DNA from: Pristiophorus japonicus
Taxonomy: Eukaryota
Length of the DNA: 64,000 nucleotides
Direction of reading: 5' to 3'
NCBI RefSeq assembly: GCF_044704955.1
Contig: NC_091992.1
Span: 111,848,001-111,912,000, forward strand
The notes under the pieces are model-generated. The model was given only the letters and a program-made list of their open reading frames with translations, ran no database searches and had not been told where the DNA came from. Shown here in pieces: positions 1 to 64,000 of this stretch. How positions within the stretch are numbered: position 1 is the first letter of the stretch; every line of letters starts with the position of its first letter. The translations under genes were made by a program, and so were the position numbers.

Positions 1-2683
1 CATCACTCGTTAAAACTAGTTTCTTACACGGGTCATATAACGTTAACAGTTTGTTGGAGCATAACAAATTGCATGCTCGATCAAAAGCCCTTTCCTGACC
101 CCAGACCCAATCGCGACCTTTGCGTAGGAGCACGTGTAGCGGCTCTAACAGCATGCTCAATTTGGAAAGAAAGTTGCCAAAATAGTTTAGGAGCCCCAGG
201 AACGAACGCAGCTCCATCGTGTTACGGGGTCTGGGTGCTCTCTGGATCGCTTCCGTTTTGGATGCAGAAGGTCTGATCCCGTCTGCTGCTACCCTCCTCC
301 CCAGAAATTCTACCTCTGGAGCCAAGAAGACGCACTTCGCCTCTTTCAGTCGCAGCCCTACCCGGTTCAGTCTGCATAGCACCTCCTCCAGGTTGTGGAG
401 GTGTTCTTCAGTATCGCGACCCATGATGAGGATGTTGTCTTGAGAAACCACCGTCCTTGGAATCGACTTGAGGAGGCTTTCCATATTTCTCTGCAAGATC
501 GCGGTGGCCGAACGAATCCTGAACGGACATCTGTTATACTCAAACAACCCCTTGTGTGTCATGATGGTGGTCAGCTTCTTCGACTCACTCACCAGCTCCT
601 GGGTCATGTAAGCTAAGGTTAGGTCCAATTTTGAAAAAGGTTTGCCACCGGATAGCGTCACAAAGAGGTCCTCCGCTCTCGGTAGCGGGTAGTGGTCTTG
701 GAGTGACACCCGATTGATGGTGGCCTTGTAATCACCACATATCCTGACCGACCCATCCGCCTTGAGCACCGGCACAATCGGAATTCAACTGGCGAGATGA
801 TGCCTTCCCTCAGCAGGCGGTCCAATTCGCATTCTATCTTTTCCCACATCACGTACGGCACCACTCTGGCCTTGTGGTGTACTGGCCTGGTGTCTGGGTT
901 TATGTGAAACACTACCTTGGCCCCCAGGAAAGTGTCGATGCTGGGTTGAAATAATGAGTCAAATTTGTCCAGGACCTGTGAGCATGATATTTGCTCCACA
1001 GAAGAAATTGCATTGACATCATCCCATTTCCAGTTCATGACAGCAAGCCAACTCCTCCCCCAGTGGTGCGGGACCATCCCCCGGGACAATCCAGAGTGGC
1101 AACCTCTTCTCCGAATATTTGTGTCATGACTACCGTGGCGCTGCATAGCACCAGAATGATCTCCTTTGTATATGTCCGTAGCAGTGAGTCAATCGCAATA
1201 ATTTTGGCCTCCTGGCCTTGGACACCCACAACCTTTCGAACTGTTTGATACTCATCAGGGACTGACTAGCCCCCGTGTCTAGCTCCATTAATACTGGGAT
1301 GCCATTGAGGAGCACTTTCATCATCGGTGGCGTCCTGGTACATGAACTGTATATGTGCTCCACATGAACTCGCTGAACTTCAGCTTCCAGCGATTTCCCC
1401 CAGTATTCATTTGGCCTCGTAGGGATTACATCGGGCCCGTCCTCCTCGTACATCAACCTGGCTGCAGGCTTCCTGCACATACACACCAAGTGACTGCTGA
1501 TGTTGCAGTTTCTGCAGGTATATTGCTGATACTTGCAAGGTCTGGCTGGGTGTTTACCTCCACACCTCCAGCATGAGCTGGAGGCCCCGTTGTTGGAAAC
1601 AAAAGGTCCATTACCAGTCGATCATCTGACTGTCTCTGTAACTGTCCTTAGCGCACCATTAACAGGTGTTGATGGCCCCATTACTGGCCGCATTGTCCAT
1701 TGCGATGGCATGAGTCGCCGTTCAGCTAGCCTTTGTCTCTGTTGAATTCCCCCTTTGGGTTCGACAGCATGCTGGGGCATGTTCGATTGCCCTTGTCTGC
1801 CTAGAGAACTGTGTGCCGCGTTAACAATGTTGACTCCCAGGTCTTTTGCCACATTTGAGCCAAGATTTTTGCCATAAATCATTCTGGTCTCTTCCTCCCT
1901 GGAGATAAATGTCTGGGCTATCAGCCGCCGCTTCCAAGGTCAAGTCTTTGGTCTCAATCAGTTTCCTGAAAACCCCAGCGTGCTCGATGCCCTCAATAAA
2001 AAAGTCTCGCAGCATCTCCGCTCTGCATGCATCTGGGAACTTACATAGGCTCGCCAGTCGCCGGAGATCTGCCACGAAGTCTGGAACGCTTTGCCCTTCT
2101 CGCCACCGGTGCGTGTAAAACTGGTGTCTCGCCATGTGCATGCTGCTCGCCGGTTTAAAGTGTTCCCCGATCAACTTACTGAGCTCTTCGAATGTCTTGT
2201 CTGCCAGCTTCTCTAGCGCTGGAAGGTCCTTCATCAGGGAATACATTCTGGATCCACAAACCGTCAGGAGATGAGCCCTGCGTTTGTCGGCCGAATCCTG
2301 CCCCAACCATTCCTTAGTGATAAAACTTTGCTGTAGTCTCTCAATAAAGTCGTCCCAATCATCACCAACACAGTACCTCTCTTCTGTGCTACTAGTGGCC
2401 ATGCTCGCATGGTTTAAATCCCAGTTTCTCATCGCCAATAATATGTCCTTACTATACAGTATAAATGCACACGAGGCCCATACTTGAGAAAAGATCACTG
2501 TGACCAGTTACCTTTATTACCAAGACCTCAAGAGGCAGACGGTGGGTGGAGCTTCCCCTTTTATACCTGAAAGTCCAGGTTAGGAGTGTCTCCCACAAGT
2601 TCGTCCCCTGTGGCCAGTGTTCTCAAGGTGTACAACTTAGGTCAGCTTATACATGGGTTACAATGACAGTTGAATACATGACA
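1..2683 (-). mobile_element. Ty3/Gypsy LTR retrotransposon (degenerate gag-protease-RT-RNaseH), 5' LTR at 2439-2683, runs off the window start
   Basis: Minus ORFs give gag (DWDDFIERL...RAHLLTVCG), protease (MELDTGASQS) and RT fragments. LTR starts TGTCATG at 2683, PBS TGGCGATGAG at 2437-2428. The element abuts CR1 ORF2 sequence mid-gene at 2684. Confidence 0.93.
2439..2683 (-). repeat. 5' LTR of Gypsy element 1 (same family as solo LTR 62318-62538)
   Basis: TGTCATG start, AATAAA on minus, adjacent PBS, clear similarity to 62318-62538. Confidence 0.88.
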
Positions 2684-4892
2684 GACGGTATGAGGCGCGA
2701 ATTGGCTAGATTAGACTGGCAAATGATACTTAAAGGGTTGACGGTGGATAGGCAATGGCAAACATTTAAAGATCACATGGATGAACTTCAACAATTGTAC
2801 ATCCCTGTCTGGAGTAAAAATAAAAACGGGGAAGGTGGCTCAATCGTGGCTAACAAGGGAAATTAGGGCTAGTGTTAAATCTAAGGAAGAGGCATATAAA
2901 TTGGACAGAAAAAGCAGCAAACCTGAGGACTGGGAGAAGTTTAGAATTCAGCAGAGGAGGACAAAGGGTTTAATTAAGAGGGGGGAAATAGAGTATGAGA
3001 AGAAGCTTGCCGGGAACATAAAAACTGACTGCAAAAACTTCTATAGATATGTGAAGAGAAAAAAATTAGTGAAGGCAAACATAGATCACTTGCAGTCAGA
3101 TTCAGGTGAATTTATAATGGGGAACAAAAAAATGACAGACCAGTTGAACAAATACTTTGGTTCTGTCTTCACGAAGGAAGACACAAATAACCTTCCGGAA
3201 ATACTAGGGGACAGAGGGTCTAGTGAAAAGGAGGAACTGAAGGAAATCCTTTTCAGGTGGGAAATTGTGTTCAGAAAATTGATGGGATTGAAGGCCGATA
3301 AATCCCCGGGGCCTGATAGTCTGCATCCCAGAGTACTTAAGGAAGTGGCCCTAGAAATAGTGGATGCATTGGTGGTCATTTTCCAACAGTCTATCAACTC
3401 TGAATCAGTTCCTATGGACTCGAGGGTAGCGAATGTAGTCCCACTTTTTTTTTTTTTTTAAAAAGGAGGGAGAGAGAAAACGGGTAATTATAGACTGGTT
3501 AGCCTGACATCAGTAGTGGGGAAAATGTTGGAATCATTTATTAAAGATGAAATAGCAGCGCATTTGGAAAGCAGCGACATGATCGGTCCAAGTCAGCATG
3601 GATTTATGAAAAGGAAATCATGCTTGACAAATTTTCTAGAATTTTTTGAGGATGTAACTAGTAGAGTGGACAAGGGAGAACCAGTGAATGTGATGTATTT
3701 GGACTTTCAAAAGGCTTTTGACAAGGTTCTACACAAGGGATTGGTTTGCAAAATTAAAGCACATGGTATTGGGGATAATGTACTGACATGGATAGAGAAC
3801 TGGTTGGCAGACAGGAAGCAGAGAGTCGGGATAAACGGGTCCTTTTCAGAATGGCAGGCAGTGACTAGTGGGATGCCGCAGGGCTCAGTGCTGGGATCCC
3901 AGCTATTTACAATATATATTAATGATTTAGATGAAGGAATTGAGTGTAATATCGCTAAGTTTGCAGATGACACCAAGCTGGGTGGTGTGTGAGCTGTGAG
4001 GAGAATGCCAAGAGGCTGCAGGGTGACTTGGACAGGTTAGGTGAGTGGGCAAATGTATGGCAGATGCAGTATAATGTGGATAAATGTGAAGTTATCCGCT
4101 TTAGGGGCAAAAACACGAAGGCAAAATATTATCTGAATAGTGGCACATTAGGAAAAGGAGCAGTGCAACGAGACCTGGGTGTCATGGTACATCAGTCATT
4201 GAAAGTTGGCATGCAGGTACAGCAGGCGGTGAAGAAGGCAAATGGTATGTTGGCCTTCATAGCTGGGGGATTTGAATATAGGAGCAGGGAGGTCTTACTG
4301 CAGTTGTACAGGGCCTTGGTGAGGCCTCACCTGGAATATTGTGTTAAGTTTTGGTCTCCTAATCTGTGGAAGGACATTCTTGCTATCGAGGGAGTGTAGC
4401 AAAGGTTCACCAGACTGATTCCCGTGATGGCAGGACTGACATATGAGGAGCGACTGGATCGACTGGGCCTTATTCACTGGAGTTTAGAAGGATGAGAGGG
4501 GATCTCAGAAATATATAAAATTCTGCCGTGAGTGGACAGGTTAAATGCAGGAAGAATGTTCCCGATGTTAGGTAAGTCCAGAACCAGGGGACATAGTCTA
4601 AGGATAAGGGGTAAACCATTTAGGACTGAGATGAGGAGAAACTTCTTCACTCAGAGTTGTTAACCTGTGGAATTCCCTACCGCAGAGAGTTGTTGATGCC
4701 AGTTCATTGGATATATTCAAGAGGGAGTTAGATATGGCCCTTACGGCTAAAGGAATCAAGGGGTATGGAGAGAAAGCAGGAAAGGGGTACTGAGGTGAAT
4801 GATCAGCCATGATCATATTGAATGGTGGTGCAGGCTCGAAGGGCCGAATGGCCTACTCCTGCACCTATTTTCTATGTTTCTATGTTTCTATG
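2684..4892 (+). mobile_element. CR1 LINE, ORF2 (RT) and 3' end, interrupted at its 5' side by Gypsy element 1
   Basis: [22 protein letters not shown] and FADD motifs; (TTTCTATG)n tail at ~4868-4892; collinear with CR1 at 58241-60751. Confidence 0.96.
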
Positions 4893-5333
4893 ACTCAGCT
4901 AACCCACTCGAAGAACCCTCTTTGCCACGGACCACAGATTGTGCAATGACACAAAGTAATGAGTAGTGAAAATCATGCCACCTCTTTAAAAACTGTTAGT
5001 ACTGAGTGTCCTTCGTGTTGCTGTACCAAAATTTCCAGAAAACATGGTGGTAGAGTTTAAGCTGCAGAAATAGGGATACTTTCCCTACCGCACCTGGAGA
5101 GAAACATCACACCAAGGATAGACAGACTCTGCAGTGAGAAGAAAGCACATCCATCTCACTAATATCTGTAAGTAAGTACCTGTTTTCTTAAAAGCATTAT
5201 CAAAACACTCTTGACAAGCAGCACTTTCATATTATGGAATATTTTAATTTAGATGGGTGGGGGAATGAGTGGTTGTGTGATTACTAATCCATTTGGAGAG
5301 AGGTTCTTCAACCAAAGAAATTGAGAACCACCG
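4893..5333 (+). mobile_element. hAT-Charlie/Buster-type DNA transposon 3' remnant
   Basis: Degenerate frame ending ...ITPRIDRLCSEKKAHPSH* resembles the Charlie/ZBED5-type transposase C-terminus. Terminal TTGAGAACCACCG (5321-5333) is followed by TTTTAGAC, similar to the NTCTAGAN target. Left boundary approximate. Confidence 0.6.
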
Positions 5334-5347
5334 TTTTAGACATAGCT

Positions 5348-5880
5348 CATCATCATAGACGATCCCTCCCATCGAGGATGACTTGCTTTCACGCCAAAAA
5401 AGGAGTTCACAGGTGTTTCAATGAAGGACCTAATATTCCAGGTCCTGAACTACATGTTGAAGGGTGGAAGATGCCTGTGCGTGGATTTTTTTAACGTGTG
5501 GTGGCCGCTGCACACCAGCCACCACATGGACTTGACAGAGCTAGGTCTTGGTCAAGTGGCAAAGAGTAACCAAGACGACTGGAAACCAGCTCTGCTGCAC
5601 GGACTTAGTGCACCTCACCTCTTCTGGGCCCCGAGCGCACTCCTTTCCTAGGCCCCGATCACGCCACTCCACGATCACTCACCGCTCCTGCGCCCCAACC
5701 TCGCCGCTCCTGCTGTACCAGCCCACGCTCCAATCAGTGATCTGGACCTTTGTGATGTCCAATCCAAACACCTTTTTCACAGCCGTCGCTCTCCAGCACG
5801 CGCTGTACCTTGAAGTGGAATGCTTCACGCGGCTCCTTTGACGGCCCTGACCTGCTGATGGTCCTTGCAGGTAGGGGCCG
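5348..5880 (-). mobile_element. Non-autonomous retroelement with RTE-like 3' tail
   Basis: Left end CATCATCATAGACGATCCCT...GAGGATGACTTGCTTTCAC matches the RTE 3' ends at 21865 and 43803; the body is not RTE coding. Right boundary approximate. Confidence 0.45.
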
Positions 5881-6199
5881 CCATGCCAACTTAGCTGCAG
5901 ACTTGACTGGAGCACCTGAAGGTCACAGCTATAACCAAGGAATGGCCCATTAACAACCGCTTCCAAGCAATATGAAGACAGCACCATTCTTAAATTTACA
6001 AATCGATCCTTATTTTGCTACCTAACTGCAGTATAAAACTAAATGTGGACTCCAAGGTGCTGTGCCACCAGGTGTTAAAGCACAGAGTTTGCACTGGTGT
6101 GCTTAGACATGTAGCTGGGCTGAGTTAAATATAGGACAGCAGCTGCAATGTAGCACTGTTGGTGTTGTGGAGTGCTCAAATGGAAAACAAAATCAGAGT

Positions 6200-6406
6200 T
6201 GTAATGTATGTACATAAGGTCTTCCCACCACCAGAGGGCACTACCGTCAGAGGTCCTGGGGTCAAAAGTACACTCGTGCTGGGCCCGGTATATAACCTGA
6301 ACTTCACCTTTGTATCTTCACTTCTGGAAGCCATTAAAGACTAAACAGCTTACACCTGGTTACTGGCTCACAGTACAGAGTTCATTGTATCATTTCATAC
6401 ACTACA
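6200..6406 (+). repeat. 5' LTR of element A
   Basis: TGTAATG...ACTACA termini, TATATAA and ATTAAA, followed by PBS; matches 14744-14954. Confidence 0.93.
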
Positions 6407-7188
6407 ACTGGCGACGAGGCAAATACGAACCCACGCAAAAGAATGGCAAGCATAGCACGATCGAGTACTGTTGGAATTCTCGAGAGATTCAATGAAGGAG
6501 AGGATTGGGGAGATTTTGTGGCAAACGACCTACCTAAACAAAGACAAGGATACAGAGAAGCGCAGGGCAGTTCTTCTCACCTGTGGCCCCTCGACCCATG
6601 CACTCATCAAGAATCTGCTCTCACCCACTCTTCCTGCAGAAAAGGATTACAAAGAACTGTGTGCTCTAGTTCGGGAACACCTTAAACCCACGGAAGGAAT
6701 CCTCATATCCAGATATCGCTTCTATACGCACGTTCGTCCAGAAGGCCAGGGTGTGGTGGCATTTGTTGCCGACCTGAGATGTGTTGCTAATTTTGGCCTG
6801 CGTTGGAAGAAATGCTGTGTGACTTTTTCGTGATCGGGGTCAACCACGAGGCGATCTTAAGTAAGCTGCTGGCTGCGTAGACGCCAGACCTCAGCAAGGT
6901 CATCACCATCGCCCAGGCTTGCATGTCTACACAGAAAAGCAGATATCGCGACAAAACAGGAACTCTACAGCAAGTACTGTGTACAAAATTACATCGACGG
7001 CCGGCAGAGCTGCACATGGCAGGGTCTACTCGACTGCGCCTGCAAGGCCGGGAGCTGCTCAAAGTTCGCCATCGAGGGCCTACTCGACTGCGTATGCGAG
7101 AACGGGAGCCGCTCAAATCCCACCCTCGAGCGCAAATCCAAGCTCAAAGTGTTGGCGTTGCGGGGGCAATCACCAACCCCATCAGTGC

Positions 7189-7419
7189 TGTCATGTATGC
7201 AAACTCTTTGTATTCACTATGTAACTATGTACGATGTACCACCTGAGGGCAGTGTTGTTGGAGGCCCCAGGGGTTTCCTGCCCTGGTGTGCAGAGGCATA
7301 TAAAAGGCAGACACAGCCATGCTGCTCCTCACTTTGCAGTCGTATTAAATGGACTGAAATCACACAGCTCTTACTCACAGTACTCATGGAGTCATTTGAT
7401 GGTAATTGCAGACATAACA
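7189..7419 (+). repeat. 5' LTR of element B
   Basis: TGTCATG...ATAACA termini, followed by PBS. Confidence 0.93.
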
Positions 7420-10400
7420 ACTGGCGACGAGAATACGGACTTTCACGCGATTATGGCTACCTTTGGCACACTAAAAGACTTCGCAGAGGGTGATGATTGG
7501 GATGCCTTCACGGAAAGTCTCGAGCAATATTTCGTGGCAAACGACCTGGCAGGAGAGACGGACACATTGGCGGAGAAGCGCAAGGCTATACTGCTGACCA
7601 ATTGTGGGTCCGAGGTCTACCGCCTCTTCAGGGACTTGCTGGTACCCACGAAGGCCAAGGATAAGACATACGATGAGCTGACTGAACTAATTCGCGATAC
7701 CATACAGAGGACTTCCTACCAGAATCAGAACTCACTGGCAAGTACTGTAAGGTAAAATCAGGACGATTGCAGGCAGAACTGTTGAACGAATAGGAACTGT
7801 ACAGAGAAGAGCTTACATGCCTGCTGCTGCTAGGCCACCAAGGGGTGTAAATACAAAATCATTAACACAATGCTGGCGTTGCGGGGGTAATCATGGGGCC
7901 CATCAATGTCGATTTAAAGACCATGCGTGCAAAAGCTGCAGAACAAGGGGCCACCTCCAGCGAATGTGCAAACGTACTGCGACTCACCACGTGGCAGTGG
8001 AGTTGGCAGAAGAGTCCCGATCCAGCGTGGATCACAAAGGACAAGCTGGAGAGGCAACTCAGCCCGAGGGAGCAGAGTGCGGGGTGCACACCCTCTCCAC
8101 AAAAAGTCCTCCCAGGATGATAAGTCAAATTAAATGGCGTTCCTGTATCCGTGGAACTGGACACGGGGGCAAGTCAGCCAATTATGAGCCAGAAGGCATT
8201 TGAAAGGCTGTGGGGCAACAACAAAGCACAAAGACCAAAGCTGAGCCCGATTCAGATAAAGCTGCGCACTTACACCAAGGAACTGATACCAGTTATTGGC
8301 AGAGCGAACGTAAAAGTATCCTATGATGGAGAGGCACACGAGCTGCCACTGTGGATTGTACCAGGCAATGGGCCAACGCTGGTTGGCAGAAGCTGGATGG
8401 GGAAGATTCGGTGGAACTGGGAAGACGTCAAAGTATTATCGTCAGTGGACAATGCTTCCTGTGCTCAAGTGCTGAGCAAGTTCCCATCTTTATTTGAACC
8501 AGGCATCGGCAAATTCACAGGCGTCAAAGTACAGATCCACTTGGTCCCCGAGGCACAGCCCGTTTATCACAAGGCTCGAATGGTCCCCTACATGATGAGG
8601 GAGATAGTGGAGATCGAATTGGGCAGACTTCAACAAGAGGGAATCACGTCGCCAATCGTATTCAACGAGTGGGCCAGCCCGATTGTTCCGGTACTAAAGA
8701 GCGATAGCACGGTCAAAATCTGCGGCGACTACAAAGTAATGATCAACTGAGTCTCGTTACAGGACCAGTACCCACAGGGTACCCACAGTGACATTAGCAG
8801 GTGGAAAGGCATTCACCAAGCTGGATCTAACCTCTGCTTACATGACCCAGAAGCTGGTTGAGTCGTTGAAAAAAATTAACATGCATTAACACACACAAAG
8901 GACTGTTCGTGTACAACAGGTGCCCGTTCGGGATTCGCTTGGCTCCAGCCGTATTCCAAAGAAATATGGAGAGCCTGTTGAAATCGGTTCCACGCACCAT
9001 CATATTTCAGGACGACATCCTCATCACTAGCCACGACACCTCGAACACCTGCACAACCTGGAAGAAGTTTTAAGTCGACTAAACAGAGATGGACTCCGGT
9101 TGAAACGATCCAAATGTGTCTTCCTGGCGCCAGAGGTAGAATTCCTGGGGAGGAAAATTGCGGCAGATGGCATCAGACCCATGGACTCGAAGACAGAGGC
9201 CATCAAGTATGCACCCACACCACGACATGTAATGCTCGTTCCTGGGACTCCTCAACTATTTCGGTAACTTTCTTCCAGGGTTGAGCACCTTGCTGGAACC
9301 ATTGCACAAGCTGTTACGCAAGGGAAACAAATGGGCTTGGGGTAAAAATCAAGAGGCTGCCTTTGAGAAGGCCAGAAACCTGCTGTGTTCGAATAAGTTG
9401 CTGGTATTATATGACCCATGTAAACATCTAGTTTTAGCATGTGATGCGTCGTCGTACGATGCCATGTGTGTTTTGCAGCAAGCCAATACAGAGAGCAAGC
9501 TCCAACCGGTTGCATATACGCCCAGAAGCCTATCAAAGGCCGAAAAAGTGTGGTCAAAAAGGAGGCTTTAGCCTGTGTTTATGGTGTAAAAAAGATGCAC
9601 CAATATTTGTTTGGACTCAGGTTCGAGTTAGAGACGGACCACAAGCCCCTAATCTCACTGTTTTCGGAAAGCAAAGGCATAAACACCAATGCTTCACCTC
9701 AGATCCAAAGATGGGCACTAACACCGTCTGCCTACGACTATGTGATCCCCCACAGGCCAGGCACTGCAAACTGCACCGATGTTCTCAGCCGACTACCGCT
9801 GCCCACCACCGAGGTGGAAACGGCACAGCCCGCAGACCTACTACTGGCCATGGATACCTTTGATAGCGAAGGGTCACCCATAACGGCCCGCCAAATTAAG
9901 ACCTGGACCAGCCAGGATCCTCTGCTATCCCTTGTAAAAAGTTGCGACCTCAATGGGAGGTGGTCAGCGGTCCCTAGAGACATGCAAGCCGAGATCAAGC
10001 TATTTCATCGCCGTAAAGACGAAATGTCGATCCATTCAGATTGCCTCTTATGGGGCAACCGTGTTATCTTGCCAAAGAAAGGCAGGGAAACCTTCATATA
10101 TGACCCACCCAGGCATAGTCATGATGAAGGCTATCACCAGGTCCCACGCCTGGTGGCCCGGCATTGACTCGGACCTGGAGTTATGCATGCACCAGTGTAA
10201 CATATACTCACAACTGAGCAATGCTCCTGGGGAGGCTCCACTTAGTCTCTGGTCCTGGCCCTCAAAACCATGGTCCAGGATCCATGTGGATTATGCGCAC
10301 TCCTTTCTGGGAAAGATGTTCCTGGTTGTTGTGGACGCCTCCTCTAAATGGATTGAATGTGCAATAATGGCATCCAGCACGTCCGCAGCCACCATTGAAA

Positions 10401-11222
10401 GCCTCAGGGCCATGTTTGCCACCCATTCTTGTCAGCGACAATGGTCCGTGCTTCACCAGCTCGGAATTCAATGAATTCATGACCCTTAATGGCATCAAGC
10501 ATGTCAGATCTGCCCCGTTCAAGCCCGCATCCAACGGCCAAGCGGAGCGGGCAGTCCAAACCATAAAGCAGAGCTTGAAACATGTCCTTACAAATCCGCC
10601 TGTCCCAGGTACTGCTCAGCCACAGGACACGACCCCACTCACTTACTGGGATTCACCCTGCAGAATTGTTAATGAAACGAGCACTCAAAACCAGGCTCTC
10701 CTTAGTACACCCTGACCTCAGTGATCAGGTGGAAACCAGGCATTATCAGCAAAACATGTACCATGATCGTGTGGCTGTATCACACAACATCACTGTAAAT
10801 GACCCTGTGTTTGTGCTGAATTACGGTCAGGGCCCCAAATGGGTCACCGGCACTGTATTAGCCAAGGAGTGTTTGTTGTCAAACTGCTTAACGGTCAAAT
10901 GTGCAGAAAACATTTGGACCAAACCAAATTACGATTCAAAGATAACCAGGAACCACCAGAAGAGGACCTCATCTTCAGCAACCCACCCACACTCGCCCAA
11001 TTGACAACAGACCTCGCTGCCAATCACGAGGATGATCCCACCATCCCCAACAATCCAACCCAACCAGTCGCGCTGCAAGACAGCAGTGGCCCAACCAACT
11101 CACCCAGGATAGAAGCGATACTCAGACGGTCAACCAGAGAGCCGCAGGACTCCGGTTCGCCTTAACCTATAATCAACTCGCATCAAAGACTTTGGGGGGC
11201 GGGGGGGGGGGGGGGGAAATGA

Positions 11223-11457
11223 TGTCATGTATGCAAATTCTCTGTACAATGCACCACCTGAGGGCGCTGCTGTTGGAGGCCCCAGGGTTTTCCTGCCCTG
11301 GTGTGCAGAGGCATATAAAAGGAAACCAGTCATGCTGCTCCTCACTTTGCAGTCGTATTAAATGGACTGAAGTCACACAGCTCTTACTCACAGTGCAAGG
11401 CCCCATGGAGTCATTCGATGGTAATTGCAGACATAGTAACTAGTAATTGCAGATATA
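11223..11457 (+). repeat. 3' LTR of element B
   Basis: Follows PPT; matches 7189-7419; followed by TSD AGTGC. Confidence 0.92.
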
Positions 11458-14400
11458 AGTGCCGCTTCATACAGTATGTATGCAGAGGGTGTGTGAAGAC
11501 ACGGCATCTTCAGCGGAGCAAGCGAGCTGTGACACACCACGTGGATGATGATCAATCCAGCATGGATCTGGCGATGCAGCCCGACGCATTTAAGAGCTCC
11601 GAGGAGGAAGTGTATAGCGTACATGCGTTCCTAACAAAGAGCCAACCGATAATGATGGAGGTAAAAGTTGGAATTAGACACGGGTGAGAGTCAATCGATA
11701 ATGAGCCAGAGAACTTTCGAAAAGCTGTGGGAGACCAAGGCAGAGAGACCCAAGCTGAGTCCAATAAATGCGAAGTTGCGTACCTATGCCAAAGAGCTCA
11801 TACCAGTGATCGGTCGTGCAGCAGTAAAAGTGTCGTACGAAGGAGCGGTTCATGATCTACCATTAAGGATTATCCCGGGCAACGTCCCATCGTTATTCAG
11901 CAGGAGTTGGCTCGAGAAAATAAAATGGAAATGGTACAATATCAAAGCTTTGTCATCAGCGGATGATGATTTGTGTGCTCAAGTGCTGAGCAAATTTCCC
12001 TCACTGTTTGATTGGGGAATTGGCAGCTTCAAGGGAGCCATGGTGCAGATTCACCTAGGCCCAGGCGCAAGGGCCATCCATCACAAAGCCAGGGCAGTCC
12101 GGCACATGGTGAGAGAAAAGGTCGAGCTCGAATTGGACAGGCTATAACGTGAGGGGGTCATCTCACCGGTTGAATTTAATGAATGGGCCAGTCCAATTGT
12201 TCCGGTGTTAAAGGGCGACGGCACGGTCAGGATTTGTGGACACTACAAGGTCACGATCAACCAAGTTTCGAAACAAGATCAGTACCCGCTACCGAAAGCT
12301 GATGACCTGTTTGCAACGCTAGCCGGGGGAAAATCGTTCACCAAATTGGATCCAACATCGGCCTACATGACCTGGTTGAATCATCAAAGAAACTTACGTA
12401 CATCAACACACACAAAGGACTGTTTATTTACAACAGGTGTCCTTTTGGCATTCGTTCAGCGACAGCCATATTTCAGAGAAACATGGAGAGCCTATTGAAA
12501 TCCGTCCCCAGTACCGTGATATTCCAAGACGACATCCTAGTCACAGGTAGTGACATCGCCGAGCACCTGCACAATCTGGAAGAGGTTCTGCGTCGTCTGG
12601 ACAAAGTGGGACTCAGGCTGAAACATTCAAAGTGCTTTTGCATGGCACCAGAGTTCGAATTCCTTGGACAAAAGATTGCTGCAGACGGAATCAGGCCTAC
12701 AGATACGAAAACAGAGGCCATCAAAAATGCGCCCAGACCCCAGAATGTGACGGAGCTGCATTCGTTCCTGGGTCTTCTCAACTACTTCGGTAACTTCTTA
12801 CCCAAATTGAGCATAGTATTAGAGCCTTTGCACAAACTGCTCAGGAAAGGAGATGACTGGGTGTGGGGTGAACTTCAAGACAGAGCCTTTGTGAAGGCTA
12901 GAAATCTGTTGTGTTCCCACAAGCTACTGATACTGTATGACCCATGCAAGTGTCTAGTTTTGACCTGTGATGCGTCGTCCTATGGGGTCGGCTGCGTACT
13001 CCAGCAAACCAATGAGTCAGGCAAACTACAACCAGTTGCATATGCATCTCGAAGCCTGTCCAAGGCGGAAAGAGCTTACGGCATGGTAGAGAAAGAGGCT
13101 TTAGCATGTCTTTATGGGGTAAATAAAATGCACCAGTGCCTGTTTGGGCTTCACTTCGAGCTGGAAACCGATCACAAGCCGTTTATATCGTTGTTCTCGG
13201 AACATAAAGGTATCAATACCAACGCCTCGTCCCACATCCAGAGGTGGGCGCTGACATTATCTGCCTATGATTATGTCATTCGCCATAGACCAGGCACCGA
13301 CAACTGCGCTGATGCATTGAGCCGGTTACCGTTGTCCACACCGGAGGTGGAAACGCCAATGCCCGCAGAGCTACTTATGGTCATGGATGCCTTTGAGAGT
13401 GAAGGGTCACCTGCCACGGCTCAACAAGTTAAGACCTGGACCAACCAGGATCCGACCCTATCGGTTGTAAAACATTGTGTTCTTAACGGGGACTGGTCGA
13501 CCATCTCCAAGGAAATGGGTGATGAAACCAAACCGTACAGCCGTCGCAAAGATGAGCTTTCCATCTAGTCCGACTGTTTACTGTGGGGTAATTGTGTTGT
13601 AATGCCCAAGAAAGGCAGAGCGAGATTTGTATGGGAGGTTCATAGTACGCATCCCGGTATTGTCATGATGAAGGCCATCGCCAGGTCCCATGTTTGGTGG
13701 TCTGGCATTGACTTGGACTTAGAGTCATGTGTGCATCAGTGCAGCACTTGCATGCAGTTAAGCAATGCCCCAAAGGAAGCTCCGCTCAGTCTGTGGTCAT
13801 GGCCATCCAAACCATGGTCTAGAATGCACATTGACTTTGCGGGCTCCTTCCTCGGTAAAATGTTTTTTGTGGTAGTGGATGTGTACTCCAAATGAATAGA
13901 ATGCGTGATCATGTCATCCGGCACTTCCACTGCCACCATTGAGAACCTGAGAGCCATGTTTGCCACACATGGTCTGCCAGACATCGTTGTCAGCGACAAC
14001 GGATCATGTTTCACGAGCCTGGAGTTTCAAGAGTTCATGAAATGCAACGGCATAAAACACGTAAGGTCAGCCACGTTCAAACCCACGTCCAATGGTCAAG
14101 CGGAGCGGGCAGTTCAAACCATCAAGCAGAGCCTGAAATGCAGTCACTGTTCCTTTCAGGCACGCCTGTCACACATACTGCTCAGTTACAGGACAAGGCC
14201 ACACATGCTCACCGGGGTCCCGCCTGCGGAACTACTGATGGAGAGGCCTCAAAACCAGGCTCTCTCTAGTTCATCCTGACATTAACGATCATGTCGAAAC
14301 CCGATGTCAACACCAGCAGTGGTATCACGACCGCGCCGCCGTGTCACGTGACATATCTGTAAACGACCCAGTGTGTGTACTTAACCATGGTCAAGGGCCC

Positions 14401-14743
14401 AAGTGACTCCCGGGCAATGTTACGGATAAGGAGGGTAACCGGATATATATGTTTAAGCTCAAGAATGGGCAGCTGTGCAGGAAACACATTGATCAAATCA
14501 AGCTAAGACACACTGACGAACCAGAACTGTTGGAAGAAGACACCGCGAGCTTAGGCGACCAACCAACTCACGTCCAGCCATCAGAAGAACCCACTGTGGT
14601 CAACGCCCAGCCCCAAGTCGTGAAAGACTCGGAAAGCACTGGGATTGTACTGAGACAGTCAACCAGGGAGCGAAGGGCTCTGGACCGTCTGAACTTATAA
14701 TATGGACTTGTGTCAAGAACTTGGGGGGGGGTTGGGGAAATGA

Positions 14744-14954
14744 TGTCATGTATGTACATAAGGTCTGCCCACCACCAGAGGGCACTATTGTTGGAAGTCC
14801 TAGGGTCATAGGTACACTCATGCTGGGCCCAGTTTTGAACCTGAACTTCACCTTTGTATCTTCACTTCTGGAAGCCATTAAAGACTGACCAGGTCTCACT
14901 GGCTCACAGTACGGAGTTCATTACATCACTCTTATGGTGTATGAAATGATACAA
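14744..14954 (+). repeat. 3' LTR of element A (terminal 34 bp including TSD inverted)
   Basis: Follows PPT; matches 6200-6406. Confidence 0.9.
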
Positions 14955-14984
14955 AGAAAATGCATGGACAGGTTACCATTGCTC

Positions 14985-15245
14985 CCAAGTCTCAAGGCGC
15001 TTCACAAGAGTATCATGAGATAAAAATTTGACACTGAGCCACATAAATAGAAATTAGCTTGGTCAAAGAGGTAGGTTTTAAGGAGTTCCAGAGCTTGGGG
15101 CCGAGGCAACAGAAGGCACGGCCACCAATGGTTGAGCGATTATAATCAGGGATGCTCAAGAGGGCAGAATTAGAGGAGCGCAGACATCCCGGGGGGTTGT
15201 GGAACTGGAGGAGATTACAGAGATAGGGAGGGGCGAGGCCATGGA
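14985..15245 (-). mobile_element. L2-type LINE 3' fragment
   Basis: Reverse complement of the repeat at 17294-17615 and 23280-23560; similar to 40935-41395. Confidence 0.65.
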
Positions 15246-15350
15246 AAAGATGTAAAACAGTGCTCAGTACTGCTGTCTGAAATGTCCTTCCATTCTATTC
15301 CGTTCTGGTTCAAGAGACCAGAATGGCTTTGCTGTAATAAAAGCTCTTAC

Positions 15351-15377
15351 TTGGTAAAGCTGGAACATCAGATTACC
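15351..15377 (-). CDS. Candidate 27-nt phase-0 microexon (GNLMFQLYQ) of an unidentified host gene
   Basis: Minus strand tttctcactgtctttag|GGTAATCTGATGTTCCAGCTTTACCAA|gtaaga; only phase 0 is stop-free; lies in non-repeat sequence. Confidence 0.35.
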
Positions 15378-15826
15378 CTAAAGACAGTGAGAAATTCTTT
15401 GTTTGAACATCCAGCTCTCAATGACAGTTAAAATTAATTGATGCCAAAAAAGAAATCATTTTATTGTAATACAATGTCTTGAACAAGTTCTGCTAATTAA
15501 AATTCCTGCAGTATTTCTAAAATACAATTATTGAACTAGGATACTGATCCCCGGAGTAGCATTACAATATGGCTGCACAATGCAGTAATGGAATGTAAAG
15601 CTGGGAGCACTTGCACAGGGCTGTGCTATAAAATAAATCAAATGTGTTACTGGGATAGACTTCTGGAAGAAACATCAAAAATAACTTTACTTATTTGTTT
15701 GCCTTCGAAAGAAAGGAGATGGTAACATCTTCGACTAACCCAGGGACACTGTTCCTCCAAACCTCAATTGTAAAATTCTCATCCTTGTTTTCAAACTCCT
15801 CGATGGCCTCACCCCACCCTATCTCT

Positions 15827-17290
15827 GGGCTCAAAATTGGCCAGGAGTTGCTCCGTTTTTTTTGGAGCAACGTGATTTTTCTGGAGTATCTTAAAAATCC
15901 ACATTTTGCACATTTAATTTGCGCCAGTGTAAGTGAGTTCATAAGATTTTTTTTTCAAAAGGGGCGTTACCAGCCACCTATGCTTGTTTTGGCCATTTAG
16001 GCCACTTTGGACAACTAATAGTTACTCCAAACTAACTTAGGCCAGCATATGTGGCCACTTCTGAACACCCTTGCAGAGAGTTAAGAAATTAGCGCAGGTA
16101 GGTACATCGGAGACCAGCACAACTTAATGACTTGACTAAAGAATGTGAATAGGATCAAACAGCTATACAGGACATCATATGACAAACTTCGCAAAGTTAA
16201 TTTACTATACAACAGAAGCATTCGTGGAAGCTTAAACTACAAAAATAAAAGAAGGGTAGCTAATGTAAACAACTATTTGTTTGCAATGATTATACTGGGC
16301 CAAAATTGAGCCTATATTATCTAAATAAAGTCTACTTCAATAAATAAGATATTCTCTCAGTGTTCCTCTGTCACTTATGTTCTTCTTTCACAATAGCACC
16401 AGGTGAATAGGCTTGACAAATAGTCACTACTATTCACAAGAGACAAAATATATTGATATAATTTTTTCAAAATATCCAAAAGTCCAGGAAAATGACAAGC
16501 CTTTCAGAAAGTTCAAAAATAGTTACAGTGCATAAAATGTCAAACCTGAGGTCGATCGCACCGGGAGGCCACTCGGCTAGGGCTAGGGGCGGGCATCAGG
16601 TCCCACACACACAGCGGCTGCAGCACGCTGTAAGCAGATTTCTTCTCTCCTCCTCTCTTCTTCCACATAACGCCACCGATGACCAGAGCAATCAGGGCGA
16701 CGGCAGCAATCACAATTCCAACAATCAAACCGAGATTTGTTCCCTTTGGAGATCCTGGAGTCACTCGGAACGTCCCATCCCAGTCTCAGTTCTTCACTCC
16801 TGTATTGGCACTCTGCTCATACTGACAGTAACAGGTGGCTCCATCCTCGGGTTCGATCTCAGCCCATCTCGTCAGCTGGTAGGTTCCGTCGTGGTTGGGC
16901 AGAATGCCACTGGATTCCGTGTCCATGATCGGCTCGCGATTTCTTACGAGGGTGACTTCGATATCACGAGAGTAAAAGCCCGTGTCGAAGCAGGAGAGTT
17001 GGGTCGGTTTAATATTTGGCCACTCAGCCTGGGATGGGGGCGGGACACACACAGAGATGCTGGGGGCGAGGAGCTACTGTGCATGCGCGCACACGCCAAT
17101 GCACATGTGCAGACGTCCCGGCACTATTTTCAGTGTGGGACACTGGCTCTGCCCCCGGCTCGACTGGCCACGCTGTGCGAAGACCCGGGAGAGGCCGGAC
17201 AGTGGCCAAAGTCAGGACGTCTTTTTTCGTCGAAAAGCTGCGCAACTCGGGTGAGTGTGCCAAAAATCGTCATGGGCCAATTTTGAGCCC
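15827..17290. mobile_element. Non-autonomous PIF/Harbinger-type TIR element carrying captured cargo (Pack-TIR-like)
   Basis: Perfect 16-bp TIR GGGCTCAAAATTGGCC (15827-15842) and GGCCAATTTTGAGCCC (17275-17290); 3-bp TSD TCT; subterminal similarity to 19063-19844; TIR related to 55290-57999. Confidence 0.9.
16618..17017 (-). pseudogene. Intron-less MHC class I heavy-chain fragment (alpha3 Ig-C1, connecting peptide, TM, cytoplasmic start)
   Basis: One frame: NIKPTQLSCFDTGFYSRDIEVTLVRN...SSGILPNHDGTYQLTRW...CYCQYEQSANTGVKN*DWDGTFRVTPGSPKGTNLGLIVGIVIAAVALIALVIGGVMWKKRGGEKKSAYSVLQ. Class I alpha3 motifs, a TM segment, a basic stop-transfer and a cytoplasmic Tyr. Single TGA at 16788-16786. Confidence 0.88.
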
Positions 17291-18988
17291 TCTGTAACTT
17301 CCTCCAGCCCGCTCCTCCAATTCTGGCCTCTTGCACATCCCCTATATTAATCACTCCACCATTGGCAGCTGTCTTTTCAGCTGCCTAGGCCCTAAATTCT
17401 GGAGTTCCCTCCCTACATCGCTCTCTCTCTCTCTCTACCTCTACCTCTATCTCTCTTTCCTCCTTTAAGACGCTCCTTAAAACCTGCCTCTTTTGGTCAT
17501 CTGCCCCAATATCTCCTTGTGGCTTGGGGTCAAATTTTGTTTCATAATGCTCCTGTGAAGCACCTTGGGACATTTTACTACATTAAAGACGCTATATATG
17601 CAAGTTGATGTTGTTAATATCCCGTATTTATTTTTAACAAAATGCAAAATATGACCTGGAGAGATTGATGGTTTTTGAAAAATAATCCAAGAAGATAAAT
17701 TCTAAATCCTAATTCCATTTTGAGTCTCCACATTTAACAGGATCCTGGGACAGCTTGACAATTAACAAAAAGACAAACAGTTAATAAAACATAACCTGAT
17801 GTTTTATTTTGAGTTAGATTAAGCAGCGTGATCCGAGCAATGATATTTTTCTGTAAAAATGCACTCATTTTTCAAAATGTCAGGCTTCTGTAAACAAGCA
17901 GCATGTATATTTTCTCTCACTTCCTCTCACATAAGCCATGCCTTATGGCTTTTTTTCAAATCAATTAGTTGCGCATAACAGATATAAATTAATTAGAAAA
18001 AGTCTTCATTTGGATCTTCAATACTGCAGTTTATTCATTTATTTAGGCCTGTCATTTGTGTAATTGGAGTATATGAAGACTTTTTGAAAGCCCATTATTG
18101 CTACATTATCAGACCCATCAATGGAACACAAAAGTCACTGGCTGTCCATAGTCTTGCCTGCCTGAACTTGGTGTGTATGGTATTTTGTCATCTAGCAGTT
18201 TGCACTCAGGTGATCATGTGGGAGGAAAAGCTGTTGTGCAGCTTCCTTCAACATCTCTTGTCTCCATGTCTAACCTCAGCTGGCATCAGTGGCCCAAATT
18301 CTCTAACTCGCTGTTAGATCTCTTAATTTCCAATGAAATACGAACTCCGATTGTAATTTTAATGTAACTTTATTCTGGCAGCAGCAACAAGCTCTTGGCT
18401 TTAAGCCAGGCCTTTGTCCTTCTGAGACCACATGGCCAAAATGGCTGTACTTATACCTGGTTCAATTTACAGAAAAGAACACGCCTTCTTTGACCTTATT
18501 GGCTCAATTGATAGTCTGTTAACCTTTTAATTGGCTCACTACCAAAGGTCCTAAAATGTCAAGTTGATTGATGACTTAATGCAATGTGGTCTGTGTTTTT
18601 TCAAAACTGCAGCCAGGCTGCAGAGCTTGAATTCTCTATCGCCCATCAAAAGAGAAGCCTTGGTAGTCAGGGGAGAAAGGTGAAAGGAAAACAAATTGAA
18701 TTTGATTATTCATGAACCAAAATTAGAAAAAAAAACACATTTAATTTGACCCTGATTTGAGAACCCAACCAAATCATAGCATCCCCCAGTATTCTCCTGA
18801 AAGCCCTAACCAATGCTGGGTTACAATTCCACAGGGGCTGGAAACCCTCCATCAGCTTACCCCATTCTTCATACATGAGCCGCAGATAGCGAATGGGCAG
18901 AGTCACCATATCCAAGCCTGGTCATGTCTTTGCCCGACATGCGCACACTTTCTCAGACAGGTCACTGGGCAGCATTTCAGATGGAGCC

Positions 18989-19062
18989 TGTAATGAATAC
19001 ACCTGTGAGTATGCTCACAGGTTTTTGTGAATGCCAATCACGTGATGTTCACAAGACTCAAT
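18989..19062 (+). repeat. 5' fragment of an LTR of the same family as the split LTR at 28968-28921 plus 21656-22498
   Basis: TGTAATG start, CACCTGTGAGTATGCTCACAGG palindrome, then CACGTGATGTTCACAAGACTCAAT; truncated by the adjacent MITE. Confidence 0.8.
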
Positions 19063-19844
19063 GGGCTCAAATTTCCCCAACACCTTATTCTGGCGCCCGC
19101 ACTAAAGGTGAAAGGGGGCATTCCCAGACACTTACGCCAGTTTTGGCCATTTATGCCACTTTGGACAGCAAAAACTTACTCCAAATCCACTTAGGTCAGC
19201 GTATGCGGCCAGCTGTGAAAAAGCAGCGCACATTCAGCAGACATTAGGGCAGGGATAGGGGAGGGAAGGGAACTGGAGAGGACCTCAACAACCAAGCAGC
19301 AAACATTAAGGAAAAGCTCAAACCAATAAAATACAATTAATAAAAGAAGCAAATCCTACCCTAGCTTTAAAGTCTGTCTGGAAAGGCTGCGGACCACCTG
19401 TGTGTGAGGCCATTTGGCCTGGGATAGGGGAGGCAAGATGCACTGGAGAAGTGCGAGCTCGTGGACCGGAAAAGTTGCAGCTGCTGGATCTGCGTGTTTC
19501 ATCACAGGGGCAGGGGGGGGGTGGCGGTGAGCCCGCCGAGCGACCGGAGATGCGATGCTCTTTAAAAATGGTATAGAGTGCCAAGTTTTCTCTCTCTCCT
19601 GCGCATGCTCACACGTCGGGGCTGGTACCACTGCGTATGCGCGAAGGTGCCGGCACTGTATTCGGCGACGGCGTTTGGGTCCGCCCCCCCCCCCCCACTT
19701 CACCATCAACACCACGCCAGGACTCCGGGGACTGTACACAGCGGCCAGGATGGGGCGAGTTTTTCCCGGCACTGTTTCCAGCGCGCAAAGTTGGCGCGCT
19801 GGAGGCCAGTGCGCCAACAAAACTGCTTGGGGAAAATCTAGCCC
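19063..19844. mobile_element. Non-autonomous Harbinger-type element (sister of 15827-17290, without MHC cargo)
   Basis: Imperfect TIR GGGCTCAAATTTCCCC and GGGGAAAATCTAGCCC; 19115-19215 aligns with 15961-16063; no TSD. Confidence 0.8.
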
Positions 19845-20764
19845 GTAGTGTGCACCCTAGCCTGGGGTACGGAGGACAATTGCTGAACAATTACTGCTGC
19901 CCCAGGTGATATCGGCTAACTCGGCACAGGCCCAGAATCAAGCCTACTGTACCATTATGATGGCTCAGAACTGCACTGGCATTTACCAACCATGCCATGG
20001 GGGAAAAGTTCCCCAACCTGGTTTTTAAAGTATGTGGTTTTGTATATAGTCTTCGTGACCCCAGTCGCTACATTCAACTATACACTAAAGAAAACTTCTG
20101 ACACCGTGCAGGATTCCCCCTGCATTGCCTGAGTTTATTGCAAGTGTTACTAATCTTAACCGTCATGAAGGGAAGCATTAACTCTCAGCTGTCCTAATCT
20201 AATTGGCATGTCCCATTTTTGAAGGCCAACTTTAGCCTTGTCTTATTCATCATACTTTAGATCAAGCTTCCCAGAGTTTTAAATACCTTCCAAGCCTCAG
20301 ACTGTCAGCCGCAAGATGGCCGTTTTAAGAATCAATTCACGCCGTTTTAATATTCCAAGTTGTGACACATGGCAACGTGCCACTGAATTTAGTCGTTTGT
20401 CCCAGATTTTCAGGTTGAGAGGTACCAACTAGATACCCGGCATCTCCTCGTAGAGAAGGGAGGCAGAAAAGAATGCCGCTTCAGATTGCTCTCATACATC
20501 TGTTTGTGGGCAGCTCATGTGTGAGCACCATTAGCAGAGCCTGTCAGCAACGTGCCCAGCCATCCTGTAAAGCCATCACTTACTGTACAGCAATATGTTG
20601 TTAAATAAATAGACAAAGTATTTTTACTATGCGATAAGTCACATGCCCACACAGCCATAAGACATGTACAAACATGCCCAGACATAAAATATTGCAATAA
20701 AGCTAGAAAAAGTATTGCTCAGTCACTACCAGCAATAATAACAGCTAAACCTGGCTGATCCACT

Positions 20765-21655
20765 TCAGTTCTGCGCGGAGGGGTCTCCTGTACGAGCTGC
20801 TCCTGCACACTCTCCACCTTGCCATCCTCGTCTGCCGTTCGGACACGCCATGGTGCACTATCTTGCCGTCCGGAGGAGGTGGGGGTCCCCGATGGAGTGC
20901 ACTCTACGCGGGAGTCCTCCCTCTATTTATCGGGGACTTGGCCTGGAGGGTGGTGCACGGAGCAGTCCTGTGCAATAAATTTTTAAGTCGGTTCACGGGC
21001 TCCCAGGCCGCCTGCAATTTCTGCGGTCTGGAGGAGTCCGTGTTCCATGTTTTTATGGAGTGTGCGAGGTTGCAGCCCCTATTCCACTATTTAAAGGGGC
21101 TGCTCCTCAAATTTTGTCCCACACTCCTGATCTTTGGGCACCCTGTGCGGAGGGGAGCGGGTAGGTCCGAGGGTCTCCTCGTAGGACTGCTCCTGGGCAC
21201 GGCCAAGGGGGCCATCAGCCGGTCCAGGCAGCAGGCGGTCGAGGAGGTCGTTCAGCCCGACTGCCTGCCTCTCTTCCGCACGTACATCCGGGCCAGGGTG
21301 TTCCTGGAGATGGAGCACGCGGTGTCCACCGGTACGCTCATGGCCTTCCGAGAGAGGTGGGCGCCGGAGGGACTGGAGTGCATCATCACCCCCGGCAACC
21401 AAATTTTTATTTGATTTTATATGTTTTAAAGTTTAATCTGTTTACTGTGCTGGGTTTTAGTGTCCCCCTCCCCTTTTAGCCAGGGGGCACTTGCATAATT
21501 TGTGGTTTTAGTGCCCAAAAAAACCCACAAACACCCCCCCCCAAAAAAAAGGGCACTTGAAAACTGTTTGGAGTGTCCACCACCACCTTCATCCCCCCCC
21601 GCCCTTAATCAGGGGGCACTTGATTTAATATTTGTTTTGTTCTCAACAAAAGAGT
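20765..21655 (+). mobile_element. Tx1-clade LINE 3' part (ORF2 C-terminal zinc finger and 3' UTR)
   Basis: WRVVHGAVLCN...CNFCGLEESVFHVFMECARL; 3' UTR with repeated GGGGCACTTG. Confidence 0.88.
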
Positions 21656-22498
21656 TGTAGAGCTGTTGTATTGTGAGTGCCAGTCACGTGATGTTCACAA
21701 GACTCAATAAAACCCCAGTCAGTTAGGTCTAGGTCATCCACGATGAGGTATGCAGTTGTGAGCCTCGTGGATGAACTGGTAATGTGTAGTGTGATTGTTA
21801 AACGTCTGTTAATAAACCAACTAGTTCTTAATAGCAATGTGGTGTTATGAAATCTTAAGCAAGGTCATCATAGGCAGTCCCTCGAAATCGAGGAAGATTT
21901 GCTTCCACTCTAAAAGTGAGTTCTTGGGTGACTGAATAGTCCAATATGGGAATTATAGTCTCTGTCACAGGTGGGACAGACAGTCGTTGAAGGAAAGGGT
22001 GGGTGGAGAGTCTGGTTTGCCACACGCTCCTTCTGCTGCCTGCGCTTGTTTTCTGCATGCTCTCGGTGACGAGACTCGAAGTACTCAGCGCCCTCCCGGA
22101 TGCTCTTCCTCCATTTAGGGTGGTCTTTGGCCAGGGACTCCCAGATGTCGGTGGGGATGTTGCATTTTATCAAGGAGGCTTTGAAGCGTTTCCTCTGCCT
22201 ACCTGGGGCTCGCTTGCCGTGTAGCAGTTCGAAGTAGAGCGCTTGCTTTGGGAGTCCTGTGTCAGGCATGCGAACAATGTGGCTCGCCCAATGGAGCTGG
22301 TCGAGTGTGGTCAGTGCTTCGATGCTGGGGATGTTGGCCTGATCGAGAACACTTACGTTGGTGCATCTGTCCTCCCAGGGGATTTGCAGGATCTTGCGGA
22401 GACATCATTGGTGGTATTTCTCCAGCGATTTGAGGTGTCTACTGTACATGGTCCATGCCTCTGAGCCATACAAGAATCCATGAAGCAAATACATTACA
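21656..22498 (+). repeat. 3' part of solo LTR (interrupted by RTE 21865-22470)
   Basis: Continues the sequence seen at 18989-19062; ends TACATTACA followed by TSD TTTTC. Confidence 0.82.
21865..22470 (-). mobile_element. RTE-clade LINE, 5'-truncated
   Basis: MPDTGLPKQALYFELLHGKR...CPTCDR C-terminus and (ATG)n tail. Confidence 0.9.
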
Positions 22499-23279
22499 TT
22501 TTCAAATGATGCTGCTCCTGGCATGTTCTTCTATAGTTTCCATTGAATCAGGATTAATCTCCTGGAATGGAGAGCTTCCTCTTTTTGAAGACAACATAAT
22601 ACTGGCAACATTTGCTTAGCTTGAGATTGTAGTAAAATGCTATCTTTGAAAACCAAGACCCTCTTGATTGGAGCACTGTTGGGCTGGCCTCATGAAATGA
22701 TGTACTTTGAATTGGGGAAAATGTTTGTTGAAATTGCGGGGGGTGGGGGGAGGCTAAACAACCTTCGCTGGGGTTCTGTTCAATCGCAAAATGTTGGATT
22801 TACTCTTCGCTGGCAAAGTGGCCAATAATGTTAGTGACTCTTGCAGCTGGCGGTCTTTGGCAAACAGACAGAAAGGGGGAACAGACAGAAAATCCACCTA
22901 TAATGTTTGACATGATAATTCACACAAGTGACCTGATGGTGTTTCAACACAATTTGCGTCATTGTTTGTGGGTGTTTACATACTCAAATCACCACTACTT
23001 CATGAAGGTGGTGGCCCTTTTTAGAAATAATTTCCATGATTACAGTAAACCTCCCACCTTTTTGTCTCCTCCAATGCCAATATACTTGCACAGTCAAATG
23101 TGTTGCAACTTTTGAAGTAATAGCTAACCATTACTTCCTCAACCCCCCTATGGTGAAAACCTAGAATCACTATGTTTTTCCATGAGGTGCAGCAGCATCA
23201 TCCCTCATCAGCTTCTCTTCAGGATACATCTCCTGTGTGGACAGAGGCCCGAAGTTTATGTTAAGATTAAGTTTATAAG

Positions 23280-23561
23280 ATATCTGCACTACTCTAATTC
23301 TGCCTTCTTGAGCATCCCTGATTATAATCGCTCAATCATCGGTGGCCGTGCCTTCAGCTGCCTGGGCCCCAAGCTCTGGAACTCCCTGCCTAAACCTCTC
23401 GACCTCTCTTTCCTCCTTTAAGACGCTCCTTTTGGTCATCTGCCCTAATTTCTTCTTTTGTGGCTTGGTGTCAAATTTTTGTCTTCTAACACTCCTGTGA
23501 AGTGCCTTGGGGTGTTTTACTACGTTAAAGGCGCTAAAGAAATACAAGTTGCAGTTGTTGT
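23280..23561 (+). mobile_element. L2-type LINE 3' fragment
   Basis: GGRAFSCLGPKLWNSLP and (TTG)n tail. Confidence 0.7.
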
Positions 23562-24107
23562 TGGCTCTCATCTTGTTGATCCTACTGTCCTCTCTTGTGA
23601 AATCAGTTCAACACTTAATGTTAGTAACATTTAAGTTAACTACTCGCTGTACCATCAGGAGGCTGAGCAAGATCATTCTGGTTTAATGTCGCTGATGTCA
23701 GCGATTTTGTTTTGCAATAAATTGGGGGGAGGTGGGGGGATGGCACATACTGTCCATGAAAGAAGAGCAACAAATACTTGCTTTCGTGTAGCATCTTATT
23801 GCAACTTTGAAATGTCTCAAAGCACTGATGCAAATAATTAGTTGAGCAGCGGATGTTATTTAGGATTCACTGCTGTTACGGGGGCGGGGGTGAGGGTGGG
23901 GATATGATCATTGCGCCTGGCCATCTTTTATTTTATTGTGATCAACTTAAACTATAATAATTGCATCTTATTAACTAATATTTATCCAGTGTTTTGGCTA
24001 ATCCATTACACAATTTTGCTCATATAATATCAGGGTAATACGCTTCTGAATGTATAGAATTGCTGAAGAGCAAATTGCAACTATTAGTATTTAATTTCTG
24101 CAGTGGA

Positions 24108-27100
24108 AGCGCGCAGAGTTCCGAGCAGATAGTCGTGATCCACCCTGTCGAACGCCTTCTCTTGGTCGAGAGATATGAAGGCAACTGACAGACCAGCCTC
24201 CTGGGAGTGATGGATGAGGTCCCTGGCCAGATGGATGTTACCGTGGATTGTCCGGCCCAGGACCATGTAGGACTGGTCGGGGTGGATCATGTGGTCCAGC
24301 ACGGCGCCAAGGCGAGCAGACATCACCCTGGCGAAGATTTTGTAGTCCGTGCTGAGGAGGGAGACCGGGCGCCAGTTCTTAAGTAGGCGGAGGTCGCCCT
24401 TCTTAGGCAGCAGGACGATGACTGCCCTGCGCCAAGAGAGGGGCATCTTCCCGGTCGCCAGACTTTCCCCCAGGGCCCGCGCGTAGTCGCCCCCCAGGAT
24501 GTCCCAGAATGCCCTGTGGAACTCCACGGTCAGCCCGTCCAGCCCCGGGGCTTTTCCCCTCGAGACCGCCGGTCAGCTCCACCAGGCTTAGCGGAGCTTC
24601 CAGATTTTCGGCGCCCTCCGGGCCGACCTTTGACAAGTCCTCCCACAAAACTCTACACACTTCCTCGCTGGACGGCTCCGGAGAGAACAGAGCCCCGTAA
24701 TATTCTCGGGCCCTGTTGCTGACGCCCTCCGGATCCGAGACGAGACAGCCGTCGTCGGCCAGCAGCGTCAAGAGCTGCTTACGGACACCCTGTCTTTTTT
24801 CCAGCGAGTAGAAGGGGGAACCGCGGTCCAGATCCCACAGGAACCGTATCCGCAACCTCACGAACGCGCCTCGGGACCCGACGAGCTGCAGGTCCTTCAG
24901 CGCGGCCTTCTTCGCTTCGTACACCGTCCGCAGGGCCGGGTCCTCGACGACTTGACCGAGACGGGATTCCAGGTCGAGCACCTCTTTTTCTAGGCGCCCG
25001 ACCCTGGCCGCCCGCCTCTTGGTCGACCCCCTCGCATACTCTTGACAGAAGACGCGGACGTGAGCCTTGCCCACGTCCCACCATAGCCTCAAGGAGGGGA
25101 AGCCCCCCTGCTTCCTTCTCCAGTCGGACCAGAATCGACGGAACGAGTCCTGGAACCGCTCGTCCTCCAGCAGCCGGTTGTTAAAGTGCCAGTACGCGGA
25201 CCCCGTCCTCGCGCGGAACGAAATGAGCTCCGCCCACACCAGGTGGTGGTCCGAACACGGCACCGGCCGCATGGAGGCCGCCAGGACACAGGAAACGTAC
25301 GCCCGAGGCATGTAAAGGCGGTCGACTCTGGACCATCCTCTTCCAGGCCTCACCCAAGTAAAGGCGCTGGAGTCGGGATGGAGATTTCGCCAGACGTCCA
25401 CCAAGTCGAAGGACCCGACCAGGTCCCTCAACTTCATGCTCTGCGGGGCACCGAAGTGGTCCCTCGCCTCGAGGGTGCAGTTAAAATCCCCCCCCCCCCG
25501 AGGACAATGCAGTCGCCGACGTCGACGGAGCCAAGAAGAGCGGACACCTCTTCGAAGAAGTGCGTTTGCTGCGGGCCGGGCTGAGGGGCGTACACGTTCA
25601 CGAGATGGAGCGGCACGTCCCCCAGGCGAACCGTGATGTGCAGCAAGCGGCCTGGCACGGGCTCCTCGACCCCCAAGATCTCCGGCTGAAAATGCGGGGC
25701 CAGCAAGATGGCTACCCCACAAGAAGTGGCGGTGAGGTGGCTCATGCGGACCTCTCCTTGCCATTCCAGGAGCCACGTGGCTTCGTCTCCCGGAACGGTG
25801 TGGGTTTCTTGCAGGAAGCACACCACATATTTCCCCTCCCGCAGGAGCGAAAAATTGTTAAATCTACGGCGTGCCTCTCTGCCACCGTTGATGTTGAGGC
25901 TGGCTATGGTTACCTTCATGACAAAAGCATAGTACAACCTCTACTTAACCTATTGTGGGGGGGGGGGGGGGGGGGGGGGGGGGAGTGGAGTCGTTTGTTG
26001 ACCTCTACTCCCTCAGCAACCCAGCGAGGAACGTTTTGATAAGGGCCCGCCCGCGGCCATGGTTTTAGCGGCGGCGCGGACGGACGCGACGAGCAGCCCC
26101 GGCTCGGACTATCTTTCCAGGGCCAGATGGGCTCGGTTGCGGCGACCCTGACTCTGGGCCAAAAAGTCCCGGAGTTCCTTTACAGGAATGAGGGGGGACT
26201 CAGCGGCGGGCACGAGGAGATCCACCGCCTCACTGGCGATGGACTCCAGATCTTCTCCCGCGTCCTCCACCGAGTCTCCGTCCCCCTCCGGGAGGTCGCC
26301 GCCAGCAGCCGGTCCGTCGACCGCACGAGGTACGGCAAACGGCCCGGCCGCTCCATCCGGCCCTGGCTCTGCCCCAATCCCACCCCCAGGATCGTCGGCA
26401 GAGGAGTCCCCACTGGGCTCTTTTAACTGTGGTGCCGGGTCAGGAAGCGGCAGTGGAAGGGGTTCCTCCTCCGCCCCAGGCACCGGGGAACATGGAGAGA
26501 CCTGGTCAAAGAAATGCTCCAGGTCCTCCAAGTCCCCCAGCTCCAAAGTTGGGGGCGAGGGTTGTTGTTCTTCCCCCTCCCCACCGCCACGCCCCGGCTC
26601 AGCATGTGCCGGTTCTTTAAAATTTTTTTAATTTTGTATTTCTGCCGGATTGAGCAAATCCTGGGGGAAGTTGGATAATGGCTGGGCGGGCTCAGGTTCG
26701 GCCTTCTCAGCCCCGCCCGCCTCAGTCCCCGGGACGCTCGACCCGGCGGCAATGCATTCCTCCGCCGGCCCCACGCCCCCCACGACAGGCAGATCTTCCT
26801 CGCCATCCCCGGGAGGCAGAGGCTGGGCAGCCTCGACTGTCTGACCCTCCCCGGGGACAGATCCCCCCCGCCTACGGCGTGGTTTGGGGGCGCTGGTGGG
26901 GGACGCGGGACACGCGGCGGGCACCGACTCCTCCGCGGAGGGATGTTGTTCCCCCTCCACCTCATTGGAGCGGTGCCTCCTTTTTTTTCTGGGGTGGGCG
27001 CGGAGGCAGGGAGACCTCCATGTCTGCCGATGCCTCCTGCTCTACTCCCCCCTTTTGCTTTTCTTGCCTGCGCCCGAGCCCCTCTGCGGTATTGGTCGAG

Positions 27101-28199
27101 GGCTCGGGCACGGGCTCAGGGCACCCCGCGCTCGCCAGTGACAGGGTTGGGCCGAGTGCAGTGATGGGACTGTCCGGCGCACTGAGGGGACCCGCCTCGA
27201 GGTGTTTAGTCTTCCTCCGCGCCTTCCTTCCGCCCGGATGCTCTCCCTTCCCCCCTGCCGGAGACCATGAAAACAAAGGCCCCCGACGATGCCCGCGCAC
27301 CCACGGCTCCCAGTACGCGGACGCTACTAGGGGGAGGGGTGGCGGCGGCGCCAGCCTTGGCCGCCTTCGGTGGCTTGGCGGCCTTGGAGGCGTGGCAGTT
27401 CTTACAAACGTGCCCCACCTCCCTACAGGCATGGCACCGCACGCCGTCCGACGTCCAGAAGACGCGGTAAGCGGTCACCTTGTGCACCACGCTGAAGGTG
27501 CCCTCCGTCGTCTCCTCCCGCGCCAGTCGGACAAAAGGCTGGCAGCGGAAGGAGAACACATGACGCAGGCTGGTCTCCCTGAGGCCGAGCAGTATCGGGT
27601 TAATCCCCGACCTTACCTCCCCCAGTTGATGTAGGTGGGGGAGCAGGAGCTCAGCAGGAACAAATCGCGGGACGTTCGAAAGAATGACCCTCTGCGCGGT
27701 GGCCTCGAGAGGATCCACCGGCAGGAACGTCCCACCCACCGTGGGCCCCTTTTCAAGGGCCAGGGACACCGCCCGCTCCGATCCCAGGAAGAACACAGCC
27801 TTCCCGGACATCTTGGAGGCTGCGACAATGGCCGAGGGGCCGACTACCCCAGCCATCGCCCGCACGCACTCCTCAATGGTCATAGTATGGTGAGTGTAGC
27901 TCTTGTCCCCATTTTTTTTTGTTATTAATCTGAAAGGTGACAGGGTAGCATACGTCTTTGCTGGCCCTGCCACCGGCGTGGATGGGGACGCCATCACCGG
28001 GTCCCTTTAAGGGCTACGCTCACCCCAAAGTCATAGGCCTTAAAGTCTTAACGGCCTCGTTAAAAGTTGAGCAGAGGGAGCTCTTAAAGAGGCACAGCTC
28101 TCCCCTGGTTAACAATTGGGGAGGGGCCTTGCTCCCTCTGCTCAGTTGTCTAAGATTTAATTAGGAGGAAAGAGGCTCTCAGAGAGGGAGGGGAGAGAC

Positions 28200-28239
<40 letters not shown>

Positions 28240-28541
28240 GAAAAAGGGAAGCTGTGAGGGCAGGTCTCCCCACACAATGATGGGTGGGTGTTGCTGGGGT
28301 GCACCCCCCAGATGGTAAGCAAAAACAAAGTCTTTTGGATGGTCTTCGGGTGGGGGGGGAGAAGATGTCTTCACCTGGGGCAGCTGGAGCTACCTAGGCA
28401 CAGCACTCCCAACGATGTTAATTGGTGTTACTAATGAGTCTTCAGCCAGATAGCTCCAGCTATCCCAGGCCAGGCAATGGGGGAGGGATACTTCAGTGGT
28501 GTGTGGGGCCTAGTTGTGGACAAGACCCCAACACACACTTT

Positions 28542-28576
<35 letters not shown>

Positions 28577-28920
28577 CGCGATGTTCCGGCCCTTTAAGTT
28601 ATCTTCTTTCTCCCCCCACCGATAAAACAAAGTCTTTAGGGAGTGCACCAGTTCACCCACCTGAAGAATGATAATGGCTCTCCCTCCTTCCACACTGGAT
28701 GGTTGTTGTTCTTTTCCCCCTCTCTCCAACTCTCTGCAGCAGTAGTAATGATGTTGTATTTCTTCTCTCCTCCTCTCCCTCTGGATGGTTTGATGTAGTA
28801 GCAAGCCCCTTCCTCCTCTTCCTGGGCTGTTCACAGGGTTTCTCCAGGCCTCAGGCAAGAGTTAAAGCAGGGAGCTCCTTCCTTCACTGCTCAGTGCTGC
28901 AAATGAACAGGCCATGCCTC
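24108..28920 (-). mobile_element. Tx1-clade LINE 5' part: 5' UTR, ORF1 (~27997-26109, CCHC knuckle), ORF2 endonuclease and partial RT (25937-24108)
   Basis: ORF1 CHACREVGHVCKNC; ORF2 SLNING, LQETH, GDFN, SDH, WRPVSLLSTDYKI and SLDQEKAFDRV. (GA)n and (CA)n tracts in the 5' UTR. Confidence 0.93.
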
Positions 28921-28968
28921 CAACAGCTCCAAACACCTGTGAGCATACTCACAGGTGCATACATTACA
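28921..28968 (-). repeat. 5' part of the solo LTR targeted by Tx1
   Basis: Minus TGTAATGTATGCACCTGTGAGTATGCTCACAGGTG...GAGCTGTTG, preceded by TSD TTTTC (28973-28969). Confidence 0.85.
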
Positions 28969-29842
28969 GAAAACACTTCACATTTTCTGACATGTTTCAA
29001 TATTTCAATATTATTATTTTCCTTATTATTTTCCACCTCCTTCTAACTCTCCAATGCACTTCCAACCAGGATTCACTTCTGTGCCAACTGAGATGAATAA
29101 ACCTGGAGTCAGACTATCTCCTCACAAAAACACCAAGCCGTGTGTTCTCACTACTCCAGTGCATCAAAGCTACAACTTCTCATTCGGAACAGAGGACTCT
29201 CATCACTAAAAGTAGCTTTTCATTAACGACTGGCAATTCTGTATAAAAGTCTCGGAATTATTTATGCATCACATCAGCACGGAAAGATTCTTGATCCACA
29301 GGAAATCTTAGTTACGAACGGGCTCAAGTGAAAGTGAGAGGCTGTTGGACTGGGTGCCTTACTACTTAAAAATAACAGGCCAAACCATCCACAACACTAA
29401 TAGCTATAGTGTACAACCGAGTATATTCTATTATGGAAGGGGTATTTTGAGTTGATTAAAGGACTCGTCTATAAGCATACTTTAATTGTCTCCCTGTATC
29501 CGATTGCACAGCAGTGCTTACTGAACCTTACACTGTAGTAGTTTCATTGACGATATCAAGAACCTCAGTGCCTTATAACACCAGGTTATTGCTGACAATG
29601 TGGTTAGTATGGCAGCCAGGAGGAAAAGAGTAAGGATTTAAAAAATAGATTGGGCACCTGTGCTTTAAGTCCAGTGGGTCAGTGAGTAGCCTGGTTCAGA
29701 AGGGCTGTGGGTTCAAGTCCCACTCCAGAGACTTGTGCACAAAAAAAATCTGCCCCATGCCCACAGAAACTCTGGATGTCTTACAACCCGGGGGGCGGAG
29801 GGCATGGGTTTGCCCCGGCCCTGCCCCCGACAATATTCTTAT

Positions 29843-30292
29843 CAGCCATGGCTCAGTGGGTAGCACACTCGCCTCCGAGTCAGAAGGTTGTAGGCTCAAG
29901 TCCCACTTCAGAGACGAGCACAATAATCCAGGCCAACACTGCGGTGCAGTACTGATGGAGTGCTGCACTGTCGGAGGTGCCATCTTTCGATGAGACGTTA
30001 AACCGTCTGCTCTCTCAGGTGGGCATAAAAGATCCCATGGCACTATTTCGAAGAAGAGCTGGGGAGTTATCCCCAGTGTCCTGACCAATATTTATGACTC
30101 AAGCAACATAACAAAAACAGATTATCTGGTCATTATCACAGTGCTGTTTGTGAGAGCTTGTGGTGCACAAATTGGCTGCCAAGTTTCCAACATTACAAAA
30201 GTGACTACACTTCAGAAATTGGCTGTAAAGCGCTTTGGAATGTCTGGTGGTCATGAAAGGCGCTAGATAAATGCAAGTCTTTCTTTCTTTCA
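29843..30292 (+). mobile_element. tRNA-derived Deu-domain SINE (SacSINE1-like)
   Basis: A/B-box head (TGGCTCAGTGG, GGCTCAAGTCCC), Deu core GTGCTGCACTGTCGGAGGTGCC...AAAAGATCCCATGGCACTATT, (TCTT)n tail. Confidence 0.85.
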
Positions 30293-30484
30293 TAACTTGC
30301 AGGACAAGGTATTCTTACCAAACGATAGTGTCTTTTCATCCCATTGGTCCATGTATTTACCTCTGAAGCACCTGATTTAAATTAAATCTACAGATAATGT
30401 AGCTTGAGTCAATCAGCATACTTCAACCGTTGACAATGTTGAACATTGCTCAATCACACTCAGATTAAAGTTAATATTTACTAT

Positions 30485-31128
30485 GGGCTAGAAATTGTGG
30501 TCGCAGGTGTACCTCCGGAGTACACAAAGAATTACAAATTGCCTCTTGGCACCCAGGTTGTGACAACTTGCGGTCTCAGGCCTCGAGGCAGAGGGCAGCG
30601 TAACGGCCCACGGAGCCCAGGGACATAGGCGTTGCGGACCACAAGGGCCCAGTCCTCCAATCACAAAGCAGAATTCCATTTTAACCATTTACGAAGGGAA
30701 TCCCCAAATCTAATAATTACACAGTACGATTTACAGAATTGGAATGTGATTCATAATTACCTTCAATCCACCAACCTCACTAAAAATTAAATTTTTTGAT
30801 AATTTTATACATTAAAACTGCCAATATTTGCATAAACTCATTTCATACAGTGTATGTGCATAAGTTAGGATATGAAAATATCCTAAGGCATGGCATAGAT
30901 ATCCCCTTTACACTGATGCAAACAGGCCCTGTGCCTGCTTCCATCAACCATAAGACTTCCGTGCGCAGTTAGTGGGCAAATAGCCCAACTCTGCGCCAGC
31001 GATTGCTTTCTCATGGCTCCCGCAGAGGGCCTGTCGACGTTTACTTTGATAGGCTGCAAGTTCCGGTTTGCAAAAATCCCAAACCTGCAACGGATTTTGA
31101 AAAGGAAAAACACAATAATTTCAGGACC
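30485..31128. mobile_element. Degenerate Harbinger-type MITE
   Basis: GGGCTAGAAATT ... AATTTCAGGACC imperfect TIRs with GC-rich subtermini; no clean TSD. Confidence 0.45.
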
Positions 31129-31367
31129 ATAATTTATGAAAAATCTGGTGTCAAATAGGATGCCACAATTATATTATAAGAAAGTAGTTGAGACTTTAAC
31201 ACATTTCACTTTAAACTGGTGTTATACTATTTAATAGTATACTGTAGTACATCAAGTTCGAATCTATTATGTTTGCCAATTAGTCTAAAGGCATGCATTT
31301 ACTGTTGACTGTGTAGTGTGGAGAAAACTGGACATTGAATAGCCAACAATGAGCAACAATGCGCACA

Positions 31368-32130
31368 CACATAGGATCACATTGGATATACGGCGCAGAA
31401 ACAGGCCATTCGGCACAACCAATCCATGCCGGCGTTTATGTTCCATTCACGCCTCCTCCAATCCTATCATCTTAACCCTCTATTCCCCTCTCCCTCATAT
31501 GCTTCTCTAACCTCCCCTTAAATGCATCTATACTATTCGCTTCAACCACTCTCTGTGGTGGCAAGTTCCACATTCTCACCACTCTCTGGGTAAAGAAGTT
31601 TCTTCTGAATTCCCCATTTGATTTCTTGGTGCCTATCTTATATTGATGGCCTCTGTTATGATTTTGATGGTCTCTGGTTATGCTCTTCCCCACAAGTAGA
31701 AACATTCTTTCTGTATCTACTGTATAAAAATCTTTCCTGATTTTAAAGATCTCTCTTGGGTTACCCCTCAGCCATCCCTTTTCAAGAGAAGAGAAAAGAG
31801 ACCCAGCCGGTTCAACCGTTCCCGATAGGTGTACTCTCGCATTTCTGGTATCATCCTTGTAAATCTTCTCTGCACCTTCTCCGGTGCCTTGATATCCTTT
31901 TTAGAATATGGCGACCAGAACTGTATGCAGTATTCCAAGTGTGGTCTACCCAAGGTTCGATACAAGTTAAGCATAACTTCCCTACTTTTCAATTCTATCC
32001 CTTTAGAAATAAACGCAAGTGCTTGGTTTGCTTTTTAAAAAAAAAATGTTAACCTGCGTCGGGTTACTTTGAGTGATTTGTACGCAGAGATCCCTTTGCT
32101 CCTCTACCCCGTTAAGATCCTTATTTATGT
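31368..32130 (-). mobile_element. CR1 LINE 3' fragment (older subfamily)
   Basis: RPHLEYCIQFWSPY and FRRNFFTQRVV motifs. Confidence 0.85.
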
Positions 32131-32199
32131 GTGCTACTTTTCGTCCAATCTCACCGCTGGGATTTTGACAGAGACAGCAGGTCCTACACATGTAGGCAT

Positions 32200-35100
32200 A
32201 TAAGAACATAAGAAATAGGAGCAGGAGTAGGCCGTACAGCCCCTTGAGCCTGCTCCGCCATTTAATAAGATCATGGCTGATCTGATCATGGACTCCGCTC
32301 CACTTCCCCGCCCGCTCCCCATAACCCCTTATCGTTTACGAAACTGTCTATTTCTGTCTTAAATTTATTTTATGTCCCAGCTTGAACAGCTCTCTGAGGC
32401 AGCGAATTCCACAGATTCACAACCCTCAGAGAAGAAATTTCTCCTCATCTCAGTTCTAAATAGGCGGCCCCTATTCTAAGATCATGCCCTCTAGTTCTAG
32501 TCTCCCCCATCAGTGGAAACATCCTCTCTGCATCCACCTTGTCAAGCCCACTCATAATCTTATATGTTTCGAGAAGATCACCTCTCATTCTTCTGAATTC
32601 CAATGATTGGAGGTCCAACCTACTCAATCTTTCCTCATAAGTCATCCCCAGAATCAACCTAGTGAACCTTCTCTGAACTGCCTCCAAAGCAAGCATATCC
32701 TTTTGTAAATATGGAAACCAAAACTGCACACAGTATTCCAGGTGTGGCCTCACCAATACCTGTATAACTGTAGCAAGACTTCCCTGCTTTTATACTCCAT
32801 CCCCTGTGCAATAAAGGCCAAGATTCCATTGGCCTTCCTGATCACTTGCTGTACCTGCATATTATCCTTCTGTGTTTCATGCACAAGTACCCCCAGGTCC
32901 CGCCTTACTGCAGCATTTTGCAATCTTTCTCCATTTAAATAATAACTTGCTCTTTGATTGTTTTTCTGCCAAAGTGCATGACCTCACACTTTCCAACATT
33001 ATATTCCATCCGCCAAATTTTTGCCCACTCACTTAGCCTGTCTCTGTCCTTTTGCAGCTTTTTTTGTGTACTCCTCACACATTGCTTTTCCTCCCATCTT
33101 TGGATCGTCAGCAAACTTGGCTACGTTACACTCAGTCCCTTCTTCCAAGTCGTTAATATAGATTGTAAATAGCACTGATTCCTGTGGCACCCCACTCGTT
33201 ACTGGTTGCCAACCAGTGAATGAACCATTTATCCTGACTCTCTGTTCCCTGTTAGCTAGCCAATCCCCCATCCATGCTAATATATTACCCCCAACCCCGT
33301 GAACTTTTAAAAACATAGAAACATAGAAAATAGGTGCAGGAGTAGGGCATTCGGCCCTTCAAACCTGCACCGCCATTCAATGAATTCATGGCTGAACATG
33401 CAACTTCAGGACCCTATTCCTGCTTTCTCACTATACCCCTTGATCCCCCGAGTAGTAAGGACTACATCTAACTCCTTTTTGAATATATTTAGTGAATTGG
33501 CCTCACCAACTTCCTGTGGTAGAGAATTCCACAGGTTCACCACTCTCTGGCTGAAGAATTTTCTCCTCATCTCGGTCCTAAATGGCTTATCCCTTATCCT
33601 TAGACTGTGACCCCTGGTTCTGGACTTCCCCAACATTGGGAACATTCTTAATGCATCTAACCTGTCTAAACCCCTGAGAATTTTAAACGTTTCAATGCGA
33701 TCCCCTCTCATTCTTCTGAACTCCAGTGAATACAAGCCCAGTTGATCCAGTCTTTCTTGATATGTCAGTCCCGCCATCCCGGGAATCAGTCTGGTGAACC
33801 TTCACTGCACTCCCTCAATAGCAAGAATGACCTTCTTCAAGTTAGGAGACCAAAACTGTACGCAATACTCCAGGTGTGGCCTCACCAAGGCCCTGTACAA
33901 CTGTAGCAACACCTCCCTGCCTCTGTACTCAAATCCCCTCGCTATGAAGGCCAACGTGCCATTTGTTTTCTTAACCGCCTGCTGTACCTGCAAGCCAACC
34001 TTCAATGACTGATGTACCATGACACCCAGGTCTCGTTGCACCTCCCCTTTTCCTAATCTGTCACCATTCAGATAATAGTCTGTCTCTCTGTTTCTACCAC
34101 CAAAGTGGATAACCTCACATTTATCCACATTAAACTTCATCTGCCATGCATTTGCCCACTCACCTAACCTATCCAAGTCACTCTGCAGCCTCATAGCATC
34201 CTCCTCGCAGCTCATACTGCCACCCAACTTAGTGTCATCCGCAAATTTGGAGATACTACATTTAATCCCCTCATCTAAATCATTAATGTACAATGTAAAC
34301 AGCTGGGGCCCCAGCACAGAACCTTGCGGTACCCCACTAGTCATTGCCTGCCATTCTGAAAAGTACCCATTTACTCCTACTCTTTGCTTCCTGTCTGCCA
34401 ACCAGTTCTCAATACACATCAGCACACTACCCCCAATCCCATGTGCTTTAACTTTGCACATTAATCTCTTGTGTGGGACCTTGTCGAAAGCCTTCTGAAA
34501 GTCCAAATACACCACATCAACTGGTTCTCCCTTGTCCACTCTACTGGAAACATCCTCAAAAAATTCCAGAAGATTTGTCAAGCATGATTTCCCTTTCACA
34601 AATCTATGCTGACTTGGACCCATCATGTCCCCTCTTTTCAAATGCGCTGCTATGACATCCTTAATAATTGATTCCATCATTTTACCCACTACCGATGTCA
34701 GGCTGACCGGTCTATAATTCTGTTTTCTCTCTCCCTCCTTTTTTTAAAAAGTGGGGTTACATTGGATCAGTTCCTATGGAGTGAAGGGTAGCCAGAGTCT
34801 ATGGAATGTTGGAAAATGACTGTCAATGCATCCGTTATTTCCAAGGCCACCTCCTTAAGTACTCTGGGATGCAGACCATCAGGCCCTGGGAATTTATCGG
34901 CCTTCAATCCCATCAATTTCCCCAACACAATTTCCCGACTAATAAGGATTTCCCTCAGTTCCTCCTTCTTACTAGACCCTCTGACCCCTTTTATATCCGG
35001 AAGGTTGTTTGTGTCCTCCTTAGTGAATACCGAACCAAAGTACTTGTTCAATTGGTCTGCCATTTCTTTGTTCCCCGTTATGACTTCCCCTGATTCTGAC

Positions 35101-38100
35101 TGCAGGGAACCTACGTTTGTCTTTACTAACCTTTTTCTCTTTATATATCTATAGAAGCTTTTGCAGTCCTTCTTAATGTTCCCTCAAGCTTCCTCTCATA
35201 CTCTATTTTTCCTGCCCTAATCAAACCATTTGTCCTCCTCTGCTGAGTTCTAAATTTCTCCCAGTCTCCGGATTCGCTGCTATTTCTGGCCAATTTGTAT
35301 GCCACTTCCTTGGCTTTAATACTATCCCTGATTTCCCTTGACAGCCACGGTTGAGCCACCTTCCCTTTTTTATTTTTACGCCAGACAGGGATGTACAATT
35401 GTTGTAGTTCATCCATGCGGTCTCTAAATGTCTGCCATTGTCCATCCACTGTCAACCCCTTAAGTATCATTCGCCAATCTATCCTAGCCAATTCACGCCT
35501 CATACCTTCAAAGTTACCCTTCTTTAAGTTCTGGACCATGGTCTCTGAATTAACTGTTTCACTCTCCATCCTAATGTAGAATTCCACCATATTATGGTCA
35601 CTCTTTCCCCAAGGGGCCTCACACAACAAGATTGCTAATTAATCTTCTCTCATTACACAACAGTCTAAGATGGCCTCCCCCCTAGTTGGTTCCTCGACAT
35701 ATTGGTCTAGAAAACCATCCCTTATGCACTCTAGGAAATCCTCCTCCACCGTATTGCTTCCAGTTTGGTTAGCCCAATCTATATGCATATTAAAGTCACC
35801 CATGATAACTGCTGCACCTTTATTGCATGCACCCCTAATTTCCTGTTTGATGCCCTCCCCAACTTCACTACTACCGTTTGGAGGTCTGTACACAACTCTC
35901 ACTAACGTTTTTTGCCCTTTGGTGTTCTGCAGCTCTACCCATATAGATTCCACATCATCCAAGCTAATGTCCTTCCTAACTATTGCATTCATCTCCTCTT
36001 TAACCAGCAATGCTACCCCACTTCCTTTTCCTTTTATTCTATCCTTCCTGAATGTTGAATACTCTTGGATGTTAAGTTCCCAGCCCTGATCATCCTGGAG
36101 CCACGTCTCTGTAATCCCAATCACTTCATATCTGTTAACATCTATTTGCACAGTTAATTCATCTATCTTATTACGGATACTCCTTGCATTAAGACACAAA
36201 GCCTTCAGGCTTGTTTTTTAACACCCTTTGTCCTTTTAGAATTATGATGTAGTGTGGCCCTTTTTGTTTCTTGCCTTTGTTTACTCGGCCTTCAACTATT
36301 GCTTTTTACCTTTCTACCATCTGTTTCTGTCTCCATATTACTTCGCCCTGCCTCGCTGCATAGGTTCCCTTCCCCCTGCCATTAGTTTAAACACTCCCGA
36401 ACTGCATTAGCAAATGTTACCCCCAGGACATCAGTTCCAGTCCTGCCCAACTGCAAACCGTCCCTTTTGTACAGGTCCCACTTCCCCCAGAACTGGTTCC
36501 AACGTCCCAGGAATTTGAATCCCTCCCTCTTGCACCACTGCTCAAGCCACGTATTTATTCTAACTATCCTGCTCCCTCTATTCTGATTAGCACGTGGCAC
36601 TGGTAGCAATCCAGAGATTACTACCTTTGAGGTCCTACTTTTTAATTTAACACATAGCTCCCTAAATTCAGCTTGTAGGACCTCTTCCCGTTTCTTACCT
36701 ATATCATTGGTACCTACATGTACCACGACAACCGGCTGTTCACCCTCCCTCTCCAGAATGCTCTGCAGCCGCTCCAAGACATCCTTGACCCTTGCACCAG
36801 GGAGGCAACATACCATCCTGGAGTCTCGGTTGCGGCCGCAGAAACTCCTATCTATTCCCCTTACAATAAAGTCCCTATCACTATAGCTCTCCCACTCATT
36901 TTCCCGCCCTTCTGTGTAGCAGAGCCACCCAAGGTGCCATGAACCTGGCTGCTGGTGCCTTCCCCGGTCAGTCATCTCCCCCAACAGTATCCAAAACGGT
37001 ATATCTGTTTTGGAGGGAGATGACCGCAGGGGACTCCTGCACTACCTTCTTGCTCTTGCCTGGTCTCTTGGTCACCCATTCACTATCTGTCCTAACCCTT
37101 ACCTACGGTGTGACCAACTCACTAAATGTGCTATCCACAACATTCTCAGCATCGCGCATGCTCCAGAGTGAGTCCATCCGCAGCTCCATTGCCATCATGC
37201 GGTCTGTCAGGAGCTGCAGCTGGACATACTTCCCGCACACATAGTAGTCAGGGACACTGGAAGTGTCCCTGATTTCCCACATAGCACAGGAGGAGCATGA
37301 CACGGGTCCGAGCTCTCCTGCCATGATGTAACCCTTAAATTAATTTACTTACTAAAATTTACTTGAACACCAAACAGCTACTTAGTAGTTCGCTGCCAAT
37401 TAAACCAATCTAAAAGTCAGTCTAAAAGAGAGTTATATTTACCAGTAGAACAGCCAACCACTTACCAGCTTAGCTGTGACGTCATCTCTCGATTTCGCAC
37501 CCCTCTATCTTTGTCTGCAGCTGGTTGGACTGGTCTCTGGGCCTCCGTCTCCTACTGTCGCACTCCTTATCAGCTACTCTAGTGTCAGCACTGATAGGAA
37601 AAACAAGACAAAACAGCACCTGCCACCCCCACTTGCCCTTAAAACTCACCCATTTACCAAACATACCAAAAGTTATCTTGTGCAGTAACCTTTTATGTGG
37701 CACCTTGTCAAATGCCTTCTGGAAGTCCAAATACACCACATTCACTGATTCCCCTTTATCCACCCTGTTCGTTACATCCTCAAAGAATTCCAGCAAATTT
37801 TTCAAACATGACTACCCCTTCATAAATCCATGCTGACTCTGCCTGACCGAATTTTGCTTTTCCAAATGTCCTGTTACTGCTTCTTTAATAATGGACTCCA
37901 ACATTTTCCCAATCACAGACGTTAGGCTAACTGATCTATAGTTTCCTGCTTTTTGTCTGCCTCCTTTTTTGAATAGGGGCGTTACATTTGCAGTTTTCCA
38001 ATCTGCTGGGACCTCCCCAGAATTCAGATAACTTTGGTAAATTACAACCAAAGCATCCACAATCCTTGCCGCTACTTCTCTTAAGACCCTAGGATGCAAG

Positions 38101-38250
38101 CCATCAGGTCCAGGGGATTTATCTGCCTTTAGTCCCATTATCTTACTGAGTACCACCTCCTTAGTGACTGTGATTGTGTTAAGTTCCTCGACCCCCCTAT
38201 AGCCCCTTGGCTATCCACTGTTGGAATATTGTTAGTTTCCTCTACCGTAA
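32200..38250 (-). mobile_element. CR1 LINE host copy (32200-33309 and 37673-38250) split by a nested full-length CR1
   Basis: Tail (TTCTTATG)n at ~32200; GTGAACTTTTA|...|TTATCTTGTGCAG rejoins as continuous RT coding sequence. Confidence 0.88.
33310..37672 (-). mobile_element. Near full-length CR1 LINE: 5' UTR, ORF1 (zinc finger plus SGNH esterase, 37324-36382), ORF2 (APE endonuclease plus RT), tail
   Basis: MAGELGPVSCSSCAMW, CLPGA and HVGTND motifs; LNARSIRNK, ITETW, GDFN and SDH; FADD; (TTTCTATG)n tail. Confidence 0.95.
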
Positions 38251-39670
38251 AAATTTATATAAAATACTTATATGGATGGATGTGTGGAAAGCTTAGCTGC
38301 ATTTAAAGAGCAGATTGTCATTCCCAAACCGGCCGAGCTTTTCCTCTCTTTCTCTCTCTTCGGCTATGTAGCTTCCAGCCGCTGCCTTTCGAAGCCTGCC
38401 TCTCGTCTGCAAGCCCAATCGCAAAGGAGTAGCAAGCAAATAGAACGATTCTGCAGCAAGGCTGAACGTCTACTTGTTTGTGGGGTGCAGCATCACTTGA
38501 AAGCTGATTTCTTATTACCCTTGGAGACACAGTTAAAGAGCACACTGCAGATAACGGTGTTTAAGCTGCTGCAGCCCTAGAATATCAAAGCATTAAAAAA
38601 AAACATGAATTGATTCAGAGAGGTAGATTCAAGGAGCCGTTAACTTATTCTACTTAATGACAGTCTCAAGGGTAGGACCACAGGGAGAGGCATGTGACAT
38701 CTTCCCAGAGTTTAATGTAGTAATTGATTTTATATTGGAAAGGAACAGGCGAGTACCCATTTGCCCATCCTCTCTGGAAAATACAATTCGTGTCAGTTTG
38801 CAAGTCCAAACCCTTCCAGGAAACTAAATCAATCTGTTCAGCCCCTTCGTTGTTCAATTAACCATTTCTGTCCTTTTCTGACTGTGTTACTCACGGTCCG
38901 TGTTATTTTATTCTGAATAACAACATTGGGACAGGAGACTGGTGCTACAACACATTTTGCAAAGGTTACCGGCTTCAAATAATTTAGAAAACATATCTGT
39001 TGTGCTGTAAAATAAGGAAATCCAATACTTAAAAGGATTTGTGTCAAAATAAATCCATTCCCTGTACAATAAATGCAGAATGTATCCAAAGTACTCAATA
39101 ACAAAAGCATGTGGCCACAAGATTAGATATGACCTTTTGGTGCAAGCAAAAAGCACTTGTCTCTGCATATTACATCAGGTGAATCCTGTTCATACATTTT
39201 TAAATAAGCTACTGGATTGTGTTACTTTTGTGCCCTCTAGTGACGGGTTTCTTCCATAACAGAATATACTCAGATAAAAGCACAAAATTTTGATGGAAAG
39301 AGTGGATTTCTTTCTATGCCAGTCGACAGAAAAAGCTGAACAACAGCAAGCCTTTCTGTCATAATCTTGATGTCTAAAAGTGTTTACATTCAGAGATAAT
39401 AGGATGATTAATTTTAAAGGCAGGAAGGAAAGTGGTAAGACAGGAGGAATTGGGCAAGGAGTGCCACCAACAACAGCCACCTGCAATTATATACACCATT
39501 GTTGGAGAGAAGGAAATAGGATAGAGGGAACAGAGGGACAAGTAAAAAGCACAGAGAAGTGGAGATTGCAAGCAGTGATATAAAGCAGGTGGGGCAAAGC
39601 CTGGAGGGGTTTGAAAGTGGAAGAGAATTTTGAAACCAATTTTGTTCCCGCTTGCAATGGAGCTTGGATA

Positions 39671-39935
39671 GGATGGGATGAGGGAAGTGTGGGATTTGGT
39701 GCAGGATGGGATGAGGGAAGTGTGGGATTTGGTGCAGGATGGGATGAGGGAAGTGTGGGATTTGGTGTGGGATGGGATGAGGGAAGTGTGGGATTTGGTG
39801 CGGGATGGGATGAGGGAAGTGTGGGATTTGGTGCGGGATGGGATGAGGGAAGTGTGGGATTTGGTGCGGGATGGGATGAGGGAAGTGTGGGATTTGGTGC
39901 GGGATGGGATGAGGGAAGTGTGGGATTTGGTGTGG
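39671..39935 (+). repeat. 33-bp minisatellite, 8 copies (GGATGGGATGAGGGAAGTGTGGGATTTGGTGCR)
   Basis: Direct inspection; 11-aa periodicity in the overlapping ORFs. Confidence 0.97.
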
Positions 39936-40934
39936 GCGAGGTTACGGGTTGCAGCAGGAAGATATCAAAAGAAGTCACTCTCATTAAACTGATGTCACAG
40001 TGGTAATTCTTTACGATCAGATGATATTAAATATCAAATCTATGGATAAAACGTCTGGTTCAGAGATTATGACCGCTCATATTGTAAATTTGTGATAAAT
40101 CTCCAGCCCACGCTGTATATAAATCTCATTCAGCACTTCTTCAACAAGAGTGTTGTTTGAAATAAAAATTTTAACATTCAATAATTGGCACTAACTAAAA
40201 TGACACGATTACCTTAACTCTCCCAAGTGGCTCATCAGCAGATAATAACACAAGTCTAAATCAGGTTATTAATACAAGTCTGCCCAATGCCACTTCGATA
40301 CAAGCCATTTTCCATTGCCATGCTAATCTTTTTGTCTATTTTAAACATGGCTTCAATTGCAATCCATGAAAATTAAACTACAATTAAAATTAAAATAGGC
40401 AAAGGAGCTCAGGACAGGTAACTATATATAGCATCACTTCAATGCTGCCCCCATTTCTACCGAGGCTTCTTGAATGTGGAGCAAGAGAAAACCTTTGACA
40501 TAGCTAACCTATCTCACACTCCAGTCTCCCTCTCTCCTCCATTTAAATCATTACCGTTATGGTTAGTGCGCCTCTGAACTTTTATTCATCCACACGTTAG
40601 ATACGTTAGCCTGAATATGCTCTTCCCCCTTCTGGTGTCTGTGCTATGTTGAGGTCCGTACGCACTGTACAATCTCTCTAATCTCTTTTATTTTATTCCC
40701 CAGTACTCAGAACTAGGTAGGTAAAGAGTTCTATAGTTTTGAGATGCTGGGAAAGAATGAGCTAGACTAAGAGGTGGATGAGGAGAATAGGTGAAATGAA
40801 TCTAAACTCCAACATGAGCAGTAAGGAAGAACAGCATGTAGGATGGCAAGTCTGGAGCTTGATGAACAAGAGAGAAAAGTTCAGGAGCAATGATGGGGAG
40901 ACAGAAAAAAAGATTTAAGGCAAGCGAATCACTA

Positions 40935-41395
40935 CAACAACAACTTGTATTTATATAGCGCCTTTAACATAGTGAAACATCCCAAAGCACTTCACAGGAG
41001 TATTAAGAGATTAAAAAATTTGATACCGAGCCACACAAGTAAAAATTAGCACAGGTGACCAAAAGCTTGGTCAAAGAGGTATGTTTTAAGGAGCGTCTTG
41101 AAGGAGGAAAGAGGTAGCAAGGGAGTTCCAGAGCTTAGGAGCCAGGCAGCAGAAGACACAGCCATCAATAGTTGAGCAATCATCATCAGGGATGCTCAAG
41201 AGGGCAGAATTAGAGGAGCGCAGATATCTTGGGGGGGGGGGGGGGGGGGGGCGGAGGTTGTGGGCTGGAGGAGATTACAAAGATAGGGAGGGGCGAGGCC
41301 ATGGAGGGATTTGAAAATTAGGATGAGAATTTTGAAATTGAGGTGTTGCTTAACTGGAAGCCAATGTCGGTCAGCGAGCACAGAGGTGATGAATC
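40935..41395 (-). mobile_element. L2-type LINE 3' fragment
   Basis: HWLPVKQHLNFKILILIFKSLHGLAPPYL and (TTG)n tail. Confidence 0.8.
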
Positions 41396-42894
41396 TGACG
41401 TGAAGTTTTACCTTGTATCTGGACCAGAAGTGTGAGGGATGTGTTGGAAGATTCTTCTCAGATAGAAAGCATTCAAATTCAAGACTTGGTCTGACCTGGG
41501 ACGGGTCTTTTGCAAGGGAAGCATTTAGCACAAAAGATAAACCCAAGCTTCTTGAAACAATGGAGGAATTGTGAGTATTATTTGATAGAAGAAGAAATAG
41601 GAAGGACAAGATAGAAGCAGTAGTAAGAGGTGGAGCAAGAGACACAAAGGAATGACACCTTTGAAGAACTAAAGAAAATACTTAATTGTTCCTTCAAAGG
41701 GGCTATGCACTCAGAAGAATGAAGGGTGCGTACACTGATACCATATAACAGGAAGTTAATATACAGCAGAATCCTAATCAAGAATGAGGACAGAATAAGA
41801 GAACGGAAAGTCTGGGAACCTCTAAAAGGCTCAGAATAAGAACCATCAACTATGGCATAGACAAAAGTAATTTCAGAGGAAGCTGGATAGCTAGAAGCAC
41901 AACTTTGGTGGAAAACATTGTAACCATAATTTATTTCAGAGATGCACAGCAACAGACTCCTTCAAAATATATCAGGATTTCCAAACTAATAACAAATCAA
42001 TCACTGTTCATGTGCAAAGTTACAAAGGCCAGATTACTCAACATGGATCTGACCAGAGCTTGAGGGGTAGTGGGTAAGTATTTAAATCACGTTTATCATC
42101 AATGTTCTGACCCTTCTTTAATCAATTAGAGATCACACTTTAAAAATCGACATTATTAGATCTGAAAATAAAACCCGAATTGTGTAGCTACTGCCTTTTT
42201 GGTGATTATAATTTAAATAATGGTTATAAAATCTCTGCTTTCACCTTTTTTTTAGGTCTCTATCGGCTAAATTTACCAATTAGCAAAGTACAGGTAGAAT
42301 GCTAAATACTTTAACCCAGCCGAAAGAAAGCACACAGAGAAATGTAGAAGCATATTAAGCATTCCTACCTGAACTTTGCTTGAAAATACACTCTTAAAAA
42401 ATAACAAATGTGCACTTAAATAGCACCTCATTAGATCCTCAGCGCACACCAAAAGCATTTCACTACAAAATAAATACTTGGAGGAAAAATTGCAGGGATA
42501 TGGGGAAAGAGCAGAGGGAGTGAGACTAACTGGATTGCTCTTCAAAAGAGCCGGCACAGACTCGATGGGCCGAATGGCCTCTTTCAGTGTTGTACTATTT
42601 GATGATTCCATGATTCAAGGAAATGCTTTTGAAGATGAATCACTGTTGTTATTAAGATTTCAGAGTAAGGAGAAACTTATAAGCACAGATGCGAGAAAAA
42701 CGATCATTTTAACCCAGTTTAAAGATTCTGCTTTCAAGTCCGCATCATGTAAAAAAATAAATAAACTTATTCTTTGATATTGAAAACTGAATTCTGCAGG
42801 GAGCAGATTGACAGCATCAGGTTTTTTTTTGAGATTTGCAATAGCAGGCTTTTTACATGCACACAAAAATATTCAAATAGCTCTCTCACAGTAT

Positions 42895-43292
42895 CAGCTG
42901 TGGCTCAGTGGATAGCATTCTCGCTTCAGAGTCAGAAGATTGTGGGTTCAAGTCCCACTCCAGGGACTTGAGAACAAAAAAAAAATCTAGGCCGACATCT
43001 TTCAGATGAGACATTAAACAGAGGCCCCGTCTGTTCCTCAAGGGGACGTAAAAGATCCCATGGGACTATTTCGAAGAAGAGCAGGAGAATTATCCCCGGT
43101 GACCTGGCCAATAGTTATCCCTCAAACCACATAACAAAAAAAAACAGATTATCTGGTCATTATCACATTGCTGTTTATAGGAGCTTGCCTGTGTGCTGCG
43201 TTTCCCACATTACAACAGTGACTACACTCCAAAAGTACTCCATTGGCTGTAAAGTACTTGGAGACATCCTTTGTTTGTGCAAGGTGCTGTAT
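42895..43292 (+). mobile_element. Deu-domain tRNA SINE (internally deleted)
   Basis: Similar to 29843-30292. Confidence 0.8.
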
Positions 43293-43802
43293 AACTCCTG
43301 GTCAACAATGGTTCAGGGATGTTGTCCAGTGATTCGAGATAGTAAAGGCACTATAGTTAGCCTTAGCACAAGGGGGCGGAGATGGAAGAGTGGAAACAAA
43401 ACAGCAAGGTTCCCATTCCTGGACACCATCAGCACTTCACACTAAAAGTACACATGGGCGGAGGTCACGTGCATGCAGAAATGGACTGAGCTGTACTCCC
43501 TGATGCTCACCATCCAGCATCAATCACAAAGCATAGATACTTAGGGGAGGTACCAGAAGGTGACTGGTGCCCATGGAACTGTACCCTAGCAAGGAGTTGA
43601 CCTTCAAACTATACTCGTATTCATGAATGAGTGACAAATAAAATAGCTGGAGAAATAGCAAAACGACTGCCATTAGGGCAAGTTATGAAGAGAAAGCACC
43701 TGGCTCTGTCACCTGCTCATGATGCAAGATTCCTGTGACGGTTATTGAAATGGCACCAGAATAGAAAAGGGAACATTGCAACATTAATCTTAGCTTGCCA
43801 AG

Positions 43803-44450
43803 TCATCATCAGAGGCAGTCCCTCAGAATTGAGGAAGACTTGCTTCCACTCTTAACATGAGTTCTTAGGTGGCTGTACAGTCCAATACGAGAACCACAGT
43901 CTCTGTCACAGGTGGGACAGATAGTCGTTGAGGGAAAGGGTGGGTGGGACTGGTTTGCCGCACGCTCCTTCCGCTGCCTGCGCTTGATTTCTGCATGCTC
44001 TCGGTGATGAGACTCAAGATGCTCAGCGCCCTCTCGAATGCACTTCCTCCACTTAGGGCGCTCTTTGGGCAGGGACTCCCAGATGTCAGTGGGGATGTTG
44101 CACTTTATCAGGGAGGCTTTGAGGGTGTCTGTTGTGTATGGAGAAAGAGTCAGACTGAACACTGTGAGCTCAAAGTAAAGTGTGACCTTAGTCTTTTATT
44201 GCAGGTCTCCAGATTGCCTCTCCAACCTGTTAAGTCTCCTTAAATACCTGTGCTCCCAAGAGATTAAAGGATCCCTTGGGACTGCAGGGGATGAGCCCTC
44301 TGGTGGCTGTACAGAGTAAATACAAGTCCACATATGTAACAGTATCCTTGTAACGTTTCCGCTGCCCACCTTTGGCTCATTTATCGTGAAGGAGTTCCAA
44401 GTAGAACGCTTGCTTTGGGAGTCTCGTGTCTGGCACGCGAACTATGCATC
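43803..44450 (-). mobile_element. RTE LINE 3' fragment interrupted by a solo LTR
   Basis: Similar to 21865-22470; CPTCDRDC motif. Confidence 0.88.
44130..44341 (-). repeat. Solo LTR
   Basis: TG...CA termini, TSD GTGTC/GTATC, TATTTAA and AATAAA on minus. Confidence 0.85.
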
Positions 44451-44564
44451 CTGCCAAGTACTGTGGAAACGAACCTGCAAGAAGCTGGGAAGAAACAGCA
44501 GCTAGTAAAAACAAGATGGAGTGAAGGAAACTGATATTGGCCTTTCGTGCCTTTTTTTTTTTAA

Positions 44565-44990
44565 ATTCATTCATGGGATGTGGGCACTGCTGGCAAGGCC
44601 AGCATTTATTGCCCGTCCCTAATTGCCCTCGAGAAGGTGGTGGTGAGCTGCCGCCTTGAATCGCTACAGTCCGCGTGGTGAAGGTACTCCCACAGTGCTG
44701 ACTTTTGTTGTAGTGGTTTGGTACAACTGAGTTGCTTGCTGGGCCATCTCGGAGGGCAGTTATGAGTCAACCACATTGCTGTGTGGTCTGGAGTCACATA
44801 TAGGCCAGACCAGGTAAGGAAGGCAGATTTCCTTCCCTAAAAAGGACATTAGTGAACAAGTTGTTTTTTTTAACGACAATCTGGTACTTTCATGGTCCCC
44901 ATTACTGATACTAGCTTTTTAATTCAAGATTTATTTAATTAATTGAATTTAAATTTCCCAGCTGCCGTGGTGGGATTTGAACTCATTTCT
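44565..44990 (-). mobile_element. tRNA-headed SINE with LINE-derived tail (HE1-like)
   Basis: B-box GAGTTCAAATCCC on minus near 44970-44984; tail GGGCAATTAGGGACGGGCAATAAATGCTGGCC. Family name from recall. Confidence 0.55.
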
Positions 44991-45367
44991 CCTGGGACAC
45001 ATGACACAAAAACAGACAGTCATAGCAAGTGCATCGTTAACACTTACATTTTTGTTTTCTATAGTGTATTCAAAAGTGCTGAGCTAATTGAAAGATGGCC
45101 CGGAATTTCCTGGGAAGTTCTAGCATTGCCATGGCGCAAGAATGGAATTGCATCCTGTTTTCCGAGGAAATTTGCGCACAACTGATTTACGCTGGTTTTA
45201 TGCCAGAACGTTGCTGTGCATGAATTTCTTTTATCATTTGTGCTGCTCGAGTTCCATCGGCCAAAATTCTACTTGTCTCATTAACACAGCACCGCCCCTA
45301 TGCAAAGACAGGAGAATACACGTTTCCTGCATTTACGCTGGTTCTGAATGGGTGTAATTTTACATCC

Positions 45368-45615
45368 AAGAACAGGGGAGTTATCCCCAGTGTCTGGGCC
45401 AATATTTATCCCTCAATCAACATAACAAAAAAACAGATCACCTCGCCATTATCACATTGCTATTTGTGGGAGCTTGCTGTGCGCAAATTGGCTGCCCTGT
45501 TTCCTATATTACAACAGTGACTGCATTTCAAAAGTACTTAATTGGCTGTAAAGCGCTTTGTGACGTCCGGTAGTCGTGAAAGGCGCTATATAAATGCAAG
45601 TCTTTCTTTTCTTTT
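45368..45615 (+). mobile_element. Deu-domain SINE 3' half
   Basis: Matches 30050-30292. Confidence 0.8.
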
Positions 45616-46789
45616 AAATTTACGTCCAAGGTTTTAGGACCTGAAGTCACCATTTCTGGTGCTCAATAGCAATATCTTTTTTATGGCAGCAGAATTTGTT
45701 ATATTAAAAAAAAGAGAGAAAAGCTTCCACGGTTATATTTTCTTAAACATGCTGTGCTTAATGTGCATAAATGATGGTTTGAAAGCATCAAATTTTAATT
45801 TTCACAATACCAATAAGATAAATAAGGAAAATGGCATATATTGCATGCCATCCTTGGCCCCAATTGTTTTCACCGATTTCTGCTTACCCAGTTTTTATGT
45901 TCTGGTGTATGCCAAGTGAGATACTTAAAATTTTGGCTAACTTGCTGTTGGCAAGATCAGCATGGAAACCGATTTAATTTCAGCACACGACTGGAGCAAG
46001 TCAGATTTTTTTTAATTCTGTTTTATCATTGTATTTCTTTGACCAAGAATGGGTAAAGCCATCAGAATTCACACTAGTGGTTACTTTAAAGCAGAATGAA
46101 ACTTTTTAAAAATTGCTGTGACAGTGATACTTTTTGAAATTGACCTTTTCACAGCTTGTGTAAGAACTGTTAACAATACAAACTCCTATTGTATAGAACA
46201 GTTGTAGCAACACTTAAGACATTTTAATCAATCAATTGCATTGATTAAATTCCAGCACAAAAATCAATGGACTATACCGCTGATTTGACGAACAAGAGTT
46301 GGGAACTGCCAACTGATCTTGCAATGTTGAGCATATTTTTAATACAGAGATGCTAAAAGAACCTGGTAGTATGGTTACGAATTTGACTTCTGCTACTGCT
46401 AACATCTCCAGTCATTGTCAGGATATATGTGATATAACAGGACATCCAACTGCCTAGATAGCGGCACAAACATGATGGGCCAAATGGGCCTCCTCTGGTG
46501 TAATTTTTCTATGATTCTATGATTTCCAGGAAATGTTGATTGTGGCTTAAGAAATTTTTTTTAACAAGTGTGCTTGAGAGGACTCAATGGACACTTTTGC
46601 TTGCTGAAGTTTTGTTCCCATATATGTTTATCATCAGTCATTTCTGGGCAATTTGTCACATTGCAATGGATCTGAATTCTTGTGCAAAAACTGTAAGGAA
46701 TAGTGAAGTATAAAATGTTGTGAAGGATATCGAGACTGATATCAAGGCTTTATGTTTAGTTTCCTATTTTTTTTTTTAAACTTTCAAAG

Positions 46790-47200
46790 GGCTTTTTATC
46801 ACTTTCTCCAGAAAAACGAAGGCTGAGGGGTGACCTGATAGAGGTCTTCAAGTTAATGAAAGGGTTTGATAGGGTAGACGTAGAGAAAATGTTTCCACTT
46901 GTGGGGAAGTCCAAGACTAGAGGTCATAAATATGATAGTCACTAATAAATCAAATAGGGAATCGAAGAGAAACTTATTTACCCGAAGAGTGGTAAAAATG
47001 TGGAACATGCTACCACATGGAGTAAATGAGGCAAATAAAAAGGGAAACTAGATAAGTGCATTAGTGAGAAAGGAATGGAAGGGCACGCTGATAGGGTTAG
47101 ATGAATTGTGGGGCGAGAGGAGGCTTGTGTAGAGCATAAATGGCAACATAGACCAGTTGGGTCGAATGGCCTGTTTCTGTGCGGTACACTTGATATAAAT
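46790..47200 (+). mobile_element. CR1 3' fragment
   Basis: GGCTGAGGGGTGACCTGATAGAGG...CTAGAGGTCATAAATAT, similar to 31368-31800 reversed. Confidence 0.75.
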
Positions 47201-47243
47201 CAATATAAATTCATCCTGCAACGTGCAGCATTTATCTACAGAG

Positions 47244-50200
47244 AAAGGGGGTAAGGGGAGGAGAAAGGGGGTGGGGGGGGGCGGAAGAAGGAAGGGGGGT
47301 GGGGGGGGGAAGAAGGAAGGAGGGTGGGGGGGGGAAGGAGGAAGGGGGTGGGGGGGGAAGGAGGAAGGGGGTGGGGGGGAAGGAGGAAGGGGGTGGGGGG
47401 GTGGAAGGAGGAAGGGGGTGGGGGGGTAAGGAGGAAGGGGGTGGGGGGGTAAGGAAGAAGGGGGTGGGGGGGTAAGGAAGAAGGGGGTTGGGGGGTAAGG
47501 AGGAAGGGGGTGGGGGGGGGGGGGTAAGGAGGAAGGGGGGGGGGGGTAAGGAGGAAGGGGGGGGGTAAGGAGGAAGGGGGTGGGGGGGGTAAGGAGGAAG
47601 GGGGTGGGGGGGGTAAGGAGGAAGGGGGTGGGGGGGTAAGGAGGAAGGGGGTGGGGGGGTAAGGAGGAAGGGGGTGGGGGGGGGTAAGGAGGAAGGGGGT
47701 GGGGGGGTAAGGAAGAAGGGGGTGGGGGGGGTAAGGAAGAAGGGGGTGGGGGGGGTAAGGAAGAAGGGGGTGGGGGGGGTAAGGAGGAAGGGGGTGGGGG
47801 GGGGGGGTAAGGAGGAAGGGGGGGGTAAGGAGGAAGGGGGTGGGGGGGTAAGGAGGAAGGGGTGGGGGGGGTAAGGAGGAAGGGGTGGGGGGGGTAAGGA
47901 GGAAGGGGGTGGGGGGTAAGGAGGAAGGGGGTGGGGGGGGTAAGGAGGAAGGGGGTGGGGGGGGTAAGGAGGAAGGGGGTGGGGGGGTAAGGAGGAAGGG
48001 GGTGGGGGGGGTAAGGAGGAAGGGGGTGGGGGGGTAAGGAGGAAGGGGGTGGGGGGGGTAAGGAGGAAGGGGGTGGGGGGGGTAAGGAGGAAGGGGGTGG
48101 GGGGGGTAAGGAGGAAGGGGGTGGGGGGGGTAAGGAGGAAGGGGGTGGGGGGGTAAGGAGGAAGGGGGTGGGGGGGGTAAGGAGGAAGGGGGTGGGGGGG
48201 GGTAAGGAGGAAGGGGGTGGGGGGGGTAGGAGGAAGGGGGTGGGGGGGTAAGGTGGAAGGGGGTGGGGGGGTAAGGAGGAAGGGGGTGGGGGGGTAAGGA
48301 GGAAGGGGGTGGGGGGGTAAGGAGGAAGGGGGTGGGGGGGGTAAGGAGGAGGGGTGGGGGGGTAAGGAGGAAGGGGGTGGGGGGGTAAGGAGGAAGGGGG
48401 TGGGGGGGTAAGGAGGAAGGGGGTGGGGGGGTAAGGAGGAAGGGGGTGGGGGGGTAAGGAGGAAGGGGGTGGGGGGGTAAGGAGCAAGGGGGTGGGGGGG
48501 TAAGGAGCAAGGGGGTGGGGGGGTAAGGAGGAAGGGGGTGGGGGGGGAAGGAGGAAGGGGGTGGGGGGGGAAGGAGGAAGGGGGTGGGGGGGGAAGGAGG
48601 AAGGGGGTGGGGGGGGAAGGAGGAAGGGGGTGGGGGGGGAAGGAGGAAGGGGGTGGGGGGGGAAGGAGGAAGGGGGTGGGGGGGGAAGGAGGAAGGGGGT
48701 GGGGGGGTGGAAGGAGGAAGGGGGTGGGGGGGTAAGGAGGAAGGGGGTGGGGGGGTAAGGAGGAAGGGGGTGGGGGGGGTAAGGAAGAAGGGGGTTGGGG
48801 GGTAAGGAGGAAGGGGGTGGGGGGGTAAGGAGGAAGGGGGGGGGGGTAAGGAGGAAGGGGGGGGGGGTAAGGAGGAAGAGGGTGGGGGGGTAAGGAGGAA
48901 GGGGGTGGGGGGGTAAGGAGGAAGGGGGTGGGGGGGTAAGGAGGAAGGGGGTGGGGGGGTAAGGAGGAAGGGGGTGGGGGGGGGGGGGTAAGGAGGAAGG
49001 GGGTGGGGGGGGGGTAAGGAGGAAGGGGGTGGGGGGGGTAAGGAGGAAGGGGGTGGGGGGGGGTAAGGAGGAAGGGGGTGGGGGGGGTAAGGAAGAAGGG
49101 GGTGGGGGGGGTAAGGAAGAAGGGGTGTGGGGGTAAGGAAGAAGGGGGTGGGGGGGTAAGGAGGAAGGGGGTGGGGGGGGTAAGGAGGAAGGGGGGGGTA
49201 AGGAGGAAGGGTGTGGGGGGGGTAAGGAGGAAGGGGTGGGGGGGGTAAGGAGGAAGGGGGTGGGGGGGGTAAGGAGGAAGGGGGTGGGGGGGGTAAGGAG
49301 GAAGGGGGTGGGGGGGGGTAAGGAGGAAGGGGTGGGGGGGGTAAGGAGGAAGGGGGTGGGGGGGGTAAGGAGGAAGGGGGTAGGGGGGGTAAGGAGGAAG
49401 GGGGTGGGGGGGTAAGGAGGAAGGGGGTGGGGGGGGTAAGGAGGAAGGGGGTGGGGGGGGTAAGGAGGAAGGGAGTGGGGGGGGTAAGGAGGAAGGGGGT
49501 GGGGGGGGTAAGGAGGAAGGGGGGTGGGGGGGGGGGGTAAGGAGGAAGGGGGTGGGGGGGTAAGGAGGAAGGGGGTGGGGGGGTAAGGAGGAAGGGGGTG
49601 GGGGGGTAAGGAGGAAGGGGGTGGGGGGGTAAGGAGGAAGGGGGTGGGGGGGTAAGGAGGAAGGGGTGGGGGGTAAGGAGGAAGGGGGTGGGGGGTAAGG
49701 AGGAAGGGCTGGGGGGTAAGGAGGAAGGGGGGTGGGGGGGTAAGGAGGAAGGGGGTGGGGGGGGTAAGGAGGAAGGGGGTGGGGGGGCCTGGGGGNNNNN
49801 NNNNNNNNNNNNNNNNNNNNNNNNNNNNNNNNNNNNNNNNNNNNNNNNNNNNNNNNNNNNNNNNNNNNNNNNNNNNNNNNNNNNNNNNNNNNNNNNNNNN
49901 NNNNNNNNNNNNNNNNNNNNNNNNNNNNNNNNNNNNNNNNNNNNNNNNNNNNNNNNNNNNNNNNNNNNNNNNNNNNNNNNNNNNNNNNNNNNNNNGGGGG
50001 GGTAAGGAGGAAGGGGGTGGGGGGGGGTAAGGAGGAAGGGGGTGGGGGGGGGGGGGGTAAGGAGGAAGGGGGTGGGGGGGTAAGGAGGAAGGGGGTGGGG
50101 GGGTAAGGAGGAAGGGGGTGGGGGGGGTAAGGAGGAAGGGGGTGGGGGGGTAAGGAGGAAGGGGGTGGGGGGGTAAGGAGGAAGGGGGTGGGGGGGTAAG

Positions 50201-53200
50201 GAGGAAGGGGGTGGGGGGTAAGGAGGAAGGGGGTGGGGGGGTAAGGAGGAAGGGGGGTGGGGGGGTAAGGAGGAAGGGGGTGGGGGGGTAAGGAGGAAGG
50301 GGGTGGGGGGGTAAGGAGGAAGGGGGTGGGGGGGTAAGGAGGAAGGGGGTGGGGGGGTAAGGAGGAAGGGGGTGGGGGGGTAAGGAGGAAGGGGGTGGGG
50401 GGGTAAGGAGGAAGGGGGGGGAAGAGGGGGGTGGGGGGGTAAGGAGGAAGGGGGTGGGGGGGTAAGGAGGAAGGGGGTGGGGGGGTAAGGAGGAAGGGGG
50501 TGGGGGGTAAGGAGGAAGGGGGTGGGGGGGTAAGGAGGAAGGGGGTGGGGGGGGTAAGGAGGAAGGGGGTGGGGGGGTAAGGAGGAAGGGGGTGGGGGGG
50601 TAAGGAGGAAGGGGGTGGGGGGGGTAAGGAGGAAGGGGGTGGGGGGGTAAGGAGGAAGGGGGTGGGGGGGTAAGGAGGAAGGGGGTGGGGGGGTAAGGAG
50701 GAAGGGGGTGGGGGGGTAAGGAGGAAGGGGGTGGGGGGGTAAGGAGGAAGGGGGTGGGGGGGTAAGGAGGAAGGGGGTGGGGGGGTAAGGAGGAAGGGGG
50801 TGGGGGGGTAAGGAGGAAGGGGGTGGGGGGGTAAGGAGGAAGGGGGTGGGGGGGTAAGGAGGAAGGGGGTGGGGGGGTAAGGAGGAAGGGGTGGGGGGGT
50901 AAGGAGGAAGGGGGTGGGGGGGGTAAGGAGGAAGGGGGTGGGGGGGTAAGGAGGAAGGGGGTGGGGGGGTAAGGAGGAAGGGGGTGGGGGGGTAAGGAGG
51001 AAGGGGGTGGGGGGGGGTAAGGAGGAAGGGGGTGGGGGGGTAAGGAGGAAGGGGGTGGGGGGGTAAGGAGGAAGGGGGTGGGGGGGTAAGGAGGAAGGGG
51101 GTGGGGGGGTAAGGAGGAAGGGGGTGGGGGGTAAGGAGGAAGGGGGTGGGGGGGTAAGGAGGAAGGGGGTGGGGGGGTAAGGAGGAAGGGGGTGGGGGGG
51201 TAAGGAGGAAGGGGGTGGGGGGGTAAGGGAGGAAGGGGGTGGGGGGGTAAGGAGGAAGGGGGTGGGGGGGTAAGGAGGAAGGGGGTGGGGGTAAGGAGGA
51301 AGGGGGTGGGGGGGTAAGGAGGAAGGGGGTGGGGGGGTAAGGAGGAAGGGGGTGGGGGGTAAGGAGGAAGGGGGTGGGGGGGAAAGGAGGAAGGGGGTGG
51401 GGGGGTAAGGAGGAAGGGGGTGGGGGGGTAAGGAGGAAGGGGGTGGGGGGGTGGAGGAAGGGGGTGGGGGGGTAAGAAGGAAGGGGGTGGGGGGGGAAGA
51501 AGGAAGGGGGTGGGGGGGTAGGAGGAAGGGGTGGGGGGAAGAAGGAAGGGGGTGGGGGGGAGAAAGAAGGAAGGGGGTGGGGGGGAAGGAGGAAGGGGGT
51601 GCGGGGGGTAAGAAGGAAGGGGGTGGGGGGGAAGAAAGAAGGAAGGGGGTGGGGGGAAGAAAGAAGGAAGGGGGTGGGGGGGGAAGAGGAAGGGGGTGGG
51701 GGGAAGAAAGAAGGAAGGGGGTGGGGGGGAAGAAAGAAGGAAGGGGGTGGGGGGGAAGAAAGAAGGAAGGGGGTGGGGGGAAGAAAGAAGGAAGGGGGTG
51801 GGGGGGAAGAAAGAAGGAAGGGGGTGGGGGGGAAGAAAGAAGGAAGGGGGTGGGGGGGGAAAGAAGGAAGGGGGTGGGGGGGAAGAAGGAAGGGGGTGGG
51901 GGGAAGAAGGAAGGGGGTGGGGGGAAGAAGGAAGGGGGTGGGGGGGAAAGAAGGAAGGGGGTGGGGGGGAAGAAGGAAGGGGGTGGGGGGAAAGAAGGAA
52001 GGGGGTGGGGGGGGAAGAAGGAAGGGGGTGGGGGGGGAAGAAGGAAGGGGGTGGGGGGGAAGAAGGAAGGGGGTGGGGGGGAAGAAGGAAGGGGGTGGGG
52101 GGGAAGAAGGAAGGGGGTGGGGGGGGAAGAAGGAAGGGGGTGGGGGGGGAAGAAGGAAGGGGGTGGGGGGGAAAAGAAGGAAGGGGATGGGGCCGGAAGG
52201 AAGGGGTGGGGGGGAAGAAGGAAGGGGGTGGGGGGAAGAAGGAAGGGGGTGGGGGGGGGGAAGGAAGGGGGGTGGGGGGGGGGAAGAAGGAAGGGGGTGG
52301 GGGGGGAAGAAGGAAGGGGGTGGGGGGGGAAGAAGGAAGGGGGTGGGGGGGGAAGAAGGAAGGGGGTGGGGGGAAGAAGGAAGGGGGTGGGGGGGGGAAG
52401 AAGGAAGGGGGTGGGGGGGGGAAGAAGGAAGGGGGTGGGGGGGGAAGAAGGAAGGGGGTGGGGGGGGAAGAAGGAAGGGGGTGGGGGGGGAAGAAGGAAG
52501 GGGGTGGGGGGGGAAGAAGGAAGGGGGTGGGGGGGGGGGGAAGAAGGAAGGGGGTGGGGGGGGAAGAAGGAAGGGGGTGGGGGGGGGAAGAAGGAAGGGG
52601 GTGGGGGGGGAAGAAGGAAGGGGGTGGGGGGGGAGAAGGAAGGGGGTGGGGCGGGGAAGAAGGAAGGGGGTGGGTGGGGGAAGAAGGAAGGGGGTGGGGG
52701 GGGGGAGAAGGAAGGGGGTGGGGGGGGAAGAAGGAAGGGGGTGGGGGGGGAGGGAAGGGGGTGGGGGGGGAAGAAGGAAGGGGTGGGGGGAAGAAGGAAG
52801 GGGGTTGGGGGGGGAAGAAGGAAGGGGGGTGGGGGGGGGAAGAAGGAAGGGGGTGGGGGGGGAAGAAGGAAGGGGGTGGGGGGGGAAGAAGGAAGGGGGT
52901 GGGGGGGGTGAAAGAAGGAAGGGGGTGGGGGGGAAAGAAGGAAGGGGGTGGGGGGGAAGAAGGAAGGGGGTGGGGGGGGGGAAGAAGGAAGGGGGTGGGG
53001 GGAAGAAGGAAGGGGGTGGGGGGGGAAGAAGGAAGGGGGTGGGGGGGGGGAAGAAGGAAGGGGGTGGGGGGGAAGAAGGAAGGGGGTGGGGGGAAGAAGG
53101 AAGGGGGTGGGGGGGGGGAAGAAGGAAGGGGGTGGGGGGGGAAGAAGGAAGGGGGTGGGGGGGGGTGGGGGGGGGGAAGAAGGAAGGGGGTGGGGGGGGG

Positions 53201-53616
53201 GGGGAAGGAAGGGGGTGGGGGGGAAAGAAGGAAGGGGGTGGGGGGGGGAAGAAGGAAGGGGGTGGGGGGAAGAAGGAAGGGGGTGGGGGGGAAGAAGGAA
53301 GGGGGTGGGGGGGGGGGAAGAAGGAAGGGGGTGGGGGGGGGAAGAAGGAAGGGGGTGGGGGGGGGGAAGAAGGAAGGGGGTGGGGGGGGGGAAGAAGGAA
53401 GGGGGTGGGGGGGGGGAAGAAGGAAGGGGGTGGGGGGGGGGGAAGAAGGAAGGGGGTGGGGGGGAAGAAGGAAGGGGGTGGGGGGGGGGGAAGAAGGAAG
53501 GGGGTGGGGGGGGGGAAGAAGGAAGGGGGTGGGGGGGGAAGAAGGAAGGGGGTGGGGGGGAAGAAGGAAGGGGGCTGGGGGGGGGAAGAAGGATGGGGGT
53601 GGGGGGGGGAAGGAAG
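47244..53616 (+). repeat. G-rich ~23-bp satellite (TAAGGAGGAAGGGGGTGGGGGGG, changing to GAAGAAGGAAGGGGGTGGGGGGG)
   Basis: Direct inspection; hundreds of units with variable G-run length. Confidence 0.97.
49796..49995. other. Assembly gap (200 N)
   Basis: N run. Confidence 1.
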
Positions 53617-54450
53617 ACTTGTTATTTTATATTGCGCCTTTCATAAGAACATAATATAAGAACATAAGAAATAGAAGCAGGAGTAGGCCATTCGGCCCCT
53701 CGAGCCTGCTCCGCCATTCGATAAGATCATGGCTGATCGGATCATGGCCTCAATTCCACTTCCCTGCCCACTCCCCATAACCCATAACTCCCTTATCATT
53801 CAAAAATCTGTCTATCTCCCCCTTAAATATATTCAATGACTCAGCCTTCACCACTCTCCGGGGTAGAGAATTTCACAGATTCACGACCCTCTGAGAAGAA
53901 ATTTCTCCTCATCTCCGTTTTAAATGGGCAACCACTTATTCTGAAACTATGCCCCCGAGTTCAAGATTCCCCCTCGAGGGAAAACATTCTCTCTGCATCT
54001 ACCTCTGCATGACCACCGGACGTCTCAAAGCGCTATACAGCCAATGAAGTACATTTGAAATGTAGTCATGTGGTAATGTAGGAAACGCGGCAGCCAATAT
54101 GCTCACAGCAAGCTCCCACAAACAGCAATGGGATAATGACCAGATAATCTGTGTTTTTTTTTTAAATAGAGATGTTGATTGAAGGATAAATATTGGCCAG
54201 AACACTGGGGATAACTCCCCTGCTCTTCTTCAAAATAATGTCATGGGATCTTTTAGATCTACCAGAGAGAGCAGACAGGGCCGCGGTTTAATGTCTCATC
54301 AAATAAACGGTGCCTGCAACACTGCAGCACTCCCTCAGCACTGCACTGGAGTGTCAGTCTAGATTTATCTGTTATAGTCCCTGGAGTGGGACTCAAACCA
54401 ACAACTTTCTGACTCAGAGGTGAGTGTGTTACCCACTGACCCACAGCTGA
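53613..54450 (-). mobile_element. Deu-domain SINE interrupted by a CR1 3' fragment
   Basis: GCGCCTTTCAT|...|GACCACCGGACGTCTCAAAGCGCT rejoins the SINE tail; head near 54380-54450. Confidence 0.85.
53644..54008 (-). mobile_element. CR1 3' fragment
   Basis: (AAGAACAT)n tail and similarity to 32200-32535. Confidence 0.88.
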
Positions 54451-54590
54451 AGGATGCATCCTATTCAAGAGAAAGCAAAATTCTCAAGTATTTTAACCCT
54501 TTCAATGGAGAAGTAAGATTCCAATTACGTGGTCCTTGTCCATTTTAGGAATATTGCCAGTCTTCTTTTGTAAAGTTTATTTATCAAGTG

Positions 54591-54947
54591 CAGGTTGAAC
54601 CTCCCTTATCCGGAACCCTCGAGACCTGGTTTGTTCTGGATAAGGGATTTTTCCGGACGAGGGGAGATCACGTTAAATTGGATGGTACAGGTACTAAGCA
54701 AGGGGATATCGGGACTGGCTGGCTTGAGGCTGGGAGTGCGGCAGAGAGATCATGGGGGTGGGGGAACGGTGTATCGCGGGGTCAGGCCAGCGATTGCAGC
54801 AGTCGGCAGCAAGGAAGGACTTCAATTTGTTCGTGTCAGAGTTCTGCGCATGCGCCACCCAGTGGCCGGGAATGATTCTGGACGAGGGGTGGTTTTGGAT
54901 AAGGGAGTTCTGAATAAGGGAGTTCTGGATAAGGGAGGTTCAACTTG
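54591..54947. mobile_element. Tc1/mariner-pogo (Tigger-like) MITE
   Basis: TIR CAGGTTGAACCTCCCTTATCC and GGATAAGGGAGGTTCAACTTG, TA on the right; repeated GGATAAGGGA subterminal motifs. Confidence 0.82.
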
Positions 54948-55289
54948 TACTCAAACTTCAAACCAGTTCCAACCTACTTAAATTAAAACTGCCAAGACTC
55001 ACATGCACAACTTTCAGCATTTCATTTGAAATTATTAAGATAGAGAAATATTTGTAGTCGGCATCATGCACACAGTTATTAATGTAAGCATTTCACAAAT
55101 CACAAAAATTACTTCACAATTCAAATATTTCATTATGGAATCACAAGTCTTGAAAGTAGACCCCTGTTTTCCCTCTCATGCGAATGTAGACATCATTACA
55201 CTTAATCCTAAGAGAGCATGGGGCCATTCTACTGGTCCACCCCAAAATAATCCACCCACTCAGCCAAACACCTCTCATGCTCACAGCTA

Positions 55290-57999
55290 GGGCTAGACTT
55301 TCCACTTTGCTGTCTATCGCCCAAAAAATGGGCGATGTTCCAGCGATGTTCGATGTCCCAGCCTTGCCGATCACTGGCTCATCACCTATTTTTTTGATGG
55401 TAATTTTCCACTCGGCGATAGGCCAGTGATGCAAAAGGTCAGCGCTGTGATGCTCGTCCAATGAATGGCCAGCAATGTGGAAGGCAAAAGCTTCCCGAGC
55501 AACGGCCTTCTGCGCATGCAATTTAATTTTTTTTTCCAGTTTACAGCATTTTGCGCATTTCTAGAGGTCAGGGGTCAACCACACATTGGGGAGAGAGGAG
55601 AGGAGAGATAAAGGAGAGAGTTTTTGGTGTTGGAGGGAGGAGATTTGTGGAGTTTTGTTGAGTTTTTTGCCGTTGGAGATTTGGATAAAGTGTTTTTTGC
55701 CTTTGGAGAGTTGGAGATTTGGATAAATTGTAGAGATGTCATCATCATCGTCGTCAGAGAGCCTGGATGGGGGTCGGAAAAGGGCAAAGCCATTTTTGGA
55801 CGAGGCCAACGAGGCCCTCGTCGAGGAGGTCCACTCCAGGTGGGCAGAACTTATCTGGGGTGCTAAGGGAAAACCTCCAACCTGGGCGTACAGGAAGCTC
55901 TGGTCTGAGATTGTGGATGTCATCTCCTCGGTATCCCAGGAGGCGAGGGGGGCCTAACCGGAAGCACTGGAACAGCCTTGTGGCGTCAGCTAGAGTAAGT
56001 ACAGATTTTATATTGTATTGAAGAAGATTATAATTAAAACTGTAAAATAGTAAATCTCCTGGATTGAATTAAATGTTGTAAATTCTTACATACATACATA
56101 CGCATATATACATATGTAGATCCAAAACACGCTGATCTTTGTTATAACCATGCATCAATTGTGGATCTCATTTGCATCTAACATTTAAAGCTGTTGTCTC
56201 TCCATGAAACTACCTAGTCAATTAGCTTATGCCATGCTCTTTTCACGTTTGCAGAAGAAGATATCTAACAACAAGGCGTGCTGGAGGTGCACCGGAGGGG
56301 GCCCTGCTTACATGCAGACTTTAAGTGAGCTGGAGGAGTGTGCAGCAGTGCCGGTGGGGACCACCAGTCGCTCAGCCACCACCCATGGTGTTGCAGGACC
56401 TTCCCATGCGTCACGTGAGTAATGTGCGGAACAGTTTTAAAGTAATGTAACATCATTTAATTAAAATGCAATGTACGGATGATGTCATGTCATGTCATGA
56501 ATGCAGCCTTTGTGCTACTCTCAGGTTGACAACATAAGCAATAAGAACAGGGGAAGGTCATCTGGCCAACTGTCCCCTTCTCTCTGCGCTCCCCATAAAC
56601 CCGTGTGTCCATCTGCGACCGATGCAGCCGTGGCAGGTTTTCTGGGACAGTTAAATCCACATGAAACATTAATATGTAAAGTCTTGTCGGTAATGTGTAC
56701 CCTTCTGTTCTAATAAGCTCAATAGGCTTAATTGTGCTTTGAAGGTCAACCAGAGGCTCAAGTGGAGGCCGCACAGGAGGAAGAGGATACGACCGAGCCA
56801 GAGGAGGAGGAAGAGGAAGAAATGGAGGAAGCCACAGAGGGGGATGAACCTGCGGCCACCATGGAACTGAAGATATTGCGACTGAAGAGGCGCCGGGACT
56901 GAGCGGCATGCAGCCGGCAACGCCAAGGCGCATTATAGTGTGCGCACCGACCCCACAGAGTTCAGGTCAGCGAGCTCAGCCCTCGCCTGCAGTGGACGAT
57001 CGGATAGAGGGCTCGATTTCCCTGTGCGAGGAGACGGTCGTGATAAATCGCAAGCATCTCCAGCGGCTCGGAGGGGAATTTTCCCGGATGTCCGCTGCCC
57101 AAGCGGAGGCAATGCAGCAGACGCTGGAGGAGATGCGTGCACTGGTGGCTGAGCACGGTGCTGCACCCCAAGGTGCCATGCTTGATCGAAGCACAACGCC
57201 CAACACACAAGCGAGTCAGGAGGAAGCACATCCTTCTGACTTGGAAGACGATGCCCCTGCCCGTACTTCGTCTGCCCCTCCAACACCCCCCCCCCCCCCC
57301 CCCAACAGCCGATCATGCCACCATCATCCCCACCATGGCAGTAAGTCTTGCCGTTGCCCGCTGCACGCCCGCGTTGTCTCGGTACCGGTGGGTCCAGGAT
57401 CTGGAGGGAAACGTGACCGCAGGTAGGGAGGGGGGTATTATTGTCCTTCATGTTTTTCTTGTTGCTCTTCTTGTTACTGTTGCTGTTGTGGGGGTGGGGG
57501 CTGGGTGGGAACTGGCGGGCGGGGGGGGGGGGGGTTTAAAATTAAAATTGTTAATAAAGCTTTGTTGAATCTTACAATTGTTGTGCACTGTCGTTTAATA
57601 ACGCGAGTAAAGTTAAAACATTAATGCAACTGTTGCACATTTAAATATAAGTATAAATGTGAGTGGATCCATCAGTAAAAGGATGTTAAAAGCATCTTTT
57701 AGCAGCCTTCTCCCTTCCTCAGACGTTCAAAATGGCGTCCGTAGTGCCGAGTTCTATGAAGGCGGCCAGGAAAAAGCAACTATTCTCCAGTGATGTGCTC
57801 GGCGAGCTATCAGCCCGACGACGTGCCGAAAATTGGGCTGGACAATGTGCAGGCGATCACCTCAGCGATCAGCTCGGCGATGTAAGCCAAAAGTCAGGGG
57901 GATTATTTTTCGGCAATGATCCAGCCTGAATTTCCACTTTTTTGTCAAAATGGGCGATGAAAGGCCGATTTGGGCGATGTGAAGTGGAAAGTCTAGCCC
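55290..57999 (+). mobile_element. Harbinger element retaining the Myb/SANT accessory gene but no transposase
   Basis: Perfect 18-bp TIR GGGCTAGACTTTCCACTT and AAGTGGAAAGTCTAGCCC; TSD CTA; repeated GGCGAT/ATCGCC subterminal motifs. Confidence 0.93.
55736..57426 (+). pseudogene. Three-exon Myb/SANT-like (MSANTD-type) Harbinger accessory gene, disrupted; exons ~55736-55994, 56255-56414, 56745-57426
   Basis: RKRAKPFLDEANEALVEEV...LWSEIVDVISSVS...RKHWNSL|GTAAGT; ttgcag|KKISNN...TGGGP...ELEE|GTGAGT; acidic third exon; AATAAA near 57553. Stop plus frameshift in exon 1. Confidence 0.8.
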
Positions 58000-58097
58000 C
58001 TAGAGTCATGTCCATAAGCAGATAGTGTTTCTTACAAACTGAAAGCTGCATTTTTATTCTCTACCATAAGTGGATTGGCATAGCCCAAATCTAACTA

Positions 58098-60867
58098 CAG
58101 GTTGAACCTTCCTTATCCAGGATTCCCTTAGCCGGCACCACCCCTCATCCTGCACCATTCCCGCCACCGGGTGGCGCTTGCGCAGAACTCCGACACGAAC
58201 ATATTAAACAAATTGAAGTCGTTCCTCGCTGCTGACTCCCACAAAGAAATAAGGGACGTGTGCAATAAAGGTACAGCAGTAATCATGGGCGACTTTAATC
58301 TACATATTGATTGGGCTAACCTAACTGGTAGCAATGCGGTGGAGGAGGATTTCCTGGAGTGTATTAGGGATGGTTTTCTAGACCAATATGTCGAGGAACC
58401 AACCAGGGAGCTGGCCATCCTAGACTGGGTGATGTGTAATGAGAAAGGACTAATTAGCAATCTTAGTGTGCGAGGCCCCTTGGGGAGGAGTGACCATAAT
58501 ATGGTAGAATTCCTTATTAAGATGGAGGGTGACAAAGTTAATTCGGAAACTAGGGTCCTGAACTTAAGGAAAGGTAATTTCGACGGTATGAGGAGTGAAT
58601 TGGCTAGAATAGACTGGCAAAGGATACTCAAAGGGTTTATGGTGGATAAGCAGTGGCAAACATTTAAAGATCACATGGATGAACTTCAGCAATTGTGCAT
58701 CCCTGTCTGGAGTAAAAATAAAACTGGGAAGGTGGCTCAACCAAGGCTAAGAAAGGAAATTAAGTATAGTGTTAAAGCCAAAGAAGAGGCATATAAATTG
58801 GCTAGAAAAAGCAACAAACCTGAGGACTGGGAGAAATTTAGAATTCACCAGAGGAGGACTAAGGGTTTAATTAGGAGGGGGAAAATAGAGTATGAGAGGA
58901 AGCTTGCAGGGAATATAAAAACTCACTGCAAAAGCTTCTATAAATATGTGAAGAGAAAAAGATTAGTGAAGACAAATGTAGGTCCCTTGCAGTCAGATTC
59001 AGATGAATTTATAATGGGGAACAAAGAAATGAATCAATACTTCAGTTCTGTCTTCACGAAGGAAGATACAAATAACCTTCAGAATGTACTAGGGGATAGT
59101 GGGTCTAGTGAGAAGGAGGAACTGAAGGATATCCTTATTAGGCTGGAAATTGTGTTAGGGAAATTGATGGGATTGAAGGCCGATAAATCCCCGGAGCCTG
59201 ATAGTCTGCATCCCAGAGTACTCGAGGAAGTGGCCCTAGAAATAGTGGATGCATTGGTGATCATTTTCCAACAGTCTATCAACTCTGGATCAGTCCCTAT
59301 GGACTGGAGGGTAGCTAATGTAACACCACTTTTTAAAAAAGGAGGGAGAGAGAAAACGGGTAATTCTAGACCAGTTAGCCTGACATCAGTAGTGGGGAAA
59401 ATGTTGGAATCAATCATTAAGGGCTAAATAGCAGCACATTTGGAAAGCAGTGACAGGATCGGACCAAGTCAGCATGGATTTATGAAAGGGAAATCATGCT
59501 CGACGAATCTTCTGGAATTTTTTGAGGATGTAACTAGCAGAGTGGACAAGGGTGAACCAATGGATGTGGTGTATTTGGACTTTCAAAAGGCTTTTGACAA
59601 GGTCCCGCACAAGAGATTGGTGTGCAAAATCAAAGCACGTGGTATTGGGGGTAATATACTGACGTGGATAGGGAACTGGTTGGCAGACAGGAAGCAGAGA
59701 GTCGGGATAAACGGGTCCTTTTCAGAATGGCAGGCAGTGACTAATGGAGTGCCGTAGGGCTTAGTGCTGGGACCCCAGCTCTTTACAATGTACATTAACA
59801 ATTTAGATGAAGGAATAGAGTGTAATATCTCCAAGTTTGCGGATGACACTAAACTGGGTGGCGGTGTGAGCTGAGAGGAGGACGCCAAGAGGCTGCAGGG
59901 TGACTTGGACAGGTTGGGTGAGTGGGCAAATACATGGCAGATGCAGTATAATGTGGATAAATGTGAGGTTATCCATTTTGGGGGCAAAAACACGAAAGTA
60001 GATTATCTGAATGGCGGCAGACTAGGAAAAGGGGAGGTGCAACGAGACCTGGGTGTCATGGTTCATCGGTCACTGAAAGTGGGCACGCAGTAAAAAAAGG
60101 CAAATGGTATGTTGGCCTTCAAAGCTAGGGGATTTGAATATAGAAGCAGGGAGGTCTTAATGCAGCTATACAGGGCCTTAGTGAGGTCTCACCTGGAATA
60201 TTGTGTTCAGTTTTGGTCTCCTAGTCTGAAGGACGTTCTTGCTATAGAGGGAGTGCAGCGAAGGTTCACCAGACTGATTCCAGGGATGGCTGGGTTGTCA
60301 TATGAGGAGAGATTGGATAAACTGGGCCTTTATTCACTGGAGTTTAGAAGGATGAGAGGGGATCTCATAGAAACATATAAGATTCTGATGGGACTGGACA
60401 GGATAGATGTGGGAAGAATGTTCCCGATGTTGGGGAAGTCCAGAACCAGGGGACATAGTCTTAGGATAAGGGGTAGGCCATTTAGGACTGATATAAGGAG
60501 AAACTTCTTCACTCAGAGTTGTTAACCTGTGGAATTCCCTGCCACAGAGAATTGTTGATGCCAGTTCACTGGATATATTCAAGAGGGAGTTAGATGTGAC
60601 CCTTACAGTTAAGGGGATCAACGGGTATGGAGAGAAAGCAGGAAAGGGGTACTGAAGGAATGATCAGTCATGATCTTATTGAATGGCGGTGCAGGCTCAA
60701 AGGGCCGAATGACCTACTCCTGCACCTATTTTCTATGTTTCTATGTTTCTACCCCCTTGCTCAGTGCCTGTACCATCCAATTTAACTTAACCTCCCCTCA
60801 TCCGGCAAAATCCCTTATCCGGCACAGGCCAGGTCCGGAGGACGCCAGATAAGAGAGGTTCAACTTG
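58098..60867. mobile_element. Second Tigger-like MITE copy (opposite orientation) split by CR1
   Basis: TA-CAGGTTGAACC ... GGTTCAACTTG-TA; both halves match the reverse complement of 54591-54947. Confidence 0.85.
58241..60751 (+). mobile_element. CR1 LINE, 5'-truncated (partial endonuclease, RT, tail)
   Basis: [17 protein letters not shown] and FADD motifs; (TTTCTATG)n tail. Confidence 0.96.
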
Positions 60868-61763
60868 TACTAACACCCAAATCGCAATAAATTCCTCACT
60901 GGAGGAGAATATATAGAATGCACATGACATTCTCGCCTCACGACGGATATCGATCAAGGAGGCCATCCAGTCAATCTTAGCTCATCCAAACTTGGAACTC
61001 AAACACTGCTGGACCCCTCCATACGGGGCAAGATAAAAATCTTATACTAAAGCACAAAGACAGGTAAAATATAATTCAACACAGAAGTGAAAACACAGTT
61101 TACACAAACTGGGCTAACTGTTCAACGGCAGTGTCCATAATTCTTGCAGCTTCTATTAGCATCTTCTGAGAAAATATTGTCTGTGGTGGTGAATAATATA
61201 AGGTATTTGATGGAGCCCTTGTTGCACGGAGCATGCACAAGAGGTTTGTCATGCTGAGATTGAAGAGCCTCAGCAGATCCCGGGATTATAAAGGAAGTAC
61301 TTTCCATTAGATTAAAAACACAATTGTGGAGGGCATCATCTATCAGTTTTGATTGAATTGGTTATCAAAGCAAATATAATAATGTCTTGCCTCATGACAA
61401 ACATGCCAGTACTTGATACTGGATTCACTAATTATCCTGTGAAGCTATTCCGATCAAGAAAATCTATTTCATGTGAAGTAGTCAAACAACGTTTCAAACA
61501 CTTTGACAGACAAAATGATAAAGGCTTGAGATTTCTGGCTTCTTTCATCATTACACCTGGATGGGACTTCACAACAGATCAGGATTAGAAATTACATCTC
61601 TGCCTGTCATTCTGTACACTCTATAAATATTGTTAAACCTGTTCCTCAACTAAAGGAATTCCTTTCATCAAATGTTTTAGAACCATTAATTTACAGCACC
61701 GTAGGAGGCATGTCTGTGCCAGCTCTTTGCTAGACCAATCTAAAACTAATCCAACATGCTCGA

Positions 61764-62006
61764 TGTCATGTATGTAACCTTCATGTAACAACACTGCATA
61801 CTGTATACACCTAAGAAATGCACACCTTGACCACAGGGGGTGAACTTGTGGGAGACACTTCTCACCTGGTCACCCAGGTATATAAAGGGAGGTCCCACGC
61901 AGGGTCATCACTTCCTGGTCCTGTGAATAAAGGTTCGGGTCACAGAGTGACATTGTCTGCAGAATGTGCCTCGTGTGAATTCATAGTAGTGTGTAAGGAC
62001 ACTACA
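61764..62006 (+). repeat. Solo Gypsy LTR
   Basis: TGTCATG...ACTACA termini, TATATAAA, AATAAA, TSD CTCGA/CTCGT. Confidence 0.87.
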
Positions 62007-62024
62007 CTCGTCATAGCCTTATTT

Positions 62025-62640
62025 CATAAGAACATAAGAAATAGGAGCAGAAGTAGGCCATCTGGCCCCTCGAGCCTGCCCCGCCATTCAATAAGATCAT
62101 GGCTGATCCGATCCTGGCCTCAACTCCACTTCCCTGCCCTCTTCCCATAATCCTGGACTTCCTTATCTATCAAAAATCTGTCTATCTCCAACTTAAATAT
62201 ATTCAATGGCCCAGCCTCCACTGCTCTCTGGGGTAGCGAATTCCAAAGATTCATGACCCTCAGAGAAGAAATTCCTCCTCATTTCAGTTTTAAATGGGCG
62301 ATCTCTTATTCCGAGACTGATACGTCCTTACTATACAGTTTAAATGCACACGAGGCCCATGCTTGAGAGGTCAGTCTGTGACCTGTCCTTTATTCCATAG
62401 CAAAATCAAGTGATGAGTGCTATGGAAGGTCCAGGTTAGGAGTGTCTCCCAAAAGTTCACCACCTAGTGGTCATTGTTCTCACAGTGTACAACTTATCAG
62501 TTTACACATGGGTTACAATGCTGGTTGAATACATGACAGAGACAATGCCCCCTAGTTCTAGACTCCTCCACGAGCGAAACCATCCTCTTTGCATCTACCC
62601 TGTATGTTTCAATAAGATCACCTCTCAGTCTTCTAAACCG
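62025..62640 (-). mobile_element. CR1 3' fragment interrupted by a solo LTR
   Basis: (CATAAGAA)n tail; similar to 32200-32600. Confidence 0.87.
62318..62538 (-). repeat. Solo LTR, family of element 1
   Basis: Perfect TSD GAGAC; matches 2439-2683. Confidence 0.9.
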
Positions 62641-63295
62641 AGCTTTCTCACCCACAAACTGAATTTGAAATTCTACCATGCTATGATCATGTTTCATCCT
62701 TCATTTCAAATATTTTCCAAATCTCTCTTAAAAGTGTAATGATCTTTGCCTCAACCACTCCCAGTGGCAAAATATTCTGTGCTCCAACAACCCTCTCTTC
62801 AAAAAAATCTCCTAACGTCTCTCTGCGCCCTCCGTGATCATTTTAAATTCACAACCTTTCATCACTGACTCGCCACCAGAGGAAAATGTCGACCAAAACT
62901 CTCAATTTTAATGCATTTATTAAATAATTCTCAGCCTTCTTTGCATCAGTTTCCCCACAGACAGAGTATATATCTTCCAAATTCCAGTTCCTGACACCCT
63001 GACTGACACACACGCACACACACACACCCACGCATCAACACACATCCACACTTTAATAATGAGATAATAGATTTTTTTTTTTAAATACATCATTTTAACC
63101 TTTTAATCTGAAAATGTTAGAGAAATTAATGTCAAATTTTGAAATTAACCTGACATAAAGAGAAGTGAAATAGCAACACTAATTATATTCCACAGTTTAT
63201 GCATTTTTTCTCATTCTCCCAGCACAGTAACACACCCATTGACAATGGAGGGCAACCCAATCAATCAACAGGACTGCCAAGTGGGGTCATCATAC

Positions 63296-63740
63296 TTGGC
63301 TCACTGGGAGCACTTTTACCTCGGTCAGAAGGTAATGGGTTCAAGCCCCACTCCAGAGGCTTGAGCACATAATTCAGACGGACATCTCAGCACAGTACTG
63401 AGGGAGCACTGCATCGGAAGTGCCATCTTACAGACGAGACGTTAACCTGAGTCTACGCTCTCAGATGGATGCAAAAGATCCCTTGGCCCTATTTTGAAGA
63501 GGAGCAGGGAAGTTCTCTCTGGTGTCCTGGCAATATTTATCCCTCCACCAACATCTCAAAAAAGCAGATTATCCGGTCATTATCACATTGCTGTTTGTGG
63601 GAGCTTGTTATGGGCAAATCGGTTGCCGTGTTTCCTACATTACAACAGTGAATACACTTCAAAAGTACTTATTTGCTGTGAAGCGTGTTGGGATGTCCTG
63701 AGGTTGTAAAAGGCAGTATACAAGTGCAAGTTCTTTCTTT
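63296..63740 (+). mobile_element. Deu-domain tRNA SINE
   Basis: Similar to 29843-30292. Confidence 0.83.
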
Positions 63741-63825
63741 ATAAATAAGCAGAGCAACCGCTTTCTTCACCCATCAATACCCAGATCCAAATTGGCTCAA
63801 CCCTTTGACTCATGTTGCTCATGTC

Positions 63826-64000
63826 GCCGGGATGGCGGGACTGACCTATCAAGAAAGATTGGATCAATTGGGCTTGTATTCACTGGAGTTCAGAAGAATG
63901 AGAGGGGACCTCATAGAAACGTTTAAAATTCTGACGGGGTTAGACAGGTTGGATGCAGGAAGAATGTTCCCAATGTTGGGGAAGTCCAGAACCAGGGGTC
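63826..64000 (+). mobile_element. CR1 3' region fragment running off the window
   Basis: MAGLTYQERLDQLGLYSLEFRR coding, near-identical to 33610-33780 reversed. Confidence 0.9.

Follow-up and report, generated by a model that had tools for sequence, protein, structure and literature searches.

The window analysed here is a stretch of 64,000 nucleotides of the Pristiophorus japonicus genome (contig NC_091992.1, positions 111,848,001 to 111,912,000 of the forward strand), and all positions below are counted from its first letter. It is repeat-rich and has no obvious host gene. Its retroelement reading frames include the RT/RNase H of an LTR element (12483-13565), an RVT_1 domain (33805-34689) and an endonuclease-RT (58171-59424). 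At 15827-17290 lies an element bounded by terminal inverted repeats (TIRs) that carries part of an MHC class I gene in its interior (Table 1). The original prediction, made from the letters of this DNA, described the element as 1464 bp long with perfect 16-bp TIRs, and this is borne out: GGGCTCAAAATTGGCC at 15827-15842 is complementary at 16 of 16 positions to 17275-17290. By arithmetic estimate, the chance expectation for a perfect inverted pair of 16-mers within about 2 kb is roughly 5e-4. A chance origin of the pair was considered and rejected in view of the empty site and of the huge size of the element's family, both described below.

The element interrupts a host repeat (15711-15832 and 17297-17418), an L2 fragment according to the original prediction, which is extremely abundant and interspersed and occurs in a second species, organism B, as well. 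In the window sequence, a 3-bp TCT adjoins both element ends. For the empty-site test, the two flanks were joined and compared with the rest of the window. The occupied locus reads CCCTATC-TCT(element)TCT-GTAAC, while the window has two copies of the host repeat without an interruption, which read CCCTATC-TCT/TTT-GTAATCTCC. Because the uninterrupted copies have a single TCT or TTT at this place, the insertion is clean and the flanking TCT pair is a real 3-bp target site duplication (TSD), in agreement with the earlier description.

Table 1. Features of the class I-carrying element and of the second family copy (window positions)
Feature	Positions	Strand	Evidence
Left TSD copy, TCT	15824-15826	.	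Single TCT/TTT in uninterrupted host-repeat copies
Left TIR, GGGCTCAAAATTGGCC	15827-15842	+	16/16 complementarity; >200 DNA contigs with diverse loose ends just before 15827
Left arm of non-autonomous element	15843-16566	+	Sequence comparison; contig depth and joints
Motif copy M1 (GGCCACTCGGCTAGGGCTAGGGGCGGG ... CACACACACAG)	16567-16613	+	Motif alignment
Backbone linker abutting cargo 3' end; also in cargo-free family copies	16614-16626	+	Joint 16627->17048
Cargo, start of cytoplasmic tail (GGEKKSAYS); homology stops within cytoplasmic exon 1	16627-16653	-	Protein homology
Cargo, connecting peptide and TM segment (DGTFRVTPGSPKGTNLGLIVGIVIAAVALIALVIGGVMWKKR)	16654-16779	-	81-85% identity to P. 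japonicus class I proteins
Cargo, alpha3 (C1-set) without first ~13 residues; starts NIKPTQLSC	16780-17016	-	Pfam and protein homology
In-frame TGA at relatives' Arg codon	16786-16788	-	VKN*DWDG vs VKTRDWDG
Motif copy M2 (GGCCACTCAGCCTGGGATGGGGGCGGG ACACACACAG), direct repeat of M1	17018-17056	+	Motif alignment
Right arm	17057-17274	+	Weakly shared with 19628-19781; contig depth
Right TIR	17275-17290	-	Complementarity to left TIR
Right TSD copy, TCT	17291-17293	.	Uninterrupted host-repeat copies
Second, diverged family copy; no class I cargo	19063-19846	+	Sequence comparison, motif alignment

The interior of the element is recognizable as class I by several kinds of comparison. The minus strand has a frame that is open between 17052 and 16789 and, after the TGA, again to 16543, so the claim of a single stop in one frame holds. 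The part upstream of the stop matches Pfam C1-set (E 4.7e-9, above the gathering score), and the best solved relatives are alpha3 domains of class I type, namely MR1, CD1 and PDB 6lup, which was deposited as 'MHC class I protein'. A HMMER scan of 1.84 billion representatives returned horn-shark class I proteins as the top single-domain matches (68-70% identity), and a second search, seeded with a horn-shark protein, recovered closer class I proteins from P. japonicus. One of these, P0163 (355 aa), is 79% identical to the cargo over alpha3 and 81% over the connecting peptide and transmembrane segment (CP/TM); for the P0158 cluster, a group of six near-identical P. japonicus proteins, the values are 73% and 85%. 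The domain order of the cargo, with a C1-set domain, a connecting peptide, a single TM segment and the start of a cytoplasmic tail, is the alpha3-CP-TM layout of a class I heavy chain. Homology extends from NIKPTQLSC to GGEKKSAYS, equivalent to P0163 codons ~209-338 (window 17016 down to 16627, 392 bp). The prediction had placed the cargo at 16618-17017 on the minus strand; its reading as alpha3, CP, TM and cytoplasmic start stands, but its left end was about 9 bp too far out. Protein homology and the aligned contigs place the cargo, including its right end, at 16627-17016/17018, with 16614-16626 belonging to the backbone. No poly(A) or poly(T) run adjoins either cargo end, as had been noted.

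The gene fragment is incomplete and decayed. It comprises 130 of about 355 codons and is without alpha1, alpha2 and the first ~13 residues of alpha3. An intact class I frame is not present, given the TGA at 16786-16788 and the restriction to codons ~209-338, and residues that are conserved in class I proteins are altered, with SCLVTGFYP changed to SCFDTGFYS and ATYSC to ATCYC. Judged by its sequence, the cargo is a dead piece of a class I gene: both of its ends are truncated, a nonsense codon interrupts it once, and conserved residues have changed. It has in common with the classical-type shark class I genes (P. japonicus P0163 and the P0158 cluster, Heptranchias P0157, Squalus Q8HWH7) the CQYEQS end of alpha3, the DWDGTFRVTPGS connecting peptide and the IVGIVIAAVALIALVIG transmembrane segment, and differs from them in its 130 codons of ~355, its stop at the Arg codon and its altered conserved residues. 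When the 130 cargo codons were placed in a protein tree together with 16 class I proteins of sharks, the tree was a polytomy, so the cargo is placed within the CQYEQS/DWDGTF class I lineage at large and not beside any one member of it. The DNA and RNA contigs listed are 82-90% identical to the cargo. Over 16652-16758, a class I TM sequence of organism B shares 92% identity with the cargo. On the plus strand, an ATG-initiated reading frame of 264 aa (16492-17286) lies antisense to the whole cargo and continues through the right arm nearly as far as the right TIR. No Pfam family matches it, and it is probably an artefact of lying antisense to coding sequence.

Contigs from sequencing runs give a view of the element beyond this locus. 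Logan contigs of four runs were aligned to 15650-17450 at 80% likeness. Two of these, X3 and X1, are DNA runs from the organism itself, in which the unique left flank has a depth of about 14 and about 6, and these depths, like all Logan contig depths quoted here, are a rough guide only and not copy numbers. X5 is a small run of another sample, in which class I-like depth (3e4-1.7e5) dwarfs that of the element backbone, and for this reason we take it to be, probably, an RNA run. At 16706, all DNA-run contigs of the organism have G and nearly all of the depth in X5 has C, which is either a class I polymorphism between individuals or the mark of an expressed gene missing from the aligned DNA contigs.

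In the organism's DNA runs, the summed depth of the left arm is 1e5 or more, against about 14 for the single-copy flank. The family backbone is essentially absent from organism B at 80% likeness, though the host repeat is shared, and together these observations indicate a family of huge size that, at 80% likeness at least, is confined to its lineage. Immediately outside the left TIR, over 200 contigs carry diverse loose ends, whose consensus is AT-rich and finishes in CAA at 0.38 agreement. The left arm is itself composite. Its segment 15957-16065 is 80% shared with the second family copy in the window, and the segment 16260-16564, which contains a TIR-like GGCCAAAATTGAGCCT at 16298-16313, belongs to a less abundant subfamily. 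Joints in the family contigs skip 16299-16551 in some cases and 16252-16437 in others, so the left arm holds subfamily-specific or nested segments. Class I sequence is rare in the family: bins within the cargo have depths of 300-900 against 6e4 in the adjoining backbone, so that about 1% or less of members have cargo-like sequence, and contigs with the joint 16627->17048 represent members that have no class I cargo.

The cargo-free second copy at 19063-19846 is informative about the sequences that flank the cargo. Its TIRs are GGGCTCAAATTTCCCC and GGGGAAAATCTAGCCC, and comparison with paralogous host repeats identified no matching TSD for it. In both family copies in the window, a motif that aligns as GGCCAYTyrGCCtGGGATAGGGGmGGG occurs twice in direct orientation. 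In the class I element, these copies, M1 (16567-16613) and M2 (17018-17056), bracket the cargo; in the second copy, they lie at 19242-19268 and 19411-19437, around an unrelated middle of ~142 bp. The few cargo-free joints skip M2, whereas the second copy has both motifs. M1 includes, at 16567-16578, the reverse complement of GGCCGAGTGGCC. Apart from the direct repeat, 16774-16790 and 17022-17038 form an inverted match of 17 nt at 88% (core CTGGGATGGG) between M2 and the alpha3/TM junction of the cargo, which brackets the alpha3 part with a potential stem; with an E of about 0.26 within the element, the match is marginal by chance. Such a match could be the homology that guided a template switch.

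The motif pair bears directly on whether the cargo is an ordinary retrocopy, that is, a class I mRNA copied by a LINE and landed by chance in a resident MITE. The imperfect direct repeats of about 30-45 bp around the cargo can be read as a long TSD of such an event, yet the same pair occurs in the second family copy, where there is no class I cargo, and this speaks against a TSD unique to the class I capture. The cargo also has no poly(A) or LINE tail and stops inside cytoplasmic exon 1, so that the 3' sequence from which reverse transcription would have started is missing. We regard LINE-mediated retroposition as very unlikely.

A second question is how the cargo came to be free of introns. 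Intron positions were taken from annotated isoforms of relatives in the horn shark and the sevengill shark (Heptranchias). Of the horn-shark isoforms, P0154 lacks exactly ARML...KRR and P0152 lacks GGEYKHSYSSANP, implying introns that follow ...ILDW, ...KRR and ...ANP; the Heptranchias isoforms part at KKR| and PAN|. The cargo is uninterrupted across both W|D (about 16780/16779) and KKR|GG (16654/16653). The absence of two canonical introns, as originally claimed, is thus supported by inference from the isoforms of relatives.

The accompanying claim, that the cargo was derived from cDNA or mRNA, does not follow from this absence. DNA-run contigs of class I sequence are contiguous over both intron sites. 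A single-copy X1 contig (1111 nt, depth 7.3) aligns to 16627-17018 with 61 differences, its alignment stops exactly at both cargo ends, and about 674 nt beyond, on one side, are unlike the element. Other DNA contigs, of 632-636 nt, extend beyond the W|D site by over 100 nt in both directions, and DNA contigs that align only over the cargo and continue into sequence unlike the element are 82-87% identical to it. Intron-free class I genomic DNA therefore exists outside the element family, and since it is present in the same genome, a DNA template suffices and capture of cDNA is not needed, an outcome that the original prediction itself had listed as its first ground for refutation. Our literature search on intronless shark class I genes found nothing relevant. 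Direct capture of class I mRNA or cDNA, by RNA-templated or RT-assisted repair of an excision gap with loss of the introns at capture, would explain why the cargo crosses two canonical intron positions, and its template would have been plentiful, with class I transcripts at very high summed depth in the probable RNA run X5. The protein tree, moreover, does not place the cargo within the annotated P. japonicus cluster of six copies. Against this stand the intron-free class I DNA outside the element in the DNA runs, which makes a DNA template available and simpler, and the cargo itself, which is 3'-truncated, lacks poly(A) and so bears no positive sign of an RNA intermediate. On this evidence we think capture from RNA rather unlikely.

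The best overall explanation, to which we give a probability of roughly 0.6, is that the element is a member of a Pack-type MITE family, that its class I fragment was captured from intronless genomic DNA, and that it probably moved afterwards. A break or excision gap in an element would have been repaired by synthesis that switched template onto class I DNA, the donor being a class I copy in the genome that was retro-derived and had no introns. After 392 nt had been copied, synthesis would have returned to the element some 30-45 bp back. The loaded element would then, probably, have transposed, and the insertion into the host repeat would be one such event. We infer the repair mechanism, the use of a DNA rather than an RNA template and the mobilisation after capture; the DNA-template route is the most economical because intron-free class I DNA is found elsewhere in the genome.

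Depths at individual letters within the cargo bear on this last step. The window's letters at 16668, 16910, 16938 and 16966 reach about 140-240 depth in the DNA runs, roughly 10-17 single-copy equivalents, and are absent from X5. Those at 16829-16852 have depths of 36-55 in DNA, and those at 16945, 16947 and 16985 have a depth of 14, which corresponds to a single copy. Such nesting is in keeping with a small set of cargo-like copies that are not expressed, although silent retro-pseudogenes could also produce it. The perfect TIRs and TSD lie beside a cargo that is 10-16% diverged, which suggests that the insertion is younger than the capture, and dispersal of the loaded element after capture is plausible. 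Alternatively, the capture may have taken place as proposed but in situ, after insertion into the host repeat, in which case the loaded element never moved and other class I-bearing elements are independent captures or segmental duplicates. Formation of animal Pack-TIRs independently of transposition has been described (PMC8277862), and none of the contigs listed bridges a cargo-backbone junction at another locus. The nested depths are nevertheless better suited to amplified dead copies, and an in-place capture sits uneasily with perfect TIRs and a TSD around a cargo whose divergence from all class I sequences sampled is 10-16%. We give capture in place a minor but appreciable chance.

As to its class, the element has TIRs and a TSD at a clean site, and its interior comes from a host gene and not from the transposon, since most family copies are without the cargo (about 1% of backbone depth; joint 16627->17048). 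On these features of its sequence, it is a Pack-type non-autonomous TIR DNA transposon, another case of a known kind. Cut-and-paste transposons of plants are well known to capture gene fragments. PIF/Harbinger elements usually have a TSD of TWA, and their autonomous partners encode a DDE_Tnp_4 transposase and a Myb-like ORF. A scan of the window's long ORFs found no transposase partner, the ORFs being those of retroelements. The element resembles PIF/Harbinger-derived (Tourist-like) MITEs in its 3-bp TSD, its short TIRs starting with GGG/GGC, its very high copy number and its lack of coding capacity, but differs from them in having TCT instead of the preferred TWA (TAA/TTA). The Harbinger label given to it originally is suggested only by the length of the TSD, and any membership in that superfamily is tentative, a matter of resemblance.

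With the Pack-TIRs of animals and the Pack-MULE and Pack-TYPE elements of plants, the element has in common non-autonomous TIRs, a TSD, a host gene fragment and breakpoints inside the element, as well as the proposed origin by gap filling and template switching and the presence among them of some that became multicopy through later transposition. A survey of animal Pack-TIRs (Tan et al. 2021, Nat Commun 12:4280; PMC8277862) attributed them to microhomology-guided gap filling or template switching, independent of transposition, and counted single-copy and multicopy cases separately. The shark element differs from these in that its MHC class I cargo is intron-free and lies between two family-intrinsic motif copies. 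The same survey discarded intronless cargos of multi-exon parents, and one intron-free case in it is the ARF6 retrogene inside MER20 (PMC8277862). There, too, intron-free gene sequence lies within a TIR element and may be either a captured retrogene or the product of a separate retroposition. The mammalian retrogene is nearly complete, however, and the shark cargo is an internal piece that lacks both ends of the gene, a state that speaks against simple retroposition.

A more far-reaching reading of the motif pair is that the MITE family has a preferred internal capture site at the duplicated GGCCACTCRGC...GGGGCGGG motif, that this site was filled repeatedly and sometimes from RNA, and that an element loaded with spliced class I sequence was amplified to ten or more copies. 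We hold this to be quite doubtful. If an RNA-fed capture site and an amplified class I element were real, the family would be a multicopy vertebrate Pack-TIR family with RNA-derived immune-gene cargo.

Under the reading we prefer, capture from intronless genomic DNA, the significance of the element is of a different kind. Nothing in the evidence requires a DNA transposon to have captured mRNA, and the element does not open a new route of mobility for immune genes. The original prediction had suggested a role in exon shuffling of MHC genes or in antisense small RNA production, for which we found nothing in support: the fragment is cut short on either side, contains a stop codon and no longer keeps all of its conserved residues, and the element makes no working immune gene. 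Because cargos without introns were filtered from the animal survey (PMC8277862), cases such as this one are under-described, and the shark copy provides a clean example with a proven empty site. Its main practical value is as a warning for annotation, since class I-like alpha3/TM matches in the P. japonicus genome can be transposon cargo.

Follow-up and report, generated by a model that had tools for sequence, protein, structure and literature searches.

Element A, a 1.46-kb transposon bounded by terminal inverted repeats (TIRs), carries an intron-free 391-nt fragment of an MHC class I gene, set between two direct copies (R1 and R2) of a G-rich motif, M. This R1–MHC–R2 arrangement is probably the footprint of a single capture by template-switch repair in a Pack-type TIR transposon and not a pair of recombination sites, a reading to which we give a probability of roughly 0.55. 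A spliced immune-gene fragment with a clean 45–54-nt self-duplication at both junctions is an unusually legible footprint of capture. The record of gene capture by cut-and-paste transposons is rich for plants and thin for animals and, to our knowledge, nearly all animal captures are single-copy hAT or Mariner events. Within the window (the whole 64-kb stretch of DNA analysed), we recognise one capture event; its cargo is dead, and the other supposed cargo is ordinary transposon sequence. The features of A are as follows (strand in brackets).

15824..15826 (.): left copy of the target site duplication (TSD), TCT; both flanks aligned to another copy of the interrupted repeat
15827-17290: element A, non-autonomous TIR element, 1.46 kb, with perfect 16-nt TIRs and a 3-nt TSD
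15827..15842 (+): left TIR, GGGCTCAAAATTGGCC; 16/16 inverted match to 17275-17290
15957..16065 (+): left-arm block with repeated GGCCA units; 80% identical to 19111-19219 of the related element B
16084..16116 (+): M0, degenerate motif copy adjoining the left arm; positional equivalent of copy B_M1 in element B
16117..16566 (+): AT-rich internal segment, not cargo of this locus but consensus of the family or subfamily; from depth, consensus variants and an other-organism contig
16567..16620 (+): R1, left copy of the duplicated motif M; from degenerate pattern, local alignment and G4Hunter
16621..16626 (.): 6-nt CAGCAC, past the R1 alignment and ahead of the first base that resembles MHC; may stem from the element, from filler or from the parent gene
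16627..17017 (-): MHC class I cargo, 391 nt, intron-free, with partial alpha3, connecting peptide, transmembrane (TM) segment and start of the cytoplasmic tail; from Pfam, PDB and protein homology
16786..16788 (-): in-frame TGA at the alpha3/connecting-peptide boundary; ORF 16786..17052 ends there and the frame runs on into the TM ORF
17018..17062 (+): R2, right copy of motif M; starts at most 2 nt from the MHC limit
17063..17274 (+): GC-rich right arm, loosely alike to B 19628-19781
17275..17290 (-): right TIR; 16/16 inverted match to the left TIR
17291..17293 (.): right TSD copy, TCT; same flank alignment as the left copy

Carrier element A and its target site

The target of A is a SINE-like repeat, of which a second copy lies inverted at 15023-15259. 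The two copies are thus in opposite orientation about 530 nt apart (15023-15259 versus 15786-15826 plus 17291-17538). On the uninterrupted copy (15150-15275, turned), the flanks of A share 3 nt and no more, and the empty site, when rebuilt, reached its best score with 3 nt removed; the TSD is therefore TCT. This SINE-like repeat is the most abundant sequence of the mapped stretch, with a depth of up to 3.8 million, and other copies of it skip all of A, as seen in contig joints from 15792/15795 to 17311/17315 among the joints listed.

A is best read as a non-autonomous DNA transposon with TIRs that belongs to a shark MITE family of very high abundance. Its Harbinger-like placement is tentative: the TSD of 3 nt has the PIF/Harbinger length but, as TCT, not the typical TWA sequence. 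No transposase was found among the nine ORFs scanned in the 64-kb window (226-686 aa), five of which match reverse transcriptase (RT), RNase H or endonuclease families, the other four matching nothing. Retroelement ORFs with LTR-type RT/RNase H, RVT_1 and endonuclease-RT domains were noted at 9466-10167, 12483-13568, 33802-34689 and 58171-59427; the window is repeat-rich intergenic DNA in which no host gene was recognised. A search of 14900-20000 against Rfam returned nothing, and the right-arm ORF 17016-17294 had no homologous protein in a collection that is without shark repeat ORFs of such lengths.

GGCCA-type units recur across both arms. The right arms of A (17080-17256) and B (19599-19781) have a GC-rich block in common. 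In A this region includes GCATGCGC-type palindromes (17080-17091 and, as TGCACATGTGCA, 17100-17111) and CCAAT (17096-17100), and CCGGCACTRTTT is found in both right arms, at 17117-17133, 19648-19665 and 19764-19781. A GGTGAGT donor-like site (17250-17256) is also present in A. The shared block looks like a putative promoter plus first exon.

The MHC class I cargo

Translated from the minus strand, 17052-16789 gives an Ig C1-set domain (Pfam, E 2.5e-9) that best resembles the alpha3 domain of MHC class I/MR1 in the PDB (E 1e-14). Beyond the TGA at 16786-16788 the same frame continues through a connecting peptide and a transmembrane segment into a KKRGGEKKSAYS tail. In a set of 1.84 billion representative proteins, class I-like proteins of the horn shark Heterodontus francisci come closest, with 68-70% identity, and the TM-cytoplasmic piece is 58% identical up to ...SAYS. 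In the 17052-16789 frame, residue 14 (IKPTQL...) is the first with protein homology. The horn shark relatives open alpha3 with VAPQVFLSADKASAA, which the cargo lacks, being without the first ~12 alpha3 codons. The MHC ORF 16789-17052 itself had no match in the collection without shark repeat ORFs of such lengths. In MHC class I genes alpha3 and TM are on separate exons; since the two are contiguous here, the cargo is intron-free. With one in-frame stop, it is a pseudogene without function of its own.

The sequence-only reading had placed the MHC piece between R1 and R2, and contigs from sequencing runs bear this out: the MHC-like contigs of four runs align only within 16627 to 17015-17018. The gaps left are at most 6 nt to R1, which ends at 16620 or at the latest at 16626, and at most 2 nt to R2, which begins at 17018. 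Over this interval, and only there, MHC-like DNA contigs and RNA-like contigs, which represent genomic and expressed MHC-I paralogues, are 82-91% identical to the cargo. A 663-nt RNA-like contig carries, beyond 16627, 342 nt unlike the window. A DNA contig of 1,246 nt is alike to the window over 16759-17018 alone and departs from it on both sides; its edge at 16759 would fit the alpha3 exon meeting an intron in an intron-bearing gene. One single-copy DNA contig (16677-16899) crosses the alpha3 exon limit uninterrupted, so other intron-free copies exist in the genome.

Three other origins for parts of this arrangement were considered and rejected. R2 is not an alpha3 exon start or splice acceptor, given that the relatives start with VAPQVFLSADKASAA, that homology begins at residue 14 and that the MHC contigs stop at 17015-17018. 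The AT-rich segment is not an MHC 3'UTR: the RNA-like contigs part from the window at 16627, and in DNA the segment has a high copy number. A LINE-type retrocopy was set aside on a cargo truncated at its 3' end and with no tail.

Two further observations concern the MHC sequences. The alpha3-coding end at 16774-16790 (sense ACTGAGACTGGGATGGG) is an inverted match of 17 nt (15/17) to the core of R2 at 17022-17038 (ACTCAGCCTGGGATGGG); with E 0.26 and a position away from any junction, it may be due to chance. In the horn shark, XP_067865201.1, named CD1d2-like, has a lysine-rich non-MHC N-terminus (...NVKGNPKAFFRHLNT) followed immediately by MHC-I alpha3-TM-cytoplasmic sequence, the latter from the first residues of the alpha3 exon onwards. 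We suspect that this N-terminus is of retroelement origin, and alpha3-TM-tail fragments may be mobilised or chimeric in another shark too.

Motif copies and copy number in elements A and B

The motif strings quoted in the sequence-only reading are all present in the window: R1 (16567-16614), R2 (17018-17054), GGAGACCA (16109-16116) and the two copies of the sister element (19406-19430 and 19238-19261). A degenerate version of the motif, designed once the copies had been seen, matches three times in the 64-kb window (16567, 17018 and 19408), for 0.04 matches expected. The local alignment of R1 (16567-16620) with R2 (17018-17062) scored 35, for 15.3 +/- 2.4 in shuffles; 37 of the 43 aligned columns are identical, and there are one 11-nt and one 2-nt indel. 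Both begin with GAGTGGCC-type sequence and both contain GGCCACTC, GGGGCGGG and CACACACAG, which are absent from the copies of B. R1 and R2 are more alike to each other than either is to the copies of B or to M0. This mutual closeness, together with the sequences that B lacks, points to a duplication within A's own lineage. M0 aligns weakly and collinearly with 19239-19263 (score 22; shuffles 14.1 +/- 2.4). The motif copies number only two to three, are ~80-86% alike and leave spacers of 131, 391-397 and 450 nt.

In A, 25-nt windows with G4Hunter of at least 1.2 occur only at R1 and R2, with scores near the threshold. The motif as a hairpin or attC-like site was rejected, as it folds no better than shuffles (z +1.47, +1.17 and +0.87; -0.77 for B_M2). 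Nearly all G4-prone sequence of the window belongs to a G-rich minisatellite of 6.3 kb (47273-53614), made of about 273 copies of a 23-nt unit, GGGTGGGGGGGGAAGGAGGAAGG, with 90% matches, which spans the 48001-50000 bin containing a 200-N assembly gap.

Element B, further along the window, belongs to a related family:

19063..19846 (+): element B; a 109-nt left-arm block 80% identical to A and loosely similar right-arm blocks
19238..19279 (+): B_M1, motif copy with a canonical G-quadruplex motif; from local alignment and G4 scan
19280..19407 (+): inter-motif spacer of B, not significantly alike to A's spacer; steep fall in copy number
19408..19449 (+): B_M2, motif copy; from degenerate pattern and local alignment

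As the sequence-only reading had it, B has two motif copies with different DNA in between. They are spaced 131 nt apart, and no similarity of the enclosed DNA to the spacer of A was detected. The two copies (19242-19279 and 19411-19449) align with a score of 41, for 15.7 +/- 2.8 in shuffles. The score of the A/B spacer alignment was reached by 26 of 300 shuffles, and there is one collinear 23-nt block (16233-16254 and 19327-19349, E 0.04). Copy number was followed as summed depth in X1, a DNA run of the same species in which single-copy sequence has a depth of ~14-20. In B it falls from 59,587 at 19206 to 1,577 at 19341 and 56 at 19393, so that a low-copy middle (56-1,577) lies between high-copy arms. 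No ORF in this middle is coding-like. In one other-organism contig the match to B sets in at 19418, within the motif, and the preceding DNA is unrelated. A TSD was searched for at the boundaries of B and none was found. The left flank of B (19025-19062) recurs 2.6 kb downstream at 21671-21708 with 95% identity, and this repeat is not resumed on the right side of B, which may be related to an inversion noted earlier at 20759-24107.

Along A, the depth in X1 is 160,000 in the left arm (bin 15926-16096), with 320,000 at 16014. In the AT-rich segment it is 89,777 at 16120, 63,776 at 16224 and 5,600-28,000 over 16313-16539, the whole segment ranging from 5,600 to 130,000, that is, hundreds to thousands of copy-equivalents. 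The MHC part stands at 400-1,200 (400-511 at 16668 and 16985), a depth that sums MHC-bearing elements and MHC genes, the two not being separable by depth. In the right arm depth is again about 7,000-14,000 (7,400-14,200 over 17125-17158). The values left of R1 (8,200-10,600 at 16523-16539) are similar to those right of R2, and beside both repeats the depth is 20-30 times that of the cargo. Similar high depth in the flanks with low depth in the cargo is expected if most copies join the flanks without MHC; we infer that most copies of the family join the AT-rich segment to the right arm in this way. The corresponding joint (~16566/16620 to 17018/17063) is not among the 15 joints listed of 502. 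Relative to the left arm, the MHC part is 358 times shallower in X1 and 24 times deeper in run X6, and by these opposite ratios X6, and less clearly X5, are RNA-like runs with expressed MHC-I paralogues.

These data also bear on the AT-rich stretch 16117-16566, which had been taken for a cargo. That view is refuted: the stretch is high-copy in X1, has no host match, and its junction with M0 is found in a contig of the differently labelled organism X8, which covers 16087-16219 with 3 differences in 133 nt (98%). At AT-rich positions numerous contigs share the same alternative base, which we read as the family consensus seen against one decayed copy. This inter-motif segment is thus family consensus, a finding that the sequence-only reading had itself named as counting against its proposal. 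Deletion joints found in other copies, among the joints listed, include 16254>16438 and 16298>16552. The string TGGGCCAAAATTGAGCC at 16296-16312 is a 15/17 match to the right end of A (17273-17289); the AT-rich part thus exists in deleted forms, and it may contain the remnant of an old end. A right-arm contig of another organism, whose alignment sets in at 17054 without passing through R2, tells against the capture reading.

Capture scenarios and known systems

Element A has two marks of a Pack-type transposon: a host-derived segment missing from the family consensus (MHC-I, depth 400-1,200 against 7,000-320,000), and TIRs and a TSD that bound one element (16/16; TCT, by comparison with the uninterrupted repeat). 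Under the capture reading, the ancestral A would have consisted of the left arm, M0, the AT-rich family segment, a G-rich M and the right arm. Repair by copying would then have followed, in a single ancestor, a break or a stalled fork located in M or beside it. The growing strand would exit the element just after M and continue for 391 nt on MHC class I sequence free of introns (cDNA, mRNA or an MHC-I retrogene), from the middle of alpha3 into the cytoplasmic tail, before it re-entered the element ~45-55 nt upstream of the point of exit. M would thereby be copied twice, and the outcome, M (R1), MHC, M (R2), would resemble a long target duplication. The template switching is deduced from anatomy, and with it the order of events; a role of M as a site of polymerase or fork stalling is plausible, the G4 scores being modest. 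The divergence of R1 and R2, ~14% plus two indels, corresponds to about twice a neutral branch, with the cargo ~10% from its nearest listed expressed paralogue; the counts are small, and this fits a duplication made at the capture. Given M0 in A and both M1 and M2 in B, R1 and R2 could also be older than the capture.

This last point is the core of one alternative, in which at least two M units are normal in the family, perhaps as transposase-binding GGCCA units with a G-rich tail, and MHC sequence replaced or split the DNA between them; the repeats would then be uninformative on capture. The two M copies of B, 131 nt apart, M0 at the position equivalent to B_M1 and the GGCCA-type units throughout both arms all suit it. 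It has, however, to treat the flush fit of MHC with a repeat unit on both sides as a coincidence, unless the units were adjacent, and to accommodate an R1 and R2 closer to each other than to the copies of B or to M0, and we hold it to be unlikely. Chance resemblance of two G-rich stretches is very improbable. The motif is short and G-rich and the pattern was built after the copies were seen, but the alignment lies ~8 sd above shuffles and all three pattern matches, where 0.04 were expected, fall in the two related elements; on the alignment score and the pattern count we reject chance for practical purposes.

The sequence-only reading went further and proposed that the family acquires foreign sequence repeatedly at a fixed motif that is regenerated each time. 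The part that stands is that one acquisition, of MHC, duplicated the motif; repetition is not seen in the window. A non-enzymatic version would make M a preferred exit and re-entry site for template switching, through a G-rich stall or a reverse-transcriptase jump, at which different members of the family gain different, often spliced, host fragments, adding one M copy per capture, so that M-spacer arrays grow. It can point to three M-flanked intervals with unlike contents in two elements, to the low-copy middle of B between high-copy arms and to the other-organism copy that breaks inside M at 19418. Against it, the larger spacer of A is family consensus, the window holds only two elements and no second cargo with a host match, and survivorship would also cluster boundaries at the inner edges of the arms, as only captures that spare the arms amplify. 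We regard such a hotspot as doubtful, and would give no better odds to its fullest form, in which M is a recurrent switch point onto spliced RNA or cDNA and the family a slot that gains intron-free host gene pieces and spreads them by cut-and-paste. If M does bracket other cargoes genome-wide, that would point to a defined fragile or template-jump site driving recurrent capture; and if recurrent capture at M is true, it would amount to an RNA-fed, motif-anchored transduplication, a form not described in vertebrates.

A single template-switch capture thus remains our preferred reading, and it can be set beside systems already known. The likeness to integron cassettes or CRISPR repeat-spacer arrays is confined to the picture of repeat, unlike DNA, repeat, and the analogy drawn with them in the sequence-only reading fails in every feature that could be tested: repeats that are unstructured, imperfect (80-86% alike) and only two to three in number, irregular spacers, one of them consensus, and no recombinase. 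A has neither integrase nor Cas genes, and no site-specific recombinase was found in the 1.46-kb element or among the nine ORFs scanned in the window. In place of heterogeneous foreign cassettes, A has, in one of its two intervals, family sequence of high copy number that another organism also carries.

With LINE-mediated processed pseudogenes the cargo shares the state of an intron-less, decayed gene copy. It differs from them in being truncated at both ends and in stopping, after ...SAYS, while still coding for the cytoplasmic tail; it has neither a 3'UTR nor an A-tail and lies inside a TIR element and not between LINE-type target duplications. A resembles the products of FoSTeS/MMBIR and of SDSA with template switching in that its insert is a copy of sequence from another place, is flanked by recipient sequence in short direct duplication and has a G-rich, possibly fork-stalling neighbour; for A, such a mechanism is deduced from anatomy alone.

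The nearest relatives are the Pack-TIRs and Pack-MULEs, here the animal Pack-TIRs (Tan et al. 2021, PMC8277862) and the Tpn1 CACTA elements of morning glory (PMC5105172). In common with A, they are non-autonomous TIR elements with conserved ends, an internal host fragment of a few hundred bases and internal breakpoints. That TIR elements gain sequence by template switching has already been described for animals (PMC8277862), where the models are gap-filling and fork-stalling template switching with microhomology; a breakpoint shows microhomology in 67.6% of the cases, and the breakpoints tend towards internal positions that are presumably fragile. There are 370 published animal cases, of which 87% are hAT or Tc/Mariner and only 4 multicopy. 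We found no description of an element duplication bracketing the cargo in the portions of PMC8277862 and PMC5105172 drawn on here. Compared with the animal Pack-TIRs, A is a Harbinger-like shark MITE whose cargo is spliced and bracketed by a 45-54-nt duplication of the element itself.
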